The translations under genes and the position numbers were made by a program. Under the pieces are notes generated by a model, which ran no database searches, was not told the DNA's origin, and saw only the letters and a list, made by a program, of their open reading frames with translations. Below are positions 1 through 64,000 of a stretch of DNA of 64,000 bases, piece by piece (position 1 is the stretch's first letter; each line of letters begins with the position of its first letter). The stretch is from contig OZ241863.1 of assembly GCA_965203055.1 (NCBI GenBank), positions 1,088,001 to 1,152,000 on the forward strand. The letters are read 5' to 3'. This DNA is from Spirochaetia bacterium. GTDB taxonomy: Bacteria > Spirochaetota > Spirochaetia > SZUA-6 > Bin103.

Positions 1-298
1 CCTGCAGCACCAGGGGGTAGGTCTCGACCCGCTGGGAGCCCACCTGGACCTGCAGCTCGTAGGTGTCGCCGACCGTCATGCGGTAGCGGGTGTCGCTGAG
101 GATGCGCTGGCGCAACGTGCGCGCGTCTCCGCTGATGGCGCCCAGCGGCATCTGCTGGCGGAATTGCGCTTCGCCGCCGGCGCCCGCGGCGGCGTCCTGG
201 TTCTGGCCGGCGAGCGGGAGCGCGGCCGCCAGCAGCGCCGCGGCGGCCGCGGCCAGGCGCCGCGCCACGGCGGCCGGCGGATGGCGGGTCGGGGACAT
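1..298 (-). CDS. Secreted protein, partial (runs off left edge); possibly polysaccharide export/SLBB family
   Basis: ATG at 298; Ala/Leu signal peptide (RRLAAAAAALLAAALPLAG) then YRMTVGDTYELQVQV, resembling the Poly_export start motif. Confidence 0.45.
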   Translation of the reverse strand, partial: MSPTRHPPAAVARRLAAAAAALLAAALPLAGQNQDAAAGAGGEAQFRQQMPLGAISGDARTLRQRILSDTRYRMTVGDTYELQVQVGSQRVETYPLVLQ

Positions 299-387
299 CG
301 GGCGTGATCCTACTTGCTAGCGGCGCCCTCCGGCAACGGATCTACCGGCCGCCACCGGCCGCCGCTCCCGCGGCAGGGCCGGCGCGC

Positions 388-1503
388 TCAGCGGTTCCGC
401 GTCGGGTCCGCGGCGTCGCGCAAACCATCGCCTACGAAGTTGAAGCAGAGGATGGTAAGGAACACGAACAGGCCCGGGATCAGCAGCCAGGGAGACAGCG
501 CCAAGCTGCGGATGTTCTGCGCCTGTTGCAGGAGCACGCCCCAACTGACCACCGGAGCGCGCAGTCCGACGCCGATGAAGCTGAGCGCGGTCTCGCCCAG
601 GATCATGCCTGGTATCGCGAGGGTGAGGTGGACGATGAGGAAGCTCATGAAGCCCGGCAGCAGATGGCGCGTGATGGTGCGCAACTCGGTAGCGCCGGCG
701 ATCCTCGCCGCCAGCACGTAGTCCTCCACCCGGATCTGCAGCAGCTTGCCGCGCACTACCCGCGCCAGCCCGGTCCACCCCACTACGGAGAGAATGATGG
801 TGATCATGAAGTAGTTTGCGCGCGGATCCCACGCGCTGGGCACCGCCGCGGCCAGCGCCATCCACACCGGGATCGTGGGCAGCGCGCCGAGGAACTCGAT
901 CAGACGCTGGATCAGGGTGTCCGGCGGACCTCCCAGGTAGCCCGACAGCCCGCCGAGCAGGCAGCCGATCACGAAGCTGAGCGCCACGCCTACGAGCCCG
1001 ATCGACAGCGAGACCCGGGCCCCGGCCAGCGTGCGCGAGAACAGGTCGCGGCCCAGCCGGTCGGTCCCGAACAGGAACAGCGTGCCCGGTTCGTCCACGC
1101 TCACGAAGCGCAGCGTGGAGCGAAACAGCCCCAGCAGGCGGTAGGGGGCGCCCGGCCTGAAGAAGCGGAGCGGATAGAGGGTCGCGCCATCCTCGACGTA
1201 GCTCCGGCGGTAGGTCTCGGGGTCGCGCGCAATCTCCAGTCCGTAGACGAAGGGCCGCCGCAGCCTGCCGTCGTGGAACAGCCGGATCCGCTGCGGCGCC
1301 GCCAGCGAATGGTCCGGGAAGCGCCGCAGCGTGTCGTAGGTGGAGAAGAAGCCGGTGAACAGGAAGCCGACCAGGTAGAACAGCAGCAGCACGCTGCCAC
1401 CGGCGAGCGCCAACCTGTGCTTGAAGAAGTTGCGCCGCAGCAGCGTCCAACTGGAGGCCGCGTAGTAGCGCTCCTCGTCCCGGGTCCGGCGCCGCCGGAT
1501 CAC
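388..1503 (-). CDS. ABC transporter permease, DppC/OppC family
   Basis: LFGTDRLGRDLFSR, EDYVLAARIAGA, GDGLRDAADP motifs; GTG at 1503 overlaps upstream TGA. Confidence 0.93.
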   Translation of the reverse strand: MIRRRRTRDEERYYAASSWTLLRRNFFKHRLALAGGSVLLLFYLVGFLFTGFFSTYDTLRRFPDHSLAAPQRIRLFHDGRLRRPFVYGLEIARDPETYRRSYVEDGATLYPLRFFRPGAPYRLLGLFRSTLRFVSVDEPGTLFLFGTDRLGRDLFSRTLAGARVSLSIGLVGVALSFVIGCLLGGLSGYLGGPPDTLIQRLIEFLGALPTIPVWMALAAAVPSAWDPRANYFMITIILSVVGWTGLARVVRGKLLQIRVEDYVLAARIAGATELRTITRHLLPGFMSFLIVHLTLAIPGMILGETALSFIGVGLRAPVVSWGVLLQQAQNIRSLALSPWLLIPGLFVFLTILCFNFVGDGLRDAADPTRNR

Positions 1504-2498
1504 GCGGTCGGCTCCCGCCCGAACCGAATGCGGGGATCGACCGCCACCAGCAACAGGTCCGATATCAGGAAGCCGATCACGGCGAGGGCGCCCAACAGCA
1601 TCACCAAGCTGCCGGCGAGGTACATGTCCTGCGACAGCTGCGCCTCCAGCAGCAGCGGCCCGACGGTCGGCAGTCCGACCACGATGGCGGTGAGCACGTC
1701 CGCCGAGATCAGATCGCGCAGCAGGCCCCCGGCGGAGCTCACCAGCGGGTTGATCGCGATGCGCAGCGGATACTTGAACAGCAGCCGGCCCTCGTCCAGC
1801 CCCTTGGCGCGCCCGGTCAGCACGTACTGCCGGCGCAGCTCGTCGAGCAGCGCCGCGCGCATCACGCGAATCACCCCGGCCGTCCCCGCGGTGCCGACCA
1901 CGATCAACGGAATCGACAGATGCTTGAGGAGGTCGAGGAGCTTGGCCGGGCTCCACGGCCCGAATTCGAACTCGGGCGAGAACAGACCGCCGACGCTCCA
2001 GCCGAGGTACCTGTAGGCCACGAACATCAGGACCAGCGCGAGCAGGAAGTTCGGCATCGCCAGGCCGATGAATCCGAACACGGTGAAGGCGTAGTCGGTA
2101 AACGAGTATTGATGCGTCGCGGAGTAGATGCCGATCGGTATGGCCAGCGCGTAGACCAGCAGCAGCGTCAGCGTCGTAAGGGTGAGCGTGAGCGCCAGGC
2201 GCCGGCCGATCAGTTGCGTGACCGGCTGGTTGTGGGCCAGTGAATCGCCCAGGTCGCCGCGCGCCAGGTTGCGCATCCAGAGGCCGTAGCGGTTGAGGAA
2301 CGGGAGCTTCAGGCCGTAGCGTTCCTCCAGCGTCCTGATCTCCTCCAGGTCCACCTGCACGCCGGCGGTGCGGAGTCGCTGAATCAGATGGTCGAGGTAG
2401 TTCCCCGGCGGCAGCTCGATGAGCGCGAAGCTGAAGAAGGAGAGCGCGAGCAACAGCGCCGCCATGTACAGCACCCGCCTGATGACATAGCTCAGCAT
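1500..2498 (-). CDS. ABC transporter permease, DppB/OppB family
   Basis: MLSYVIRR, LPPG, GDLGDS, YVLTGRAKGL, DPRIR motifs. Confidence 0.93.
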   Translation of the reverse strand: MLSYVIRRVLYMAALLLALSFFSFALIELPPGNYLDHLIQRLRTAGVQVDLEEIRTLEERYGLKLPFLNRYGLWMRNLARGDLGDSLAHNQPVTQLIGRRLALTLTLTTLTLLLVYALAIPIGIYSATHQYSFTDYAFTVFGFIGLAMPNFLLALVLMFVAYRYLGWSVGGLFSPEFEFGPWSPAKLLDLLKHLSIPLIVVGTAGTAGVIRVMRAALLDELRRQYVLTGRAKGLDEGRLLFKYPLRIAINPLVSSAGGLLRDLISADVLTAIVVGLPTVGPLLLEAQLSQDMYLAGSLVMLLGALAVIGFLISDLLLVAVDPRIRFGREPTA

Positions 2499-2527
2499 CT
2501 CCTGAGGGCCGGCGCCTCCGCCGCGCG

Positions 2528-4522
2528 TTACTCCCTGATGAACAGCTTGTCAGCCGAAGTAAGCAGATCTCCCGGCCAGATCGCCTCCGGTTTGTAGAAC
2601 GTCGGGTAGTTGGCGAGGCGGTTCTTGTAGATGCCCAGGGTAGGCAGAACCCCCACCGACCCGATCAGGAACAGGTGCTCGGCGTGGAGGTCGAATACCT
2701 TCTGGAATGCCTCCACGTACTCCGGGGATCCGTAGGCGCTGGTGCCCCAGGCGAGGACGGCGTCGTCCATCTCCCGCACCACCGGCGGCGGTTCTTCGCC
2801 CGGAATCTTGCCGTCGGCGAAGTCGTCCAGGGTCTTGGCGCCGCTCGCCAGGTCGCGCTCGGCCCTGATGTACGTGCCCCACTGGACGGCGTAGAAGCCG
2901 GAGTCGTACTCGGTCGCCTTGGCGGCGTCGGTGTACTCGCGGAACTCGGCCGAGCTGATGGTGTTGGTCAAGATGTTGTCGGTCCCGGCGTTGTGGCGCT
3001 GAAACAGATCGCCGCGGAACCGGATCTCGGTCTTCAGACCGACTGCCTCGAAGTGTTCCTTGTACAGCTCCAGCACCGGTACGTCGCCCTCGTTGTTGTG
3101 CTCCAGGAGCTGCAGGAACGGCGCGCCGTCCGGCTTGACGCGGAATCCGTCGCGGTCGCGCTCGGTCAACCCGATCTCGTCCAGCAGCGCGGCCGCCCGC
3201 TCGGGGTCGTGTTGCGCGTAGGCCTGCTCCCACTCCGGCTTGAACCAGGAACTGGTCGAGACGATCGTGGCCGAGCGCGGGGTGCCGACGCCGAAGAACA
3301 CCAGCTCGTTGATCTCGGCGCGGTTCAACGCCAGCGACAGCGCCCGGCGGAAGCGCACGTCGCGGTAGATCTGGCGGGTGAACGGATCCTCGTGGAACTG
3401 ATTGGGAATCAGCACGCTCGCGCCCACCACCGGCGCCGGGATCTGCACCACCCGATACTCCCCGGCGGCCTCGTTCTCCTTGTACAGGGTGAAGTTGTCG
3501 AAGCGGGTGCCAAGCACAGCGAAGTCCGCCTCGCCGGAGATGATCTTGAGGTGGTAGGTCTCCGGTTCGACGATCTGGGCCTGGATGTGATCCACGTACG
3601 GCAGTTGGTTGCCCGCCGCGTCCACCTTCCAGTAGTAGGGGTTGCGCTCGTAGCGCTTGCCGGTGTCGGTGCGCTCGGTGAGGATCCAGGGATGGTGCGT
3701 GGGCTGCTCCAGGTCCTGCTGCGGGGCCCAGAAGAAGTGATGGTTGAACGCTTCGTCCCAGCTCTCGAACCCCTCCTCCCTGGCCACCGCGTCAGCCTCC
3801 GGGTTGTGGTTGATATGCCACTTCTTCAGGTAATGGAAGGGGTGAAACGCCTGCCATCCGCCGCCGGGCGGGCTGGCATGCTTGGCGAGCAGCGCGGGGT
3901 AGGGCTCGTCGGTTTCGAAGCGCACGGTGTAGTCGTCGATCTTGATCGCGCGCTTGATCTGCGGAATCCAGTTCCAGGTGGTGACCTTGTCGTTCCAGTG
4001 CGCGTCTTCATACATGAACACGAAGTCGTCGGCGGTCAGCGGGTGGCCGTCCGACCACTTGACGCCCTCGCGCAGGTAGAAGGTGACGCTCATCGCGTCT
4101 TCGGCCAGTTCGGCGCGCCGCACCAGCAGCGGCTCCAACGCGTTGGTGTCGGGGTTGGCGCGTATCACGTAGCCGCCGATCTCCGTCTCGTAGCCGAGGT
4201 CGGCCCACGGGTTGATGCTGGTGTGGAACACCGTGAGGGTGCCGCCGTAGGCGCCGATCTCGTCGCCGGCGGCGAAGTAGACCAGCGCGGGTTCCAGCGG
4301 CAGGCGCTCGTCGACCGGCGGCAGCTCGCCGGCGGCCACCATCGCGGCCAGCATCGGCGCCTCGTTGTAGCGCCCCATCGTCATGTCGGCCTCGGTCTCG
4401 GCCGCAGCGCTCTCTTCGCCCTGGCCGCCCGCGGCCACGGCTGCCAACGCCGGCAGCAGCCACAGCATACCGGCACCCATGATTGTCATTGTCCGAATTG
4501 TCATTGTCCGACCACTCCGCAT
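2528..4522 (-). CDS. ABC transporter substrate-binding protein, family 5
   Basis: EAPMLAAMVAAGELPPVDERLP, LREGVKWSDGHPLTADDF, RNPYYWKVDAAGNQLPYVD; signal peptide; start may be a few codons downstream. Confidence 0.92.
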   Translation of the reverse strand: MRSGRTMTIRTMTIMGAGMLWLLPALAAVAAGGQGEESAAAETEADMTMGRYNEAPMLAAMVAAGELPPVDERLPLEPALVYFAAGDEIGAYGGTLTVFHTSINPWADLGYETEIGGYVIRANPDTNALEPLLVRRAELAEDAMSVTFYLREGVKWSDGHPLTADDFVFMYEDAHWNDKVTTWNWIPQIKRAIKIDDYTVRFETDEPYPALLAKHASPPGGGWQAFHPFHYLKKWHINHNPEADAVAREEGFESWDEAFNHHFFWAPQQDLEQPTHHPWILTERTDTGKRYERNPYYWKVDAAGNQLPYVDHIQAQIVEPETYHLKIISGEADFAVLGTRFDNFTLYKENEAAGEYRVVQIPAPVVGASVLIPNQFHEDPFTRQIYRDVRFRRALSLALNRAEINELVFFGVGTPRSATIVSTSSWFKPEWEQAYAQHDPERAAALLDEIGLTERDRDGFRVKPDGAPFLQLLEHNNEGDVPVLELYKEHFEAVGLKTEIRFRGDLFQRHNAGTDNILTNTISSAEFREYTDAAKATEYDSGFYAVQWGTYIRAERDLASGAKTLDDFADGKIPGEEPPPVVREMDDAVLAWGTSAYGSPEYVEAFQKVFDLHAEHLFLIGSVGVLPTLGIYKNRLANYPTFYKPEAIWPGDLLTSADKLFIRE

Positions 4523-4667
4523 CGCGGATACCCCCTGATCGCCTGAAGGCGCCTGAAGACGGGCCGCGGCCGCGTGTCTGCGCCGCCGCGGCGTCCCCTC
4601 GGATCACCTGCTTGCGATGACTATAGCGCCATGCGGGGGCGGCCGCAACTCGCTACAATAGGCAACC

Positions 4668-5663
4668 GTGACAGCCAACCCGCACCCCGACGCCGCCCGC
4701 CAGATGGCCGCGGCCTGCTCCGACCTGCTGGAGAGCCTGGACGGCGCGCAACGCGCGCGCGCCTGCTATCCCTACCTCGACGGCGAACGCCTGTTCTGGT
4801 ACTACCCGCCGTTGAACCGCCACGGACTGCCGCTGCTGGCCATGAGCGATGAGCAACAGCGGCTGGCGAAGCGGATCCTGGAGGCGGGGCTCTCCGAGAG
4901 CGGGTACGAGCAGGCGTGCGCGATCATCGACCACGAGCTGATCCTCGGCGAGCAGGAACGCGCCGCGGGACAGGTGCACTGGGCGCGCGACCCCGGGCGC
5001 TACTACTTCACCATCTTCGGCGACCCGCGCGGCGCCGACCCGTGGGGATGGCGCGCGGAGGGGCACCACCTGTCGCTCCACTTCAGCGTGTGGGGGCAGC
5101 GGGTAATCTCCACCACGCCGTTCTTCTTCGGCGCCAACCCGGCGGAAGTGCGCCACGGCCCCCGGCGCGGCCTGCGCATCCTGGCGCGGCGCGAAGACCT
5201 GGCCTTCGAGCTGATGGAGAGCCTCGACCGCGGCCAGCAGGCGAAGGCGATCATCTACGATCGGGCGCCGTATGACATTCTGACCTACAACAGCACCCGG
5301 GCGGTGCTGCCGCGTGAGGAGGGGCTGCCGGCGCAGCGCCTCGACGCCGCCCAGCAGGCGTTGCTCACCGCCCTGGTGGAGACCTACGTCGCGCAGGTGC
5401 GCAGCGACCTCGCCCGCCACAAGCTGGAGCATCTGCGGCGCGCCGGGATCGGGCATCTGCATCTGGCCTGGGCCGGCCCGGTGGCGCGCCGGGCCGGGGC
5501 CGGGGCAGGGCACTACTACCGCATCCACGGCGGCAACTTCCTGGTGGAGTTCGACAACTGCCAGGATCAGGCCAACCACGTGCACTCGGTGTGGCGCGAC
5601 CTGGAGAACGACTTCGCGCAGGACGTGCTGCGCGACCACCTGCTGCTGTACCACGCCCACTGA
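4668..5663 (+). CDS. DUF3500 domain protein
   Basis: YYFTIFGDP, WGWRAEGHHLSL, TPFFFGANP, NHVHSVWRDLENDF motifs; TACAAT 8 nt upstream. Confidence 0.85.
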   Translation: MTANPHPDAARQMAAACSDLLESLDGAQRARACYPYLDGERLFWYYPPLNRHGLPLLAMSDEQQRLAKRILEAGLSESGYEQACAIIDHELILGEQERAAGQVHWARDPGRYYFTIFGDPRGADPWGWRAEGHHLSLHFSVWGQRVISTTPFFFGANPAEVRHGPRRGLRILARREDLAFELMESLDRGQQAKAIIYDRAPYDILTYNSTRAVLPREEGLPAQRLDAAQQALLTALVETYVAQVRSDLARHKLEHLRRAGIGHLHLAWAGPVARRAGAGAGHYYRIHGGNFLVEFDNCQDQANHVHSVWRDLENDFAQDVLRDHLLLYHAH

Positions 5664-5696
5664 CCGGCGGCGCCGGCGCCGCGCTCGGCGCCGCGC

Positions 5697-6491
5697 TCAG
5701 CGGCGGCCGGCCGGCGGCGGGAGGCGCTGCCGCGGATCCTGGCGGTAGAATGCCCGGAGCTGGTCGTAGACGCCGGGGAACTGGCCGTGGAGCGCGCGCG
5801 GCTGCTCGAAGAACAGCTCGCTGGTGACGGCGAAGAACTCGGCCGGGCTTTCGGCGGCGTAGAAATCGACCGCGCCGCCGCGCCCGCGGCGTTCGTCGGC
5901 GCAGAGCCGCTCGTAGGCTTGGCCAAGCTCGCGCTGCCAGGCGCCCGGATCCATGCCGCGGTGCAGGGCCGGGCGGCCGTTCATGGCGCCGTCGAGCAGG
6001 TCCAGCTTGTGCGCGGCCTCGTGAATCACCACGTTGCAGCCGTCCCCCCAGCCCGACTCCTCGACGTCGCTCCACGACAGTACGATCGGTCCCTCGTCCC
6101 ACGCCTCGCCGGCCAGTTCCTCTTCCCACTCGCGTACCACCCCGCCGGCCTCGGTCTCCTCCAGATGCGCGGTGAATTCGCGCGGCACCAGCACGACGGT
6201 GTGCCAGCCGCGATACCAGTCGAAGCCCAGCCCGAGGATCGGCAGGCAGGCCTGGGCCGCTACCACCAGCCGGCAGGCCTCCGCGTCCTCTTTCAGGCCG
6301 CGCAGCTCGAACCGCTTGCGGCGCAGGAAGCGCCCGGCCAGCGCCTGCAGGCGGGCGTCCTCCGCGGGAGTGAGCCCGGCCAGAATCGGATGCTGCTCGC
6401 GGACCCAGCGCCACTGCGCCGCGGGCACCGCCGGGCGGCGCGGGCGCAGCCGGCGCCAGGGCCAGCGCCGCGGTGGTCGGGGCGCCGTCAC
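5697..6491 (-). CDS. mtfA: MtfA-like zinc peptidase (M90)
   Basis: AAQACLPIL, NVVIHEAAHKLD, YAAESPAEFFAVTSELFFE, FYRQDP. Confidence 0.85.
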   Translation of the reverse strand: MTAPRPPRRWPWRRLRPRRPAVPAAQWRWVREQHPILAGLTPAEDARLQALAGRFLRRKRFELRGLKEDAEACRLVVAAQACLPILGLGFDWYRGWHTVVLVPREFTAHLEETEAGGVVREWEEELAGEAWDEGPIVLSWSDVEESGWGDGCNVVIHEAAHKLDLLDGAMNGRPALHRGMDPGAWQRELGQAYERLCADERRGRGGAVDFYAAESPAEFFAVTSELFFEQPRALHGQFPGVYDQLRAFYRQDPRQRLPPPAGRR

Positions 6492-6501
6492 CGGCTGCGC
6501 C

Positions 6502-7431
6502 TCACCGCGCGCCGCGGCGCAGCGCGTAGCGGCGTTCGGCGTAGGCGGCGTCCTCCACCCACAGGCGGCGCGCCGCGGCCTGCATGCGGCCGCGTACCAG
6601 GCGCGCGGCGCGCCGCGCCAGCCGGAATCCGAACCGGTCGGACCAGGCCAGGGTCGCTTCGATGATGGCGCAGATTCCGGGCCGTACCGGCGTGGCGTGG
6701 GTCTCCACCACCGAGCCGGCGCCTTCGCCGTCGATGATGGTCATCACGATGGTGCGCGCGTCGGGGCAGTGGAAGCGCGCGTCCACCTCCACCCCCAGGC
6801 GCCGGGCGGCGCGGAACAGCACCCGCACCGTGATGCTGTCCGGCTGCTGCTCGATCACCTGCAGGCGGCCGAAGGAGTGGGCGTGAAAGTGGGTGCCGTG
6901 CCACGGATCGAGGCGGTTGGCGAGCACGTCTTGCGGTTCGCAGCGCGCCTCCATGCGGATCACCGCGTCGAGGAAGCTGGCGGGGCGGGCGCAGAGGTAG
7001 GGCGCCGGCGACGGCGCCTCGCCGGCGAGCCGCACCCAGAGCAGCACGCCGTCGTCGTGACTCGGCAGCGGGCGCCAGCCGCGGTGGCCGGCCGGCCCCA
7101 GCGCCAGGCCGTGCCACGGGCACACCACGCAGCCGTCGCGCAGCGCGCCGTCGGCCAGCGACGCCCCCAGATGGGGACAGGCGTTGGGGGCCACCAGGAG
7201 GCCCTCGGCGCCGCGCCACACCACCAGCTCGCGGCCGTCGATCCAGTAGCGGCGCGGGCGGTCGCCGATGGCGCGCGCCGCGTCGATCACGTGCCAGCCG
7301 CCGGACGGAAGCTGCAGGGCGCGGCGCAGCGCCTGTCCGATCCAGCGCGGATCGGACTGCTGCCAGTCCGGCTGCCGGGACTGCGCCGGCGCGCGGCGCG
7401 CCGGCGGGCGCCCGAAGCGGAAGCCGTTCAC
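6502..7431 (-). CDS. Rieske + DUF5914 protein (CrtV-like, carotenoid-cluster associated)
   Basis: Rieske motifs CPHLGA and CPWHG; NRLDPWHG; RLWVEDAAYAERRY; last crt gene of the operon. Confidence 0.8.
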   Translation of the reverse strand: MNGFRFGRPPARRAPAQSRQPDWQQSDPRWIGQALRRALQLPSGGWHVIDAARAIGDRPRRYWIDGRELVVWRGAEGLLVAPNACPHLGASLADGALRDGCVVCPWHGLALGPAGHRGWRPLPSHDDGVLLWVRLAGEAPSPAPYLCARPASFLDAVIRMEARCEPQDVLANRLDPWHGTHFHAHSFGRLQVIEQQPDSITVRVLFRAARRLGVEVDARFHCPDARTIVMTIIDGEGAGSVVETHATPVRPGICAIIEATLAWSDRFGFRLARRAARLVRGRMQAAARRLWVEDAAYAERRYALRRGAR

Positions 7432-9605
7432 GCGGCGCTCGCCGGCAGCAGGCCGCGCCGGCGGCCCGCGGCCACCGGTTCCGGCGCCAGCCCCCAGCGC
7501 TGCAGGATGGCGTTGGCGGCGGTGATCCCGGCGGTGGCCGCGCGCTCCATCAGCGCCGCGGGCTGCGCCAGGCGCACGAAGTCGCCGGCCAGATACACGC
7601 CGGGGTGGGGGGTAGCGACTCCCGGCCGCTCGGCGTAGGAGCCGGGGGCGAACGCCGGGCAGTCGCGGCGCAGGAGGAACACGTCGTCCAGCGCCTGCGC
7701 GGCGCGGGTTTCGGGGTAGAGTCGGTGCAGGCCGCGCAGCATCATGCTCTTGAGCTGCGCTTCGGGCGCGGCCTCGGGTACCGCGTAGGCGTGCAGCTCC
7801 ACCACCGAGCCGCCATGGGCCTCGGCCCAGGCGCGGCTCTCATCCTCGAACAGGTGGAACAGGGAGATGTTGTCGAGCAGCGGAACCCCGGCGGTGCCGG
7901 CAAACGGCGCGCGCCCGGCGGCGGTGGGGCGGTCCAGCCACAGGCGCCACACCGCGAACGGCAGCGTTACCTCAAGGCGGTCGAGGCGGGCCGCCCACGG
8001 TCCGGCGGCGAACGGGGTGTCGGGGAGCAGGCGCTGCAGCCCGGGCACGTCCATGGCCAGCACCAGGGCGTCCCCGGCGACCCGATTACCGGGGCCGGCG
8101 GTGACTTCCCAGCGCTCGTGCGCGCGCCGCACGGCGCGCGCCGCGGCGCCGGTCCGCACGCCGGCCCCGAGGCTCTCCAGATAGCGCTTCATCGGTTGCC
8201 AGAGCGCGGTCGAGAAGGGCGCGTTGACGACGTCGAAGAGCAGTCCCTCGGAGTTGCCCATGAAGTAGAAGTGGAACATCATGAGCAGTTCGGCGGCCGA
8301 CATCCCGCTCTCCGGGTTGAAGAAGGAGTGCGCGAACACGTCGAACAGCATGCGCCGCGCCGGCGGCGGAAAGCGCAGCGAATCGAGGTAGGCGGCGGCG
8401 GAGCGGGCGTCGTGCCGGCGGTAGGTGTGGAACTGGTCGAAGGCCAGCATCGCCAGCGCCTGCCGCAGGTCGACCCGGCGCAGCGCCGGCAGGGTCAGTT
8501 CGGGGGTGCGCCGGGTCAGGGCGATGAAGTTCCACGGCGCCCGCCGCGGGAGCCCGGCGAAGGACCGGCGGGCGCCGTCCGGGCCGAGGATCGGATAGTC
8601 CGGCAGGGGAGTCAGCACGCCGAGATCGGGCGAAACGCGCCGCAGCAGGCGGCGCAGGTTGTGATACTGGCGGAAGAACGCGTGGAAGCCGCGCGCCATC
8701 CGCACCGTCTCGCCGGTGGCCAGCGCGCGCGGAAAGGCGCCGGCGCGGCCGCCGAGGAACGGTTCCCGTTCCAGCAGGGTGGTGGCAACGCCGCGCTCGG
8801 CCAGGACCGCGGCCGCGGCCACCCCGGCGATGCCGCCGCCGACCACCACCGCGCTGCGGGCGGGGATTCGCCCCGCGCCGGCGCGGGGCGGGCGCGGCTG
8901 CGGGCGGGCCGGCCGCTGCGCCAGGAAGGAATGCACGATGCCGCGCCGCCAGCCGCCCATCGGCATGGTGCGCACCGCGCCGAAGCCGGCCGCGCGCAGC
9001 CGCCGCTCGAAGGCGGCCACGCTGTCGAAGGCCAGCACGCTGCGGCGCAGGTAGCTGAACAGGCCGGCGTCGCCGGCGAGGAGGCGCGCCAGCGGGGTGA
9101 CGATCAGGGTGGTCACGGCGCGCCACGCCGCGCGCGCCCGGCGCGAGCCGGCGACCGAGTACTCGTGGAAGCAGACCGGCGCTCCCGGCGCCAGCAGGCC
9201 TCGCACCGCGGCCAGACAGGCGCCGCGGGCCGCGACGTTGCGGATGCCGTAGGCCATCAGGATGCCGTCGAACTCCCCCTCCACCCCCGCGCCGCGCGGA
9301 TCCGTCGCGTCGCCGTGCAGGAACGTGACGCCGGCCAGCTCGGGCCGGAAGCGCGCCACCTGCAGCATGTCGGCGGCGGCGTCGAGGCCCACCAGGGTAG
9401 CGTGCGGGTAGACCGCGCGCAGCGCCAGCGTCGACTGGCCGGTGCCGCAGCACAGGTCGAGGATGCGCGCCTCCGGCGCCAGGCGCAGGCGCCGGGCGCT
9501 CAGCAGCAGGTCGCGCCGGTAGCCGGGATTGAGCGCCGTCAGCCGGTCGTAGGCGCCGGCCACGCGGTTGAAGCGGGCGGCCAGCTCGGCCGCGCGGCCG
9601 GTCAC
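7428..9605 (-). CDS. crtU: Fused class I SAM methyltransferase (CrtT/UbiE-like) + CrtU-like FAD-dependent carotenoid aromatase
   Basis: GTG at 9605 overlaps crtB stop; N-half ILDLCCGTG, AYGIRNV; C-half VVVGGGIAG, RGFHAFFRQYHN, SAAELLMMFHFYF, ALMERAATAG; no stop between halves. Confidence 0.8.
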   Translation of the reverse strand: MTGRAAELAARFNRVAGAYDRLTALNPGYRRDLLLSARRLRLAPEARILDLCCGTGQSTLALRAVYPHATLVGLDAAADMLQVARFRPELAGVTFLHGDATDPRGAGVEGEFDGILMAYGIRNVAARGACLAAVRGLLAPGAPVCFHEYSVAGSRRARAAWRAVTTLIVTPLARLLAGDAGLFSYLRRSVLAFDSVAAFERRLRAAGFGAVRTMPMGGWRRGIVHSFLAQRPARPQPRPPRAGAGRIPARSAVVVGGGIAGVAAAAVLAERGVATTLLEREPFLGGRAGAFPRALATGETVRMARGFHAFFRQYHNLRRLLRRVSPDLGVLTPLPDYPILGPDGARRSFAGLPRRAPWNFIALTRRTPELTLPALRRVDLRQALAMLAFDQFHTYRRHDARSAAAYLDSLRFPPPARRMLFDVFAHSFFNPESGMSAAELLMMFHFYFMGNSEGLLFDVVNAPFSTALWQPMKRYLESLGAGVRTGAAARAVRRAHERWEVTAGPGNRVAGDALVLAMDVPGLQRLLPDTPFAAGPWAARLDRLEVTLPFAVWRLWLDRPTAAGRAPFAGTAGVPLLDNISLFHLFEDESRAWAEAHGGSVVELHAYAVPEAAPEAQLKSMMLRGLHRLYPETRAAQALDDVFLLRRDCPAFAPGSYAERPGVATPHPGVYLAGDFVRLAQPAALMERAATAGITAANAILQRWGLAPEPVAAGRRRGLLPASAA

Positions 9606-10566
9606 GGCAGCTCCAGTTCGGCGAAGCGCAGCAGCCGCCGGGGCGGGCGGAACCGCCCGCGCCCGGCGCGCACGCGCGCCGGCGCCTCCCGCGCGCCGGC
9701 CCAGGCGGCCGCGGCCGCGGCGCGCAGCTTGCCGGCGAGGGGCACCACCGCGCGCCCGGCGGTGACGTCGCAGCCGGCCGCCCGAATCCGGCCGCCGATG
9801 GCGGCGTAGATGCCGCGCGCGGAGCGGATCGCCAGCGCCGCCCGCCACGGCAACGCCGGGAACCCCTCCTCCGCGGAGCCGTAGAACCGCGCCGCCAGCT
9901 CCAGCAGCCGGGCGACCACCGGGCGCAGGGGGTCACGCGCGGCCGGCGGGAACGGACCGCCGAGCAGCGCCGGCAAGTGCCCGAGATGCGCCGCCTGCAG
10001 CAGGGTGCGCGGCAGGTAGAGCCGCCCCAGGTCCCAGTCCTCCACCACGTCGCGGCAGATGTTGGTGAGCTGCATCGCCATGCCGAGCCGCGCCGCGGCG
10101 TGCAGCGCGGCATCGCGGCGCAGGCCCATCACCTGCGCCATCATCAGGCCGACGGTGCCGGCGACCCGGTAGCAGTAGTGCAGCAGGGTGTGTTCGTCGT
10201 CATAGGTCGGGCGCTCCAGGTCCATCCGCATCCCGGCCAGCAGCTCGCGCGGATAGTGCCACGGCAGGCCGGTGGCGCGGGCCACCCTGCCGAAGGCGTC
10301 GAGCGCGGCATCGCCGGTGGCGGCGCCCGCGGCCAGCCGCTCCAGCTCGCGTTGCAGGGCGGCCAGGGCGGCCGGGCGCGCGGCCGGCGGGCTGCGGTCG
10401 ATCGCGTCGTCAGCCCGCCGGCACCACGCGTACACCACCAGCGCGCCGTTCCGGCAATGGCGCGGCAGGAGGCGCGCGGCCAGCGCGAAGCTCTTCGAGC
10501 CGGCGGCGATGCGGCGCCGGCAGTCGGCCGCCACCGCCGGCGGGACGGCGCGGGACGCGGCGCGGC

Positions 10567-10570
<4 letters not shown>
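9602..10570 (-). CDS. crtB: Phytoene synthase
   Basis: GSKSFALAARLL, YAWCRRADDAID, YCYRVAGTVG, QLTNICRDVVED, GRLYLP; ATG overlaps crtI stop. Confidence 0.95.
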
Positions 10571-12122
<1,552 letters not shown>

Positions 12123-12126
<4 letters not shown>

Positions 12127-13337
12127 CGGGCGCCCCCGGCCGCTTCGTCCGCGGCGCGGGCGGCGCTTGCCGGGCGCGGCGGCGGAGGCCGGCGCCAGGC
12201 GCGCCAGGCGCGCAGCGACAGGCCGCGCGGCGGGCGCCCGCCGAGGATGCGGAGCTGGTCGCCGCAGCCGAGGCGCAGGCGGTAGAAGCGCCGGATGGTG
12301 GCCTCGGGCAGGCGGTAGAAGCGGCTGAAGACGGCGCGCCGCGCAGCGCCCTGGTAGCCCTGGAACAGCAACCGGTTGAGCAGGCAGCAAAAGCGCTGCC
12401 GCCGCCGCAGCCGGCGCCGCGCGCCGGCCGCGGCGGCGGCGAGGGCCGCCGGCGGGTGGGCCGCCACCAGCTCCGCCAACTCCGCGGCCAGCGGCAGCGA
12501 GTAGCCGGTAGCGGGATGGAACCAGCCGCCGCGGTAGCCGCCGGGCAGCACGCCGGCGGCGGGCGGCGGCAGGGGCGGCGGGCGCAGGGGCATCGGCAAC
12601 ACTCCGCGTTCGGTGCGGTGGACCTGCTCGGCGCGCCAGCCGCGGCGCTGCAGCCAGGCGGCGATGCCGAGGCGCCGCTGCTCCTCGTCGAGGTCCGGCC
12701 CGTCGGAGAAGGTGGTGTCCTCCAACAGGGCGCGGCGCGGCCCGAGCGGCAGCACGTACATGAAGCGGAACCCGTCATGTTGGGGCACGGTGGCGTCCAT
12801 CACGATGGGCCGGGTCAGGCCGTGCGGCGCGCGCAGGGTGAGCTCCTGGCCGTAGAACTTCTGATAGCCGCAGTCGCTTCCGGGCGGGTGCCCGCCGCGC
12901 GCGTCGATCACCATGCGGGCGCGCAGCCGGCGCCCGCCGGCCAGGTGCAGCGTGGCCGCGCTCAGGCGCTCGACCGCGGTTCGCTCGCACAGCAGCGCGC
13001 CGCCGCGGGCGGCCAGCAGCGCGCGCACCGCGCGCCGCAGGCGCAGGCTGGAGATCATGTAGTAGGGAGTGTCCAGGCGCCGCCGGTAGCCGGGAAAGCG
13101 CACCTCGTAGGAGCTCCAGCTCCGGGTCACGAACGGCGCCACCCGCCGCTGCATGGCCGGCGACAGATCCCCGCCGAAGAAGCACCAGGTGTGGTTGCCG
13201 CCGATCGCCCCGCGCTCCACCAGGGCGACGCGCCGCCAGGCGGGCGCCGGCCGCGGCGCCCCGACCGGCTGCAGCGCGGCCACGATGAGCGCGTTCTGCA
13301 GCCCGCCGCCGCACAGCGCCAGGTCGACCGCGGTCAT
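12123..13337 (-). CDS. crtY: Lycopene beta-cyclase, CrtY type
   Basis: GGGLQNALI, GGNHTWCF, GYQKFYG, MDATVPQHDGFRFMYVLP, FHPATGYSLP. Confidence 0.92.
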
Positions 13338-13465
13338 GGCCGGCGCGCCGGCACGGCGCCGATCGCCTGGCGCAGGAACTGTTCCACCGCGCGGCGGTCG
13401 CGGCGCGCGCAGGAATCGGCCGCGGCCGGCGCCGGCGGGCTGACGGTCGTCGGCAACCGCGTCAC
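13334..13465 (-). pseudogene. 43-aa ORF coupled to crtY; possible internally deleted crtE remnant
   Basis: GTG 13465 to TGA overlapping crtY ATG; RRAVEQFLRQAI resembles prenyltransferase N-termini. Confidence 0.3.
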
Positions 13466-13475
13466 TCAGCCGGCG

Positions 13476-14750
13476 TCAGCGATGCAGGGCATACACGCGG
13501 TAGCCGTCCTCGCGGATTCGCTCCAGGTAGAAGGAGTCGGGTGGAATCCCTCCCACCGCGTCGCGGCTCAGCGCCGCGTAGCCGTCCCCGGCGCGGTCGC
13601 CGGCCACCCAGCGATCGTAGTCGTCCGAGCGCGCGTCCTGGGTGTGGTTGAGGGCGGAGTCCATGTCCCAGCGGCGAATGATCTCCGGCGCGCGCGGCGC
13701 CACCCGCCCCCCCAGGGCTACCGCGGTGTTGCCCGATCCGTACGACAGCAGCAGCAGGCGCTCGCCGACCATCCGCTCGCCGCGCTGCTGGCAGCGCCGG
13801 TTCAGCAGCGAGGCCAGCCCGAGGAACATGGAACCGGAATAGAGGTTGCCGACGATCGCCGCGGGGGCGATCGAGGCCTCGAAGTCGCGCTGCGCCAGGT
13901 AGCGCTGCAGGCTGGCGCCGGACAGCCCCAGGTAGCGGGTTACCAGCGCGCTCATCATCTCCAGGGGGAGATCGTGGTACGGGGCGTGGAAGGCGAACAG
14001 ATCGGTCTGTTGCAGCGTCTCCGCCGGCGTCTGGCGGGTACGCCGGCAGTGATCGAGGAACGCGTCCTCGATCGTCTCCTTGTAGCAATTTACGGAAAAG
14101 GCGCCGCGCACCCGCGGGGTCGCGGCCCCGACCGGGCGAAAGAAATCATCGACGTCCCGCGAGGCGTAGCCGGCGCCGGCCAGTTCCAGTTCCACCAGAC
14201 CGCAGCCGCGCTCGGCGATCATCGCCACGGCGCCGGCGCCCTGGGTGATCTCGGCGCTGGTGCCGGCGTCGTAGCGCGCCACGTCGGTGCAGATGACCAG
14301 ACCGCGGTCGTCGCTGCCGTTGCTCAGGGAGAGCAGCGCGTTGACGCCGAGCAGCGAGTAGGTGCCGCCGGCGCAGGCGTGCTGCGTCTGGAAGGTGGCG
14401 ATCGCTTCCGGGATCGGGAATCCGGCGGCGCGCAGCATGCCGCCGACGTGGGCCGCGATCGGCTTGGCCATGTCGGTGGCCGATTCGGTGCCCACGGCGA
14501 TGTAGCGCAGGCTGGCGATGGCGCTGTGGTTCATGCGCGACAGGAGTTGCATCGCCGCTTGCGCCGCCATGGTGACCGCGTCCTCCCAGAAGTTGGGGAA
14601 GCGCACCGAGATCTGCCCGGTCTTGTGGATGGCGCGGTCCAGGATGCGCTTGATGGTGGGGTTGGAGAGCGAGTAACGCTCCAGCAGACGGCTCAACCGC
14701 ATCAGCAGCTTGGGGATGTAGACGGCCATGTCGCCGATACCAGTAGTCAT
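13476..14750 (-). CDS. mvaS: Hydroxymethylglutaryl-CoA synthase
   Basis: EDAVTMAAQAA, GTESATDMAKP, HACAGGT (catalytic Cys), FHAPY, VGNLYSGS, SYGSG; GGAGG RBS. Confidence 0.9.
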   Translation of the reverse strand: MTTGIGDMAVYIPKLLMRLSRLLERYSLSNPTIKRILDRAIHKTGQISVRFPNFWEDAVTMAAQAAMQLLSRMNHSAIASLRYIAVGTESATDMAKPIAAHVGGMLRAAGFPIPEAIATFQTQHACAGGTYSLLGVNALLSLSNGSDDRGLVICTDVARYDAGTSAEITQGAGAVAMIAERGCGLVELELAGAGYASRDVDDFFRPVGAATPRVRGAFSVNCYKETIEDAFLDHCRRTRQTPAETLQQTDLFAFHAPYHDLPLEMMSALVTRYLGLSGASLQRYLAQRDFEASIAPAAIVGNLYSGSMFLGLASLLNRRCQQRGERMVGERLLLLSYGSGNTAVALGGRVAPRAPEIIRRWDMDSALNHTQDARSDDYDRWVAGDRAGDGYAALSRDAVGGIPPDSFYLERIREDGYRVYALHR

Positions 14751-14919
14751 GTTCGCATCCTCCAGGTGCGCCGGCTCCGCTGCGAGGTTGTCGCCGGAAG
14801 CCGCATGCCGAGCCGGGCGCAGGCCCGCCAAGGTCCGCAACCGCCCGCCTGCCGCGCCGTTGGTCAGCGCGGCGTGCGGGCGCATCCTACTAGGAAGCTC
14901 GCGCGCTGTGGAGCGATCG

Positions 14920-14941
14920 TCAAGTATTGGGGTATACTTGA
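14920..14941. promoter_or_regulatory. Inverted repeat TCAAGTAT-N6-ATACTTGA, candidate operator
   Basis: Perfect 8-bp arms, AT-rich, between divergent mvaS-crt operon and TIGR01777 gene; overlaps a TATACT hexamer. Confidence 0.45.
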
Positions 14942-15086
14942 TTGGGTCATCCGGGAACTCCGTGGCAGGGTCGAAGACGGGCCGGCGCCGCCAGGGAACG
15001 AGATTAGCGGAGTTTGCGGAGACTGGGAAGGCGGCGGCCATGGGCTTGATTCGTCGGGGCAGGGCAGCGGCAAGCGGGGGAGCGGG

Positions 15087-15992
15087 ATGAGAATCGTGCT
15101 GACCGGGGGTACCGGCCTGATCGGAACCCATCTGGTGCGGGAGCTGGGCGTCGGCGGCGCGGCGCACGAGCTGGTGGTGCTGACCCGTGATCCGGGACGG
15201 GCGCCGGCGGGGGTCCGGGCGGTCGCCTGGCAGCCGCTGCAGGGGCCGCCGCCGGCGGAGGCGCTGCGCGGCGCCGACGCCGTGATCCACCTGGCGGGGG
15301 AACCGATCGCCGCCGGGCGCTGGAACGCCGCGCGGCGGGCGCGCATCGAGGCCAGCCGCTGGACCGGCACCGCCAATCTGGTGCGCGGGCTGGCGGCGGC
15401 CGAGCCGCGGCCTGGGGTGCTGCTGGCCGGCTCCGCGGTGGGCTACTACGGCGACCGCGGCGACGAACCGCTGGCGGAGGACGCGGCGCCCGGTTCCGGC
15501 TACCTGGCGGCGGTGACCGAGCGCTGGGAACGGGAGGCGGCGGGCGCGGAGAAGCTGGGAGTCCGCGTCGTGTACCTGCGCACCGGGGTGGTGCTGGCGC
15601 GCGAAGGCGGCGCGTTGCCGCGCATGGCCGCGCCGTTCCGCGCCGGCGCCGGCGGCCGCCTGGGCAGCGGCCGCCAATGGATGCCGTGGGCGCACGTCGC
15701 CGACGTGGTCGGCCTGATCGGTCTGTCGCTCGCCGCCGACCGCCTGCGCGGTCCGCTCAACCTGGTGGCTCCCGGCGCGGCGACCAACGCCGAACTGACC
15801 CGCGCGCTGGCGCGGACGCTGCGGCGGCCGGCGTTCATGGTGGTGCCGCGGTTCGTCTTGCGGCTGCTGTTCGGGGCGATGAGCGACACCCTGCTGGCGT
15901 CGCAACGGGTCGTTCCCGCGGCGGCCGAGCAGGCCGGCTACCGGTTCTGCTACCCGCGGCTGGAGGAAGCGCTGGCCGACCTGCTGGGCTGA
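15087..15992 (+). CDS. TIGR01777 family NAD-dependent epimerase (YfcH-like)
   Basis: MRIVLTGGTGLIG, IHLAGEPIA, SAVGYYG, GSGRQWMPW, LLASQRVVP. Confidence 0.92.
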   Translation: MRIVLTGGTGLIGTHLVRELGVGGAAHELVVLTRDPGRAPAGVRAVAWQPLQGPPPAEALRGADAVIHLAGEPIAAGRWNAARRARIEASRWTGTANLVRGLAAAEPRPGVLLAGSAVGYYGDRGDEPLAEDAAPGSGYLAAVTERWEREAAGAEKLGVRVVYLRTGVVLAREGGALPRMAAPFRAGAGGRLGSGRQWMPWAHVADVVGLIGLSLAADRLRGPLNLVAPGAATNAELTRALARTLRRPAFMVVPRFVLRLLFGAMSDTLLASQRVVPAAAEQAGYRFCYPRLEEALADLLG

Positions 15993-15993
15993 C

Positions 15994-16083
15994 CGGACTG
16001 CCGGCGCCGGAGCGCCCGGAGCGAGTCCGTCAGTCCACCGCCGGCGACTTGGTCAGTTGGCGTATCGCCCGCTTGGCGGCGGC
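15994..16083. repeat. Degenerate partial duplicate of the SDR gene 3' region
   Basis: 15994-16033 resembles 17784-17826; 16031-16083 matches 18061-18113 at 50/53. Confidence 0.8.
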
Positions 16084-17672
16084 CCCGCCGGCGCCTGATC
16101 GGCTCTCTGAACCAGAAGCTGCTTGCCCGCCAGGGTTTGGCGCGCCCAATGCAGGTTCTGGTATTGATCGTTGCCGCTCTCCACCAGATTGGCCCTGCCG
16201 GTCGCGCGGGTATTGCCAGCGCCGGTGGGCGGCCTCGAAAAGGATACCCTCGGGGCAGACGTATAGCCGCTCCCGCCGTCGGTGACCCTCACTGACGTAA
16301 CCCAGGATTGAATCACCGCGGTGCCGGCGGCCGTGGTGCCGCCGCTTGGCGCCGCCGAAAAGGTCACGGTCGGGGCCCCCGAGGTATAGCCGCTCCCTCC
16401 GTCCGTGATCGTCACCGACGCTACGCCGTAGCGCATTTCCACGGTACCGGTTGCCGCGGTGCCGTCGTGCGGCGCTTGAAACCATATGGTTGGGGTGGCG
16501 GTGTAACCACTCCCCGGGTTGTCGATCGTCACCGACGCTACGCCGCTTTGCACCACCGCGGTGCCTCGTGCCGTCTGAGATTGGATCGGCGCGGCCGAAA
16601 ACGCTATGAGTGGGACACCAGTGTAGCCGCTCCCGTGGGCCGTCATCGTCACGTCCACTACTCTGCCGTTTAGCAGTATCGCGGTGGCGGCCGCGCCGCT
16701 GCCCCCTCCGCCAATAAACGACACGGAAGGGGCGGACGTGTAGCCGCTCCCGGGGTTCGTGATCGTGATTGACTTTACGCCGGTTTGCAGCACCGTCGTG
16801 CCTTGCGCGCCGGTGTTCCCGTATGGCAGGATGGCCCACGCCGCTGCTTGCGGAAAATGCACCGCAGGGGCGTCAACGACAAGCTGGCCCGGGTTGCCGG
16901 GCGAGGGCCACCTGTAGCCGCTCCCGGGGTTCGTAATTGTCAAGGAATGGACTGTGCCTTTCCCCACCGCGGCGCCGGTCGCCGTGGTGCCCGACGGCGG
17001 TGGCCCAAGCGTCACGGTGGGAACCGCCGTGTAGCCACTCCCCTCGGTCGTAATCGTCACCGAATCGACGCTGGAGCCCTTTACCGCGGTGCCGTATGCC
17101 CTGGTGCCGCGGCCCCCCGGCGGCCCCGCAAAGCTCACGGTCGGGTCCGCCGCGTAGCCGCTCCCCGGGCTCGTGATCGTTACCGACTCAACCGTGTCGC
17201 CGACGACCACCTGATCCGGGGCGGTGAGCACCAGCGCCACTGCGCCTGCCCGGACCTCGGCGGCAACCGTCCACTCCGCGCCGGTGAGGTCGTTCTCGAA
17301 GACCGGCGCGGTCGCCTTGCTCGTGAACGGCAGCTCGTGGCCGCCGATCGACACGGTCACCTTCTCGCCCTCGGCGCCGGTGATCCCGTCCCAGGCAAAC
17401 GGCGCGGAACGGCTGGACACGGCGCCCGTCAGGTCCGTTTCATCGTCACCAAAGTCAGCCGCGCCGATCGTCCAGTTGTTCTCTGCCGGCGCTGCCGGCG
17501 GCGGAGCCGGGGCGGTCGGTGTCCCGTCGCCGCCGCCGGTCCCTCCGTTTCCTGCGCCCGCACCGCCGGGGCCGGTAGTTGCCGGCGGCCGTGCCGCTTG
17601 CGGGCACGCCAGCAGGACGATGCCGGCGACCATCAACAGCGATACCAGCGATACCAGCGATGCTCTACCCAA
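16053..17672 (-). CDS. Putative lipoprotein with eight ~40-aa VxSVTIxxPGSGY repeats
   Basis: TTG after GGAGG; hydrophobic leader ending LLAC; Gly/Pro linker; eight GSGY repeats. Confidence 0.75.
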   Translation of the reverse strand: MGRASLVSLVSLLMVAGIVLLACPQAARPPATTGPGGAGAGNGGTGGGDGTPTAPAPPPAAPAENNWTIGAADFGDDETDLTGAVSSRSAPFAWDGITGAEGEKVTVSIGGHELPFTSKATAPVFENDLTGAEWTVAAEVRAGAVALVLTAPDQVVVGDTVESVTITSPGSGYAADPTVSFAGPPGGRGTRAYGTAVKGSSVDSVTITTEGSGYTAVPTVTLGPPPSGTTATGAAVGKGTVHSLTITNPGSGYRWPSPGNPGQLVVDAPAVHFPQAAAWAILPYGNTGAQGTTVLQTGVKSITITNPGSGYTSAPSVSFIGGGGSGAAATAILLNGRVVDVTMTAHGSGYTGVPLIAFSAAPIQSQTARGTAVVQSGVASVTIDNPGSGYTATPTIWFQAPHDGTAATGTVEMRYGVASVTITDGGSGYTSGAPTVTFSAAPSGGTTAAGTAVIQSWVTSVRVTDGGSGYTSAPRVSFSRPPTGAGNTRATGRANLVESGNDQYQNLHWARQTLAGKQLLVQRADQAPAGPPPSGRYAN

Positions 17673-17822
17673 AGCTTCTCCTCCGTGGCGTGTCCGCCGT
17701 CGATCGCGCCGGCCGCTGCCGGCGGTTCGCCGACGTGCCGGGCCGCGGGCATGGTAGCACGCGCTCCCCAACGCTGACCACCTCGGACTGCGGGAAACGC
17801 CGGAACGCCCGGAGCGAGTCCG

Positions 17823-18614
17823 TCAGAAGGAGCTCAGCCAGCCGCCGTCCACGTACAGGATCTGGCCGGTGACGTAATCGGCGGCCGGCGCGGCGAAAAA
17901 CACCGCCGCGGCGCCGATGTCGGCCGGCGCGCCCCAGGCGCCGAGCGGCGCGCGGCGGCGCACCCAGGCGTCGAACTCCGCATCCTCCCACAGCGGGCGG
18001 GTCAGGTCGGTCTTGACGTAGCCGGGGCCGATGGCGTTCACGTTGATGCGGTACTTGGCCCAGTCCACCGCCAGCGACTTGGTCAGTTGGCGTATCGCCC
18101 CCTTGGTGGCGGCGTAGGGGGCGTTGTCGGCGCGCACCTGCTCGCTCATCAGCGAGGCGATGTTGATGATCTTGGCGGCCGGCGCAGCCGGCGCGGCGCG
18201 CTCCGCCTGCGCGATGCGGTCGCGCCCGAACGCCTGGCACAGGCGGAACACCGCGGTGAGGTTGAGGCCCACCACGAAGTCCCAGTCGGCGGGGGAGATG
18301 CGTTCGGCCGGCGCGCGCCGGGTGTGGCCGGCGTTGTTCACCAGAATGTCCACCGGCCCGCCGGCGCGCACCTGCCGGTACAGATCTTCGATGCCGTCCA
18401 GGTCGGTCAGATCGCAGGGGTATTCCTCCGCCTGGCCGCCGCGCGCGGTGATCTGCGCGCGCGCCGCGGCCAGCGAGTCGCGGTCGCGGCTGACCAGCGC
18501 CACCGCGGCGCCGGCATCGGCCAGCGCCAGCGCCACCCCCAGACCGATGCCGCGGCTGCCCCCCGTCACCAGCGCCCGCCGCCCGGCGAGCGAGAACGGA
18601 TTCGCTGCCGTCAT
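17823..18614 (-). CDS. Short-chain dehydrogenase (KduD/gluconate 5-dehydrogenase-like)
   Basis: ALVTGGSRGIG, ILVNNAG, YAATK, VNAIGPGY, YVTGQILYVDGG. Confidence 0.9.
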   Translation of the reverse strand: MTAANPFSLAGRRALVTGGSRGIGLGVALALADAGAAVALVSRDRDSLAAARAQITARGGQAEEYPCDLTDLDGIEDLYRQVRAGGPVDILVNNAGHTRRAPAERISPADWDFVVGLNLTAVFRLCQAFGRDRIAQAERAAPAAPAAKIINIASLMSEQVRADNAPYAATKGAIRQLTKSLAVDWAKYRINVNAIGPGYVKTDLTRPLWEDAEFDAWVRRRAPLGAWGAPADIGAAAVFFAAPAADYVTGQILYVDGGWLSSF

Positions 18615-18777
18615 TGGCGGTCGCCCCCGTGCCGGCGGCCCCCGTTCAGCCGCCGGAACTGCGCCGCCATCGCTTGCCCCCTCATCGCCGTCCTCCCTGG
18701 TCCGGCACCCGCTACGCTGCCGGCTCCCCCCGGAGCCAACCAGCAAACGACCGCTTCCGTCAACGCCGCCTGCCGCG

Positions 18778-18844
18778 GGGCGCATTTCCAAAATGTGTGT
18801 AGGTAAGCGACAGGCCGCTTGGCGGCCAAGCCCCAGTCCCAGTG
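18778..18844. repeat. Conserved non-coding segment 3' of HNH gene (copy 1; copy 2 at ~50902-50964)
   Basis: Shared TTCCAAAATGT..AGGTAAGCG.CAGGCCGCTTGGCGGCCAAGCCC; includes GGCCGC-TTG-GCGGCC hairpin. Confidence 0.75.
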
Positions 18845-18872
18845 GCAGATGACGTTTCTCGGCGATCTTGAA

Positions 18873-20237
18873 TCACTGGTCTACCGGCGCCTGACGATCC
18901 TCGCCGGGGCGCCCGAATCGGGCGCCGGCGTGGCGGTAGCGATGATGGGCGGCGCACAGCAGGCGGAGATTGTTCGGCTCGGCGGCGCCGCCGAGGGCAT
19001 ACGGCACGACGTGATCGATCTGCAGCAGGTGTTGGGAGCCGCAGCGGCGCCCGCTGGTGCGGTCCACGTAGCGGCAGCGGCCCCGGTCGCGCCGCCACAC
19101 CTCGCGCTTGACCGCCGCCGGGATGGCGCGGCCGGTCGCGCTGCCCGTCTTCGCTGCCGAAGTCCGGGTCCGCAGCGGCGCAGCCGGCTGCGCGCACGCC
19201 GCAGCCGGCCGGTCGAGGCGCAGTGTCTTCGTCTTCGGCGCCGAAGTGGTGTCGGTCGCCGGCTTCGTCGCCGAAGTGACCGAGCGGTCAGCGGCTTCGT
19301 CTCCCGGCTCCGCCGGCGCCTGAGCCGATACCTTCGCCGCCGAAGGAGCGGCGCTGTCCGCGCCGGCCTCCTGCTTCGCTACCGGGGCGGCGCCGCAAGC
19401 CGAGGCCGCCTGCGTCTTCGCCGCCGAAGTTTGCTCGGCGCCTTTGGCCGGCGCGGCGCGCCGCCCGCGCGGCGGCCGGGCCGGGTCGTGGCGGTCGAGT
19501 CCTTCCCGCACCAGCCGCCCCATGAGCTGCCCCAACGTCATGTGCGGGTCGACGTGGGCCAGGAGGCCCTTGAGCCGCTCCAGGCCACGCCGGCACTCAT
19601 CGTCGATCACCGCCTTGAGTTCCCAGCGCCCTCCGCCCAGGGGCCGCACCCGATCCGCCGACGCCGCCAGCTCCGGGTCCACCTCGGCCAGCATCTGCAT
19701 CACCTCCCGGCTGCTCTTGCCGGACGCCTGCTCCACCAGCTCCCGCCGCGCCTCCGAGTCCAGCACCGGCACCGGGTCCAGCACCGGCGCCGGCTTCCGC
19801 TCCGGCGCCGAGCCCTCCTGCGACTGAGCGGCAGCCCCGCACCCGGCCCCGCCCGGCGCGCTACGCGCCGCCCGCTCCTTCCTGCGCTCCTGCCGGTCGA
19901 AGGCATGCTGCAACTGCGCGGCCGCGTTCAGCGTCATCGAGCCATCCTGCAGGCGCTCGCGCACGCCGTCGACGTCAGCGCAGAGGCGCATCGCCTTGAT
20001 GCGCCGCCACGCTGCGGCGTCGCTGTAACCCAGTTCGCGCACCGCGTAATCGAACAGGCTCGAGAACCCGCGCCGCAGGTACAGGCGGCGCTTCTGAATC
20101 TCGCGCAGGTGGTCGATCACGACCACTTCGAGATGGTGTTCGATGCCGGACAGTACCTTGGTCCGCTCTAGCAGGCGGTCGTCTGAGAGGGCGGAAACGG
20201 TAGTGGTGACGGCCCCGTCGGAAGCATGATTGTTCAT
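18873..20237 (-). CDS. HNH endonuclease-domain protein with DUF222-like helical N-terminus
   Basis: C-terminal RAIPAAVKREVWRRDRGRC..C..QIDHVVP..GG..NLRLLCAAHH; N-terminal RGFSSLFDYAVRELGYS. Confidence 0.85.
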   Translation of the reverse strand: MNNHASDGAVTTTVSALSDDRLLERTKVLSGIEHHLEVVVIDHLREIQKRRLYLRRGFSSLFDYAVRELGYSDAAAWRRIKAMRLCADVDGVRERLQDGSMTLNAAAQLQHAFDRQERRKERAARSAPGGAGCGAAAQSQEGSAPERKPAPVLDPVPVLDSEARRELVEQASGKSSREVMQMLAEVDPELAASADRVRPLGGGRWELKAVIDDECRRGLERLKGLLAHVDPHMTLGQLMGRLVREGLDRHDPARPPRGRRAAPAKGAEQTSAAKTQAASACGAAPVAKQEAGADSAAPSAAKVSAQAPAEPGDEAADRSVTSATKPATDTTSAPKTKTLRLDRPAAACAQPAAPLRTRTSAAKTGSATGRAIPAAVKREVWRRDRGRCRYVDRTSGRRCGSQHLLQIDHVVPYALGGAAEPNNLRLLCAAHHRYRHAGARFGRPGEDRQAPVDQ

Positions 20238-20243
20238 GACATA

Positions 20244-20274
20244 AGTATAATCATGGAAACTACTTGAGTCAAGT
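20244..20274 (-). promoter_or_regulatory. Sigma70-type promoter of the HNH gene with palindrome over -35
   Basis: TTGACT-17 bp-TATACT, ATG 6 nt downstream; ACTTGA-G-TCAAGT at 20262-20274. Confidence 0.7.
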
Positions 20275-20399
20275 TATTCGGCCCGGAAGATGGCACCTGC
20301 GGCGTGACTCGGCGGCGCATTCCAAGCGGCTAGACGTTCCGTCAGATGCTACTGCCGAGAATGTGCCGGCGTCGACAGGGCGCGATCTGCCGGGTCCCG

Positions 20400-20554
20400 A
20401 GGGGCCGGCTTCGGTGCCGGCGCGGGCGGCGTTGAGGGCAAGCAGGCGGGCGAGCACTTCGTCGTGGGACTCCGGCGCGGTCCATGGCGGCGTGCAGCGC
20501 GGCGCGGTACTCGTAGTACGCCCTTCCGGCGGCTTCGAGGGCGGGATCGGTCAC
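20400..20554 (-). pseudogene. Fragments of a type IIG/Eco57I-like restriction-methylase C-terminus
   Basis: LEAAGRAYYEYRAAL, LHAAMDRA and (other frame) HDEVLARLLALNAARA adjacent, intervening segments missing. Confidence 0.55.
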
Positions 20555-20617
20555 AAATTGGAAGTGCGCCGCGCCGCGCGCGCACCGCCGGCAGCCCGCA
20601 TGCTATGCTGGCAGGAG

Positions 20618-20743
20618 ATGCTCGAAACGTTGTTCCCGCGGCGCGCGGCGAACGAATTTCACGGCGCTCCGCTCGCCGGCTGGGCGCTGGCGGCCATGAC
20701 GTTGATCATGCTGGTGTTGGCGCTACGCGAGCGGAAGGTCTGA
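20618..20743 (+). CDS. 41-aa single-TM peptide, probably an internally deleted membrane-protein gene
   Basis: MLETLFPRRAANEFHGAPLAGWALAAMTLIMLVLALRERKV; stops 2 nt before DUF499 ATG. Confidence 0.35.
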   Translation: MLETLFPRRAANEFHGAPLAGWALAAMTLIMLVLALRERKV

Positions 20744-20745
20744 GC

Positions 20746-23700
20746 ATGGCGACCCCGACGATCTTCGAGACTTGCCGGCCGCGCGCCGACGTCCTCGCCG
20801 GCAGCGTCGCCGAGGCGGACTTCGCCGCCGACCTGGCCGAGGTGGTCACCGGCCGGGGCAGCGCGCAGTACCGCGATCCGGTCCGGTTCTTCGCCAACAC
20901 CTATCCGACGCGCGGGCTCAAGGCCCTGCTCGCCAACGTCTGCCGGCGGCTGAGCGGCGCCGGCGGCGAGGCGGCGGCGATCTTCCGCCTCGACACCTCC
21001 TACGGCGGCGGCAAGACCCACGCGCTGATCGCCCTGGCGCACGCGGTGCGCGGGCGGGCGGCCGGCGCCGACCTGAGCGAGTTCGTCGCGCCGGCGCTGC
21101 TGCCGGCGGGCGCGGTGCGGGTGGCGGCGTTCGACGGCGAGAACGCCGATCCCGCAAACGGGCGCGCGCTGGGCGACGGGGTGCTGGCGCACACGCCGTG
21201 GGGCGAGCTCGCGTACGCGCTGGCCGGCCGGCAGGGCTACGAGCGGGTGAGCCGCAGCGACCGGGAGGGGGCGGCTCCCGGCGCGGAGACGCTGCGCGAG
21301 CTGTTCGGCGGCGCGCCGGCCCTGATCCTGCTCGACGAGCTGTCGGTATACCTGCGCAAGGTGCAGCGTCTGCCCGGCGCCGGCGACCAGTTGACCGCGT
21401 TTCTCACCTCGCTGTTCAAGGCGGTCGAAGGAGCGCCCAACGCGGCCCTGGTCTACACCCTGGCGATCGGCAAGGATGGGCGCGCGACCGACGCCTACGG
21501 CGCGGAGAACCGCTTCATCGGCGACCGCATGGCGGAGGCGGAGAGCGTGTCGGCGCGCAAGGCCACGCTGCTCGATCCCACGGCCGAGGACGAGACAGTC
21601 CAAGTGCTGCGGCGGCGCCTGTTCGAGAGGATCGACGAAGCGGGGGCGGAGGCGGCGATCGACGCCTACCGCGAGCAGTGGGCGCTGCACGGCGGCGCGC
21701 TGCCCGCGGACGCCGCCCGCCCGGAGACCGCGCAGACCTTCGCCGCGAGCTATCCGCTGCATCCCGAGGTGCTGGCCACCCTCACCGGCAAGACCGCCAC
21801 GCTGAGCAACTTCCAGCGCGTGCGCGGCATGCTGCGGCTGCTGGCGCGCACCATCGCGCAGCTCTGGCAGGCGCGGCCCTCGGACGCCGCCGCCATCCAC
21901 CTGCACCACGTCGACCTGGGTCATGAGCCGATCCGCCAGGAGATCGTCATCCGCCTGGGGCAGTCAGCCTACCTGCCGGCGATCGCCAACGACATCGCCG
22001 CCGGCGGGGGCGAGGGCGGCACAGCGCTGGCGCAGCAGATCGACGCCGCCCGGCACGGCGGCCTGCCGCCCTACGGGGCCTACGTCGCGCGCACCATCTT
22101 CATGCACACGCTGGCGTTCAACGATCCTCTCAAGGGGCTGTCGCCGGAGCGGCTGCGCTACTCCCTGCTCGGCCCGGCTACCGACGTCGGCTTCATCGAC
22201 GAGGCGCGCCGCCGGTTCGTGGCCGATTCGGCCTATCTCGACGACCGTCCGGGCGCGCCGCTGCGGTTCCTGGCGGAGGCCAATCTGAGCCTGATCATCC
22301 GCCGCGAAGAACAGCACGTGGACGCCGGCGATGCCCGCGCGGATCTGAACGACCGCATCAAGCGGGTGTTTTCGGGGGACGCGTTCGAGCTGGTGCCGTT
22401 TCCGGGCGGGCCGTTCGACGTGCCGGACGACGTTGGCGACGGGCGCCCGCGGCTGATCGTGCCGGCCTATGACGGGGTGGCGGTCGGCGACAGCGTCGGC
22501 GCGGCGCCGGAGCTGATCGCGCGCATCTACGCCCGCAAGGGGGCGGAGGGTTCGGCGCTGCGCATGCTGCGCAACCACCTGGTGTTCGCGGTGGCGGACG
22601 CGGAGCGCAAGGCGGAGATGCAGCGCGCCGCGGTCCGGCGGCTGGCCCTGCAGGCGCTGTTGCGCCCGGAACGGCTGGCGGAGCTGGCCGAGCATCAGCA
22701 GGCCACGGTGCGCGAGCAGGCGGCGCGGTCGGAGCAGGAGTTGGCGATCGCCATCCAGCAGTGCTACCGCCACCTGTTCTATCCGTCGCGCAACCGCGTG
22801 GGCGCCGCCGACGTCGATCTGGCGCACACCGCGATCGAGCTGCCGGCGGCGTCGGACCAGCCGGGCGCCGGCCAGCAGCAGGTGGTTCGCGCGTTGCGCG
22901 AATTGGCCAAGCTGCGACTGGCCGAGGATGAACCCGACTCGCCGGCCTACGTGCGCGACCGCACGCCGCTCAAGCGGCCAGATCACGACCCTGGCGCTGC
23001 GCGACGAGTTCCGCCGCGATCCGGCGCTGCCGATCCTGAGCGGCGACGACATCTTTCTGCGCGGCATTCGGCGCGGGGTGGAGCGCGGCGACTACGTCTA
23101 CCGGCGCGGCGAGCTGCTCTACGGCCCGGACGACCCGCCGGCCGACCTGCTGATCGACGAACGGGCGCTGGTGCTGACCGTGGCCTACGCCCGCACCAAG
23201 GGCATCTGGCCCCGCCCGGCGCAGGGGGCCGCGGCCGGCGATGGCCAGGTGGGCGGGGCCGGGCCGACCGAAGGGTCCCGCAGCAACGGCGGCGGACCGG
23301 ATGAGGTGCGTCAGCCGCCGGACGGGGGATTGCCGCCGGAGAGCCCCGGACCGGGCGAGTTCACCGCCGAGGGCGTGCTGCGGGAAGCGCTGACGCGGCT
23401 GTGGGAGCAGGCGCGCGCCGGGGGCGCGGCGCGGGTCTCGAAGTTGACGATCCGCATGTTCGAGGCCGGCGACGGCTTCCGGCTGCTCGGCGCGGTGGGC
23501 GCGGTGACCGGCGCGGACAAGGAGGTGACCATGGCCGGCGGCTACGAGACCCGCGACGGCGGTTCCTTCATATTGGAGTTCAACGGTCCGGTGGCGGACG
23601 CGCAGCCGGTGCGCGAATTCCTCGAACCGCAGTTGCGGGACTGCGCCTCGCGCACGCTGGAGGTGTCGTTTCGGATCACCTTCGCCGCCGGCCTGCCGCT

Positions 23701-23797
23701 GGCGGGCGACGCCGCGGAGCGGCTCGCCGAACGGCTGGCGCGGTTCGCCGGCGGGGCGGCGTACGTGGCGGCGACCGCCGCGGCGCAGGCCTCGTGA
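20746..23797 (+). pseudogene. DUF499 family ATPase with one frameshift near 22975
   Basis: FAADL, FFANTYPT, Walker A LDTSYGGGKTH, LILLDEL, YPLHPE, FQRVRGMLRLLA; reading continues GQITTLALRDEFRRDP in another frame to 23797. Confidence 0.85.
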
Positions 23798-24285
23798 TGG
23801 CGCGCGCGGAGCGGGAGATTCGCATCGAGCCGGCCGCGTCGGCGCCGCGCTACGAGCTGCGGGTGCGCCGGCATCGGCCCGGCGCCGCCGAATACGCGGT
23901 CTGGCAGTTGCCGGCGCCGGCCACGCCGCAGGTGAAGCGGGCGCAGCGCGTCGCCCGCCTGCAAGGCGCCAACCTCGACCTGATCGAACACCGCGTGCTG
24001 CGCCGGCTGGCGCGAGCCGGCGTCCGCCTCGGCCCGCGCGCCGGCGCCGCGGACCGCGGCTATCCGCTGCCGGAGGAGGCGGCGCTGCTGCTGGGGCTGC
24101 TGTTCCGCGCCTTGGCGCCGATGCGCAACCGCGATAACATGCGCATGGTGACCGCGGGCATCGAGGCGATGGAGCCTGAGGAAGCCGCGTACTGGGCGGG
24201 CATGGCGATCCACCGCCGCCGCCCCCGCCGCGTGCTGAAGGCCCTCCGCATCCTCCTCACCGATTGCAATGCCGGACGTACCTGA
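23797..24285 (+). CDS. Small partner of DUF499 (DUF3780-like position and C-terminus)
   Basis: Start overlaps DUF499 stop; LGLLFRALAPM, EEAAYW, KALRILL. Confidence 0.65.
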   Translation: MARAEREIRIEPAASAPRYELRVRRHRPGAAEYAVWQLPAPATPQVKRAQRVARLQGANLDLIEHRVLRRLARAGVRLGPRAGAADRGYPLPEEAALLLGLLFRALAPMRNRDNMRMVTAGIEAMEPEEAAYWAGMAIHRRRPRRVLKALRILLTDCNAGRT

Positions 24286-24742
24286 AATTCGCCTTCGTCT
24301 GTCGATCTGGCGACCTGCATCGCTCGATCGTACGTACCTGCATGCCCAGGATGGCGGGTCGGGATCGGACCGGTATTCGCCGCTCGACGAGACAGGCCTC
24401 CTGGAGCAGATATACTCATGGGACTCCGGCTGGTATGACATCTCGGGATCTTCCGAGTCGGACGTGACCGATCTGATCAAAAGCCGCTTGCTGCGCCCGT
24501 TCGGCCAGCACGAGCCTCCGGCCAAACGCGGCGTGCGCCGGTTCCGCCGCGCGTTGTCCGATCTGCTTGAGGATTCCAAGGTACGCGCCGGGACTTTCTG
24601 GTCGGACTGCCCGGACACGGTGCCCACGGGTAGCGGGGACCTGAATCTGCGCGCCAACGTCACTCTTGGCGTGCTCCGACACTTTCTGTGGGTCGCCGGC
24701 GTCTACGCCGACGTCCCGGATGCCTCGGTCCTGCTCCAATGA
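24269..24742 (+). CDS. Hypothetical protein (157 aa), first gene of three-gene module
   Basis: Lower GC than flanks; overlaps previous gene; ATGA overlap with next gene. Confidence 0.65.
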   Translation: MPDVPEIRLRLSIWRPASLDRTYLHAQDGGSGSDRYSPLDETGLLEQIYSWDSGWYDISGSSESDVTDLIKSRLLRPFGQHEPPAKRGVRRFRRALSDLLEDSKVRAGTFWSDCPDTVPTGSGDLNLRANVTLGVLRHFLWVAGVYADVPDASVLLQ

Positions 24743-26811
24743 ATGAGTACGTACTGCGATCCGTTACCGGTGCCGAGAAGGCTATGGCTGACCTCTTTGC
24801 CGCTTGCGCCATGTCCGGCGGCGAACACCTGCGGCTCGAAGTTCGTGAAGATAAGTGCTTTCGACCCGACGTCTGGGTGTCGGTCGGCACCGTATCCTTG
24901 CATCCCGAATTGCCGGCTGCATCACAGGATGAGGAGGACGGGAACACCTTGCTGGAGCGGGCACTCCGATACGGCTTCTTCAACTGGGAGCTTCCAAAAG
25001 AGGACTGGCTGAAGAGTAAGCTGACAGAGGCGTTGGCGATTGAGGAACCGGCCAGAGAAAGTGCCCGGACCGTGAAGGACATTGACAGAGTAACCAGAGG
25101 CTTGGCCCACGCAGCCATCCGCTGCGGCGTGGCGCACCCCGCCTTCGACGCGATGACCCTTTCGAAGATGCCGTTTCGCAGGAACGTCGGGATAGTAATG
25201 GATACGACGGCCGTGCTGCAGGGGGGACTCGACTTTGCCGCACGCCATTTGACACCAGCCGCCCGGCTGCGCGTTCCGGCGATCGTGCAGATGGAGATAC
25301 TGAATTTCGTCGACCGCTACTTCAGCCAGCGACGCAGAGGGAAGCCTATCTCCACCATGTTGGTGGACCACATGTTGAGTCAAGCCGGACAACGCGCCCT
25401 CATCAGGCTGGGACTGGCTCATCGGGTGGAACGGCCGCGGCTCGGGGCCGAACCGCTGCGCGGCATCGTTCAGCCCGATTCCGACGCCGAAGACAAGAGC
25501 CTGGGCCTGCAGGTGGTACAGAGGAGCTTCGCCGACCGTCTCATTCTGGAGACCGCGGTGCAACGACGCAATGACGCCGCCCCCGACCATCCCGTCACAT
25601 TGATGACAGCCGATCAGGGCCTTACGCGGATGGCGCTGGCTGAAGGGATAGAACCACTCTTCTTCGATGCGAACGCGGCGTCGGCGCTACTCGGCTCCAC
25701 CCTGAGCGGCGTCACGTTCAAGCCATTCATGACCGACGGTCTTCGTACCTACCCCGTTTCCTTGTGCGCCATTCTTTGGGAACTGGCCGTGACGTTCGGC
25801 GCCGCCCGTCTGATCGGCATCGATTCCGATGACTCATTCGAAGCTGTTGCGATCGGCGAGGGATGTTCATGGCAGCCCTACCACTCTCGTGACGATCTTC
25901 TTTGGACGAGATCGGTACCGAAGTCTGCTGCCGCGAAGCCTTCGCCGAAGATCAAGGCTGCCCCTGACTCTACTGAGTCGGACTCGGCCGGTGCAGCCAC
26001 CTTGTCGACCACACCGAGTCCGCGGAGCCGTACCTTGTCTGGCGCCTACGGCTTCAGCCCCGGTTCCATGATCGATCTCATGGTGGCTCTAAATGGTGCC
26101 GCCCTTTCTGACGCAGCGGGAATGGAGGTGGCGCACGTCAATAAAAGGAACTCGTACGAACAGTATCGGAGATTCCTGTACGCAGGAGGATTCGCCGTCA
26201 AGAGCGGTGCGGAAATGGAGAAGACGGACCGCCTCTCCTCCTTGATCGGCAGTATGATCGCCGGTGCATTCGATGAGATGCGGGTGCTGCTTTCCCTCGT
26301 GCCATCTTTCAAGCGCTTTCTGACCAACGTGGAGGTAGGGAGTCCTTTGACGCAAGGCGATTCGAAAATTAACGCGACCTCCTTTCGTTCCTATTGTGCC
26401 TTGGCAGAGATGTGTTGCGCGGGCGTGCGCTTCGTCGACGCGGGAATCTATCCCACACCGGAGAATCCGACGCCGGAGCATTTCTCACGTCCGGCCCTCG
26501 CGGCTTACGATACGGTACGGCGGGGAGAAGATTACGCCCTGACGGGCGCTTGGCTGGATGAGATGACCAAGCGCTTTGGCATACACCCGGTGCGCGCGCG
26601 GCAGCGCTTGGCGGAGGCTCATCAGAGTGGACATATCCGCCGTTACGTGGAAGGATCGACTCCGGAAACCAGATACGGGAACAGGAATCTCCATGTACTC
26701 AGCTTCGACGGCGGGGTTCCCAAAGTGCGCAATGTCAATCTCTATCACGGAGACTTCCTGATGCCAGGCCGAGCCGCCGTCAGTATCAGGCTGTCGAAGG
26801 GGGAGCGATGA
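24739..26811 (+). CDS. PIN-like domain protein (690 aa) with uncharacterised C-terminal region
   Basis: IVMDTTAVL, VPAIVQMEI, ADRLILETA, LMTADQGLTRMALAEGI fit the PIN acidic-residue pattern; ATGA overlaps at both ends. Confidence 0.7.
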   Translation: MNEYVLRSVTGAEKAMADLFAACAMSGGEHLRLEVREDKCFRPDVWVSVGTVSLHPELPAASQDEEDGNTLLERALRYGFFNWELPKEDWLKSKLTEALAIEEPARESARTVKDIDRVTRGLAHAAIRCGVAHPAFDAMTLSKMPFRRNVGIVMDTTAVLQGGLDFAARHLTPAARLRVPAIVQMEILNFVDRYFSQRRRGKPISTMLVDHMLSQAGQRALIRLGLAHRVERPRLGAEPLRGIVQPDSDAEDKSLGLQVVQRSFADRLILETAVQRRNDAAPDHPVTLMTADQGLTRMALAEGIEPLFFDANAASALLGSTLSGVTFKPFMTDGLRTYPVSLCAILWELAVTFGAARLIGIDSDDSFEAVAIGEGCSWQPYHSRDDLLWTRSVPKSAAAKPSPKIKAAPDSTESDSAGAATLSTTPSPRSRTLSGAYGFSPGSMIDLMVALNGAALSDAAGMEVAHVNKRNSYEQYRRFLYAGGFAVKSGAEMEKTDRLSSLIGSMIAGAFDEMRVLLSLVPSFKRFLTNVEVGSPLTQGDSKINATSFRSYCALAEMCCAGVRFVDAGIYPTPENPTPEHFSRPALAAYDTVRRGEDYALTGAWLDEMTKRFGIHPVRARQRLAEAHQSGHIRRYVEGSTPETRYGNRNLHVLSFDGGVPKVRNVNLYHGDFLMPGRAAVSIRLSKGER

Positions 26812-27953
26812 GCCTTCGTGAACGGATGAAGCGCACGGATTCGGGCCGACAGCTGACTCTGTATCGAGAGTATGGCGTGATCGGTAATCCCTTTCCCTCA
26901 GCAGGGCAACCGTCGGGCCATCCGAGATTGGAAGATGCGATCGACGACAAGGTAGTAGATCGTTTCCGGCAGTTCGAGGACGGAAGCCATGCCTCGCAGG
27001 TGATCACGATCGAGGGAACGCAGGGCGTCGGCAAGACGAACTTGCTCAACTACTATGAATATCAGTTCCGCGATTACTATCGGGATAGCAACGCACACTA
27101 TATCATCAGATACTACCCGGATCCGGAGCCGTCCTTCGATTCGGTGCTGAGAAAGATTTTCCAGAGCTTCGACCGTGGCCACTTCGAGAACATCGGCAGG
27201 AAGCTCGCACAGGGCAAGGAAGCCGTGAGAAACAGTGCCAAGGAACGTGCTCTACACCATGACGTGAGGATCGTTCTCAACAGTTTGGAGGGAGCGGGCG
27301 ATAGTAACGATAACGAACGGATAGCCGAGTGCGCTCAACTGGCTCTGGATTGGTTCCTGGGCTTGCGCGTCCTGAAGCGGCACCGCGAAGTACTCGGCGT
27401 GAGCTTCAGGCTGGATACGGTCGAATCGCGTACGCAGGCTCTGCGTGACATCATCTATGTCAGCGAACGGTTGGATATCCTGCAGGGTGTTTTCCTGTTG
27501 CTGGACGAGCTCGAGAAACAGGACTACTCGCTCAGCAAGACCCCGGTGCTCCGCTTCCTCCTCTCCATACGGGCGTTGATCGACGCCTTGCCGGAGCGGC
27601 TGTTCCTGATGCTGGCGATGACTCCTCAGGCCCGCACGCGCTACTTCGCGATGCTTCCCGCATTGGCAGGCCGTCTGCAGGACAGAATACCGTTGTCGCC
27701 TATCAAAGACCGGACCGAGGCCCGCCGACTGTTCGATTTCTACTTGAGACGAGGGCGCGAGGCGGCGAGATCGAACCCACGCGTGCAAGGCGAGGGGCAG
27801 GGAGCCGTCGACCTGTTGGGAGCCGACGATCTGAATGAAATGTTCCGCATATGTAGGGAGGAGTCTGAGCAACGAGGAATCGAAGGCGTCACGCCTCGCG
27901 ACTTCCTGCATCGCCTGCACGGAGAGTGGGAGAGCCGGGTAACGGCCCGGTAA
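26808..27953 (+). CDS. P-loop NTPase (AAA+-like)
   Basis: YGVIGNPFP, Walker A GTQGVGKT, Walker B LLLDELE, ALAGRL, TPRDFL. Confidence 0.8.
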   Translation: MSLRERMKRTDSGRQLTLYREYGVIGNPFPSAGQPSGHPRLEDAIDDKVVDRFRQFEDGSHASQVITIEGTQGVGKTNLLNYYEYQFRDYYRDSNAHYIIRYYPDPEPSFDSVLRKIFQSFDRGHFENIGRKLAQGKEAVRNSAKERALHHDVRIVLNSLEGAGDSNDNERIAECAQLALDWFLGLRVLKRHREVLGVSFRLDTVESRTQALRDIIYVSERLDILQGVFLLLDELEKQDYSLSKTPVLRFLLSIRALIDALPERLFLMLAMTPQARTRYFAMLPALAGRLQDRIPLSPIKDRTEARRLFDFYLRRGREAARSNPRVQGEGQGAVDLLGADDLNEMFRICREESEQRGIEGVTPRDFLHRLHGEWESRVTAR

Positions 27954-27961
27954 CGTACCGG

Positions 27962-28921
27962 ATGGCTGAACCGACCGTTGCCGCGGCGCCGCCGGCCGAG
28001 CCCAAGTTTCCCGGCTGCCGTCCGGTGCGCATTACGCGCCGAGTGATAGCCGAATGCGAGGTCCGCCTGGAGTACTGGGATGCCGCCACCGAGATCGCGA
28101 TGGTGTGCGAACAGAACAGCTACTACCACGAGTCCCCCATCCATCTCCTCACCACGCTGACCGGGAATATCGCCGCGGCGCGGAGCTTGCCAATTGGGGC
28201 GGCGGGGCGCACCGACCTGCGGTTGTGCAATGCCCGCGGCGAGTGGCAGCGCATCATGCAGGCCGACCAGATCCTGTTCCTGCGCCCTGCGCGGCCGCGG
28301 GGCGACGCAATCGAGGTGGGCGTGGACAAGCTGCCGGACGTGGTGCTGGAGGTGGACAATACTACCGACGTGCGCTGCGGCAAGCTGGGGTTGTACGACT
28401 CCTGGGGCTTTCCCGAGGTATGGGTCGAGGTGCCGGACCAGCCGGCGCCGAGCCGGCCGGCGGGGCTGCGCCCCGGCCTGACGATCTACGTGCGGGAGGG
28501 CGGCCGCCTGCGCCCCGCGGCGGTGAGCCGCGCGTTTCACGGCTGGACGGCGGCGGAGATACACCGCGGGTTGAACGAGTCCGAGATGTCCGAGGAGACG
28601 GCGGCGGCGCTGGACCGGGTCGGGCGCTTGCTGGGCGCCGCCGCGGGCACGCAGCCGTATGACGATCCGTTCCAGCGCCTGTTGCTCAGGCGCAGCCGCG
28701 CCGAGGGCTATGCGGAAGGCTATGCGGAAGGCTATGCCGAGGGCTATGCGGAAGGGCTCCTGGAGGAACGCGTCGATACCATAGAGGCTATGGTGCGCGC
28801 CGGCATGCCGTGGCCGGCATCGGCGACCGGAATAGACGAGGCCGGGCTGCGCGCCATCAAGCAGGGGCTCGCCTGCTTGGTCCGCCGCTCCCGAACCGAC
28901 CGAGGCGCCGCCGACGGCTGA
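27962..28921 (+). CDS. Uma2 family PD-(D/E)xK nuclease
   Basis: HESP, MQADQ, LPDVVLEVDNTTDVR, KLGLY..WGFPEVW; C-terminal AEGY repeats. Confidence 0.75.
   Translation: MAEPTVAAAPPAEPKFPGCRPVRITRRVIAECEVRLEYWDAATEIAMVCEQNSYYHESPIHLLTTLTGNIAAARSLPIGAAGRTDLRLCNARGEWQRIMQADQILFLRPARPRGDAIEVGVDKLPDVVLEVDNTTDVRCGKLGLYDSWGFPEVWVEVPDQPAPSRPAGLRPGLTIYVREGGRLRPAAVSRAFHGWTAAEIHRGLNESEMSEETAAALDRVGRLLGAAAGTQPYDDPFQRLLLRRSRAEGYAEGYAEGYAEGYAEGLLEERVDTIEAMVRAGMPWPASATGIDEAGLRAIKQGLACLVRRSRTDRGAADG
28700..28756 (+). repeat. 12-nt tandem repeat (~4.75 copies) encoding AEGY
   Basis: GCSGARGGCTAT units. Confidence 0.85.
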
Positions 28922-29057
28922 AGGCACAGAATAACTCAAGCGGCGCCGCCCCTGCGCCGGCCCCGCTCCCCCGGAGCCGCCGACGGCTGCGTCCCTCGGC
29001 CAGCCGGACCCGCTGCCCGATGAAGATGTCTTTACGTCTGGCATTTTTCCGGGAATA

Positions 29058-30215
29058 ATGCCAGGCATGTTTGCACGGCTGCTGCGGCGCCCCGGATCGT
29101 CGTGCTTTCTGTTCGGCCCGCGCGGTACCGGGAAGTCGACGTGGATTGCGCGCCACTTCGCGGGCGCCCGGCTCTACGATCTGCTCAACACGACCGAGGC
29201 GCTGCGCCTGGCGCGCGAGCCGGCCACGCTGTTTCGGGAAGTGGAGGGACTGTCCGCCGGCGATTGGGTGGTGATCGATGAGGTCCAGCGCGTCCCGGAG
29301 CTGCTCAACGAGGTCCACCGCCTGATCGAGACGCGCCGGCTCCGGTTCGTCCTGTCGGGATCGAGCGCCCGCAAGCTGCGCCGCGGCGGCGCCAACCTGC
29401 TCGCCGGGCGGGCGGTGGTCCATCATCTGTTTCCGCTGGTGTCGGCGGAACGATCCTTTCAGGTCGACTTCGACGATGCGCTCCGCCACGGCGCCCTGCC
29501 GCTTGCGGTCACCGGCGACGATCCGGCCGCCTACCTGAGCGCCTATGCCGAGACCTATCTGCAGGAAGAGATCCGCGCCGAGGCGTTGACGCGGAGCGTC
29601 GGCAGCTTCAACCGCTTCCTGGAGATCGCGGCCCGGCAGAACGGACAGGTGACCAACGTCTCCTCCATCTCCCGCGATGCCGCGGTGAGCCGGTCCACGG
29701 TGCAAAACTACTTCGAGATCCTCATCGACACCCTGATCGGAAACTGGCTGCCCGCCTGGAAGCTCAAGCGCGCGACCAAGCAGGTCGCGCACCCCAAGTT
29801 CTACCTGTTCGATTGCGGGGTGGCGCGCGCGCTGTCCGGCCGGATCGCCTATCCGCCGTCCCCGGAGGAGCGCGGCGCTCTGCTGGAGACGGCGCTGCTG
29901 GGCGAGATCCGCGCGTACCTGGCGTACAACGGGCTGCGGTATCCGCTCCACTACTGGCGGACCCACGACGGAGTGGAGGTCGACCTGCTGTGCGAGAGCG
30001 GCGCCGGCTTCATCGCCGTGGAGATGAAAGCGTCGGCGCGGTGGGACGCGCGCTACAACCGCGGCCTCAACCGGCTCCGCGACGAGCTCGGCGCCGGCCG
30101 GGTCACCTGCTACGGCGTCTACGAAGGGGAGCGGCCGGCGACGTGGGGCAGCGTCCGGGTGCTGCCGGCGCCGGAGTTTCTGAAGCGACTCTGGAACGGG
30201 GAAGTACTGCGCTGA
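29058..30215 (+). CDS. AAA_14 ATPase + DUF4143 protein
   Basis: FLFGPRGTGKST, IDEVQR, SGSSARKL, LLAGRA, PKFYLFDCGV, YWRT..EVDL..VEMK. Confidence 0.88.
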   Translation: MPGMFARLLRRPGSSCFLFGPRGTGKSTWIARHFAGARLYDLLNTTEALRLAREPATLFREVEGLSAGDWVVIDEVQRVPELLNEVHRLIETRRLRFVLSGSSARKLRRGGANLLAGRAVVHHLFPLVSAERSFQVDFDDALRHGALPLAVTGDDPAAYLSAYAETYLQEEIRAEALTRSVGSFNRFLEIAARQNGQVTNVSSISRDAAVSRSTVQNYFEILIDTLIGNWLPAWKLKRATKQVAHPKFYLFDCGVARALSGRIAYPPSPEERGALLETALLGEIRAYLAYNGLRYPLHYWRTHDGVEVDLLCESGAGFIAVEMKASARWDARYNRGLNRLRDELGAGRVTCYGVYEGERPATWGSVRVLPAPEFLKRLWNGEVLR

Positions 30216-30319
30216 GCCCGGTCACGGCCGCGGCCGCCGGTGCTGGCCGCGCCTCTCACTCCCGTCGGCTGCGCTGCTCGAACCAGATGCGCCGGCAGCG
30301 AGGCAAGCAAGCGGCGCCT

Positions 30320-31605
30320 GGTGGCCGCAGGTGGCCGCACCTGCTGAGGGCCGGTCCTTGTGTGCCGCTCGCATGTGGTATGATCGGCACCTGACCATGC
30401 ACGATGCCGGCTACAAGCGGTTGTTCGCGCAGCCGCACACGGTTCAGGACCTGCTGCGCGGCTTCGCCGCCCGTGACTGGAGCGAGGCGCTCGACTTCTC
30501 GACCCTCACCCCGGTGCCGGCCAGCTTCGTCAGCCACCGCCTGCGCCAGCGCCACGGCGATCTGGTGTGGCGGGTCCGGTTCCACGATGAATGGCTGTAC
30601 CTCCTGGTGCTGCTGGAGTTCCAGTCCACCGTCGAGCCGGCCATGGCAACGCGGATGCTGACCTACACCGGCATGCTGTACGAGAAGCTGATCGACGACG
30701 GCGTGCTGCGCGAACATGGCAAGCTGCCGCCGGTGCTGCCGATCGTGATCTACAACGGCAGCCAGCCGTGGACGGCGGCCGAGGACGTGGCGGAGCTGAT
30801 CGCGTTCGGCGGGGAGGCGCTAGCGCGGTATCAGCCGTCGTTGCGCTACTATCTGCTTGACCAGGGGCGGCTGGGAGCGGACGATCTGCCGGGTCGCAAC
30901 CTGGTGTCGGCGCTGATCGCGCTGGAGACCAATCGCGCGGATGAGCGGGTGCCGGAGTTGCTGGCGGCGCTGTTCGAGCGGCTGCGGGAGTTGGAGACCC
31001 CAGAGTTGACGCAAGTGTACCGGGAATGGGTGAATCAGGTGCTGGTGCCGCGCAAGATGAAGGGCACGGTGCTGGAATCGTTGCCGGGATCGGAGGAGGT
31101 AGGGCCGATGTTGCAGGAGTTGGTAGCCGGATGGGTCGCGGAAGGCCGCGAGCAGGGTATCGAGCAGGGTATCGAGCAGGGCCGCGGCGAAGAACGAAGG
31201 CTGTTGTGCCGGCAGGCGGCACGGAAGTTCACGCCGGAAACGGCGCCGCGGTTGTCCGTCCTGCTGGAGCGCCTGACCGATCCGGAGAGCCTGTTGCAGG
31301 TCGGCGACTGGATCATCGAGTGCAAGACCGAGAGGGATCTGCTGGCCCGCGTGCAGGACGCGATTCCATAACCGACGCTGAGCTGGATGAACGCACGAAA
31401 ATCGCCGGCGGTGATGGTGAACGTCATCCGGCCAAAGACGCAGCTCTCGCGCCGTTTCGTTGTTATCGCTCGTAACGGCGATCCGGTGGCGCGTCTTGTC
31501 GGCCTCGAGGGCACGCGGGGCACGCGCCGGTTCGGCGCGTTGCGGGATCGGATCGTCGTCGATGGCCGCTTCCCCGAACCGCTCCCGGAGAGCGAGCTGG
31601 CCCGC
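30320..31605 (+). repeat. Direct repeat copy 1 (~1.25 kb: promoter + rpn + phd remnant); copy 2 ~32755-33998
   Basis: Near-identical sequence by eye, including upstream GCCGCACCTGCTGAGGGCCGGTCC. Confidence 0.9.
30397..31371 (+). CDS. Rpn family recombination-promoting nuclease/putative transposase (copy 1)
   Basis: HDAGYKRLF, RHGDLVWRV, LLEFQS, LPPVLPIVIYNG, C-terminal EQG repeats; TGnTATGAT upstream. Confidence 0.9.
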   Translation: MHDAGYKRLFAQPHTVQDLLRGFAARDWSEALDFSTLTPVPASFVSHRLRQRHGDLVWRVRFHDEWLYLLVLLEFQSTVEPAMATRMLTYTGMLYEKLIDDGVLREHGKLPPVLPIVIYNGSQPWTAAEDVAELIAFGGEALARYQPSLRYYLLDQGRLGADDLPGRNLVSALIALETNRADERVPELLAALFERLRELETPELTQVYREWVNQVLVPRKMKGTVLESLPGSEEVGPMLQELVAGWVAEGREQGIEQGIEQGRGEERRLLCRQAARKFTPETAPRLSVLLERLTDPESLLQVGDWIIECKTERDLLARVQDAIP

Positions 31606-31626
31606 TGGGAGTCGTCGGCGAGCTGA
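31387..31626 (+). pseudogene. Phd/YefM antitoxin remnant
   Basis: KTQLSR joined directly to VVIARNGDPVARLV; RRFGAL; EPLPESEL. Confidence 0.6.
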
Positions 31627-31700
31627 TCGAAGAAATGGGACCGCAGTTGTTCGGCCCCCCGGCCCCGCCGCCGATTGAGACCTGTTGCCGCCCAGGGCGG

Positions 31701-31912
31701 CTACATGCTCTGAAATCCTGCCAATCGATTCCCAACTGCCGAACGGCCGCACGGATCGTTCCCGATTTCAGATCGCGTCCACCGTGGTCAGGAATGACCG
31801 TGGTTCTCCGGGACGCGGGATTGTACCACTTCCGATGAGAACCACTGCCTCGTCGTTGACGCTCGCTGCAACCGAGAAATCGCCAATTTCGGGCGACTTC
31901 ACGGTACGTGAC
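31701..31912 (-). pseudogene. hicA: HicA toxin remnant lacking a start codon
   Basis: VTYREVAR..LGC..RRGSGSHRKWYNP..TVIPDHGGRDLKSGTIRAAVRQLGI; begins GTC with in-frame TAG upstream. Confidence 0.7.
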
Positions 31913-32153
31913 TGGCCGCTATCACGGTTTCGAACCACACCGGGCCGTTTGCTTCGGTAATCCAGATGCTCCGCGGCAACAACCGGCCGTCCTCCTGGTA
32001 GAGTTCGATGACCGCGGCAAGAGCATCCTTGGCGTTTTCCAGGGCGTCACTCAGAGTATCCCCCTCGGTTACCAATTCCGGCAGCGCAGGAGAGGTCACG
32101 GTATAGCCGCCTTCCGGTTGAGGTGTCATGACCAGCGGTACTTTGTATTCCAT
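31899..32153 (-). CDS. hicB: HicB family antitoxin
   Basis: PQPEGGYTVTSPALPELVTEGDTLSDALENAKDAL. Confidence 0.8.
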   Translation of the reverse strand: MEYKVPLVMTPQPEGGYTVTSPALPELVTEGDTLSDALENAKDALAAVIELYQEDGRLLPRSIWITEANGPVWFETVIAASHVP

Positions 32154-32309
32154 CAATCGTCTGCCTTCGCAGGGTAGCATAACTCTTGCAGGCTGGCAGG
32201 CAGGTTGTCGAGCCACGCTTGATACTCCGCCTGCAGGTCGAGCAGCGTGCGTACTGCCTCCTGCCAGCGTTGCGGACGCGATCTGCTGCTGGCTGGCGCA
32301 GGGTGGCGC

Positions 32310-32654
32310 GCTGGCGGCTGTTGAGACTCTCGAACTGCTGCCGCAGCCGCTCCTTGGCTGCCGATGACACCTCCTCCGCTGCCAGCACCCGTTGATACGG
32401 CGTCTGCGGCGCATCGTACTGGCGCCGCGTCCGCGCTCCCTGCCTCGTCTTCGCCACCAGCTTCTGCGATCTTGACCAGGCGCCCGCCCCGCCAGATGAA
32501 CACGGTGCGCCCCCAGCAGCGCAGCACCCACGCGGCATGATGGCGCGTCCAGCCGTTCAACTGCATCAACTGATCCAGGATGATGCCCTTCGTGCGCCGC
32601 GACCCGCGCCAGTTCGCGCGTCACCGACTTGCGCTCTGCCATGGTCAGCCCCAT
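32310..32654 (-). pseudogene. Integrase-core-type transposase remnant (N- and C-termini only)
   Basis: MGLTMAERKSVTRE..ILDQLMQLNGWTRHHAAWVL joined to QKLVAKTRQGAR..YDAPQTPYQRVL; catalytic core absent. Confidence 0.6.
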
Positions 32655-32829
32655 CTCCTCCGACCTCCTGCCCCGATCTTGGGCCAGGTCGTTCGGGTGG
32701 ATTCTTAGATTAGATGAGGCACCACTTACCCCTCGAGTGGATTTGGGTGCGGCAATGCGCCTGGTTGCCGCACCTGCTGAGGGCCGGTCCTTGTGTGCCG
32801 CTCGCATGTGGTATGATCGGCACCTGACC

Positions 32830-33792
32830 ATGCACGATGCTGGCTACAAGCGGTTGTTTGCGCAGCCGCACACGGTTCAGGACCTGTTGCGCGGCTTCGC
32901 CGCCCGCGACTGGAGCGAGGCTCTCGACTTCTCGACCCTCACCCCGGTGCCGGCCAGCTTCGTCAGCCACCGCCTGCGCCAGCGCCACGGCGATCTGGTG
33001 TGGCGGGTCCGGTTCCACGATGAATGGCTGTACCTCCTGGTGCTGCTGGAGTTCCAGTCCACCATCGAGCCGGCCATGGCAACGCGGATGCTGACCTACA
33101 CCGGCATGCTGTACGAGAAGCTGATCGACGACGGCGTGCTGCGCGAACATGGCAAGCTGCCGCCGGTGCTGCCCATCGTGATCTACAACGGGCGCCAACC
33201 GTGGACGGCGGCCGAGGACGTGGCGGAGCTGATCGCGTTCGGCGGGGAGGCGCTGGCGCGGTATCAGCCGTCGCTGCGCTACTATCTGCTTGACCAGGGG
33301 CGGCTGGGAGCGGACGATCTGCCGGGTCGCAACTTGGTGTCGGCGCTGATCGCGCTGGAGACCAATCGCGCGGATGAGCGGACGCCGGAGTTGCTGGCAG
33401 CGCTGTTCGAGCGGCTGCGGGAGTTGGAGACCCCAGAGTTGACGCAAGTGTACCGGGAATGGGTGAATCAGGTGCTGGTGCCGCGCAAGATGAAGGGCAC
33501 GGCGTTGGAATCGTTGCCGGGATCGGAGGAGGTAGGGCCGATGTTGCAGGAATTGGTAGCCGGATGGGTCGCGGAAGGCCGCGAACAGGGTATCGAGCAG
33601 GGCCGTAGCGAAGAACGCAGGCGGCTGTGCCGGCAGGCGGCGCTGAAGTTCACGCCGGAAACGGCGCCGCGGTTGTCCGTCCTGTTGGAGGGTCTGACCG
33701 ATCCGGAGAGCCTGTTGCAGGTCGGCGACTGGATCATCGAATGCGAGACTGAGGAGGATCTGTTGGCCCGTGTGCAGGACGCGATCCCATAA
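32830..33792 (+). CDS. Rpn family nuclease/putative transposase (copy 2)
   Basis: Near-identical to 30397-31371, one fewer EQGI repeat. Confidence 0.9.
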   Translation: MHDAGYKRLFAQPHTVQDLLRGFAARDWSEALDFSTLTPVPASFVSHRLRQRHGDLVWRVRFHDEWLYLLVLLEFQSTIEPAMATRMLTYTGMLYEKLIDDGVLREHGKLPPVLPIVIYNGRQPWTAAEDVAELIAFGGEALARYQPSLRYYLLDQGRLGADDLPGRNLVSALIALETNRADERTPELLAALFERLRELETPELTQVYREWVNQVLVPRKMKGTALESLPGSEEVGPMLQELVAGWVAEGREQGIEQGRSEERRRLCRQAALKFTPETAPRLSVLLEGLTDPESLLQVGDWIIECETEEDLLARVQDAIP

Positions 33793-33807
33793 CCCGGATC
33801 GCCGGCG

Positions 33808-34070
33808 GTGACGGTGAACGTCATCCGGCCAAGACGCAGATCTCGCCTCGTTTCGTTGTTATCGTTCGTAACGGCGATCCGGTGGCGCGTCTTGTCGGCC
33901 TCGAGGGCACGCAGGGCACGCGCCGGTTCGGCGCGTTGCGGGATCGGATCGTCGTCGATGACCGCTTCTTCGAACCGCTCCCGGAGAGCGATCTGGCCGA
34001 TGGACGCCGTGATCCATGCGGGTTCTGCTCAATACCATGCCTGCTGTGGTGCCTTGCCGGTAGTGCACCG
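33808..34070 (+). pseudogene. Decayed phd antitoxin followed by a VapC/PIN toxin stump
   Basis: Second copy of phd remnant; ATG 34016 MRVLLNT then frameshifted LLWCLAG (cf. MRxLLDTHxLLW). Confidence 0.5.
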
Positions 34071-34110
34071 ACTTCGCGTGCAGATCACGACATGATCGGC
34101 AACCGCGGCG

Positions 34111-37100
34111 ATGTCCGACCCCAATAGGAAACGACGTACGTTGAAGCAGTCAACGATAAAGAGACTATACGCCCCTAGTGGGAACCAGTGTGCACACCCA
34201 GGATGTCAGAACCTGTTAATTGCACCAGAAACCGAGCAATCAGATGCTGCTGTTGTCAATAATATCTGCCACATATATGCAAGAAGCGATAGTGGCCCTA
34301 GGAATAACCCGGGCCTTACTGAAGAGCAACGAGATTCCGACGATAACCTGATACTACTTTGCGCGCATCACCACGGGATAGTGGACAAGCAACCGGAGAC
34401 CTACACCGCCGAGACACTCAAGCAATGGAAGCGAGAGCATGAGGCGAAAGTAAAGGACAGAATGTATTCCAATCGCATCCCGGTAGAATTCTTCACAAAG
34501 ATCATCGAAAAGGACATAAATAGACTCAGAAAGAGACTTTCCTTCGGAGATTCCAAGGACATCGAAACGGCACTATCACTCGCCTACCGGTTGACCGAAG
34601 GAAACTACTCGACTGGTCCGGACAGGGTCAGAGTGATCGGACTTGCATGGTGCGTCAGAGTTTTATCGGCCGGAGACAAGTTTGATGACGCCGAGCGATA
34701 CCTCGGCGCTGCCCGGAAAATCGGTTCCTGCGCAGAAATCAAGATCGCCAGTGCCATGACGTTGGCAGGCAAAAGAAACAAAAGAGGTGCGCTTAGCGAG
34801 TTAGGAGATCTCGATACGCCTACATCTCGATCGGCAGCATTCAAGGTGGTCGCCCGTCACGACGGACTGCAGCGAGCCATCGAGTGGCTCGACGCCTCGA
34901 ATATACCGCATGCAAAGCTCGACCACGATGGCAAATTGCTGCTTCTTAGGAGTCAACTTAAACTAGGTCTTTGGAACCAGGCGTTTGCAAGTCTGGATAT
35001 TGTCGACGATAACGATTTACGGGAAGCGCCGGCTCTGCATTTCTTCATCGGGATGACCAATCTGATGAAAGTTGTCCCGCCGGAGCTTCGCAACGTTGTA
35101 CTTCGATATCCGTCTTCTATCGGAGTGCCGCTTGCATCGGATACAATTGCGATGATCAACCTGCGTACCGCTTATTGTCACTTTGTCCGCGCAAGGGACG
35201 CGGCTAAGGACCTTGACTGTCTCGAAGCGTGCTCGACAGCAGAAGAATATTCGCTATGGACTGGTCTCAGACATCCTGACTTGAAGGCGCGTGCGCGACA
35301 CCGGCTCAAGCAGATACGGTGCGAGGACTCGTCGCGTCTTCGCTTTGTGTCGCTCGGTCTTCAGTTTGGACTCGATTTAGATAAACAGGACGTCGAGCGT
35401 AAGATCGAGCAGCAGATTGCCATCAGGGGAGGGCCTACATACGACACTGCCGTGGCGAGGTTTGCGATTGCGACGGCCCAAACGACACCGGGCGCGATAC
35501 TGGATTACCTCTCCAGGTACGGACGCGAACTGACTGATTTCATTGATAATCAGGCACTACGAAAGATCGAGATCGAGATGCTTGCGCGTGCCGGCCGTCC
35601 TCACGAGGCGAAGGAGCGCATGCGCGAGTTGTCGATCGACGGTACTTTGGATGCTGACGTCGATCGGCTCCAGGCGTGTATCGAAGAGTCGAAGGGAGCA
35701 GATCCAGTCGACATACGAAGACATCAGTTCGAACAGACGGATGATCTTATAGACTTAATACAGCTTGTAGACGGTCTCGAGTCAGCCAAGCGGTGGTCTG
35801 ATGTATGTCGCTATGGAAAAATACTTTTCGATAGGACAAAATCGATCGATCACGCGGAACGGCTGGCGCATGGTTTCCACATGACGGCAAGTGACGACCA
35901 CTTGTCTACATTTCTGACGGATAATTTTGAACTGGTCGAGAAGTCGTCGCGACTAAAATTTCTCCGCTGCGTAGCGCTATATTATGAGGGCCGATTTGTT
36001 GAGTCTCTCCAAGATCTGAAGAAGCTTCGTGATGAGTCGGGAGACTCGATTCAAGAGAAATCCTATCGTACACTTCAGATAGAAATCCTGGTCGCCTTAG
36101 GTGATTGGAAAGCTGTTACCGCAATCGTGACGGAGGAATACGGCAGACGAGACGAGCGGAGTGCGGAAGAACTGATGAAGTTGGCCGAGATAGCGTGCGG
36201 TCTATCATTTCCGTACGGTAAGGATATCGTGTTTGCAGCCGTAGAGAAGGGCAGGAGCGATCCGGCTATTCTGATGAGAGGGTTTAATCTGGCGTCGACA
36301 CATGGCTGGGATAATCATGAGGAAGTAGGGAAGTGGTTGCGGGATGCCGCGTCCTTGTCAGATACTGATGGACCGGTTTGGAAGATCTCCCTAAAGGAGG
36401 TCAAGGATCTGAGCAAGTCTTGGAATGGTCGTGTTACAGACGTATCGCGACGATTGTGGTCCGGAGAGGTTCCTATGTTCGTAGCGGCGCAGCTCATGAA
36501 TGCGTCTCTCTGCGGATTGGTCCTCGGGCAAGCGTATGGTAACTATGAAGAACGTGACCCTAGACGGAGATCGACGATCCCTGCCTATAGTGAGAATCGA
36601 CAGCGATCGACCACGACTGGAATCGATGGGACCTCGACAATCGCGGTGGATGGGACTGCGTTATTCACAATGAGCCTGTTGAACATCTTAGACAAATTTA
36701 TCGACTCATTCTCCATGGTCTATATTGCGCATAATACGTTGCCTTGGCTACTACATGAAAAACAGACGTCCATGTTCCATCAACGGCGACTGGTAGAAGA
36801 AGCGCGCGAATTACATCAGTTGCTTGCTACAAACGTATTAGAGATAATGTCGCCGAGTGTGGCGCCGAGTAGCGATCTGCGCGAACAGGTTGGTGGAGAT
36901 CTGGCTCAGATGATAGCGGAGGCAATGAAGTCAAGGAGCGGTGACGAGCCGCGGCCCCTTGTTGTCCGGTCGGCGCCCGTGTATCGACTGTCGTCCCTGA
37001 TGGAAGAAGAAGTCGATTTGATCGAATACTCCGATGTGTTAGTTTCGTGCAGTACGATCGTGAAGGCGCTCCGAACGAGGGGAGTGATCACGGTTACGGA

Positions 37101-38185
37101 GGAGAGACTGGCAAGCGAATATCTAGATCTTCATGAGCGATCGTGGCCAGATGAGCCGGAGCTAGCGGATAGAGCAACATTGTATTTGGATGATCTGTCG
37201 ATTACCTACTTCTTGCATATCGGTATCTTGGATAAAATCTACAGCGCGGGTTATCGAGTATTAGTTTCCCAAAGACGCGTATCGGATGCCAATCGTCTGA
37301 TTTCGTATCAGAGCGTTTTAGCGAAGGTGGACTGTGCAATTGAACAAGTCAGAGATGCGCTTCACAGGGGATTAATCGCAGGCAAGGTTTCGGTTGGAAA
37401 GAGGTTCGTCAACCGTGATATGGCGGACGAATCAATCGCGAGACACTCTACGATAGGTGTCGTTGGATTAGCAGATGTCTGTAATGCGATGGTGATCGAT
37501 GACAGGTTCATGAATAGACACCAGAATGTAGCCAATACCGAAGTTCTTACTACGCTTGATGTAATCGACATACTGGTTGGTCAGGGCGCTATGTCGGAGG
37601 ACGATCGGTTGGATTACCGTGCTTCTCTCCGTAGATATGGGTACGTCTCTATCTCTCTCGAACCCGACGAACTAAGGCAGCACATTGCGATGTCCACGGT
37701 AAAGGGTGGTGCGGTCTTAGAGACGGCTGAATTGAGGGCCATTCGAGAGAACATTCTAGCTCTTAGAATGGGACGTTGGATTCATAATCACGACGGATTC
37801 CTTTGGATCAACTCGTTCTTCAAGGTACTCAAGGATACCTTGAAGGATCTCTGGAGTGGTAGCGATGAACTTTCCAATGTCCGAGCTTGGTCGGATTGGA
37901 TCATGAGCCAGGTCGATATTCGTGGATGGATACACACTTTCGACAAGGTAAAGGATGGTGGCGTTATCGCGCGAATGTACATGATGACAGTCGCCGATTT
38001 GGTGCTTTCTCCGATGACGATTCCTGTGGAGAGACGGGATGAATTCCATCGTTTGGTTGGAGGAGCGAATACTGATTCCTATCAGGGACCATGATCGTGA
38101 AGTATTTTCGCAGATGGTCGGATATTGTCGAGAGTTGATTTCGAAAGCCGCTAATACCAACCTTAAGGAGTTTCAGAAGAAGTGA
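34111..38185 (+). CDS. Large protein: N-terminal HNH, helical/TPR-like middle, PIN-like C-terminal region; frameshift near 38053
   Basis: SGNQCAHPGC..CHIYA..GPR..NLILLCAHHHGIVD; IAVDGTAL, LYLDDL, MVIDDRF; ORF stops at 38094 as read, alternative frame ends at 38185. Confidence 0.75.
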
Positions 38186-40113
38186 GCAGTAGTCGCTACT
38201 GGAGGCGTTCGGTCGTACATTTCACATTACAAAATATAACACCGCTGGTGCGCGACGAGCTACTGGAGGATGCGAATTTTCGGAACGAATACGACATCAG
38301 GCCAGATCCTATTCTGCAGTTCGGCCGCGATCTTTTCGTCCAGGGATCGGATCTGTGTGATGCGATCCGCAGGGTCCTGTCGGGTTCCTCGACGGCAGAA
38401 ATTATTGATCAGAAGAATCGGACGTGCAGGGTCGAGCGGGTGGACGATACTTCGGGGGTTCCTAGAATTGTACTTTCTTTTAACGGTAGTTATACCGATG
38501 TGAGTGATCACTTCGTACTGTCGCCGGATGAGCGTACACGGTTGGGCTACTTTGACCGCTTGTTGCGTACCTCGAATCTGTCACGTGATCCGATATCGTC
38601 ATGGCGGACCGTAATATCAGATCGAGCACTTGAAGATCACGAGGTGTATGAGTTGATGGGTGATATTGCCAATACGCCAGTTCGAAGAATGCGAATTATC
38701 CAAAGCATGGTAGCTCGCGATGAGAGCATCCGGGTTGACTCCTTGGTACCTCGGTCACGTCGATATTTCGAGAGACTGGTGGGGGCGTATGATGGAAGCG
38801 ATAGTATACAGGATTACGCTTGTGGCGCTGGTCGACGGCATATTCAGGCACTACTGGAATGGGAGCCTTGTAACGGATTCTTTTATAGTCTTCTTTTGTC
38901 GGCACACTCATCGTTGGTCAATCAGATAGACGTCGAGAGAATTGACCCTGACGATCTTATGCGATCGTTTCGTTTTTTGGAAAAAAAGGGTGACGTGCTG
39001 TCGCGAATGGGGGCGATCGAGGTCGGGTTTCGGCTAATAGGAGTCATGCCGGACTTGGAACCGGTTCTCGTTCGTCTCATTGAGCGCATGCGGGATGATG
39101 ATGGCCATGGACCGAAGAGTGGAGTACGGTTCATGTCGTCACTGTTTCAACTCGTCGACGGTGAGATTTCTAGGGTACGTCTGTTTTCCGACCGCCCGGC
39201 ATTCTATCGTAGATTGGCGGCCATGGCGCACGCGGCGCTGTTGTATCGCATATTCGGAGACTCTTACGAGGGGATGGCGGAGGTCGGCAATCGGATAGTG
39301 CGAAGTTACGGGAGCCGATTTATGGTTCAAACGCTGATCGACACACGTACGGAACCACGGTGGGGCTTCGACCTGGCAGAGCCGATATTTCTTCGGTCGG
39401 AATTTATGAAACGTATAGTGGCGGGAGCGCAGCCTGTTTTTAGCGACATCAGGGATCGTCATTTGCGGTCGCTTTTTGCGGTGAATGAAGCCGACGGGTC
39501 TTGCCGAGGGCTGAATTGGACGCCTTTCCTTCAACCTGGTCCGCTTGAGGGTGCGGGCGAAGTCGAAGGTAGGGTTCCATCTGAAATCACCGAACTGGTC
39601 GATGAGTGGCTTGCTGTTGACCCGATTGATCCGGCTGCGTGTGCAGGTTTGGGCTATCTTGTACGTATTGTAGACGTTGCGGATCAAGCGGAATCACTTA
39701 GGAGCCGTGTGGAGGAAGACGGGTTCCGGTTTTCGGAATCGGAGGATAAAGAGTCTTTGGTGCACGCAATGCATGGCCTGGCGACGGTGGCGGCGGTAAC
39801 GAGGAGTGTGGCACTTGGAGACCGGATAGCGGTACTCGTCGGCAAATATCGACGCGATGCTCGATGCCGACTATCGGTCGCCGAGGCGGTGACGATTGTT
39901 CTTGCGGCGGCGGCGAGTCGCGGCGATTCGAAGGAATGGATGGATTATGTGGGGAGTGCGCTGACAGGTCTGGCGTTTGGTGAGTTAGCGGATGACGAGG
40001 GACATCAGCTTCAAGGCTGGTTGAGAGAGATCTGCGATATAGTTCCCGAATTATGGGGATTCTGTGGACAGGCTGACGCCGCGTTGGCGGCATACAACGG
40101 AAGACTTGCCTGA
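38182..40113 (+). CDS. Hypothetical protein (643 aa), partner of the HNH-PIN protein
   Basis: Long ORF with the same low GC; AAGGAG RBS; GTGA overlap with the repaired upstream gene. Confidence 0.75.
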   Translation: MSSSRYWRRSVVHFTLQNITPLVRDELLEDANFRNEYDIRPDPILQFGRDLFVQGSDLCDAIRRVLSGSSTAEIIDQKNRTCRVERVDDTSGVPRIVLSFNGSYTDVSDHFVLSPDERTRLGYFDRLLRTSNLSRDPISSWRTVISDRALEDHEVYELMGDIANTPVRRMRIIQSMVARDESIRVDSLVPRSRRYFERLVGAYDGSDSIQDYACGAGRRHIQALLEWEPCNGFFYSLLLSAHSSLVNQIDVERIDPDDLMRSFRFLEKKGDVLSRMGAIEVGFRLIGVMPDLEPVLVRLIERMRDDDGHGPKSGVRFMSSLFQLVDGEISRVRLFSDRPAFYRRLAAMAHAALLYRIFGDSYEGMAEVGNRIVRSYGSRFMVQTLIDTRTEPRWGFDLAEPIFLRSEFMKRIVAGAQPVFSDIRDRHLRSLFAVNEADGSCRGLNWTPFLQPGPLEGAGEVEGRVPSEITELVDEWLAVDPIDPAACAGLGYLVRIVDVADQAESLRSRVEEDGFRFSESEDKESLVHAMHGLATVAAVTRSVALGDRIAVLVGKYRRDARCRLSVAEAVTIVLAAAASRGDSKEWMDYVGSALTGLAFGELADDEGHQLQGWLREICDIVPELWGFCGQADAALAAYNGRLA

Positions 40114-40169
40114 ATTCGGAATCGATTGGTGATATTTGAGCAGCATGGACAGCATGATTGGTGGCGGGC

Positions 40170-43115
40170 ATGAGTGGCGCCGCCAGCAAACGCGATGCTG
40201 ACACCCGGCTGATCGAGCGGTGGCTGCCGATAGCGGCGCTTGGGATCGAGAGTATCCGCGAGCGGACGCCGATGACGCCGTTCCCGGCGCCGAACCGGTT
40301 GCACGTGTGGTGGGCGCGGCGGCCGTTGGTGGCGTCGCGGGCGGCGGTGCTGGCGTCGCTGCTGCCGGCGGACGCCGACCGGAAGCGGTTCCTGCGCGTG
40401 CTCGGCATCCACGGCGACCCGGTGGCGGCTCGAAGACTCATCGATAAAGCGCAACGGTCCGGCGTCAGAGTAAGCAACCCATATGACTATAGCCGCGCCT
40501 TCAGCTACGTCCTTGATGACCGTGATTTTCGTTGGTTGAAGTCTGAGATAGCGGACGTTTCGGTGCTCGACCCTACCGCCGGTGGAGGAAGTATACCGTT
40601 CGAGGTAGGTCGATTGGGTCTTGCTTGCTTGGGGAATGATCTCAATCCCGTTGCCGCCCTGATCTTGAAGGCGACGGTGGAATGGGTCGGCCAATTTCAC
40701 CAGGAGATAGAGACGGTATTCACCAGCTTGGCGGCAGAGTGGCGGGGACGAATGGAGGACCGTCTCACAGGGGTATTCCCTCAGATCGACCTTCCGGACC
40801 GGGTGGACATGACGTACCTCTGGGCGCGGACGGTGAGTTGTCCGTACTGCGGGGGGCGGGTGCCGCTGGCGCCGAACTGGCGGTTGGCGCCGGACGGGAC
40901 AGGGGTGCGGCTGGAACCGCTGGCCGCCGGTGGACCGGGAGCGCCGGGGCGGGTGTGCCGGTTCCATGTGGTGCATTCGGCGCGGGAGCAGGCGGCGGGG
41001 ACGGTGGCGCGCGGGGCGGGCAGCTGCCCGTGGCCGGATTGCGGGCGGGTGATCGCCGGCGAGGAGATCAAGGCGCAGGCGCGGGCCGGCGCGATGGGCG
41101 AGCAACTGTTCGCGGTGGTCTACAAGGAACGGGTGAACACGTATACGAAGACGGGCCGCCGGCGCGAGAAGTGGGTGCGCCGCTACCGCGCGCTGCGTCC
41201 AGAAGACGACAACGCCGCCGAGATAGCGGCGCGGCTGGCGGAGAAGCTGCCGGAGTGGGAGGCGTTCGACCTGGTGCCGGGGGAGCGGATCCCCGACGGT
41301 ACCAAGACTACCGAGCCGCTCCGCTACGGGATGCCGCGCTGGCGGGACCTGTTCTCACCGCGCCAACTGCTGTGCCACGGCACCGGCGTAGAGGTGTACC
41401 GCGAACTGCTGGAAGCCGACCGCGCCGCCGGCGCGCTGACGCCGCTGCGCCAAGCCGCCTACGGCTACCTGGCCCTCTCGCTCGACAAGACCCGTGACTA
41501 CAACTCCCGCATGACTCGCTGGCACGTAGGGCGCGAAGTAATGGTCAATACCTTCGACCGGCATGACTTCTCCTTCAAGTGGTCCTACGCCGAGATGGCG
41601 CCGCTGATCACCGGCCTGGGCTACGACTGGGCCATCCGCCAAACCGCCAAGTGCATCCAGGAACTGGTCGCCCTGGTGCGCCCCGGCGCCGGCGGCGGCT
41701 CCGGTGATCTGTTCCCTGAGTCGGGCGCGCGGCCCGCCGTCACCATCACCTGCAAGCCGGGCGACAACCTCGACCATATCCCCGCCGGCAGCGTCGACGC
41801 GGTGGTCATGGACCCGCCCTACTACGACAACGTGATGTACGCCGAGCTGTCCGACTTCTTCTACGTCTGGCTGAAGCGCACCGCCGGCCACGTCTTTCCC
41901 GCCCTGTTCCGCCGCCGCCTCACCGACAAGGAGAACGAGGCGGTCGCCAACCCGGCCCGGTTCCGCGGCCAGCCGGGCGCCGCGGCGCTCGCCGGGCGCG
42001 ACTACCAGGAGCGGATGGCGAGCATCTTCGCCGAAATGCGCCGCGTGCTGAGAGCCGACGGGGTGATGACGCTGATGTTCACCCACAAGGCGGCCGGCGC
42101 CTGGGACGCGCTGACTACCGGGCTGATGCAGGCCGGCTTCGCGATCACCGCGTCATGGCCGATCAACACCGAGGCGGAGGGCAGCCTGCACGTGCGCAAC
42201 AAGGCGGCCGCCAACAGCACCATCTTCCTGGCCTGCCGCCCGCGCACCGCCGCGCGCGGAGCGGACGACACCCCGTACTACTGGGAAGACATCGAACCGC
42301 GGGTAGCCGGCGCGGTGCGCGCGCGGGTAGCGGAGTATCAGGCGGCCGGCATCCGCGGGGTCGATCTCTACCTAGCCTGCTTCGGCCCTGCCCTGGAAGA
42401 GTTCTCGCGCCACTGGCCGCTGGCGCGCGGCACGCCGCGCCCGGCGCCGCAGGAACGGCCCCGCCGCCGGCGGCAGCCGGAGTTGGAGTTGGAGGCGGAG
42501 CGGGACCCCTACGCGGTGAGCCCGGAAGACGTGCTGGACACCGCCCGGCGGGAGGTGAAGCGCTGGCGGCAGGAGCAACTGACGCGGCGGCGGGAGGACC
42601 TGGACCCTGCCACCGCCTTCTTCGTGCTGGCGTGGGACGCCTTCGAGGCGCCGGTGTTCGCCTACGACGAGGCGCTGCGCTTGGCGCGCGCGGTGGGCGT
42701 CGACCTGGAGCGGGAGGTGGTGGGCCGCTTGGCGGAGAAGCGCGGCAGCGACCTGCGGCTGTGGGACTCGACGCGGCGCGCGGCCGGCGGAGCGCTGGGG
42801 CCGCCCGACGGCGCGCGCGGTATGATCGACGCCGTGCACCACGCCGCCAACCTGGCGCGCACCCGCTCGCTCGACGATGCCCGCAAGCTGCTCGACGAGA
42901 AGCTGGGCGCGCGGGAGGGGGCGTTCCTGACCGCGCTGGAAGCGGTGCTGGAAGTGCTGCCGGTCAGCAAGAGGTGGACCGGCATCGACCTGCCGGGCGA
43001 GGCGGCGGCCGCCGGCAGCGACTTCGAGGCGCTCTACCACTTGGCGCGCCTGGCCTACGGCGACCGGATCGACGAGCCGAAGCAGCTCCGGCTGTGGCAG
43101 GATGAAGCTGCCTGA
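40170..43115 (+). CDS. DUF1156 family adenine DNA methyltransferase
   Basis: LHVWWARRPL, DPTAGGGSIPFE, DLNPVA, CPYC zinc ribbon, MDPPYYDN, YAELSDFFYVWLKR. Confidence 0.92.
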   Translation: MSGAASKRDADTRLIERWLPIAALGIESIRERTPMTPFPAPNRLHVWWARRPLVASRAAVLASLLPADADRKRFLRVLGIHGDPVAARRLIDKAQRSGVRVSNPYDYSRAFSYVLDDRDFRWLKSEIADVSVLDPTAGGGSIPFEVGRLGLACLGNDLNPVAALILKATVEWVGQFHQEIETVFTSLAAEWRGRMEDRLTGVFPQIDLPDRVDMTYLWARTVSCPYCGGRVPLAPNWRLAPDGTGVRLEPLAAGGPGAPGRVCRFHVVHSAREQAAGTVARGAGSCPWPDCGRVIAGEEIKAQARAGAMGEQLFAVVYKERVNTYTKTGRRREKWVRRYRALRPEDDNAAEIAARLAEKLPEWEAFDLVPGERIPDGTKTTEPLRYGMPRWRDLFSPRQLLCHGTGVEVYRELLEADRAAGALTPLRQAAYGYLALSLDKTRDYNSRMTRWHVGREVMVNTFDRHDFSFKWSYAEMAPLITGLGYDWAIRQTAKCIQELVALVRPGAGGGSGDLFPESGARPAVTITCKPGDNLDHIPAGSVDAVVMDPPYYDNVMYAELSDFFYVWLKRTAGHVFPALFRRRLTDKENEAVANPARFRGQPGAAALAGRDYQERMASIFAEMRRVLRADGVMTLMFTHKAAGAWDALTTGLMQAGFAITASWPINTEAEGSLHVRNKAAANSTIFLACRPRTAARGADDTPYYWEDIEPRVAGAVRARVAEYQAAGIRGVDLYLACFGPALEEFSRHWPLARGTPRPAPQERPRRRRQPELELEAERDPYAVSPEDVLDTARREVKRWRQEQLTRRREDLDPATAFFVLAWDAFEAPVFAYDEALRLARAVGVDLEREVVGRLAEKRGSDLRLWDSTRRAAGGALGPPDGARGMIDAVHHAANLARTRSLDDARKLLDEKLGAREGAFLTALEAVLEVLPVSKRWTGIDLPGEAAAAGSDFEALYHLARLAYGDRIDEPKQLRLWQDEAA

Positions 43116-43117
43116 CC

Positions 43118-46100
43118 GTGCTCGCCGACTACCCCTGGCAACTCAAGTACACGCCCGATGACGGCGACCTGGTGCGGTTGTTCTACGTGCCGGCGCTGCA
43201 GGAGGCGGAGCGCTACGACCGCCTGACCGGCTACTTCGACGCCGGCGCCCTGGCGCTCGCCGCGCGCGGCGTGGAAGGGTTGGTGCGCAACCGGGGCCGC
43301 ATGCGGCTGGTGGTCGGCTGCACCCTTGGTCCCGACGAAATCGATGCGCTCGACCGGGGTGAGGCGCTCCGCGAACAGGTAGAGCAGCGCCTGCACCGAC
43401 TGCCGCTGGCGCCGCCGGACGCGGCCGCGGCGGGCGCGCTGGAACTGCTGGCCTGGATGGTGGCGCGCGGGCACCTGGAGGTGAAGGCGGCGGTGCCGTG
43501 CGACGCCGAGCGGCGGCCGATCGCCGACGGCGCCCTGTTCCACGAGAAGACCGGCGTGATCGAGGACCGCGGCGGCGACCGCATCGCCTGGACCGGCAGC
43601 CTCAACGAGACCGCGGCCGGCTGGCAGCGCAACTGGGAGAGCATCAACGTCGCCACGAGCTGGGGCCCGGAACCGAAGCGGGTCGCCTGCGAGGAAGACA
43701 ACTTCGCGCGCCTGTGGGCCAACCGCGCGCGCCGCGCCATCGTGCTCGACGTGCCGGAGGCGGCGCGCCGCGACCTGCTGCGGTTCCTGCCGCCCGACGA
43801 CCGCCTGCCGGCGCGGCTGCGGGCGGACAGAGGCGCCGCGCCCGCGCACCCGGCGCACCCGGCAGGGCAGGCGTCGGTCCCGCAGCCGCCGCCCGCGCCC
43901 GGGCCGCCGGCGCACGACCGGCGCGGCCTGGTGTGGGCCTTCATCCGGGAGGCGCCGCGGCGCGCCGCCGGCGGCGAACGGGTGGGGGAGGCCACCGCCG
44001 CAGTGACGCCGTGGCCGCATCAGGTGCGCGCCTTCGAGCGCCTCTACCGGCAGTGGCCGCCGAAGCTGTTGATCGCCGACGAGGTGGGGCTGGGCAAGAC
44101 GATCCAGGCCGGCCTGCTGCTGCGCCAGGCGTGGCTCGCCGGGCGCGCGCGGCGCATCCTGATCCTGGCGCCGCGCGCGGTGCTGCCGCAGTGGCAGTTG
44201 GAGCTGCGCGAGAAGTTCAACCTCAACTGGCCGATCTACGACGGGCGCCGGCTGCTGCGCTATCCCTCGCCGGCGGTGCGCGGGCGCGCGGAGCGGGCGG
44301 TGGAGCCGGACCGCTGGCATGCCGAGCCGGCGGTAATCGCCTCCAGCCAGCTCCTGCGGCGGCGCGGGCGCGCGGCGGCGCTGCTGCAGGCGGAGCCGTG
44401 GGACCTGGTGGTGGTCGACGAGGCGCACCACGCGCGGCGGCGGGCGGCGGGGTCGGCGCGCGAGGGCGGACCGAACGCCCTGCTGCGGCTGCTGCGCCCG
44501 CTCCGCGAGCGGACCGCCGGCCTGGTGCTGCTCACCGCCACGCCGATGCAGGTGCATCCGGTCGAGGTGTGGGACCTGCTGAGCCTGCTGGGCCTGCCGC
44601 CGGAGTGGACGCAGGAGGCGTTTCTGCAGTTCTTCAGGGACGTGGCCGAGCCGAATCCGTCGGCCGCGGCGCTGGACCGCATGGCGCGGCTGTTCCAGGC
44701 GGCCGAACGCGCCTATGGCAGGGCCTCCGCCGAGGAGGTGCGGCGGCTGACCGGGCTGTCGCCGCTGAAGGCCAATCAGGTGCTGCGCGCGCTGCGCGAC
44801 GCGGCCAGCATCCCGCGCCGCCAACTGGAGACCCCGGAGCGCCGTGCGGCGCTGGCCGTGCTGCGGGCGCGCACGCCGCTGCGCCATCTCATCTCGCGCC
44901 ACACCCGCGAGCTGCTGCGCCGCTACTTCCGGGACGGCCTGCTTTCCACCCCGATCGCCGAGCGCCGGGTGGAGGATCGGTTCATCGACCTGAGCGCCGC
45001 CGAGCGGGAACTCTACGAGGCGGTGGAGCGCTACATTGCCACCAGCTACGCGCGGGCGGGCGCTGCCGAACGGTCCGCGGTGGGGTTCGTGATGACCATC
45101 TACCGCCGCCGCCTGGCGAGCAGCTTCCGGGCGTTGCGCGCCACCCTGGAGCGCCACCGCGCCGCGCTCGGCGCCGGCGGCGGGCCGCGGCCGGCCGGCG
45201 CCGCGGAGCTGGAGGAGGACGCGCCCGACGACGCGGCGAGCGAGGAGGCGCTGGACGCCGACGAGGTGGGCGACCGCGAGCGGAGCGCGCTGGCCGCCGC
45301 GCAGCGCGGGGAGATCGAGCTCCTGCTGGCCGCCATCGCGCGCCTGCCGCCGGACGGCAAGCTGGGGCACCTGCGCCGGGTGGTCGCCGGCCTGCGCCGC
45401 GCCGGCTACCGGCAGGCGATGGTGTTCACCCAGTACACCGCGACCATGGAGTTCCTGCGCGACGAGCTGAGCCGGGACGGCGGCCTGCGGCTGCTCTGCT
45501 TCTCCGGGCGCGGCGGCGAGGCGCCGGCCGCCGACGGTACGTGGCGCGCCATCGGCCGCGACGACGCCCGGCGCCGCTTCCGGGACGGAGAGGCGGACCT
45601 GCTGCTCTGCACCGACGCCGCCGCCGAGGGGCTCAACTTCCAGTTCTGCGGCGCGCTGATCAACTACGACATGCCGTGGAATCCGATGCGGGTGGAGCAG
45701 CGCATCGGCCGCATCGACCGCCTGGGGCAGGCGCATCCGGTCATCCGCATCGTCAACCTGCACTACGAGGGCACCGTGGAGACCGACGTCTACCGCGCCC
45801 TGCGCAGTCGCATCGGCTTGTTCGAGAACGTGGTGGGCCGGCTGCAGCCGATCCTGGCGCAGGTGCCGCAGGCGATTTCCGGCGCGGTACTGGCCGGCGG
45901 ACCGAGTGGCGGACCGGGCGCCGGGCCGGCGGAGCGCGGCGCCGCCGCGGTGGAGGCGCTGGAACGGGACGCCGCGGCGGCCGAGGCCGGCGGCTTCGAC
46001 CTGGACGCCGCGCTGGGCGAGGAGCTCACCCTGCCGCCGCGGGAGGCGCCGGCGCTCACGCTGGACGACCTGGAGCGGGTGATCGCCGACCCCGGCCTGC

Positions 46101-46330
46101 TGCCGCCGGGCAACGACGCGCAACCGCTGGGACCGCGCGAGTTCGGCCTGCTCGCGCCCGGCATGGGCGCGCCGGTGCGGGTCACCACCGACCCCGCCTA
46201 CTACGCGGAGAACGCGGAAAGCGTCGAGCTGTGGTCCCCCGGCAACCCGCTGTTCCGCCCGCCCGACTACCTGCCGCCGGCGTCCGCCCTGCCCCCGAAC
46301 GCCGCCCTTCCCGACCTGCTGGACCGCTGA
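43118..46330 (+). CDS. PLD-like nuclease + SNF2 helicase
   Basis: FHEKTG..TGSLNET; IADEVGLGKT, DEAHH, LLTATPMQ, EGLNFQ, DMPWNPMRVEQRIGRIDR. Confidence 0.92.
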   Translation: MLADYPWQLKYTPDDGDLVRLFYVPALQEAERYDRLTGYFDAGALALAARGVEGLVRNRGRMRLVVGCTLGPDEIDALDRGEALREQVEQRLHRLPLAPPDAAAAGALELLAWMVARGHLEVKAAVPCDAERRPIADGALFHEKTGVIEDRGGDRIAWTGSLNETAAGWQRNWESINVATSWGPEPKRVACEEDNFARLWANRARRAIVLDVPEAARRDLLRFLPPDDRLPARLRADRGAAPAHPAHPAGQASVPQPPPAPGPPAHDRRGLVWAFIREAPRRAAGGERVGEATAAVTPWPHQVRAFERLYRQWPPKLLIADEVGLGKTIQAGLLLRQAWLAGRARRILILAPRAVLPQWQLELREKFNLNWPIYDGRRLLRYPSPAVRGRAERAVEPDRWHAEPAVIASSQLLRRRGRAAALLQAEPWDLVVVDEAHHARRRAAGSAREGGPNALLRLLRPLRERTAGLVLLTATPMQVHPVEVWDLLSLLGLPPEWTQEAFLQFFRDVAEPNPSAAALDRMARLFQAAERAYGRASAEEVRRLTGLSPLKANQVLRALRDAASIPRRQLETPERRAALAVLRARTPLRHLISRHTRELLRRYFRDGLLSTPIAERRVEDRFIDLSAAERELYEAVERYIATSYARAGAAERSAVGFVMTIYRRRLASSFRALRATLERHRAALGAGGGPRPAGAAELEEDAPDDAASEEALDADEVGDRERSALAAAQRGEIELLLAAIARLPPDGKLGHLRRVVAGLRRAGYRQAMVFTQYTATMEFLRDELSRDGGLRLLCFSGRGGEAPAADGTWRAIGRDDARRRFRDGEADLLLCTDAAAEGLNFQFCGALINYDMPWNPMRVEQRIGRIDRLGQAHPVIRIVNLHYEGTVETDVYRALRSRIGLFENVVGRLQPILAQVPQAISGAVLAGGPSGGPGAGPAERGAAAVEALERDAAAAEAGGFDLDAALGEELTLPPREAPALTLDDLERVIADPGLLPPGNDAQPLGPREFGLLAPGMGAPVRVTTDPAYYAENAESVELWSPGNPLFRPPDYLPPASALPPNAALPDLLDR

Positions 46331-46460
46331 ACCGCCCGCCGCCTGCTTGCATGCAACCGTGGTCCGGCAACCGCAACCACCGCCAGCCCGGAGTGAGGTG
46401 GTCCCGGAAAATTGGACAGGAGGTTAAGGTGTATTCCAGGCCATGAGGAGGGCCGATGGG

Positions 46461-46745
46461 ATGGCGACGAAACGACGCCGATTCACAGCACAGTTCAAAG
46501 CCAGGGTGGCGCTGGAGGCGTTCCGCGGGGACCGCACGATCCAGGCGATCGCGGCCAAGCACCAGGTTCATCCGAATCAGGTCAGCGTCTGGAAGCGGCA
46601 AGCCCAGACCGGGCTCGAAGAACTGTTCGCCGCGACCGCCAAGCGCGGCCCCGCCGAGCAGGAGGCGCTCATCCATGACCTCCATGCCAAGATCGGCGAG
46701 TTGACCGTGGAGCGCGATTTTTTAGCGCGCGGGCTCGATCGCTGA
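46461..46745 (+). CDS. IS3 transposase OrfA
   Basis: RRRFTAQFKARVALEA..HPNQVSVWK..KIGELTVERDFL; T6 run at the orfA/orfB junction. Confidence 0.9.
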   Translation: MATKRRRFTAQFKARVALEAFRGDRTIQAIAAKHQVHPNQVSVWKRQAQTGLEELFAATAKRGPAEQEALIHDLHAKIGELTVERDFLARGLDR

Positions 46746-47600
46746 GCCCGGAGCAACGACGGCTGATGGTTGACCGCGAGCATTCGAGTCTCAGCTTGAG
46801 TCGGCAGTGCCGGCTGCTCGGCGTATGCCGCTCGGCCCTGTACTACCGACCGCGCGGAGCCAGCGCGGCGACGCTCAGCTTGATGCGCCGCATCGACGAG
46901 TTGTACCTGAAGTACCCGTTCTACGGCAGTCGGCAGCTGGCCCGGCATCTGGCGCGGGAAGGGGTAACGGCGGGGCGCCACCGGGTGCGGCGGCTGATGC
47001 GGCTGCTGGGGTTGGAGGCGATCTACCGCAAGCCGCGCACCACGGTGCCGAACCCGGACCATCAAGTGTATCCGTATCTGTTGAGAGGGCTTACCATTAC
47101 GCGACCGAATCAGGTGTGGTGCGCAGACATCACCTATATCCCGGTGCAGGACGGGTACCTGTACTTGGTGGCGGTGATGGACTGGGCGAGTCGGCGGGTG
47201 CTGGCCTGGGAACTGGCGAATACGCTGGACAGCGAGTTCTGCCTGCTGGCGTTGGCACAGGCGCAGGAGCGCTACGGCAAGCCGGAGGTCTTCAACACCG
47301 ATCAGGGCAGCCAGTTCACCAGCAGGGCGTTCACGGGGCAGTTGGAGGCGGCCGGGATACGCTGCTCGATGAGACGGTCGTGGGCGCTGCCTGGACAACG
47401 TGTTCATCGAGCGGCTGTGGCGGTCGTTGAAGTATGAGGCGGTGTACCTGCACGAGTTGGCGGACGGCTTCGCGGCGCAGCGCGTGATCGCGGAGTGGAT
47501 GGAGTTCTACAACGAGGTACGCCCCCACTCGGCGCTGGACGGGCGGACGCCGGCGGAGGCGTACTGCGGCGTGGCGGCGCCGGCCGGGCAGGTGGCGTAG
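46742..47600 (+). pseudogene. IS3 transposase OrfB (DDE) with extra base at ~47372
   Basis: PNQVWCADITY, NTDQGSQFTS, SM|DGRGRCLDNVFIERLWRSLKYE. Confidence 0.85.
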
Positions 47601-47837
47601 CGAGATGGGGGGTGCAAACTGCAAGCACCGGGAACGGAGCGAGTGGCTGCGCACCGCGGAGCGGGAGTTGTCCACATATCCACAGGGACAGCTACCCCCG
47701 CCCCGGACCCCACCCCCGGTTTACCGCCGCCTGATTTGCAGAGGGAGGGGTAGGTTGACAACCGACGGATACACCTTAACCTACCCCTCGGACTGTCTAA
47801 CCAACCGGGACCACCTCAGCCGACCGCGACCCGCTAA

Positions 47838-50800
47838 CTAACCGTGCTGCAGGATTTCTTCGATGGCCAGTTGGCCGGCGTCCAGTTCCCGGTTGGCCTG
47901 CTCCAGCTTGTCGCGGCTGGAGACGACGCACACCGCGCTGCGCGGGAAGCCGGCCGCGAGCGCCTGCTGCAGGGCCTGCCGCACTTCGGCGGCGGTGGTG
48001 GCCTTGAGGCGTTCGTGGCGCGCCTCGCGCAGCTCGGGGGTGATGCCGGCCAAGTGGCGTTGCAGGGCGAGGCCGGTGGCCGGGCGCGGGCGCAGCGGCG
48101 TGAAGCCGCGCTTGGCGACGGCGATGACGGCGCGTCCGACGTCGCTCTCGTTCCAGTTGGCGGCGGCCACGTAGTCGCGCGTCCGGCGGAACACGTCCAG
48201 GGTGCGGGTGACGTGCGGGTCGCGGTAGGAGCCCAGCGCAAGCGAACCACCGAGGGCGTCGTAGCGGAACCAGGCGCCGTAAGCATTGCCCTTGAAGCGG
48301 ATCTCCGGGAGGATCCAGTCCAGGTTCACGATGTGGGCTCCAACCTCCAACGGCACCGCCCCCGGCTGCGAGAAGTGGGGCGCCGGCATCACCTGGGCGC
48401 AGTACGCCACGTCCATCTGCGCGGCCAGCCCTTCGCGCGGCGGAGCCGCGTAGGGCGTGAAGCCGAGGTCGACGTCGCTGATCGGCTCGGCCCGCAGCCG
48501 TTCGCCCCAGCTTGCCAGCGCCGCGGCCACGCGCCCGGCGCCGCGTTCGGTGCCGGTATGGCTCACCGTCAACCGACCGCGCACCAGCAGAAAGTCGCGG
48601 ATCTGCTCGATGCGCTCGGTCAACGCCGCGTATTCCTGGTCGAACGCGCCGGTCAGCCGCTCGCACAGCGCCAACTGCGGCAGCCCGTTTACGATTTCCG
48701 CCAGATGCCCCTCCAGGTCGAGGCCGCGTCCGGCGTGCAGGCTCGCGGTTCGGGCCCCGCCGCGCACCAGGCCGGTGCGGTATCTCATGCGCGCCTGCAC
48801 CAGTACCTCCTGCAGCCGCGCGCGGTCGCGCGGGTCGACCGAGAACACCACGCGGTCGAGGATCGCCAGGGCATCTTCCATCTGGTCGTCGAGCGCCTTC
48901 AGACTGAAGCGCACCCCGCGCAGGATGCGGCCGGCGGCCGCGCTGTGGGCGCTCAGCGACACTGACGCGCTGATCCCGCCGGTGGCCGCGGCCTTGCGCC
49001 TCGCCACCTCCTCGTAGCCGGCTCCGGCGACGCCCAGCTTGGCGGCAGCCTCCAGGTAGCGCGGCAGGAACGGCCACAACTCCGCCGGCAGCCCGGTGAG
49101 GTCGAAGTCCAGCGCCAGGTAGTTGACGCCGTTGGAGAACACGTCGTTGCGCAGCAGCGTGATCCCCGCCACCTCGCTCACCGCGGTGGGGACGTGCTGC
49201 AGCGCCGCGGGCAGATCATCCACGCGGAGCTGCGGCAGGCTGGCGAGCTGCGCCGGCGTGTTGGGCGTGCTGTTGAGCTGTTCCAACTCCGCGGCGTCGG
49301 CCGCGGCCTGGGCGATCTGAGCCTCGCTCATCTCCCGTTCGAGGCTCTGCACGCGCGCCGCCAGCCGTTGGTCGAACCGTTCCTGCATGGCGCGGTCGGG
49401 CCGCAACACCATGTTCAGCCGGTGCGGATTGTCCAACAGCCGTTCGCGCAACAGGCGCCCGAACAGGTCCGGCTCCTGCGCCCATTGCGCGCGGCAGGTC
49501 TCGAGATGCGTGCCGAGGCGCAGGAAGCTCAGCGGATCCTCGCCGTAGAGCCAGCTTCCGACCACCCGGAACAGGGTGTGCAACGGGAACAGGGGCTGCA
49601 CTTCGAGATATTCGAAGGCGGCTTGGCGGAAGGCGGTCTCCACCAGCTCGGGACTGATGCCGGTGTCGGCGACGCGCTGCAGGGTGCTGTCCACCAGCTC
49701 GCGGAACTGGCCGGCGCGGTCACTCTCGCTGCCGCGCAGGCCGATCAGGAAGGTGGCCTCGCGGCCCACCGAGGAGCTGCCGGAGTAGGTGAGGTCGGCG
49801 CCCAGCCTGGATTGCACGATCGCCTTGCGCAACGGCGCCGCCTCGTTGCCGGCCAGGATCAGCGACAGAATGCGCATCAGGGCGGCGTCCACCGGATCGA
49901 GGGCGTCGCCGGTCAGCCAGGCGTTGACCAGATAGGTACGTTCCGCTTCCGGCTCCGCGGCGCCGATCGGGTAGCTCTCGCGCAGCACGCGCGGTTCGCT
50001 CCAGCGCTGCTGGCGGGCGGGCGCGAACGCATCCGCGCCGGCGCCCGGCGGCCAGCTCACCGGGCGGCGCGTGAAGTCGCTCAGCCGCGCGCCGAGGAAG
50101 CGGCAGTAGTCGGCGGTCGCGATGTCGCCGTAGGCGAAGAAGTAGGCGTTGCTCGGATGGTAGTAGGTGGCGTGGTAGCGGCGGAAGAAGTCGTAGTCGA
50201 GGTCGGGGATCGCCTCCGGCGTGCCGCCGCTCTCATGGGAGTAGATGGTGTCGGGCAGCAGGTTGTGGTTGAGCTGCCGCCCGAGGCATGCATCCGGGTC
50301 GGAAAAGGCGCCCTTCATTTCGTTGTACACGATACCGCTGATCGCCAGCCGGCCGGCGCCGCCGCCGTTCGCCTCGCCGCGCGGCGTCAGGTGATGGCCC
50401 TCGCGGCGGAAGGTCTGCTCGGTCAGCAGCGGATGGAAGACGGCGTCGAAGTACACCTCGGCGAGGTTGAACAGGTCCTTGGCGACGTTGCTGGCCACCG
50501 GATAGTAGGTGCTGTCCTCGCCGGTCATGGCGTTGATGAAGGTCGCCATGCTCATCTTGATCATTTCGAAGAACGGTTCGCGCACCGGAAAGCGCCGCGA
50601 GCCGGCCAACACGCAATGCTCCAGGATGTGCGCCACGCCGGTGTCGTCGGGGGGCGGCGTCGGGAAGCTCACCGAGAACAGGTTCTCGGGGTCGGCGGTG
50701 TGCAGGTGCAGGAGCCGCGCGCCGCTGGCCGGATGCTCCAGCAGATAGGCGACGGAGCGCACTTCGGGCACGGGGGCGGCGCTGCGCAGGCGAAATCCGT

Positions 50801-50846
50801 GCAGCTCGGCGCCGGGTTGGTGGGTGACGGCCGGAGTCTGAGACAT
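47838..50846 (-). CDS. Insulinase family M16C metallopeptidase (PreP-like)
   Basis: TGVAHILEHCVLAGS, FINAMT, GIVYNEMKG, GNAYGA, SYRDP. Confidence 0.92.
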   Translation of the reverse strand: MSQTPAVTHQPGAELHGFRLRSAAPVPEVRSVAYLLEHPASGARLLHLHTADPENLFSVSFPTPPPDDTGVAHILEHCVLAGSRRFPVREPFFEMIKMSMATFINAMTGEDSTYYPVASNVAKDLFNLAEVYFDAVFHPLLTEQTFRREGHHLTPRGEANGGGAGRLAISGIVYNEMKGAFSDPDACLGRQLNHNLLPDTIYSHESGGTPEAIPDLDYDFFRRYHATYYHPSNAYFFAYGDIATADYCRFLGARLSDFTRRPVSWPPGAGADAFAPARQQRWSEPRVLRESYPIGAAEPEAERTYLVNAWLTGDALDPVDAALMRILSLILAGNEAAPLRKAIVQSRLGADLTYSGSSSVGREATFLIGLRGSESDRAGQFRELVDSTLQRVADTGISPELVETAFRQAAFEYLEVQPLFPLHTLFRVVGSWLYGEDPLSFLRLGTHLETCRAQWAQEPDLFGRLLRERLLDNPHRLNMVLRPDRAMQERFDQRLAARVQSLEREMSEAQIAQAAADAAELEQLNSTPNTPAQLASLPQLRVDDLPAALQHVPTAVSEVAGITLLRNDVFSNGVNYLALDFDLTGLPAELWPFLPRYLEAAAKLGVAGAGYEEVARRKAAATGGISASVSLSAHSAAAGRILRGVRFSLKALDDQMEDALAILDRVVFSVDPRDRARLQEVLVQARMRYRTGLVRGGARTASLHAGRGLDLEGHLAEIVNGLPQLALCERLTGAFDQEYAALTERIEQIRDFLLVRGRLTVSHTGTERGAGRVAAALASWGERLRAEPISDVDLGFTPYAAPPREGLAAQMDVAYCAQVMPAPHFSQPGAVPLEVGAHIVNLDWILPEIRFKGNAYGAWFRYDALGGSLALGSYRDPHVTRTLDVFRRTRDYVAAANWNESDVGRAVIAVAKRGFTPLRPRPATGLALQRHLAGITPELREARHERLKATTAAEVRQALQQALAAGFPRSAVCVVSSRDKLEQANRELDAGQLAIEEILQHG

Positions 50847-50965
50847 GAGACGGCGCTACCGTAGTGCCTTACCCGCCCTCATGCAACCGCCAGGCAGGCA
50901 CGGGCACACTTCCAAAATGTAGGTAAGCGTCAGGCCGCTTGGCGGCCAAGCCCAAGTCTCAGTGA

Positions 50966-51975
50966 TCACCGGTCTACCGGCGCCTGACGATCCTCGCCGG
51001 GGCGGCCGCATCCGGCGCCGGCGTGGCGGTAGCGGTGATGGGCGGCGCACAGCAGGCGGAGATTGTTCGGCTCGGCGGCGCCGCCGCAGGCATACGGCAC
51101 GACGTGATCGATCTGCAGCAGGTGTTGGGAGCCGCAACGGCGCCCGCTGGTGCGGTCCACGTAGCGGCAGCGGCCGCGGTCGCGCCGCCAGACCTCGCGC
51201 TTGACCGCCGCCGGGATGGCACGGCCGGTCACGCCGCCGGCCTTCGCTGCCGAAGTTTCGGTCCGCGCCGGCGGCGCGGGCTGCGCCACGCCCGCCGTCG
51301 CAGCCTGCCGGCCGAGGCGCCGCGTCTTCGGCGCCGAAGTGGCGTCGGTCGCCGGCTTCGCTGCCGAAGTGTCCGGGCGGTCAGCGGCTTCCTCTCCCGG
51401 CTCCGCCGCCGCCTGAGCCGATACCTTCGCCGCCGAAGGAGCGGCGCTGTCCGCGCCGCGAGCCGAGGCCGCCTGCGTCTTCGCCGCCGAAGTTTGCTCG
51501 GCTCCTATGGCCGGCGCGGCGCGCCGCCCGCGCGGCGGCCGGGCCGGATCGTGGCGGTCGAGCCCTTCCCGCACCAGCCGCCCCATGAGCTGCCCCATCG
51601 TCATGCGCGGATCGACGTGGGACAGGAGGCCCTGGAGCCGCTCCAAGCCGCGCCGGCACTCATCGTCGATCACCGCCTTGAGCTCCCAGCGCCCGCCGCC
51701 CAGGGGCCGCACCCGATCCGCCGGCGCCAGCTCCGGGTCCACCTCGGCCAGCAACTGCATCACCTGCCGGCTGCTCTTGCCGGACGCCTGCTCCACCAGC
51801 TCCCGCCGCGCCTCCGGGTCCAGCACCGGCGCCGGCGCCGGCTTCCGCTCCGCCGGCCGCGGCGGCGCCGAGCCGTTCTGCGACTGAGCGGCAGCCCCGC
51901 ACCCGGTCCCGCGCGGCGCGCTACGCGCCGCGCGTTCCTTCTTGCGCTCCTGCCGGTCGAACGCATGCTGCAACT
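50966..51975 (-). pseudogene. 5'-truncated second copy of the HNH-domain gene
   Basis: Homologous to the C-terminal part of 18873-20237 from LQHAFDRQER onward; N-terminus replaced by unrelated DNA. Confidence 0.85.
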
Positions 51976-51991
51976 CTGCGTGCGCCGAATG

Positions 51992-52234
51992 TCAGGGTAT
52001 TATTTTTCTATCTTTCTTTGAATAATAGGAGAGCGGACTACGTTTCTTCGTGTATTTGATGTAATTTTGGTGCCGTGATAAACTAAAACCATAATGGTTT
52101 TTTATTTTTGTTCTTATTTCGCTTCCATCTTTTAGATAAAGAACAATTTCTGGAATACGTTCAGAAGTAGTTTCAATTTTTACTTCTTCCATTGAAAAGA
52201 TAGTTAGAACTGATTCAATTAATTGTTTTGACAT
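51992..52234 (-). CDS. 80-aa hypothetical protein in an AT-rich insert
   Basis: ~30% GC by hand count over 51991-52250; ATG preceded by GGGGG; own stop. Confidence 0.45.
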   Translation of the reverse strand: MSKQLIESVLTIFSMEEVKIETTSERIPEIVLYLKDGSEIRTKIKNHYGFSLSRHQNYIKYTKKRSPLSYYSKKDRKIIP

Positions 52235-52249
52235 TTATAAACCCCCAAT

Positions 52250-52525
52250 TCAGATGCAATCGTGCACACGGCGCGTGGTTGCCGACGGCTGCTTCCGCAT
52301 CCACGAGCAGCACTACCAGCTGGTCAGGTGGAGTTCCGGTAACCGCGTTGTGAAAGCGTTCGAATGTCTGCTGACGGCTACCGCACGGGACGAGCTCCAA
52401 CGCAGCGACTTCGCTCTGGCCTGCTGCTTGATCGGGCGGAGAAATGCATCCATGCCTCGTCGTAGCGCAACCAAGGTGTCCCTACCGTCTCCCCCGCCTT
52501 CCAGGTAGATGGTGATGCCGTTCAC
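52250..52525 (-). pseudogene. DUF4276 family (TOPRIM-like) gene, frameshifted and truncated
   Basis: IYLEGGGD..LRRGMDAFL, then shifted VPCGSR..LLVDAE; coupled to upstream ATPase. Confidence 0.7.
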
Positions 52526-53712
52526 GGATTGGCGCCTAGTTCACCCATTCGCCACAGGTCGCCGAGTCGATATTCGTCCAGCCAACTGCTCAGACGCTCG
52601 GGGTCGAGCCGGCGCAGGACGGTGCCCTCGCCGGGACGCTCGCAGGTGAGCACGGCTTCCGGCTGGCCGGTCAGTTCCGAGATCAGCGCATCCGAGTGGG
52701 TGGTCACGATCAGTTGCATGCGCGCGGATGCCTCGACCAGGATCTCGGCGAACAGCGCCACCGCGTCGGGGTGCAGGCCGAGCTCCGGTTCTTCGATGCA
52801 TACCAGCGGCGGCGGAGACGGAGACAGAAGCACCGCCAGAATGGCGATGAAGCGGATCGTGCCATCCGACAGGCGCGTCGCCGGTACCGGCGCGCGAAAG
52901 CCCGTTTCGTGCAGATAGAACTGGACAGTGCCGCCGGAGATGCGGGTCGACATCCGTTCATAGCGAGGAAAGAACCGCGCCAGCAAGTCATCGAATCTGC
53001 GGCCGTCCCGGTGCTCGATCTGATTCAGCACCAATGCCAGGTTGCTTGCGTCGTCGAGCAGTCGGTCTTCGGGGTGATCCGTTCGTTGTGGCTGCCGCAG
53101 CGGCGTATAACGGCCGAACGTCCATTCCCGGAACGTCCGCATGGCGCCGAAACGCTCGCCGAGCCACGTAATCTCGGGATACACGTCGGGATCCTTGCGC
53201 TGCGCCATGACTGACTGATCCGGCAACAGCTTTTCCCGCTGGAGATGCCGAGTATAACCGGGTCCACCGCCGGAGGTATCCTTTACGTTGATGGCGGGTA
53301 GCCCGCGTTGGAAACGATAGTAGAAGTAAACATCGGCCTTTCCGGGTTCAGCGACGGTCTCCTCAATCGCCTCATCCAGCACTTCGACGCGTCCTCCCAC
53401 GGCCGTGAACTCGAGGCGGTAGCGCAGCGGCCGGTGGGTTGGCGTGCCGGTCCCCAACTCGACGTCGATCGTGGCCGCCCGATCCCCTGGTCCTTGTCCC
53501 TTCCACAGCCACTCTTGCGGACCGCCGCCGTCGCGAATCGCGGCCGCCAAGTTGGCAGGAGTCGCGTGGAGCAGCTCCACGGCTTCGATCACGTTCGACT
53601 TGCCCGCTCCGTTGGGGCCGATCAGGACGTTCAGCGGCTCAAGTTCGATGGCCTCCGATCCGGGCGCGAATGACAGGAACGAATCGAGATGGAGTCGTTG
53701 GATGGTCTTCAT
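52522..53712 (-). CDS. AAA_21-type ABC ATPase
   Basis: LIGPNGAGKSN, LSDGTIRF, IEEPELGLHPD, VTTHS, LGDLWRMGELG. Confidence 0.88.
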   Translation of the reverse strand: MKTIQRLHLDSFLSFAPGSEAIELEPLNVLIGPNGAGKSNVIEAVELLHATPANLAAAIRDGGGPQEWLWKGQGPGDRAATIDVELGTGTPTHRPLRYRLEFTAVGGRVEVLDEAIEETVAEPGKADVYFYYRFQRGLPAINVKDTSGGGPGYTRHLQREKLLPDQSVMAQRKDPDVYPEITWLGERFGAMRTFREWTFGRYTPLRQPQRTDHPEDRLLDDASNLALVLNQIEHRDGRRFDDLLARFFPRYERMSTRISGGTVQFYLHETGFRAPVPATRLSDGTIRFIAILAVLLSPSPPPLVCIEEPELGLHPDAVALFAEILVEASARMQLIVTTHSDALISELTGQPEAVLTCERPGEGTVLRRLDPERLSSWLDEYRLGDLWRMGELGANP

Positions 53713-53726
53713 GGCAGCCGCGCGGA

Positions 53727-54443
53727 TTAGTCGGCGTCGTCTACGGCGACGATGCAGGGGAGATGGCGCAGCGCGCCGGCGGCGTCGAGGCCGTAGCCCG
53801 CTACCCACACGTCGGGGATGCGGAACCCGACCAGATCGGGGGCCGCCTTGGCGCGCTGGGCAAGGGTGCGGGCCGGGGGATCGGTGAGCTGCTTGTCCAG
53901 CAACACACACACCTGCACGCTGCGCACCCCCCAGCGGGCCATGCGGTCGCGCAGCGCGGCGAGCGTGAAGCCGTGATCGAGGATGTCGTCCACCAGCAGC
54001 ATGGCGCGGCCGACCACGTCGGCCGGCTGCAGGTCGATCTGCACCCGCCGCTGCGCGCCGCCGGCGCCGAGCGCCGCGCCGTAGGTGCTGGTCTTGGCGA
54101 ACTCGTAGCGCACGTCGATGGTGCTGGCCGCGGCGAGCGCGCGGCCCAGGTCGGCCGCGAACATGAACGCGCCGGTGAGCACCGGGGTGATGACCAGCTC
54201 GCTGCCGCGCGGGTGATGATCGGCCAGCTCCGCGGCCAACTCGGTGACCCGCCGCTGCAGCACCTGCTCGGGGATCAGCACCCGCGGCGGCCGCGCCTGC
54301 AGCGCCGGCGGCAGGGCGATGCCATGTTGCCGCGGACTGGCGGCCGCGGGGTCGATTCCCGCCGCCGGGACCACGACCGGAGCGGCCGCGGGGACGGTGG
54401 GGGCCGCCGGGGCAGCGGGATGAACGTGCTGGTTCACCTTCAT
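53727..54443 (-). CDS. hpt: Hypoxanthine phosphoribosyltransferase
   Basis: VLTGAFMFAADL, LLVDDILDHGFTL, LLDK, VAGYGLD..RHLP; ATG overlaps leuB stop. Confidence 0.85.
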   Translation of the reverse strand: MKVNQHVHPAAPAAPTVPAAAPVVVPAAGIDPAAASPRQHGIALPPALQARPPRVLIPEQVLQRRVTELAAELADHHPRGSELVITPVLTGAFMFAADLGRALAAASTIDVRYEFAKTSTYGAALGAGGAQRRVQIDLQPADVVGRAMLLVDDILDHGFTLAALRDRMARWGVRSVQVCVLLDKQLTDPPARTLAQRAKAAPDLVGFRIPDVWVAGYGLDAAGALRHLPCIVAVDDAD

Positions 54444-55531
54444 CCCTCCTGCCGCACGCGGGCGGCTACTTCGTCGCCGAAGGCGGCGGTGGACAGCGCC
54501 GCGGCGCCGTTCGCCGGCGCCAGGTCCGCGGTCCGCCGGCCGGCTTCCAGCGCTCCCCACAGCGCGCGCCACACCGCGTCCGCCTCGGCGCGCAGGCCGA
54601 AGCTCTTCTCCAGCAGCAGGGCGGCGCTGCCGATCAGGGAGAACGGATTCGCCACGCCGCGCCCGGCGATGTCCGGCGCCGAACCGTGCACCGCCTCGTA
54701 GTAGCTCTGCTCCGGTCCAACGCTGGCGCTGCACATCAGGCCGAGGGAACCGACGATGCCGCCGGCCTGGTCGCTCAGAATGTCGCCCTGCATGTTGTCG
54801 AGCAGCATCACGCCGTTGAACTGCGCCGGGTCCACCGCCAACTGGAAGGCGGCGTTGTCCACCAGGATGAACGACTGCTCGACGTCGGGGTAGCGCGCCG
54901 CTACCTGCTCCACCACCTGCTCCCACAGCCGCGAGGTGGCGAGGATGTTGGCCTTGTGCACTACCGTGAGGTGACAGGAGCGGGTCCGCGCCTCGCCGAA
55001 CGCCACATCGGCGACCTGTTCGATCTGCTCCCGGGAGTAGCGGCAGTCGTCGCTGGCGTAGCGCCCCCGGGTGTGCTCGCCCTCCACCTTCTCGCCGAAG
55101 TAGATGCCGCCCACCAGCTCCCGTATCATCAGGATGTCGATCCCCTGGCCGATTATCTCCGGGCGCAGCGGCGACAGCTCGGCCAGCCGCGGCGGCAGCG
55201 CCACCGGCCGGTAGTTGGCGAAGGTGTTGTAACGCTGCCGCAGCTCCAGGACGGCCAGTTCGGGGCGCTGGTCCACCGGGATCGCCGCCATCTCCTCCAG
55301 CGCCACGCCGGCGGGGCCTTTCAGGATGGCGTCCGCGGCGTCGCACGTCTCCTTGGATTGCTGGGGAAACGCGGCGCCGCAGGAGAAGTAGGCGCCGGCG
55401 CCAAACGGCGCGCGCCGATAGGCAAAGCGATGGCCGTAGCGCTCGGCCACGGCGTCCAACACCTTGATCGCTTCGGTGACGATCTCTGGCCCGATGCCGT
55501 CGCCTTCGAGGACGGCGATTGAAGCGTTCAT
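54440..55531 (-). CDS. leuB: 3-isopropylmalate dehydrogenase
   Basis: GDGIGPEI, FANYRP, RELVGGIYFG, KANIL, VDNAA, GDILSD, EAVHGSAPDIAG. Confidence 0.92.
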   Translation of the reverse strand: MNASIAVLEGDGIGPEIVTEAIKVLDAVAERYGHRFAYRRAPFGAGAYFSCGAAFPQQSKETCDAADAILKGPAGVALEEMAAIPVDQRPELAVLELRQRYNTFANYRPVALPPRLAELSPLRPEIIGQGIDILMIRELVGGIYFGEKVEGEHTRGRYASDDCRYSREQIEQVADVAFGEARTRSCHLTVVHKANILATSRLWEQVVEQVAARYPDVEQSFILVDNAAFQLAVDPAQFNGVMLLDNMQGDILSDQAGGIVGSLGLMCSASVGPEQSYYEAVHGSAPDIAGRGVANPFSLIGSAALLLEKSFGLRAEADAVWRALWGALEAGRRTADLAPANGAAALSTAAFGDEVAARVRQEG

Positions 55532-55581
55532 CTGCCGCGCACCCTACCATCAACGCCTAACGTCGTGTACCGTCTCCGCCG

Positions 55582-56370
55582 ATGGCGGCAGCGGAGCGCG
55601 CCGGGGCTGCCGGCGGCCAGCATTGGAGCCCTGAGTACTACCGCCGGTGGGCCTCCTACGTGCCGGAGCTGGGCCGCGGGGTGGTGGACCTGCTCGATCC
55701 GCGCCCGCAGGAACGGGTGCTCGACCTGGGCTGCGGCGACGGCGCCTTGACCGAGCGCCTCGCCGCGCGCGGCTGCGCGGTGGTCGGGCTGGAGCGCAGC
55801 GCCGCGTTCGCGGCCGCGGCGCGGCGGCGCGGGCTGGAGGTGGTCGAAGGGGACGCGCGACGCCTGCGCGACGCCGGGCTGCCGGCGGGCGGGTTCGACG
55901 CCGTGTTCTCCAACGCCGTGCTGCACTGGATCCGGCAGCCGGAGGCGGTGATCGCGGGAGTGCGCCGCCTGCTGCGGCGCGGGGGCCGCTTCGTGGCCGA
56001 GTTCGGGGGCGCCGGCAACGTCGCCGCGGTACGCGCCGCCCTGCACGGCGCGTTGCGCCGGCGGGGGATCGATCCGGCGGCGCGCGATCCGTGGTACTTT
56101 CCCACCGCCGCGGCGTACCGCGCGCTGCTGGAGGCCGGCGGCTTCGCCGTCCCCGAAATCAGGCTGTTTCCGCGCCCCACCGCGGTACCGGGCAGCATCA
56201 CCGAATGGTTGCGCACGTTCGCCCCCGCGTTTCTCGACGGTCTCGAACCGGACGCCAAGCGGCAGGTCGAAGCGGAAGTGAAGGCCGCCACGGCGCCGCG
56301 CCTGCGGGCTGCCGACGGCTCCTGGACGGTGGACTACGTGCGCTTGCGGTTCCGCGCGGTCCGGCAGTAG
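55582..56370 (+). CDS. Class I SAM methyltransferase (Tam-like)
   Basis: VLDLGCGDG, FDAVFSNAVLHW, EFGGAGNV, DYVRLRF. Confidence 0.85.
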   Translation: MAAAERAGAAGGQHWSPEYYRRWASYVPELGRGVVDLLDPRPQERVLDLGCGDGALTERLAARGCAVVGLERSAAFAAAARRRGLEVVEGDARRLRDAGLPAGGFDAVFSNAVLHWIRQPEAVIAGVRRLLRRGGRFVAEFGGAGNVAAVRAALHGALRRRGIDPAARDPWYFPTAAAYRALLEAGGFAVPEIRLFPRPTAVPGSITEWLRTFAPAFLDGLEPDAKRQVEAEVKAATAPRLRAADGSWTVDYVRLRFRAVRQ

Positions 56371-56417
56371 CCGCGGAGCGTTGCCGGCGGCCGCCGCCGG
56401 CGGCGGGCTGCCCCGCG

Positions 56418-56930
56418 TTACGGCGGCGTGGTGCGGGGCCGGCTCAGCGTGGTCCAGACGGGCGCGCGCCGGCGCGCCAGGTCCACGATCTGGCCGCTGT
56501 GGTAGGAGGCGTGGTTGACGGCCCGCAGCAGCGCCTGCAGGACGGTATGCGGCTCGCCGCGGATGGTGACCACGCGGTTCAGGTCGGCCGGCGTGAGGCT
56601 GGCGAGGCTCGCTTCGAGGCGCTCCCAGCCGGCGCGCCACTTGGCCATCACCGCCTCCTTTTCCACCACGTCGTTGCGGAACTCCGAGTCACGGTCGCGG
56701 TCCGGCTTCTCGCCGTCGCTGGTGAGGAAGTCGGTGAACCGGGAGTGGAGGTTGCCGCCGACGTGCTTCATCAGCATGGCCACGCTGTTGCCGCGTTCGT
56801 CCGGCAGCCAGGCCAGGTCGGCGGCGGGCATCTGCGCGACGGCGCCTTCGGCGAGCCGGCGCGCCAGGGCGAATTCGTCGCCGAGGAAGCGCAGCAGGTC
56901 GGCGGCGGTGCGGGTGGCGTCATCATTCAT
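56418..56930 (-). CDS. DUF1572/DinB family protein
   Basis: NSVAMLMKHVGGNLHSRFTDFLTSDGEKPDRDRDSEF, HASYHSGQIV. Confidence 0.88.
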   Translation of the reverse strand: MNDDATRTAADLLRFLGDEFALARRLAEGAVAQMPAADLAWLPDERGNSVAMLMKHVGGNLHSRFTDFLTSDGEKPDRDRDSEFRNDVVEKEAVMAKWRAGWERLEASLASLTPADLNRVVTIRGEPHTVLQALLRAVNHASYHSGQIVDLARRRAPVWTTLSRPRTTPP

Positions 56931-56954
56931 GGGGACGATGCTAAACCGGCCCGC

Positions 56955-57200
56955 CGGCAATCGCCAAGCGCCAACCGCAACCGGCAACTGCCAAGCGCCA
57001 ACCGGCAACATCCAGCCGCCGGCCACCGCCGGCCACCGCCGGCCAACCGCCAGCCGCCAACCGCAAGCGCCAGCCGCCAACCGCAAGCGCCAACCGCAAG
57101 CGCCAACCGCAAGCGCCAACCGCCAACCGCCAACCGCCAACCGCCAACCGCCAACCGTCAATCCCGGCCAACCCCGGCCAGCCGCAACCGCCAATCGCCG
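56955..57200. repeat. Compound low-complexity tandem repeat (CGCCAAC 7-mers, CGCCAACCGCAAG 13-mers, CGCCGGCCAC 10-mers)
   Basis: Directly visible; T-poor on the + strand; between divergent genes. Confidence 0.85.
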
Positions 57201-57237
57201 GGTGACGAACGGCGCGGGCGGCGGTATCAATGAGTAC

Positions 57238-58536
57238 ATGCACCTTGAACCAAAGCAGTCTTCCGCCGGACCGTCCCGCCGCAGCGCGGGGAATGATCTT
57301 CCGTACCGCGCCGACCCTGCGCGCCGGCCGAAGCGGCCGCTGCGGCCGGGACACGGCGGCGGAGGTGGTTCTCCGCGTCGCGCTGCGCCCGTACCCCGTA
57401 CGGCCGCATCGTTCCTGCGGCCGGGCATCCGGGTTGCCATCTCGTTCCTGTTGTTGCTCGCCGGCCTGGGCGCGGCCGCGCAGACGCAGCAGCACTCTTC
57501 GCAGGAACACCGGTTCCAACTGGTCACGGTGGCCGCCGGCCTGCACCATCCCTGGGCGCTGGCGTTCCTGCCCGGCGGCGACCTGCTGGTCACCGAACGC
57601 CGCGGGCGCCTGCTGCGCATCACGGCGGACGGCGGCACGCGCGAGATCGGCGGGCTGCCGGAGGTCACCGCGACAGGTCAGGGCGGGCTGCTGGACCTGG
57701 TGCTGGATCCGGACTTCGCCGACAACCGTCTGCTCTACTTCTCCTATTCGGAGCAGGTCGGAGGCCGCCTGCGCACCGCGGTCGCGCGCGCCGAGCTGGC
57801 CGGCGACCGCCTGGCCGGGCTGGAACGCATCTTCGCCATGAACCGGGCGTCGAGCGCCGGGCGCCACTTCGGGTCACGCCTGGCGTTCCTGCCCGACGGC
57901 GACCTGCTGGTGACCATAGGCGACCGCGGGCAGCGCGACCGCGCCCAGGACCCGTCCGATCACGCCGGCTCGGTGCTGCGCATCCGCCCGGACGGCAGTC
58001 CGTCGCCGCGTACCACCGCACTCGCGATTCCCGGCGCGGCCCCCGAGGTGTTCACCTTCGGCCACCGCAACGCCCAGGGCCTGGCCATCCATCCCGCGAC
58101 CGGCGCCATCTGGGTTCACGAGCACGGCCCGCGCGGCGGCGACGAGATCAACGTACTGCGCGGCGGCGCCAACTACGGTTGGCCGCTGGCGACCCACGGG
58201 CGCGAGTACTGGGGCGGCCGCATCGCGAGCAGCGAAGCGCCGGGCACGGAGCAGCCGCTGCTGCACTGGACCCCTTCCATTGCGCCCTCCGGGATGGCGT
58301 TCTACACCGGTACCGAGTTTCCGCGCTGGAACGGCGACCTGTTCGTGGGCGCGCTGGCCGGACGCCATCTGCGCCGCGTGGTGCTGCGCGGCGGGGCGGT
58401 AGTCGACCAGGAGGTGCTGCTGGAGGGGCGCCCGGGGCGCATCCGCGACGTGCGCCAGGGGCCGAACGGGCGCCTGTGGCTGCTCACCGACGAGCGCCGC
58501 GGGGGGCTCTACCGCCTCGACCCGGTGGCGCCGTAG
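57238..58536 (+). CDS. PQQ-dependent sugar dehydrogenase (YliI/GSDH family); start uncertain
   Basis: GLHHPWALAFLP, GQGGLLD, HFGSRL, GHRNAQGL, EHGPRGGDEIN, NYGWP, SIAPSG. Confidence 0.88.
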   Translation: MHLEPKQSSAGPSRRSAGNDLPYRADPARRPKRPLRPGHGGGGGSPRRAAPVPRTAASFLRPGIRVAISFLLLLAGLGAAAQTQQHSSQEHRFQLVTVAAGLHHPWALAFLPGGDLLVTERRGRLLRITADGGTREIGGLPEVTATGQGGLLDLVLDPDFADNRLLYFSYSEQVGGRLRTAVARAELAGDRLAGLERIFAMNRASSAGRHFGSRLAFLPDGDLLVTIGDRGQRDRAQDPSDHAGSVLRIRPDGSPSPRTTALAIPGAAPEVFTFGHRNAQGLAIHPATGAIWVHEHGPRGGDEINVLRGGANYGWPLATHGREYWGGRIASSEAPGTEQPLLHWTPSIAPSGMAFYTGTEFPRWNGDLFVGALAGRHLRRVVLRGGAVVDQEVLLEGRPGRIRDVRQGPNGRLWLLTDERRGGLYRLDPVAP

Positions 58537-58554
58537 GAGCGCGCGCTCAGAGGC

Positions 58555-58770
58555 TCAGAGGCGCGAGACGACCACCACCAACCAGATCACGATGGCCAAC
58601 TCCGCCAGCAGCACGACGGCGAGCAGCAGCCCCTGGCTGACGCGCACCCCCTGACCGGAGCGCACCATCTTGAGCATCGGCGTACCCAGGGCGCCGGTCA
58701 TGACGCCGAGCAGCACGCCCGCAGCTACGACCATGACGATGACGAACAGGTTGAGCAGGTTGACGGGCAC
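58555..58770 (-). CDS. Small two-TM membrane protein
   Basis: Two hydrophobic helices in 71 aa from GTG 58770. Confidence 0.5.
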   Translation of the reverse strand: MPVNLLNLFVIVMVVAAGVLLGVMTGALGTPMLKMVRSGQGVRVSQGLLLAVVLLAELAIVIWLVVVVSRL

Positions 58771-59113
58771 GGCAACAGCATACCGCCAAGCCGCCCCGGG
58801 CTCAACCGCGCGTGCCGGTCGGTCCGTCCGCCGGTTGTCCAGGCCTGCCTGCCTGCCTGCCTGCCGGCCGGGCCGCTTGACGTCGTGCCTCCTGGGGTAC
58901 ATGATCATGCTCGGTTTCGCGTGGACTCCGAAGCTCCGTGTAGCGGAGGATCCCCTTAGGCGGAGTTTCTCGACCTCCGGGACGTTGCCGGGATCGGGAA
59001 GCGCGGGCAAGCGGCCAGGCCGTCTCAGCGGTAACCCGCTTGCCTTAAAGGCGTGTAGACGAAGTATCTCATGCAACGTAGTTGCATTCGTCGCTAACCA
59101 TCCAACTCTGTCT

Positions 59114-59148
59114 AACTATAGCCGCGCCAAAACGGCGCGGCTATAGTT
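59114..59148. promoter_or_regulatory. Perfect 15-bp inverted repeat with 5-nt loop
   Basis: AACTATAGCCGCGCC-AAAAC-GGCGCGGCTATAGTT, ~60 nt before the ATPase gene. Confidence 0.6.
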
Positions 59149-59206
59149 TCTACCGACTTGGCGACACTGGTTGGCCGGTCTGCCGGAATGCTGCTACGGT
59201 GCTCTC

Positions 59207-60490
59207 GTGGAACTGAGGAGACTCTCTCTTGAGCACTACAAGGGTTACGCGCAGCGGGCCGAGTTGGAGCTCGCGCCGCTCACCATCCTCGTAGGCGCTA
59301 ACAACTCCGGCAAGACGGCGCTTGGGCAGGCCATCCAGTTGCTGGCGGGCGGGCTGGCTCCCGAATGGTGGGCCACGTCGGAGCCGCTACCGCTCGAGTC
59401 CGGCGGAATCCGGCACGGCGAGACATTCGCGGACTTGGTGACCGGACGCAGCGTGCATGGCTGGTTGCACCTGTCGGCCAGCATGGCTGACGCCAACCGT
59501 GAGCTATCCCTGTCTGCTACCGTACGCCACGTGGAGATTCCGCCCCGGCCTCCTGCGCGCCAGGTTGCCGACTGGCGCTTCACGACCCGCGGCGGCGAGA
59601 TCGCGTTGCAGAGATCAGGGTTCGAACACCAATCAGACTATGAAATCACTGCTTCCGGGTCGGCCCCATTGCGCCGGCCGGTCCCTTGGCAAGGGCTCCT
59701 ACCGGATCTGCTCACGCAAGAGGCGCTGCAGTCGCGGGAGTTCGCGAAGATCATGGCGGGCTTGAATATCATGAACACCTTGGCGGACTTCGAGAGACTG
59801 CGGAGGTGGGCGCGCGGCGTTCGCCATCTGCAGTGCCAGCGCAGTCTTCCGGCAGCGCCGTTCATCACGCCGGAGAGCGCGCCGGCGGTCTTTGCGCCGG
59901 ACGGCAGGAACACTCAGTTCGTCGTGGCGGCGAACGACGAGTTGTGCGAATCGGTGCGGAGCTGGTACCGCGGCGCGTTTGGGGTGACCATCGACGTGGC
60001 ATCTCAGGGGGCCTACTCTGAACTGATGGTCGGCTCCCCGGCCCGTGACGCCAACGTACGACTCACGCAATCGGGGCGCGGGCTGCTACAGGTTTTGCCG
60101 GTCGTGGTCATGGCGCTGACGGCCAAGGCGGCGGGACCGGGCGTCGATGTCATCGAGCACCCGGAGGCCGAGCTGCATCCGGAGGCTCACGCCCACGTTG
60201 CGGAACTGCTGCTTGCCAACCTCGCAGGTCGGGGTCGGCCTCTTGTCGTGGAAACGCACTCCGAGATGGTGCTGCTACGCGCCCGGCGTTGGATCGCGGA
60301 GGGGCGGTTGCCGGCCGATGACGTCGTCATCTATTGGGTGCACGTGGAGCCGGGGATCGGCTCCGTCCTGCGCAAGATCAGAATCGACGAAGAGGGTCAG
60401 TTGGACCGTTGGCCGGACGGCGTGTTCATCGAAGATTATGAGGAAATCATGGCCATCAGACGCGCGGCTAGGCCGCGGGAACAGAGCTGA
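59207..60490 (+). CDS. AAA_15/AAA_21 ATPase with DUF3696-like C-terminus (Menshen NsnB-like)
   Basis: LVGANNSGKT, GRGLLQVLPVV, IEHPEAELHP, VETHSE, IDEEGQLDRWPDGVF. Confidence 0.85.
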   Translation: MELRRLSLEHYKGYAQRAELELAPLTILVGANNSGKTALGQAIQLLAGGLAPEWWATSEPLPLESGGIRHGETFADLVTGRSVHGWLHLSASMADANRELSLSATVRHVEIPPRPPARQVADWRFTTRGGEIALQRSGFEHQSDYEITASGSAPLRRPVPWQGLLPDLLTQEALQSREFAKIMAGLNIMNTLADFERLRRWARGVRHLQCQRSLPAAPFITPESAPAVFAPDGRNTQFVVAANDELCESVRSWYRGAFGVTIDVASQGAYSELMVGSPARDANVRLTQSGRGLLQVLPVVVMALTAKAAGPGVDVIEHPEAELHPEAHAHVAELLLANLAGRGRPLVVETHSEMVLLRARRWIAEGRLPADDVVIYWVHVEPGIGSVLRKIRIDEEGQLDRWPDGVFIEDYEEIMAIRRAARPREQS

Positions 60491-61438
60491 ATGCGCATCG
60501 AAATAGACCCGAAAGCAGCCGACGATCCGGAATCTCACCAGTGGCTGGACCGCATTCTGCCCCGGATATACGAAGGCTGGCACGTGTGGGATACCACCGG
60601 CCAATCGAATCCCGATACGCTGTCGGCCACGACATGGATAAGCACCGGCGGTAAGAGGGTCAAAGAACTGTTCGTCGCGTCGACTAGTCGTAACGCGTGG
60701 AGCACGTACGGACGGTCGGTGCGGGTAACAACAGTCCCCACGGCAGCGGATGAACTCACGCCTCAAGACGCGGTTCGGCTCGCCGAAGAACCGCTCTGGA
60801 TCCTGGTCGAAAATCGGTTCAGCGACGGCGCATTCGTCAAACGCGTCGTGAAGGAACTCGATCAGTCCCTTCACAAGCTGTGGCAACGTTCGACACGGCC
60901 GATCCGAATCGACAGCGTCGGGGGCAAGGGACAGATGGCGCGGGAGGTAACTCGCCGCATGCGGGAAAATCCGTATCGTCCCCGACTCGTCGCGATAATC
61001 GATAGCGATCGGACGGCGCCCGGCGCTGCCCCCAGCGCGGAGGCAAAACGATTGCAAGACACCTGCAACCAGTATAATCTGCCGTGCTGGGTCCTCGCAA
61101 AACGGGAGGCCGAGAATTATCTACCTCGACTCCTCCTCAGTGCTCAACCAAACCCGGGCGCGAACCACCAGCAGCGGATGGACGCATGGGACCGACTCAC
61201 TGATGATCAAAAGAACTTCTTCGACATGAAGAACGGCCTGCCGGCAACCCTGTCCGAGGCCGAGCAGCTGCTGTTCGACGGGCTATCTGCGGACGATCGA
61301 GCGGTTCTCAATAATGGATTCGGTTCGAACCTGGACGAGTGCTGGACGCTCTGTAACGTGCCGGCGAAGTATGAGCTCATCATCCGTGGGCAGGGTGATC
61401 TTGAACATGGCATCTGCCTGATTCGAAGCGAAGTGTAG
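60491..61438 (+). CDS. TOPRIM-like nuclease
   Basis: ILVENRFSD, GGKG, IIDSD, KREAENYL; abuts both neighbours. Confidence 0.65.
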   Translation: MRIEIDPKAADDPESHQWLDRILPRIYEGWHVWDTTGQSNPDTLSATTWISTGGKRVKELFVASTSRNAWSTYGRSVRVTTVPTAADELTPQDAVRLAEEPLWILVENRFSDGAFVKRVVKELDQSLHKLWQRSTRPIRIDSVGGKGQMAREVTRRMRENPYRPRLVAIIDSDRTAPGAAPSAEAKRLQDTCNQYNLPCWVLAKREAENYLPRLLLSAQPNPGANHQQRMDAWDRLTDDQKNFFDMKNGLPATLSEAEQLLFDGLSADDRAVLNNGFGSNLDECWTLCNVPAKYELIIRGQGDLEHGICLIRSEV

Positions 61439-63133
61439 ATGCTCGATAGCCGGGGCGGTCGTACCGAGGTCGTGTCCGAAGTCGTGTTTCTCGGGAAGCT
61501 CATCGAACGTATCATGGCCGGAAAGATCCGCGTGCCGCGGTTCCAGCGGGCGTTCGTCTGGAAACAGGCGGACCTGCACGCGCTGCTCGAAAGCATCCTG
61601 CGCGGATTTCCGATTGGTTCCATCCTCGTTTGGGATACCGGGGAGAACGTCGCATCGACCGAACGTATCGGGCCGGTCACAATCAATCCCGCGCCGGCCG
61701 CGTCGGTCGGCTACCTGCTCGACGGCCAGCAGCGCGTCTCTACGCTGGCCGGTACGCTGCGATTGACCGATGAGATGGAGCATACCATGCACCAGGTAGA
61801 CTGGCGCGTGTACTGCAACCTCGACACCCTGGAGTTTCACCGCGAACCGACGGACGGTCTTAAGGCGCACCATTTTCCGGTTCGGAGCTTGCTCAACACC
61901 GCGGGTTTCTTCGACGCGTGCCGCCGCATCGAATCGGAAGTCGATGATCCTGCTCGGAGCCGGCGCTGGCTGGAAGAGGCGGACCGTCTCGCCGGCGCGT
62001 TTCGGGACTATCAGCTTCCTCTCATCCATATCCGCGAGGCTGACCTGGACACCGCGGTTACCGTGTTTGCCCGGTTGAACCGCACCGGTCGCAAGATGAC
62101 GGCCGACGAAATGGTATCCGCGTTGACCTACGACGCCGATAAATTCCATCTTGCCCAGCAACTGAGCGAATTTCAGGCCGAGCTCGCTCCGCGCGGTTTC
62201 GGAAACATCGACCGCGTCTTCCTGCTGCGATCCGTGTTGGCAGCCCTGGGCCGCGACCTCTATGCGAAGGATTGGGCTGATATCATGGTCAAGGAGGAGG
62301 TTCGCGCACAGCTTCCGAGCGCCTTTGAGCGCGCCGCGGAGGGAATCCGGAGCACGTTGGAGTTCCTCAAGACGCTTGGCGTAACCTCCGATCGGTTGCT
62401 GCCCTATGGGCTTCAGCTCGTTCTGCTCGGGGAATTCTTTCGGCGCTGTCCGGAGCCAACCGAACCGGCTGTCGAGCGGCTGAAACGCTGGTTCTGGGTG
62501 ACTTCATTTACCGGCTGGTTCGGAGGGGTCAACACGGCGCAGGCAAAACGCGCCTTGAGCGAGATCATTCAGCTTTCCGAGGGCACCGGGTCGGGGTTCG
62601 GCGTAATTGATCCGAAAGCTCCGGCGCAACCGTTTCCTGACCGATTCGATGGCCGGAGCGCTCGCGTGCGAGCCTTTCTGCTCTATCTTGCGTCGCTCAG
62701 CCCACTTTCGCTTCGTGATGCGGGAGCACTCGATCCGGGGGAACTGCTCTCCACTGTGGGAACCGGAGCCGTCGGATACGTGTCGACGAATCAGTCGCTC
62801 GCGAACCTGATTGGCAGCCCGGCGAACCGCATGTTCGTGGATCGAAACCACGTCGGTCAGGCGTTCCGCGTGTTGCAGGATATGGGCGACCGGCGGCTAC
62901 GAGAGCTGCTGCCAACCCACGGCTTTCCGGTGGACTCGATCCAGCGGTTGCGAGACGGCGACCGCGCGGGTTTGATCCAGTTGCGGCTGGAGACGCTGAT
63001 CGCCGGCGAGCGGGAGTTCATGACCAAGTTGAACGTAGTACCGCCGGCGGAGCGGACCGCGGCAACGGTTGCGGACAGCGACGTTTCGGATGATCCATAC
63101 TCGGAGATTGAGCTCGATCCCGGGGCGAACTGA
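61439..63133 (+). CDS. DUF262 (GmrSD N-terminal/ParB-like) protein (Menshen NsnA-like)
   Basis: VPRFQRAFVW, SILRGFPIGS, LLDGQQR, VFARLNRTG. Confidence 0.88.
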   Translation: MLDSRGGRTEVVSEVVFLGKLIERIMAGKIRVPRFQRAFVWKQADLHALLESILRGFPIGSILVWDTGENVASTERIGPVTINPAPAASVGYLLDGQQRVSTLAGTLRLTDEMEHTMHQVDWRVYCNLDTLEFHREPTDGLKAHHFPVRSLLNTAGFFDACRRIESEVDDPARSRRWLEEADRLAGAFRDYQLPLIHIREADLDTAVTVFARLNRTGRKMTADEMVSALTYDADKFHLAQQLSEFQAELAPRGFGNIDRVFLLRSVLAALGRDLYAKDWADIMVKEEVRAQLPSAFERAAEGIRSTLEFLKTLGVTSDRLLPYGLQLVLLGEFFRRCPEPTEPAVERLKRWFWVTSFTGWFGGVNTAQAKRALSEIIQLSEGTGSGFGVIDPKAPAQPFPDRFDGRSARVRAFLLYLASLSPLSLRDAGALDPGELLSTVGTGAVGYVSTNQSLANLIGSPANRMFVDRNHVGQAFRVLQDMGDRRLRELLPTHGFPVDSIQRLRDGDRAGLIQLRLETLIAGEREFMTKLNVVPPAERTAATVADSDVSDDPYSEIELDPGAN

Positions 63134-63199
63134 TTCCGCCGAGTGGGCTCCGGCTCTCGCGCGCGCGGCGCCGGAGGTGGGGGAGGGTGCGCGGGCTCC

Positions 63200-64000
63200 T
63201 CAGTAGGCGCGGGCGAACACTACGCGCGCGGCGCCGGGGGCGCCGGTGAAGGCGCACGTCAGGCGGCCGTCGGCCTGGTCGGGGCCGGCGTCGTCGTCCA
63301 TTCCCAGGATGCAGCGCGGGCTCACCTTGAGGCGCTTCAGCAGCGCCTGATACGAATCTTCCTGCTCGGCGCCGGGCGCCAGGGGGGCGACGGCGAAGCC
63401 GGCGTCGGGGTCGTCCCTGAAGTACTCCTCCAACTCGGCGGCGCCGGCCGCGGTCACGGTGTGGTCGTCCTTGAAACGCCGCGCGCGCTGCAGCAGGGCG
63501 TCCTGCATCTCGGCGAGCAGCGCCGGGGCTTCGGCGGCGAAGCGGTCCAGGGCGACGGCGCGCCGGTCCCGGGGCGCGCGGTCGCGGCGCGCCACCGACA
63601 CGGTGCCGGCCTCCAGGTCGCGGGGACCCACCTCCAGGCGCAACGGCACGCCGCGCTTCACGTGATGCCAGTTCTTCTCGCCGCCGCGCAGGTCGCGGTC
63701 GTCGATGGTGGCTCGCAGCGGCTCGCCGCCGTAGCGTTGCGCGCTCAGCTCCTGCTGCAGCTTGCGGCAGCCGTCGAGCACCGCGCCCCGCTGCGCGGCG
63801 TCCTTGTAGATCGGCAGGATCACCGCCTGCTGCGGGGCCAGGCGCGGCGGCAGCACCACGCCGTCGTCGTCGCCGTGCGTCATGATCAGGCCGCCCACCA
63901 GGCGCGTGGACACTCCCCAGGAGGTGGTCCAGGCGTACTCCACGGAACCGTCGCGGGCGGCGAAGTTGATGGAACATGCCTTGGCGAAGTTCTGGCCCAG
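63200..64000 (-). CDS. proS: Prolyl-tRNA synthetase, archaeal/eukaryotic type, partial
   Basis: LGQNFAK, TTSWGVSTRLVGGLIMTHGDD, LPPRLAP, GVPLRLEVGPRD, C-terminal FARAY. Confidence 0.93.
   Translation of the reverse strand: MGQNFAKACSINFAARDGSVEYAWTTSWGVSTRLVGGLIMTHGDDDGVVLPPRLAPQQAVILPIYKDAAQRGAVLDGCRKLQQELSAQRYGGEPLRATIDDRDLRGGEKNWHHVKRGVPLRLEVGPRDLEAGTVSVARRDRAPRDRRAVALDRFAAEAPALLAEMQDALLQRARRFKDDHTVTAAGAAELEEYFRDDPDAGFAVAPLAPGAEQEDSYQALLKRLKVSPRCILGMDDDAGPDQADGRLTCAFTGAPGAARVVFARAY

Follow-up and report, generated by a model that had tools for sequence, protein, structure and literature searches.

A self-contained PIN-nuclease and AAA+ ATPase gene trio in an Hma operon as a candidate defence module

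PIN nucleases that are restrained by, or coupled to, a partner protein or an ATPase are familiar from VapBC-type toxin-antitoxin pairs and from the PIN-ATPase fusions PINA of archaea (PDB 5f4h) and PhoH2. In BREX, an AAA+ ATPase (BrxC), a small adaptor (BrxB) and an effector protein (PglZ) stand together (9zll, 9zdx), and the available part of PMC10853773 describes dyads, such as SspC-SspB, DpdH-DpdG and the Orc/Cdc6 conflict systems, of an ORC/Cdc6 ATPase and a triple winged-helix protein. Hma, or Type-2 DUF499-centred BR, systems comprise a DUF499 ATPase, a small DUF gene, a DUF1156 methylase and a PLD(HKD)-SNF2 helicase, as outlined in the accessible text of a NAR 2026 survey (PMC12839542). 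That text reports embedded defence cargo in these operons, names PIN endoRNases among their rarer 'backup effectors' and describes PIN only with OLD-type ABC ATPases as partners. In the accessible portion of Payne et al. 2024 (10.1101/2024.01.29.577857), 7 of 9 tested Hma-embedded candidates protected against phage; the same portion presents the Hma-embedded HEC-03, a two-gene pair of an ABC-type ATPase and a small VapC-like PIN protein, with a proposed ATPase-sensor/PIN-effector logic.

Gene layout and host operon

A sequence-only reading of a 64,000-nt stretch from a Spirochaetia bacterium (the window) had proposed three genes inside a restriction-like operon as a candidate antiphage system. 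These genes, g1 to g3, and their host operon are as follows.

20746..23797, + strand: HmaC, DUF499 ATPase (PADLOC HmaC E 9.3e-99; Pfam DUF499); frameshifted
23797..24285, + strand: DUF7680 gene (Pfam DUF7680 E 2.7e-41; start read from the translation)
24269..24742, + strand: g1, 157-aa putative partner protein, W-rich, no known family (ORF, alignment and profile search)
24739..26811, + strand: g2, 690-aa multidomain PIN-nuclease protein, presumed effector (homologues, AF2 and Foldseek)
26808..27953, + strand: g3, 381-aa AAA+ ATPase of the ORC/Cdc6-BrxC kind, presumed sensor or switch
40158..43115, + strand: HmaB, DUF1156 N6-methylase (PADLOC HmaB E 3.5e-69; Pfam DUF1156)
43118..46330, + strand: HmaA, PLD-SNF2 helicase (PADLOC HmaA E 3.6e-55; Pfam SNF2-rel_dom, Helicase_C, PLDc_2)

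The co-oriented genes overlap at ATGA junctions, 24739-24742 for g1/g2 and 26808-26811 for g2/g3, and contain no frameshifts, as had been read. The length of g2 is counted from its ATG, an upstream GTG at 24688 being unsupported by the homologues' N-termini. The first 17 nt of g1 lie within the gene ahead of it, whose end is at 24285; the earlier reading had placed this start correctly but had called that gene DUF3780-like, whereas it belongs to DUF7680. The lower GC content noted earlier also held: in 500-nt intervals it spans 0.546-0.636 over 24500-27999, compared with 0.684-0.762 over 20500-24499 and 0.674-0.728 over 28000-30499 (in short, 0.55-0.64 versus 0.68-0.76). Because each gene is conserved across phyla and under purifying selection (dN/dS 0.16-0.55 overall; 0.32-0.55 against the related locus L001 and 0.16-0.28 against L007), the three are, judged by sequence, not chance open reading frames.

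The trio follows the HmaC and DUF7680 genes of an Hma, or "Type-2 BREX-related", operon, whose methylase and helicase resume 12 kb beyond it. No + strand terminator-like site was found between 20000 and 29083, and expression of the trio from the host operon is plausible. Compared with its near-identical counterpart in L001, the upstream HmaC gene lacks 2 bp, and its reading frame shifts near 22973.

Occurrence and neighbourhood of the cassette

Conserved three-gene synteny had been set as a check on the trio, and homologues do co-occur: among 42 related loci, g2 is followed directly by g3 in all 42 and preceded directly by g1 in 37, with overlaps or gaps of about 10 nt maintained throughout and no fourth gene conserved across the loci. 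Two of the five loci without g1 directly before g2 have a 5'-truncated g2, two are cut by a contig end and one has an upstream transposase; about 6 of the 42 g2 copies appear decayed (ORF <600 aa, away from a contig end). Bearers comprise Spirochaetia, Alpha- and Gammaproteobacteria, Nitrospinae, Desulfuromonadota-like bacteria, Acidobacteria, 24 cyanobacteria and one Thermoplasmata archaeon. By this comparison of sequences, the trio is a conserved, self-contained cassette, and one independent of its host operon, because 37 of its 42 relatives lie outside any Hma system. Homology of the window to L001 stops at the g3 stop codon, and synonymous divergence between the two, only 0.017 in HmaC and 0.061 in DUF7680, jumps to 0.13-0.29 across g1 to g3. 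Although the slot is shared, the cassette therefore has a separate history.

These data bear on whether the trio depends on the Hma system as an accessory or 'backup effector', acting only with the DUF499 protein, methylase and helicase, for example by firing on their inhibition. Besides the window, 5 of the 42 loci lie in or abut Hma genes, in at least three differing arrangements (after DUF7680, after HmaA, before HmaB); BrxC is the best fold match of g3; and the available part of PMC12839542 argues that nucleases embedded in BREX or BR operons are backup effectors. We nevertheless consider such dependence very improbable, given that Hma genes are absent within 10 kb at 37 of 42 loci (tblastn E<=1e-5), that synonymous divergence in the cassette does not track that of the Hma core and that the g3 profile is unrelated to the window's HmaC (hhalign probability 0.4%).

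At six of 12 non-Hma loci examined, PADLOC defence models lie within 7 kb: DrmMI/Type IIG methylase, PDC-M28C and dGTPase at L009, ShosTA and Type II R-M genes at L017, DndB, DndC and DndD at L038, a PD-T4-4_A-like ATPase at L029, and a helicase at both L039 and L040. The other six have no PADLOC defence neighbour. Integrases or transposases flank L003, L004, L009 and L036. As none of 72,556 plasmids or 50,697 phage records gave a hit, we infer mobility only from the patchy distribution, GC content and flanking integrases.

Within Nostocales the cassette recurs in one kind of slot, next to housekeeping genes (men genes, metallophosphoesterase, NadA), a pattern closer to stable inheritance than to the rapid turnover of a defence island. 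This chromosomal slot, seen in Nostoc, Calothrix and Scytonema, would suit a housekeeping or element-maintenance nucleic-acid machine rather than immunity, as would the purifying selection on all three genes and the resemblance of g3 to MuB/TnsC target-selection ATPases and ORC/Cdc6 initiators. Such a machine could be an ORC/MuB/TnsC-like loader with a DNA-binding nuclease, serving replication, partition or transposition of an unrecognised element, or an RNA-processing complex kept in Nostocales. We rate either version as improbable: no transposase, replicase or partition gene is conserved alongside the cassette, its copy in the window is bounded by short imperfect GC-rich matches and not by terminal inverted repeats, it is missing from the plasmid and phage collections, and its spread across phyla is patchy, with decayed copies.

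Properties of the three proteins

The domains and motifs of g2 and g3 are located as follows.

24739..25158, + strand: g2 N-terminal domain, residues 1-140 (model secondary structure; no family assigned)
25171..25728, + strand: g2 PIN domain, residues ~145-330 (invariant D155, E186, D266, D292)
25432..25509, + strand: conserved loop in the PIN domain, residues 232-257, RPRLGAxPLRGIVQPDSDAEDKxLGL, modelled as disordered
25930..26034, + strand: g2 Ser/Pro/Ala-rich disordered linker, residues 398-432 (pLDDT about 30)
26041..26808, + strand: g2 C-terminal domain, residues 435-690 (DSSP of the model)
26886..26897, + strand: g3 NPFP motif, residues 27-30, invariant in 23/23 aligned homologues
27015..27038, + strand: g3 Walker A GTQGVGKT, residues 70-77; Q72, G73, G75, K76 and T77 invariant in 23/23
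27492..27509, + strand: g3 Walker B FLLLDE, residues 229-234; L231, D233 and E234 invariant in 23/23

The sequence-only reading had staked its case on a PIN fold in g2, and the AF2 model (mean pLDDT 81.0, pTM 0.56) matches PIN domains in Foldseek, namely SMG6/EST1A (2hwx and 2dok), 3ix7, 3i8o, Nmd4 and archaeal 5f4h. All motifs it had listed are present (DTTAV with D155, E186, ADRLILE with D266, TADQGL with D292), and all 26 aligned homologues retain the four acidic residues unchanged. Of these 26 family members, 17 match Pfam PIN_4 with E<=0.01 (best 4.1e-7); for the window protein the score is 16.9 bits, under the 21.9 cut-off. The 376 full-length homologues found at E<=1e-3 are, every one, unnamed or 'hypothetical'. 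Conserved residues of the N-terminal domain are C40, W46, G79, W83, P134 and D137. Within the PIN domain, 13 of 28 positions across residues 235-262 are invariant or nearly so despite pLDDT <50, suggesting a candidate partner-binding, substrate-binding or regulatory loop.

A small beta domain precedes the linker, which differs in length among homologues and has 0 of 35 positions conserved. Roughly 350 unassigned residues had been expected beyond it, a figure that the model lowers to about 255; these form three helix-helix-helix-strand-strand units and a beta-hairpin end carrying invariant EGSTPE and GDF motifs. Sequence-level searches of PDB and Pfam with this domain gave no match. Its low-ranking Foldseek matches include winged-helix proteins (5k5q, 2xub, 2g7u), and Atlas leads, all below 0.9, were the FokI recognition domain (0.79), DpdG-like (0.78) and HTH_45 (0.78). 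Going by model secondary structure and these sub-threshold leads, the tail looks like three winged helices.

The g1 protein, previously taken for an orphan, proved to have relatives: profile search returned 241 cluster representatives at E<=1e-3 (207 at <=1e-10), nearly all of them stand-alone; the best 150 measure 97-249 aa, none having a recognisable second domain. Pfam, PDB, NCBIfam and PADLOC yielded no match. Invariant across 20 aligned homologues are W14, P16, Y49, W51, F78, R87, W111, H138, W141 and P150. Complex prediction suggests that g1 binds g2, with ipSAE of 0.85, 0.86 and 0.85 against 0.00 for the best of three controls, at least 90% of contacts agreeing between runs and partner pLDDT of at least 77; of 157 solved complexes, 116 attain the mark applied here, as do 2 of 215 mismatched pairs. 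The predicted 32-residue g1 interface holds 8 of 14 conserved g1 positions (hypergeometric p = 0.0016), and the docking surface on g2 includes N-domain residues 55-82 and 132-142. All four PIN acidic residues stay uncovered, and the interface therefore gives no direct hint of activity gating.

A small upstream gene translationally coupled to a PIN gene, with strongly predicted binding between the products, recalls a toxin-antitoxin or addiction module that stabilises islands rather than senses phage, with g2 as toxin, g1 as protein antitoxin and g3 as regulator or chaperone. Toxin-antitoxin genes also occur nearby, including a PIN protein at L011, a Phd antitoxin at L040 and a HicB-like ORF in the window, and this reading overlaps with abortive-infection defence. 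It is nonetheless unlikely in our view: g1 shows no sign of belonging to a DNA-binding or antitoxin family, its predicted interface lies at the junction of N-domain and PIN flank and includes none of the four acidic residues, g2 has 690 aa and three extra domains, the ATPase is present in 42 of 42 loci, and L036 seems to retain g2 and g3 with g1 not detected.

The g3 protein is an AAA+ ATPase whose modelled fold is closest to those of BrxC, ORC and Cdc6. It matches Pfam AAA_22 (E 1.4e-7), has 761 homologues at E<=1e-3 and contains the three motifs reported earlier (NPFP 27-30, GTQGVGKT 70-77, LLLDELE 230-236). Foldseek ranked the N-terminal part of BrxC (9zll; E 2e-4, TMq 0.44) first for its AF2 model (pLDDT 87.6, pTM 0.82); other matches are ORC2 1w5s, Cdc6 1fnn, MuB 8xvb, RdrA 8hr8 and TnsC 7plh.

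Relation to described systems and proposed working

The earlier failure to match the trio to a named system stood up to wider searches. PADLOC-DB 2.0.0, including its HEC and PDC candidates and BREX, left g1 and g2 unmatched and gave weak P-loop matches only for g3; Pfam and NCBIfam hold no family for the trio, and full-text literature search found no description of it. Unlike VapBC, PINA and PhoH2, the trio keeps its parts separate and unfused, g1 falls in no antitoxin family, VapC is much smaller than g2 and g3 is of a different ATPase class from PhoH. As in BREX, an AAA+ ATPase would act together with a small adaptor and an effector. BrxC is more than 1000 aa long, compared with 381 aa for g3, and their likeness is one of fold class only; PglZ, PglX and BrxL are absent from the trio, and no Pfam family match links g1 to BrxB.

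HEC-03, as presented in the accessible portion of Payne et al. 2024, resembles the trio in lying within Hma and in joining a P-loop ATPase to a PIN protein under the same proposed sensor/effector logic. It has two genes rather than three, whereas the trio's ATPase is an ORC/Cdc6-BrxC AAA+ protein and its 690-aa PIN protein includes N-terminal, beta and winged-helix-like domains; no HEC-03 model is among the PADLOC matches listed for the window trio or its relatives (25 of 27 families listed). With 37 of 42 relatives elsewhere, the trio is neither a core nor an obligate part of Hma/BR systems. The ORC/Cdc6 dyads share an ORC/Cdc6-like AAA+ protein adjoining a possible triple winged helix; relative to the available account in PMC10853773, however, the trio's nuclease is PIN, not HNH or REase, and modification genes are absent from the cassette. 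PADLOC DpdH matches 6 of 23 g3 family members weakly and below threshold (best E 1.4e-4), and none of the PADLOC DpdG, SspB and DptG models matches g2.

In the working scheme that we propose, the cassette would have entered an Hma / Type-2 BREX-related operon at the position that follows its DUF7680 gene, a site already known, from the available part of the literature, to collect defence cargo. There, g1 and g2 are predicted to form a stable complex, g1 docking at the junction of the N-domain and the strands flanking the PIN core. The winged-helix-like tail of g2, the g3 ATPase or both may recognise invader nucleic acid or an invader-induced state, and ATP binding or hydrolysis by g3, whose Walker A and B are invariant, may turn the complex on. 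The PIN site (D155, E186, D266, D292) would then cut RNA, arresting the infected cell, or cut invader DNA directly; both fit equally, because an ORC-like ATPase and a winged-helix-like tail suit DNA sensing or cleavage.

Overall, the trio has the well-known design of a nuclease effector with an NTPase switch, though built from undescribed parts, and looks like a defence system so far unnamed in the databases and literature searched. The explanation we lean towards, with context pointing to immunity, is that the three proteins form a conflict module, autonomous and horizontally mobile, whose most likely role is anti-phage or anti-plasmid defence.

Layout and conservation of the cassette

The sequence-only reading had proposed three co-oriented genes, encoding a 157-aa orphan (g1), a PIN-domain protein (g2) and a P-loop ATPase (g3), as a candidate antiphage system. 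All three reading frames were recovered, joined by ATGA overlaps at both junctions, with g1 starting inside the preceding DUF7680 gene, 17 nt ahead of its end. Every motif quoted from the proteins was found, and the reported drop in GC content was likewise present (0.546-0.636 over 24500-27999 versus 0.684-0.762 upstream and 0.674-0.728 downstream), in a window that is high-GC DNA overall. A possible GTG start for g2 further upstream, at 24688, was dropped as unsupported: the alignments of its homologues begin at the ATG at 24739. We found no clear promoter-like site ahead of g1, no terminator-like site on the + strand before 29083 and no Rfam match to an RNA gene across 20-47 kb of the window.

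By PADLOC and Pfam, the operon around the trio is an Hma system, one of the operons that a 2026 survey, in its available text, newly names Type-2 DUF499-centred BREX-related systems (PMC12839542). The interval between the DUF7680 gene and HmaB holds about 16 kb of cargo including the trio, about 12 kb of which (27926-40113) lies beyond it. According to the available text of Payne et al. 2024 (bioRxiv 10.1101/2024.01.29.577857), 62.7% of 1,485 Hma systems hold embedded genes, and seven out of nine tested Hma-embedded candidates (HEC) provided phage defence.

Genes of the cassette, its host operon and the remaining cargo, in window coordinates
20746-23797, HmaC, DUF499 ATPase (PADLOC/Pfam, E 9.3e-99)
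23797-24285, DUF7680 gene (Pfam, E 2.7e-41)
24269-24742, + strand, g1, 157-aa ORF
24739-26811, + strand, g2, 690-aa ORF
26808-27953, + strand, g3, 381-aa ORF
27926-28921, ORF of no family, overlapping the g3 end by 28 nt, with a four-fold AEGY repeat
29058-30215, AAA_14-DUF4143 ATPase (PADLOC PDC-S01, E 1e-60)
30331-31371 and 32629-33792, two YhgA-like Transposase_31 genes
31899-32831, - strand, HicB-like ORF
34111-38094, 1327-aa protein with HNH, HTH and PIN domains
38182-40113, 643-aa protein of no family
40158-43115, HmaB, DUF1156 methylase (E 3.5e-69)
43118-46330, HmaA, PLD-SNF2 helicase (PADLOC/Pfam)

Linkage of the three genes proved to be conserved. Full-length relatives of g2 numbered 376 at E ≤ 1e-3, every one unnamed or 'hypothetical', and an alignment of 26 g2 relatives, used to scan genomes at one per species, yielded 42 related loci. 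By tblastn, g3 lay directly 3' of g2 in all 42 and g1 directly 5' in 37, with tight junctions throughout (4-nt overlaps or gaps of about 10 nt). Among the five loci lacking g1, g2 is 5'-truncated in two (L006, L031), two begin inside g2 at a contig end (L035, L042) and one has a transposase upstream of g2 (L036). The hosts include four Spirochaetia MAGs, Alpha- and Gammaproteobacteria, Nitrospinae, Geomesophilobacter, NaphS2, Acidobacteria, Thiomargarita, 24 cyanobacteria and one Thermoplasmata archaeon, so that the cassette spans seven or more bacterial groups at phylum level as well as one archaeon. About six of the 42 g2 copies look decayed. No conserved fourth gene was found beside the trio among these loci; the ORF at 27926-28921, whose sole match across them was a weak, opposite-strand one in L002, therefore falls outside the cassette.

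The description of g1 as an orphan did not survive: a profile search recovered 241 cluster representatives, 207 of them at E ≤ 1e-10. The best 150 of the 241 are essentially stand-alone proteins of 97-249 aa without a recognisable second domain. The 761 relatives of g3 are at most named 'AAA family ATPase' or 'ORC1/DEAH AAA+ ATPase domain-containing'. In one 768-aa protein (P0391, from a single 9310-nt contig), the C-terminal part of g2, from residue 213, is joined in-frame to the N-terminal part of g3. This may be a rare natural fusion, or else an artefact of read-through or assembly, and it was left out of the evidence because of the latter possibility.

Predicted structures and predicted g1-g2 complex

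The PIN fold read from the g2 sequence, a three-layer alpha/beta/alpha arrangement, was borne out by Foldseek matches in the PDB (probability 0.98-1.00, target TM 0.55-0.69) to the SMG6/EST1A PIN domain (2hwx, 2dok, 2hww), 3ix7, 3i8o, Nmd4 and 1o4w; the archaeal PIN-ATPase 5f4h was also matched, with winged-helix proteins lower down. The g2 sequence reached 16.9 bits (E 0.008) against Pfam PIN_4, under the gathering cut-off of 21.9, and 17 of 26 relatives matched the family at E ≤ 0.01 (best 4.1e-7). D155, E186, D266 and D292, which we take from the PIN motif pattern to be the presumed catalytic positions, are invariant in 26/26 homologues, leaving the acidic tetrad intact.

The AF2 model of g2 (mean pLDDT 81.0, pTM 0.56) comprises an alpha/beta N-domain of no assigned family (residues 1-140), the PIN core (about 145-330, pLDDT mostly 85-95), a small beta domain (335-395), a disordered, unconserved Ser/Pro/Ala linker (398-432) and a C-terminal region of three helix-helix-helix-strand-strand units and beta hairpins (435-690). 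The most conserved blocks, at 232-257 (window 25432-25509, in the PIN domain), 638-646 and 669-678, carry the motifs RPRLGAxPLRGIVQPDSDAEDK, EGSTPETRY and YHGDF and are modelled as disordered (pLDDT <50). These apparent loops are candidate contact or regulatory elements whose folding probably requires a partner or substrate. The tail had no sequence-level match in PDB or Pfam; in the ESM Atlas it resembled unnamed clusters at 0.91-0.92, and all named leads fell below 0.8 (FokI recognition domain 0.79, DpdG-like 0.78, HTH_45 0.78). The top fold match of g2 as a whole was 9jxx (SiRe_0806 with cA4; 291 columns, TMq 0.23), which raises the idea, as a lead, that the N-domain may sense a ligand. A literature search returned nothing published on SiRe_0806.

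For g3, the Walker A motif GTQGVGKT (residues 70-77; pattern GxxGxGK[ST]) and the Walker B motif FLLLDE (229-234; pattern hhhhDE) are intact, with key residues invariant in 23/23 homologues, and the N-terminal NPFP motif is invariant as well. Its model (pLDDT 87.6, pTM 0.82) matched the N-terminal part of BrxC (9zll), archaeal ORC2 (1w5s/1w5t), Cdc6 (1fnn), MuB (8xvb), RdrA (8hr8) and TnsC (7plh) at the top of the Foldseek results, with E of 2e-4 to 1.2e-3 and moderate TM-scores (TMq 0.30-0.44), and no ABC ATPase was among the fold matches listed. The predicted fold is that of an AAA+ ATPase, closest to the initiator/BrxC/MuB-TnsC group rather than to the ABC kind. Orc1/Cdc6 proteins carry a C-terminal winged helix; the g3 model ends in helices 302-321, 339-355 and 363-380 plus a lone single-residue strand, with no wing evident in its secondary structure. 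A paralogous relation of g3 to the window's own HmaC was rejected (hhalign probability 0.4%).

Pfam, PDB profile search and the ESM Atlas assigned no family or fold to g1. Complex prediction of g2 with g1 from custom alignments (26 and 91 rows) returned ipSAE values of 0.85, 0.86 and 0.85, as against 0.00 for the best of three controls. The ipSAE, a model confidence and not a measurement, was at a mark attained by 116 of 157 solved complexes and 2 of 215 mismatched pairs, counts that are only rough with custom alignments. The runs agreed in at least 90% of contacts, with partner pLDDT of at least 77, and g1 is accordingly predicted to bind g2. In the predicted interface, g1 residues 48-56 and 111-152 face g2 residues 55-82, 132-142 and 313-339, placing g1 where the N-domain meets the strands that border the PIN core rather than on the acidic site itself; the acidic residues are not named in the interface, which leaves their part in it uncertain rather than excluded. 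Eight out of 14 conserved g1 positions (Y49, W51, W111, L127, R128, H138, W141, V149) fall in its predicted 32-residue interface (p = 0.0016). On the g2 side no such enrichment was seen (8/30, p = 0.23), because g2 is conserved throughout.

Cassette history and genomic neighbourhoods

We compared the window with L001, an Hma-linked locus with a near-identical HmaC copy and with its cassette at 9537-13236. Nucleotide identity was 0.97-1.00 over HmaC and the DUF7680 gene and 0.74-0.97 over the trio, and homology ended at the g3 stop. Synonymous divergence rose from 0.017 in HmaC and 0.061 in DUF7680 to 0.188 in g1, 0.287 in g2 and 0.132 in g3, which is 8- to 17-fold that of the adjacent HmaC. 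The step in identity and the jump in synonymous divergence suggest that the cassette was exchanged, or arrived separately, at a fixed position that follows the DUF7680 gene, and by these sequence comparisons the trio is not merely faster-evolving at the protein level. The dN/dS of 0.16-0.55 shows all three genes to be maintained. The HmaC reading frame itself shifts at 22973-22974, where a GCGCG run lacks 2 bp that are present in the L001 copy, 98-100% identical elsewhere. The shift means either that the host Hma ATPase is a pseudogene or that the assembly is wrong here.

Other cargo in the interval includes the protein encoded at 34111-38094, which has an N-terminal HNH-type endonuclease region (PADLOC PDC-M68A, E 5e-38) along with HTH_upst_double_PIN and PIN-TPR-GreABC domains, and whose gene marks the GC minimum of the region (about 0.48-0.55). 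It looks like a second PIN-based candidate effector, separately acquired into the same operon gap. Minus-strand ORFs at 18873-20237, 50966-51973 and 52522-53910 comprise two HNH-endonuclease ORFs flanking the Hma region and, downstream, an AAA_21/AAA_15 (AbiEii-like) ATPase; further defence-type genes therefore surround the operon.

Its place in this operon could mean that the trio is an Hma-dependent accessory. Across the 42 loci, Hma genes were found within 10 kb in just five (tblastn with the window's Hma proteins, E ≤ 1e-5), which rules out an obligate component of Hma or Type-2 BREX-related systems, and in the linked loci the cassette sits variously after DUF7680, after HmaA or before HmaB. 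We regard Hma dependence as highly improbable.

Outside Hma, neighbours within 7 kb were annotated at 12 loci, and PADLOC defence models (E ≤ 1e-5) occurred near the cassette in six. L009 has a DrmMI/Type IIG methylase directly upstream and PDC-M28C and a dGTPase downstream; L017 has ShosTA and a Type II methylase and REase directly upstream, with more restriction-modification genes; L038 has DndB and a DndC-DndD fusion directly downstream; L029 has a PD-T4-4_A-like ATPase and PDC-S03; and L039 and L040 have a helicase model. Four loci (L003, L010, L034, L036) had no PADLOC match within 7 kb, and no defence neighbour was counted where the match was RecQ alone (L004) or a marginal homing endonuclease alone (L011). 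Integrases or transposases flank L003, L004, L009 and L036. Defence and mobile-element neighbours are thus frequent, not universal. A transposon reading was rejected, with no convincing terminal inverted repeats found, and g2 had no tblastn match in plasmid and phage collections.

One cyanobacterial slot, with a metallophosphoesterase and NadA downstream, recurs in five loci (L011, L020, L029, L039, L040) from Nostoc, Calothrix, Scytonema and an uncultured cyanobacterium, and the Nostoc copies have men/phylloquinone genes upstream. The position in Nostocales looks more like stable inheritance, unusually so for a defence cassette. Here a housekeeping or element-maintenance machine comes into consideration, which we judge very unlikely. 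If the trio is not defensive, its stable retention in Nostocales points to a novel nucleic-acid housekeeping complex.

Known systems and possible function

The trio matches no named system that we could find. PADLOC-DB 2.0.0 was searched with the window proteins plus 26 relatives of g2 and 23 of g3; neither g1 nor g2 had a match, DpdG and Ssp models for g2 included, and the PDC models did not match the trio. Relatives of g3 drew weak P-loop matches to mad8 (16/23), PifA (13/23), PtuA (7/23) and DpdH (6/23), those to DpdH reaching E 1.4e-4 at best and confined to the P-loop region (63-146 in the window protein). NCBIfam had no match for the trio, Pfam gave AAA_22 and the sub-threshold PIN_4 alone, and a PDB sequence-profile search with g1, g2, g3 and the g2 tail returned nothing meaningful (best an NB-ARC protein for g3, E 0.03). 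MANTIS (Gao_RL) and MADS were discarded as unrelated after their papers were checked. Searches of the full-text literature turned up no account of the trio; supplementary candidate tables, outside those searches, might carry it under a code name.

BREX systems combine PglZ and the PglX methylase with BrxC, whereas none of the cassette's three genes matched PglZ or PglX models. VapBC operons have two genes, one for a small DNA-binding antitoxin and one for a PIN toxin some 130-150 aa long. A toxin-antitoxin or addiction module, in which the predicted binding of g1 to g2 would have a place, is unlikely in our view: in contrast to VapBC, the cassette has three genes, a 690-aa g2 and a g1 without an antitoxin or DNA-binding family. 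The nearest named idea is HEC-03, which shares Hma embedding and the pairing of an ATPase with a PIN protein but, in the available text of Payne et al. 2024, is built of two genes, an ABC ATPase and a small VapC-like PIN. Its HEC-03A and HEC-03B models were absent among the matches listed (25 of 27 families for the g3 relatives), even at E ≤ 1, in a check covering g1, g2, g3, 26 g2 relatives and 23 g3 relatives. In the available text of the BREX survey, PIN backup effectors appear only alongside OLD-ABC ATPases (PMC12839542). ORC-like ATPases do form dyads with triple winged-helix proteins among ORC/Cdc6-centred conflict systems, yet none in the available text of that source has the composition of the trio (PMC10853773). 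We class the trio with NTPase-nuclease conflict systems, as one made from two unnamed protein families.

We consider it somewhat probable that the trio is a defence module. In such a module, the g2 tail, g3 or both would sense invader nucleic acid or an invader-induced state, ATP binding or hydrolysis by g3 would switch the complex, and the PIN site would then cleave RNA, as in abortive infection, or DNA, in a restriction-like manner. A more specific version, which we think quite unlikely, is an immune system acting on its own, with an ORC/BrxC-like AAA+ loader and a triple-winged-helix reader that put the PIN domain, as a restriction-type DNase, on invader DNA. On this view, the repeated capture of the cassette by Hma/BREX-related operons would indicate that it guards those operons and fires once their DUF499 machinery is disabled by an anti-restriction protein from a phage, and g1 would act as a decoy or latch displaced by that phage factor.

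With a clear, mutable active site and an ATPase switch, the cassette is directly testable. If defensive, it would be a system of three components and wide distribution, in which g1 and the g2 architecture represent protein families that no database names, and 'guilt by embedding' in Hma/BREX-related operons would extend to an AAA+-PIN design, unlike the ABC-ATPase ones so far. It would also offer a tractable case for effector control by ORC/BrxC-like ATPases, and for whether DNA or RNA is the target of a PIN_4-type nuclease in immunity.

Follow-up and report, generated by a model that had tools for sequence, protein, structure and literature searches.

The locus

The window, a stretch of 64,000 nucleotides from a Spirochaetia bacterium, contains a block of approximately 6 kb with a composition distinct from its surroundings. 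Measured in 1-kb windows, GC content is 0.48–0.54 from 34000 to 39500, compared to 0.64–0.70 upstream and 0.70–0.78 downstream, and so lies nearer to 50% than in the host, as the original prediction had it. The only long open reading frames in the block are gene 1 and gene 2 (Table 1); the latter begins with GTG and has the length of 643 aa first attributed to it. Their GC contents are 0.51 and 0.53 and their GC3 values 0.55 and 0.53 respectively, against a GC3 of 0.82–0.95 in neighbouring genes.

Table 1. Features of the gene pair and of the surrounding Hma system (positions counted from the first nucleotide of the window).
Feature	Position	Strand	Evidence
HmaC (DUF499), upstream part of host Hma system	20308-23304	+	
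DUF7680 protein, upstream part of host Hma system	23305-24285	+	
Gene 1 as it stands, 1327 aa: HNH, helical region, HTH, two PIN; frameshifted C-terminus	34111..38094	+	ORF, motifs, Pfam, PADLOC
HNH (His-Me) nuclease head, residues about 6-127	34126..34491	+	PADLOC models, PDB matches, conservation, residues
Helical region, ~630 aa, TPR-like at best	34492..36390	+	TPR_19 in 5/23 family members
HTH, PF24407 HTH_upst_double_PIN, residues 761-830	36391..36600	+	55.9 bits; 23/23 members; helical in model
PIN-fold domain 1, residues about 840-1016	36628..37158	+	Acidic residues; predicted structure
PIN-fold domain 2 (PF20698), residues about 1017-1175	37159..37635	+	Pfam; acidic residues; predicted structure
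Frameshift site: run of three T; two T in intact relatives and near-identical contig	38052..38054	+	Alignment, contigs
Displaced last 43 codons of gene 1, +1 frame; TGA 38183-38185 overlaps gene 2 start	38054..38185	+	
AAGGAG, 11 nt before GTG 38182; possible gene 2 ribosome-binding site	38165..38170	+	Sequence; function inferred
Gene 2, 643 aa: partner; C-terminal half in fused relatives	38182..40113	+	Alignment, locus survey
Small beta-beta-alpha-beta4 domain, residues 44-106, at 'Permuted GreAB-C' footprint	38311..38499	+	Alignment to P0015 residues 1415-1464; model
All-alpha solenoid (HEAT/ARM-like), residues 108-643	38503..40110	+	Model; generic helical-repeat matches only
HmaB (DUF1156 methylase), downstream part of host Hma system	40158-43115	+	
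SNF2+PLD helicase, downstream part of host Hma system	43106-46330	+	

Domains of gene 1

The translation of gene 1 opens with an HNH head containing the motifs GNQCAHPGC, NICHIYARSDSGPR and NLILLCAHHHGIVD, in which C27, C32, C53/H54, N79, C84, H87/H88 and D92 are all present. PADLOC models of CBASS/SAVED-HNH effectors match residues 6–127 only (E 4.8e-38 to 1e-8), no fusion of SAVED to HNH being found, and PDB sequence searches return 9om4, an 'HNH endonuclease' (2.1e-19), and the Cap5 entries 7rwm, 8ysq and 7rwk; the N-terminal HNH of DNase type proposed at the outset is borne out by both. Of the TPR region proposed alongside it, weak matches to TPR_19 (Pfam, E≤0.05) in 5 of 23 family members survive, but the window copy has none.

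PF24407 and then PF20698 (PIN-TPR-GreABC; 37.3 bits against a cut-off of 27.8) are matched by gene 1 and by 23 of 23 family members, and PF24388 follows in the Pfam architecture by way of fused relatives. The strand motifs IAVDGTAL, LYLDDL and VIDDRF are present in the translation and, by structure comparison, the predicted structure matches PIN domains, so that a PIN of the TPR-GreAB-C-PIN type was correctly foreseen. Foldseek comparison of the gene 1 and gene 2 models with the PDB gave no match at E≤1e-3. Both PIN units have acidic residues conserved at PIN-like spacing and all present in the window copy: D847, E883 and D969 in the first, kept in 37 of 37 sequences, and D1027, E1078, D1130/D1131 and D1150/D1153 in the second. 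Aligned to each other with hhalign, the units share a 30-column match only (probability 19%) and, since the structure-match ranges span both, the case for two separate PIN domains is made by secondary structure, Pfam's name and the acidic motifs. Neither protein contains a Walker A motif or an NTPase family among its Pfam matches, as expected from the first inspection, and NCBIfam holds no family for either. An Avs/STAND NTPase sensor was rejected, as the P-loop STAND NTPase domain was not found in these Walker A and Pfam searches.

The partner, gene 2

The gene 2 protein (P0002) aligns end-to-end with residues 1368–2008 of P0015, a fused relative of 2013 aa (41% identity, E 3e-141); judged by sequence, gene 2 is the C-terminal half of the same large protein as gene 1. 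Its model (pLDDT 87.9) places a solenoid after the small N-terminal unit. PF24388, 'Permuted GreAB-C', is matched by 41 of 46 partner relatives; the window copy, in which C takes the place of the family's near-invariant W, scores below threshold (no match at E≤0.01), and the domain was placed on its N-terminus through alignment to fused relatives that carry PF24388. The putative GreA/B-C identity of the small domain rests on the name of Pfam's model, and its circular permutation likewise follows Pfam. Partner residues 20–140 displayed no similarity to the GreA C-domains of 30 related genomes in hhalign comparisons with single and tandem-duplicated templates, and fold searches with the partner model produced match lists filled by the solenoid, none informative on the small domain. 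PDB sequence searches with family profiles A2 and A3 gave nothing meaningful, neither P0002 nor the small domain of P0123 had a usable match in the ESM Atlas, and no phage record matched P0002. A predicted complex of gene 1 residues 1017–1314 with the whole partner scored 0.00 in a run made without controls and is uninformative on binding.

A family of split and fused proteins

We surveyed 57 genome loci holding the core. In 46 the partner follows immediately, on the same strand and with frames abutting or overlapping, and in 9 it is fused to the first half, as a protein of about 2000 aa; it was not found in two, one at a contig end and the other a relative of 28% identity. The expectations that the partner is obligate and is kept beside homologues are thus upheld, and obligate pairing follows from gene 2 being the C-terminal half, with its GreA/B-C-like domain, of the same protein. 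Representatives of 50%-identity clusters number 1450 at E≤1e-3 and come from many phyla; among the best 150 of the partner family, 114 are stand-alone proteins (600–700 aa) and 22 have at least 1800 aa. RefSeq labels both proteins 'hypothetical'.

The constant core comprises a helical (TPR-like) region, an HTH, two PIN-fold domains, a short conserved linker, a small GreA/B-C-like domain and an alpha-solenoid of ~540 aa; most relatives are split into two overlapping, coupled genes, with the break falling after the linker and before the GreA/B-C-like domain. Ahead of the core stands a swappable effector, predicted to be a Cap5-type HNH DNase in the window. The heads at the 57 loci are HNH (28), partial HNH (2), other or unknown (22) and cut by a contig end (5), and the effector swap anticipated for homologues was observed, with TIR, SMEK_N, PNP_UDP_1 and a DUF676-type alpha/beta-hydrolase among the heads that replace HNH; a C-terminal addition of Schlafen/AlbA_2 also occurs among relatives. 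Module GC is lower than that of the flanks in 29 of 29 loci, the partner tree is at odds with taxonomy, and 9 of 41 related genomes match P0002 at E≤0.001, eight full-length, with at most one match each. One module is found on a conjugative Agrobacterium plasmid, adjoining an integrase, VapBC and a SIR2 protein. A search for PF20698 in 151 genomes of the phylum (E≤1e-6) returned nothing, but its controls were silent too and the result is uninformative.

Relationship to TGP proteins and proposed mode of action

The TGP (TPR-GreA/B-C-PIN) class was predicted in 2021 by Kaur, Iyer, Burroughs & Aravind (eLife, PMC8195603), and a member, Agp, was validated in 2024 (bioRxiv 10.1101/2024.11.07.622273). 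A match to a characterised system, which would have counted against the original prediction, was therefore found in part, in that the class is published and one classical member validated; novelty is lowered and the interpretation unaffected. As TGP proteins are presented in PMC8195603, our family shares with them the family-specific PIN (PF20698) and a scattered, mobile distribution, and in both a constant core is headed by an N-terminal effector that varies widely (HNH, TIR, PNPase and others); further, putative points in common are a helical repeat region and a GreA/B-C-type domain. The order given there is effector-TPR-GreAB-C-PIN, in one gene of ~1100–1300 aa (1207 and 1234 aa in HNH-headed examples), whereas here it is effector-helical-HTH-PIN-PIN followed by a predicted permuted GreAB-C and a 540-aa solenoid, ~2000 aa in total and mostly in two genes (46/57 loci); the TGP order in a single stand-alone gene was not found, the PINs preceding the GreAB-C-like domain. 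One row with PIN+PIN was found in the source table of that paper, a protein of 2304 aa with a SIR2 head. We found no description of the double-PIN, permuted-GreAB-C variant in the literature, where the related works were the TGP paper and the Bab/Agp preprint only, although Pfam's domain names already capture the double-PIN variant.

Bab/Agp of E. coli ECOR25 (Ibarlosa et al., bioRxiv 10.1101/2024.11.07.622273) likewise joins a TGP protein to the product of a second, adjacent gene, and according to that preprint confers abortive-infection defence against T5 that requires the GreA/B-C domain of Agp and is abolished by S628L and L634P. Bab, however, is described as an amyloid-triggered, pore-type executioner of 109 aa, unrelated to gene 2, and Agp as having an amyloid motif and no enzymatic head; here the partner itself bears the GreA-like domain and the executioner would be the fused HNH. 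Cap5 (SAVED-HNH) effectors of CBASS have an HNH head of the same type, but the gene pair lacks both the SAVED sensor domain and a cyclase partner; activation must come from the TGP-like core.

On its domain content, the gene pair is a rearranged, usually split variant of the TGP defence proteins, because the partner is a C-terminal half with a GreA/B-C-like domain. We favour, with a probability of roughly 65%, the reading that the two frames together represent a single large anti-phage protein, mobile by horizontal transfer and present here as a split copy, that senses RNA polymerase and acts in the manner of TGP proteins. If the TGP class (Kaur et al. 2021) and Bab/Agp are a guide, gene 1 would be the nuclease scaffold and gene 2 the sensor subunit which, bound to the gene 1 C-terminus, would monitor RNA polymerase by means of its GreA/B-C-like domain. 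This contact would change when a phage took over transcription, upon which the PIN domains would cut RNA and the HNH head be released to cut DNA, halting phage replication at the cell's expense (abortive infection). The window copy would be foreign, low-GC DNA that arrived in a cargo slot of the restriction-like Hma system. RNA polymerase sensing is a prediction in classical TGP proteins too and, the domain order here being unlike theirs, the analogy may not carry over. The testable elements of the sensor scaffold with DNase and RNase-like ends that was first envisaged (HNH, PIN, absence of an NTPase, partner and head swap) have all held.

The family is large and widespread and gives the TGP class a second architecture, in which the putative RNA polymerase-sensing part is naturally separate from the nuclease scaffold, so that the idea of polymerase watching becomes directly addressable. 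PADLOC-DB 2.0.0, PDC models included, has no match to gene 2 or to the core of gene 1, its matches being confined to the HNH head (PDC-M68A and CBASS effector models); together with the RefSeq labels, this implies that many genomes carry an unrecognised, predicted defence module.

The state of the window copy

Homologues of gene 1 end in ...RRDEFHRWLEER...KEFQKK*, whereas the window copy ends in ...RRDEFHR, followed by 13 out-of-frame residues and a stop. The +1 frame holds the 43 missing conserved residues, a near-invariant W among them. The GTGA coupling and length of ~1350 aa originally described hold for the unshifted reading (1357 aa), but not for the DNA as it stands, in which gene 1 stops 87 nt ahead of the gene 2 start. 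Window-identical contigs in runs X1 (depth ~184) and X5 carry the extra T, while a near-identical contig in run X2 lacks it, and the lesion is thus recent or polymorphic. This copy is probably impaired by a recent +1 frameshift, because it deprives gene 1 of the conserved 43-residue linker and gene 2 of its coupling.

It is a serious contender, if somewhat short of even odds, that the frameshift has inactivated gene 1 altogether and that the block is a decaying relic of a real family, carried as neutral cargo. The loss of the linker and of the coupling agrees with this, as does persistence of the frameshift in window-identical contigs of two runs, by which this copy may be dead; among relatives, L046 is interrupted by two IS copies and frames are broken in L011, L013, L014, L042, L043, L044 and L055, although many of these breaks may be assembly errors in metagenome genomes. 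The X2 contig is free of the extra base, however, and the remainder of the module is intact, with every catalytic-type residue in place and gene 2 open behind a possible ribosome-binding site of its own.

Alternative roles and genomic context

Strict co-occurrence in a coupled pair with the nuclease first would also suit a toxin/antitoxin-like arrangement, in which gene 2 caps and inhibits the HNH and PIN domains until degraded or displaced, with RNA polymerase uninvolved. The partner is, as modelled, mainly a protein-binding solenoid, and its N-terminal domain has no detected sequence similarity to real GreA. We consider this unlikely, since fused single chains are common (in the loci and representatives counted above) and rule out a separate, unstable antitoxin as the mechanism in general; both genes are much larger than classical toxin/antitoxin partners, and Pfam's curators assign GreAB-C, which most partners match. 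Classical VapBC was ruled out by size and by the fused forms.

In the window and in four other genomes (L001, L002, L087 and L023), hmaB follows the module immediately (gaps ~33–120 bp), and in L005, L008, L015 and L026 the module sits between the hsdS and hsdR genes of type I operons, with a partial arrangement of this kind in L004, L038, L027 and L007. Several of the hsd-embedded loci belong to Latescibacterota genomes that are related to one another, and these are not independent cases. Such positions could mean that the module is a dedicated second-line guard, wired to its host operon rather than sitting in a neutral cargo slot, which senses no RNA polymerase autonomously and fires when a phage disables the host system; PrrC inside EcoprrI is a precedent for this logic. 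The wiring would then consist of co-transcription together with detection of anti-restriction by the phage or of an Hma/R-M complex that has stalled, and the detachable GreA-like/solenoid subunit would be an adaptor. No terminator-like site was found between gene 2 and hmaB, in scans for promoters and terminators that performed at chance level; the L023 module is only 39% identical to that of the window while Hma is ~70% identical, apparently a separate acquisition, and the Hma label requires 2 changes on a quick partner tree. We nevertheless give the guard little credence: the starred branches of that tree leave room for a single origin of the Hma association, the Latescibacterota loci are related, hsd matches occur in 11 of the 57 loci only and Hma in 3, most having neither within ~8 kb, and it is reported as a general pattern that Hma, BREX, DISARM and type I R-M systems harbour unrelated defences that act autonomously (bioRxiv 10.1101/2024.01.29.577857).

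A role outside defence, whether as a housekeeping factor in RNA processing or transcription or as a selfish element with a homing nuclease, is highly improbable: RNA metabolism too has PIN and GreA-like domains and homing endonucleases contain HNH domains, but the patchy distribution, foreign composition and defence-island, R-M and plasmid contexts argue otherwise, and a homing element, which would not tolerate exchange of its head for TIR, PNPase or hydrolase, is ruled out by the head swaps.

Read as a mobile anti-phage protein, the module is another case of defences nested in Hma and type I R-M operons. Payne et al. report embedded genes in 62.7% of 1485 Hma systems and, in the part of their work that concerns Hma/R-M-embedded candidates, use position between Hma genes, as seen here, to predict defences (bioRxiv 10.1101/2024.01.29.577857); one of their candidates, PDC-S01, shares the module's Hma slot in the window.

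Domain composition of the two genes

Genes 1 and 2 of the module encode the two halves of a single protein family. The original prediction, an HNH-helical-PIN protein coupled to an obligate partner, describes a real finding, and its interpretation is supported. Every motif that it quoted is present in the translation and, in agreement with its view that no NTPase is involved, both proteins lack a Walker A motif. The block at 34111-40113 has a GC content of 0.48-0.54 in 1-kb windows, against 0.64-0.70 just upstream and 0.70-0.78 downstream, while third-position GC is 0.55 in gene 1 and 0.53 in gene 2 compared to 0.82-0.95 in neighbouring genes.

The start of gene 1 (residues 6-127) resembles the HNH nucleases found in CBASS/SAVED-HNH effectors (PADLOC, E 4.8e-38 to 1e-8), and also matches solved HNH proteins (9om4, 2.1e-19; Cap5, 7rwm, 8ysq and 7rwk). 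The segment of approximately 630 residues separating the HNH from the HTH is weakly TPR-like, with TPR_19 matched in 5 of 23 relatives. Pfam recognises PF24407, 'HTH_upstream_double_PIN', at residues 761-830 (55.9 bits) and PF20698, 'PIN domain associated with the TPR-GreAB-C-PIN system', at residues 1025-1138 (37.3 bits, cut-off 27.8). A structure model of residues 740-1314, derived from 37 sequences (pLDDT 88.3, pTM 0.83), comprises the HTH region, which is helical, a pair of alpha/beta/alpha units and a tail of helices; in both units the first strand ends in an invariant Asp. Apart from the frameshift described below, the nuclease-type domains are intact.

By itself, gene 2 has no match in Pfam, PADLOC or NCBIfam. 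Many of the homologues retrieved with gene 1 are ~2000 aa long, and the full length of gene 2 aligns to the C-terminal third of one of these, the 2013-aa fused relative P0015 (residues 1368-2008, 41% identity, E 3e-141). In the fused proteins PF24388, 'Permuted GreAB-C', lies at about residues 1415-1464, equivalent to residues ~48-97 of gene 2. It is matched by 41 of 46 aligned members of the partner family at E<=0.01 (best 4e-15); at that threshold the window copy has no match, and a near-invariant Trp of the family is Cys both here and in the closest relative. In the partner model (pLDDT 87.9, pTM 0.89), residues 44-106 form a beta-beta-alpha-beta4 unit, after which the chain continues as an all-helical solenoid. 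Fold searches returned HEAT/ARM/importin-like repeats alone, with non-specific scores, and profile comparison found no similarity to the housekeeping GreA C-domains of 30 related genomes, whether single or tandem-duplicated; hence, the GreA/B-C assignment follows Pfam curation. In this lineage (G000:C1:1597436-1597657 and relatives), the housekeeping GreA/GreB C-terminal domain lies in open frames of ~900-960 aa, rather than the usual ~160 aa.

A frameshift in gene 1

Close homologues of gene 1 (76-89% identity, 1344-1403 aa) have the C-terminus ...RRDEFHRWLEER(I/V)L.PIRDHDRE...KEFQKK, whereas the window copy reads ...RRDEFHR, followed by 13 residues unlike those of the homologues and a stop. 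The missing 43 residues are encoded in the +1 frame, where a TGA at 38183-38185 overlaps the GTG of gene 2 at 38182; the shift is caused by a single extra T in the run 38052-38054, and the unshifted product would be 1357 aa. Among public contigs, the extra T is absent from a near-identical contig in sequencing run X2 (one other letter and one gap over 2.5 kb), from a diverged relative in X6 and from a minor diverged contig in X1, and is kept in window-identical contigs in X1 (depth ~184) and X5 (depth 2). The lesion is therefore real in the lineage or the assembly, and recent. The window copy is probably impaired by it. Gene 2 could still be translated, since AAGGAG lies 11 nt 5' of its GTG.

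Variation, distribution and mobility of the family

We scanned one genome per species and obtained 72 loci, of which 57 contain the core, 13 have the HNH alone in common and 2 are fragments. The fused form occurs in 9 of the 57 core loci; in 46, the partner lies directly downstream on the same strand, in an abutting or overlapping frame, and it was not found in two, one at a contig end and the other a 28%-identity relative. The N-terminal head is modular: across the core loci it is HNH in 28, partial in 2, other or unknown in 22 and cut by contig ends in 5. Twenty N-termini were scanned, yielding DUF676-type alpha/beta-hydrolase (7), TIR, SMEK_N and PNP_UDP_1 (one each), a weak Mrr-like match (1), the HNH control (1) and no match (8). 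TIR heads also occur among database proteins, as does a Schlafen/AlbA_2 addition at the C-terminus.

The partner profile matched 1450 representatives of 50%-identity clusters at E<=1e-3 (832 at E<=1e-30), and the best 150 of these comprise 114 stand-alone proteins, 22 of at least 1800 aa, 8 intermediates and 6 fragments. Hosts include Spirochaetota, Latescibacterota, Deinococcota, Nitrospirota, Chloroflexota, Pseudomonadota, Bacillota, Bacteroidota and Verrucomicrobiota, and a partner tree from a quick search is incongruent with taxonomy. The module is mobile and found in defence company. Its GC is lower than that of its flanks in all 29 loci checked, and it occurs on three plasmid records; no match was found in the phage records searched. 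In the case of an Agrobacterium conjugative plasmid, both genes are annotated 'hypothetical protein'; they overlap by 4 nt and adjoin an integrase, VapBC, an HsdR-N protein and a SIR2 protein. In a Nitrospirales genome (L046:10283-13712), two identical, inverted IS3-family (rve) transposase genes break gene 1, bracketing the HTH/PIN segment. Extra tblastn matches to the gene 1 end and the partner lie upstream of the main fused copy in another genome (L018:3-3200), which suggests that this island holds a second, partial module.

Position within restriction-like operons

In the window, the module is embedded inside a Hma system (20308-46330), split by approximately 16 kb of cargo between the DUF7680 gene and hmaB; in related Hma operons without the module (loci L079 and L081) these genes are ~0.45-1.3 kb apart. 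The other cargo comprises an AAA_22 protein, PDC-S01, two YhgA-type transposase-like genes and a HicB-like ORF.

Features of the module, the Hma system and their surroundings
Feature	Position	Strand	Remarks
HmaC (DUF499)	20308-23304	+	E 1.1e-98
DUF7680 protein	23305-24285	+	
725-aa ORF and AAA_22 ATPase gene	24634-27953		overlapping; ORF has faint PIN_4 match (E 0.009)
AAA_14/DUF4143 protein	28935-30215		matches PADLOC candidate PDC-S01 (E 1.6e-60); same cargo slot
YhgA-like (Transposase_31) gene	30184-31371		paralogue of 32584-33792
HicB-like ORF	31899-32843	-	weak antitoxin match; between YhgA-like paralogues
YhgA-like (Transposase_31) gene	32584-33792		paralogue of 30184-31371
Gene 1	34111-38094	+	1327 aa
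Gene 2	38182-40113	+	643 aa, GTG start
HmaB (DUF1156 methylase)	40158-43115	+	3.5e-69
SNF2+PLD helicase	43106-46330	+	
IS3-family integrase-core ORF	46679-47437		directly 3' of Hma helicase
Separate HNH protein	50966-51991	-	341 aa

Homologues of the AAA_22 gene adjoin DUF7680 or hmaB at two further loci (L002, L076), and this gene may regularly accompany Hma in the lineage, in which DUF1156-methylase (HmaB-like) genes are greatly expanded (22 matches in genome G000, 28 in G010, 27 in G011 and 26 in G012).

The module lies directly 5' of a hmaB homologue in four other genomes, counting once the two places found by two tools. Three are relatives with modules 54-83% identical; in the fourth, an Entotheonella-labelled genome, Hma is ~70% identical and the module 39% identical, placed elsewhere in the tree. 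At four loci (L005, L008, L015, L026) the module sits between hsdS and hsdR of type I operons and at four more (L004, L038, L027, L007) the arrangement is partial, with any hsd match present in 11 of the 57 core loci. The embedding pattern is already published: Payne et al. (bioRxiv 10.1101/2024.01.29.577857) observed genes embedded within 62.7% of 1485 Hma systems, and used embedding in Hma, BREX, DISARM and type I R-M as a source of candidates. No model in PADLOC 2.0.0 matches the core.

Comparison with TPR-GreA/B-C-PIN proteins

The TPR-GreA/B-C-PIN (TGP) system was defined by Kaur et al. 2021 (PMC8195603), whose account describes one of 13 effector heads followed by a constant core, mostly as a stand-alone gene, and proposes docking on hijacked RNA polymerase, cutting of the transcript by PIN and firing of the head on failure. 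HNH-headed rows in that source are 1207 and 1234 aa, ordered TPR+GreAB-C+PIN, and one row has TM+SIR2+TPR+PIN+PIN+TM (2304 aa). Agp, a TGP protein, was shown by Ibarlosa et al. (bioRxiv 10.1101/2024.11.07.622273) to provide abortive-infection defence against T5 together with Bab; the GreA/B-C mutants S628L and L634P abolished defence, while the PIN mutant D762N lost resistance but was destabilised. The module family shares with TGP the PIN family, effector-swapping logic and a putative GreA/B-C-type domain. Its domains are arranged in another order, it has gained an HTH, a second PIN unit and a solenoid of 540 aa, its putative GreA/B-C is of the permuted type, and it is usually divided into two genes. 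The Pfam family names indicate that the architecture is known to curators; a literature search found no paper describing it.

We infer that the two products form a complex, that the small gene 2 domain would contact RNA polymerase, and that infection would release PIN and HNH activities, resulting in aborted infection.

A 1419-aa protein adjoining a module relative in another genome (L041:15233-19489, reverse strand) contains a helicase of the AAA_11/AAA_12 type and an MTES_1575 restriction-endonuclease domain together with a canonical GreA_GreB C-terminal domain (E 2.6e-7), and is possibly another RNA-polymerase-linked conflict protein.
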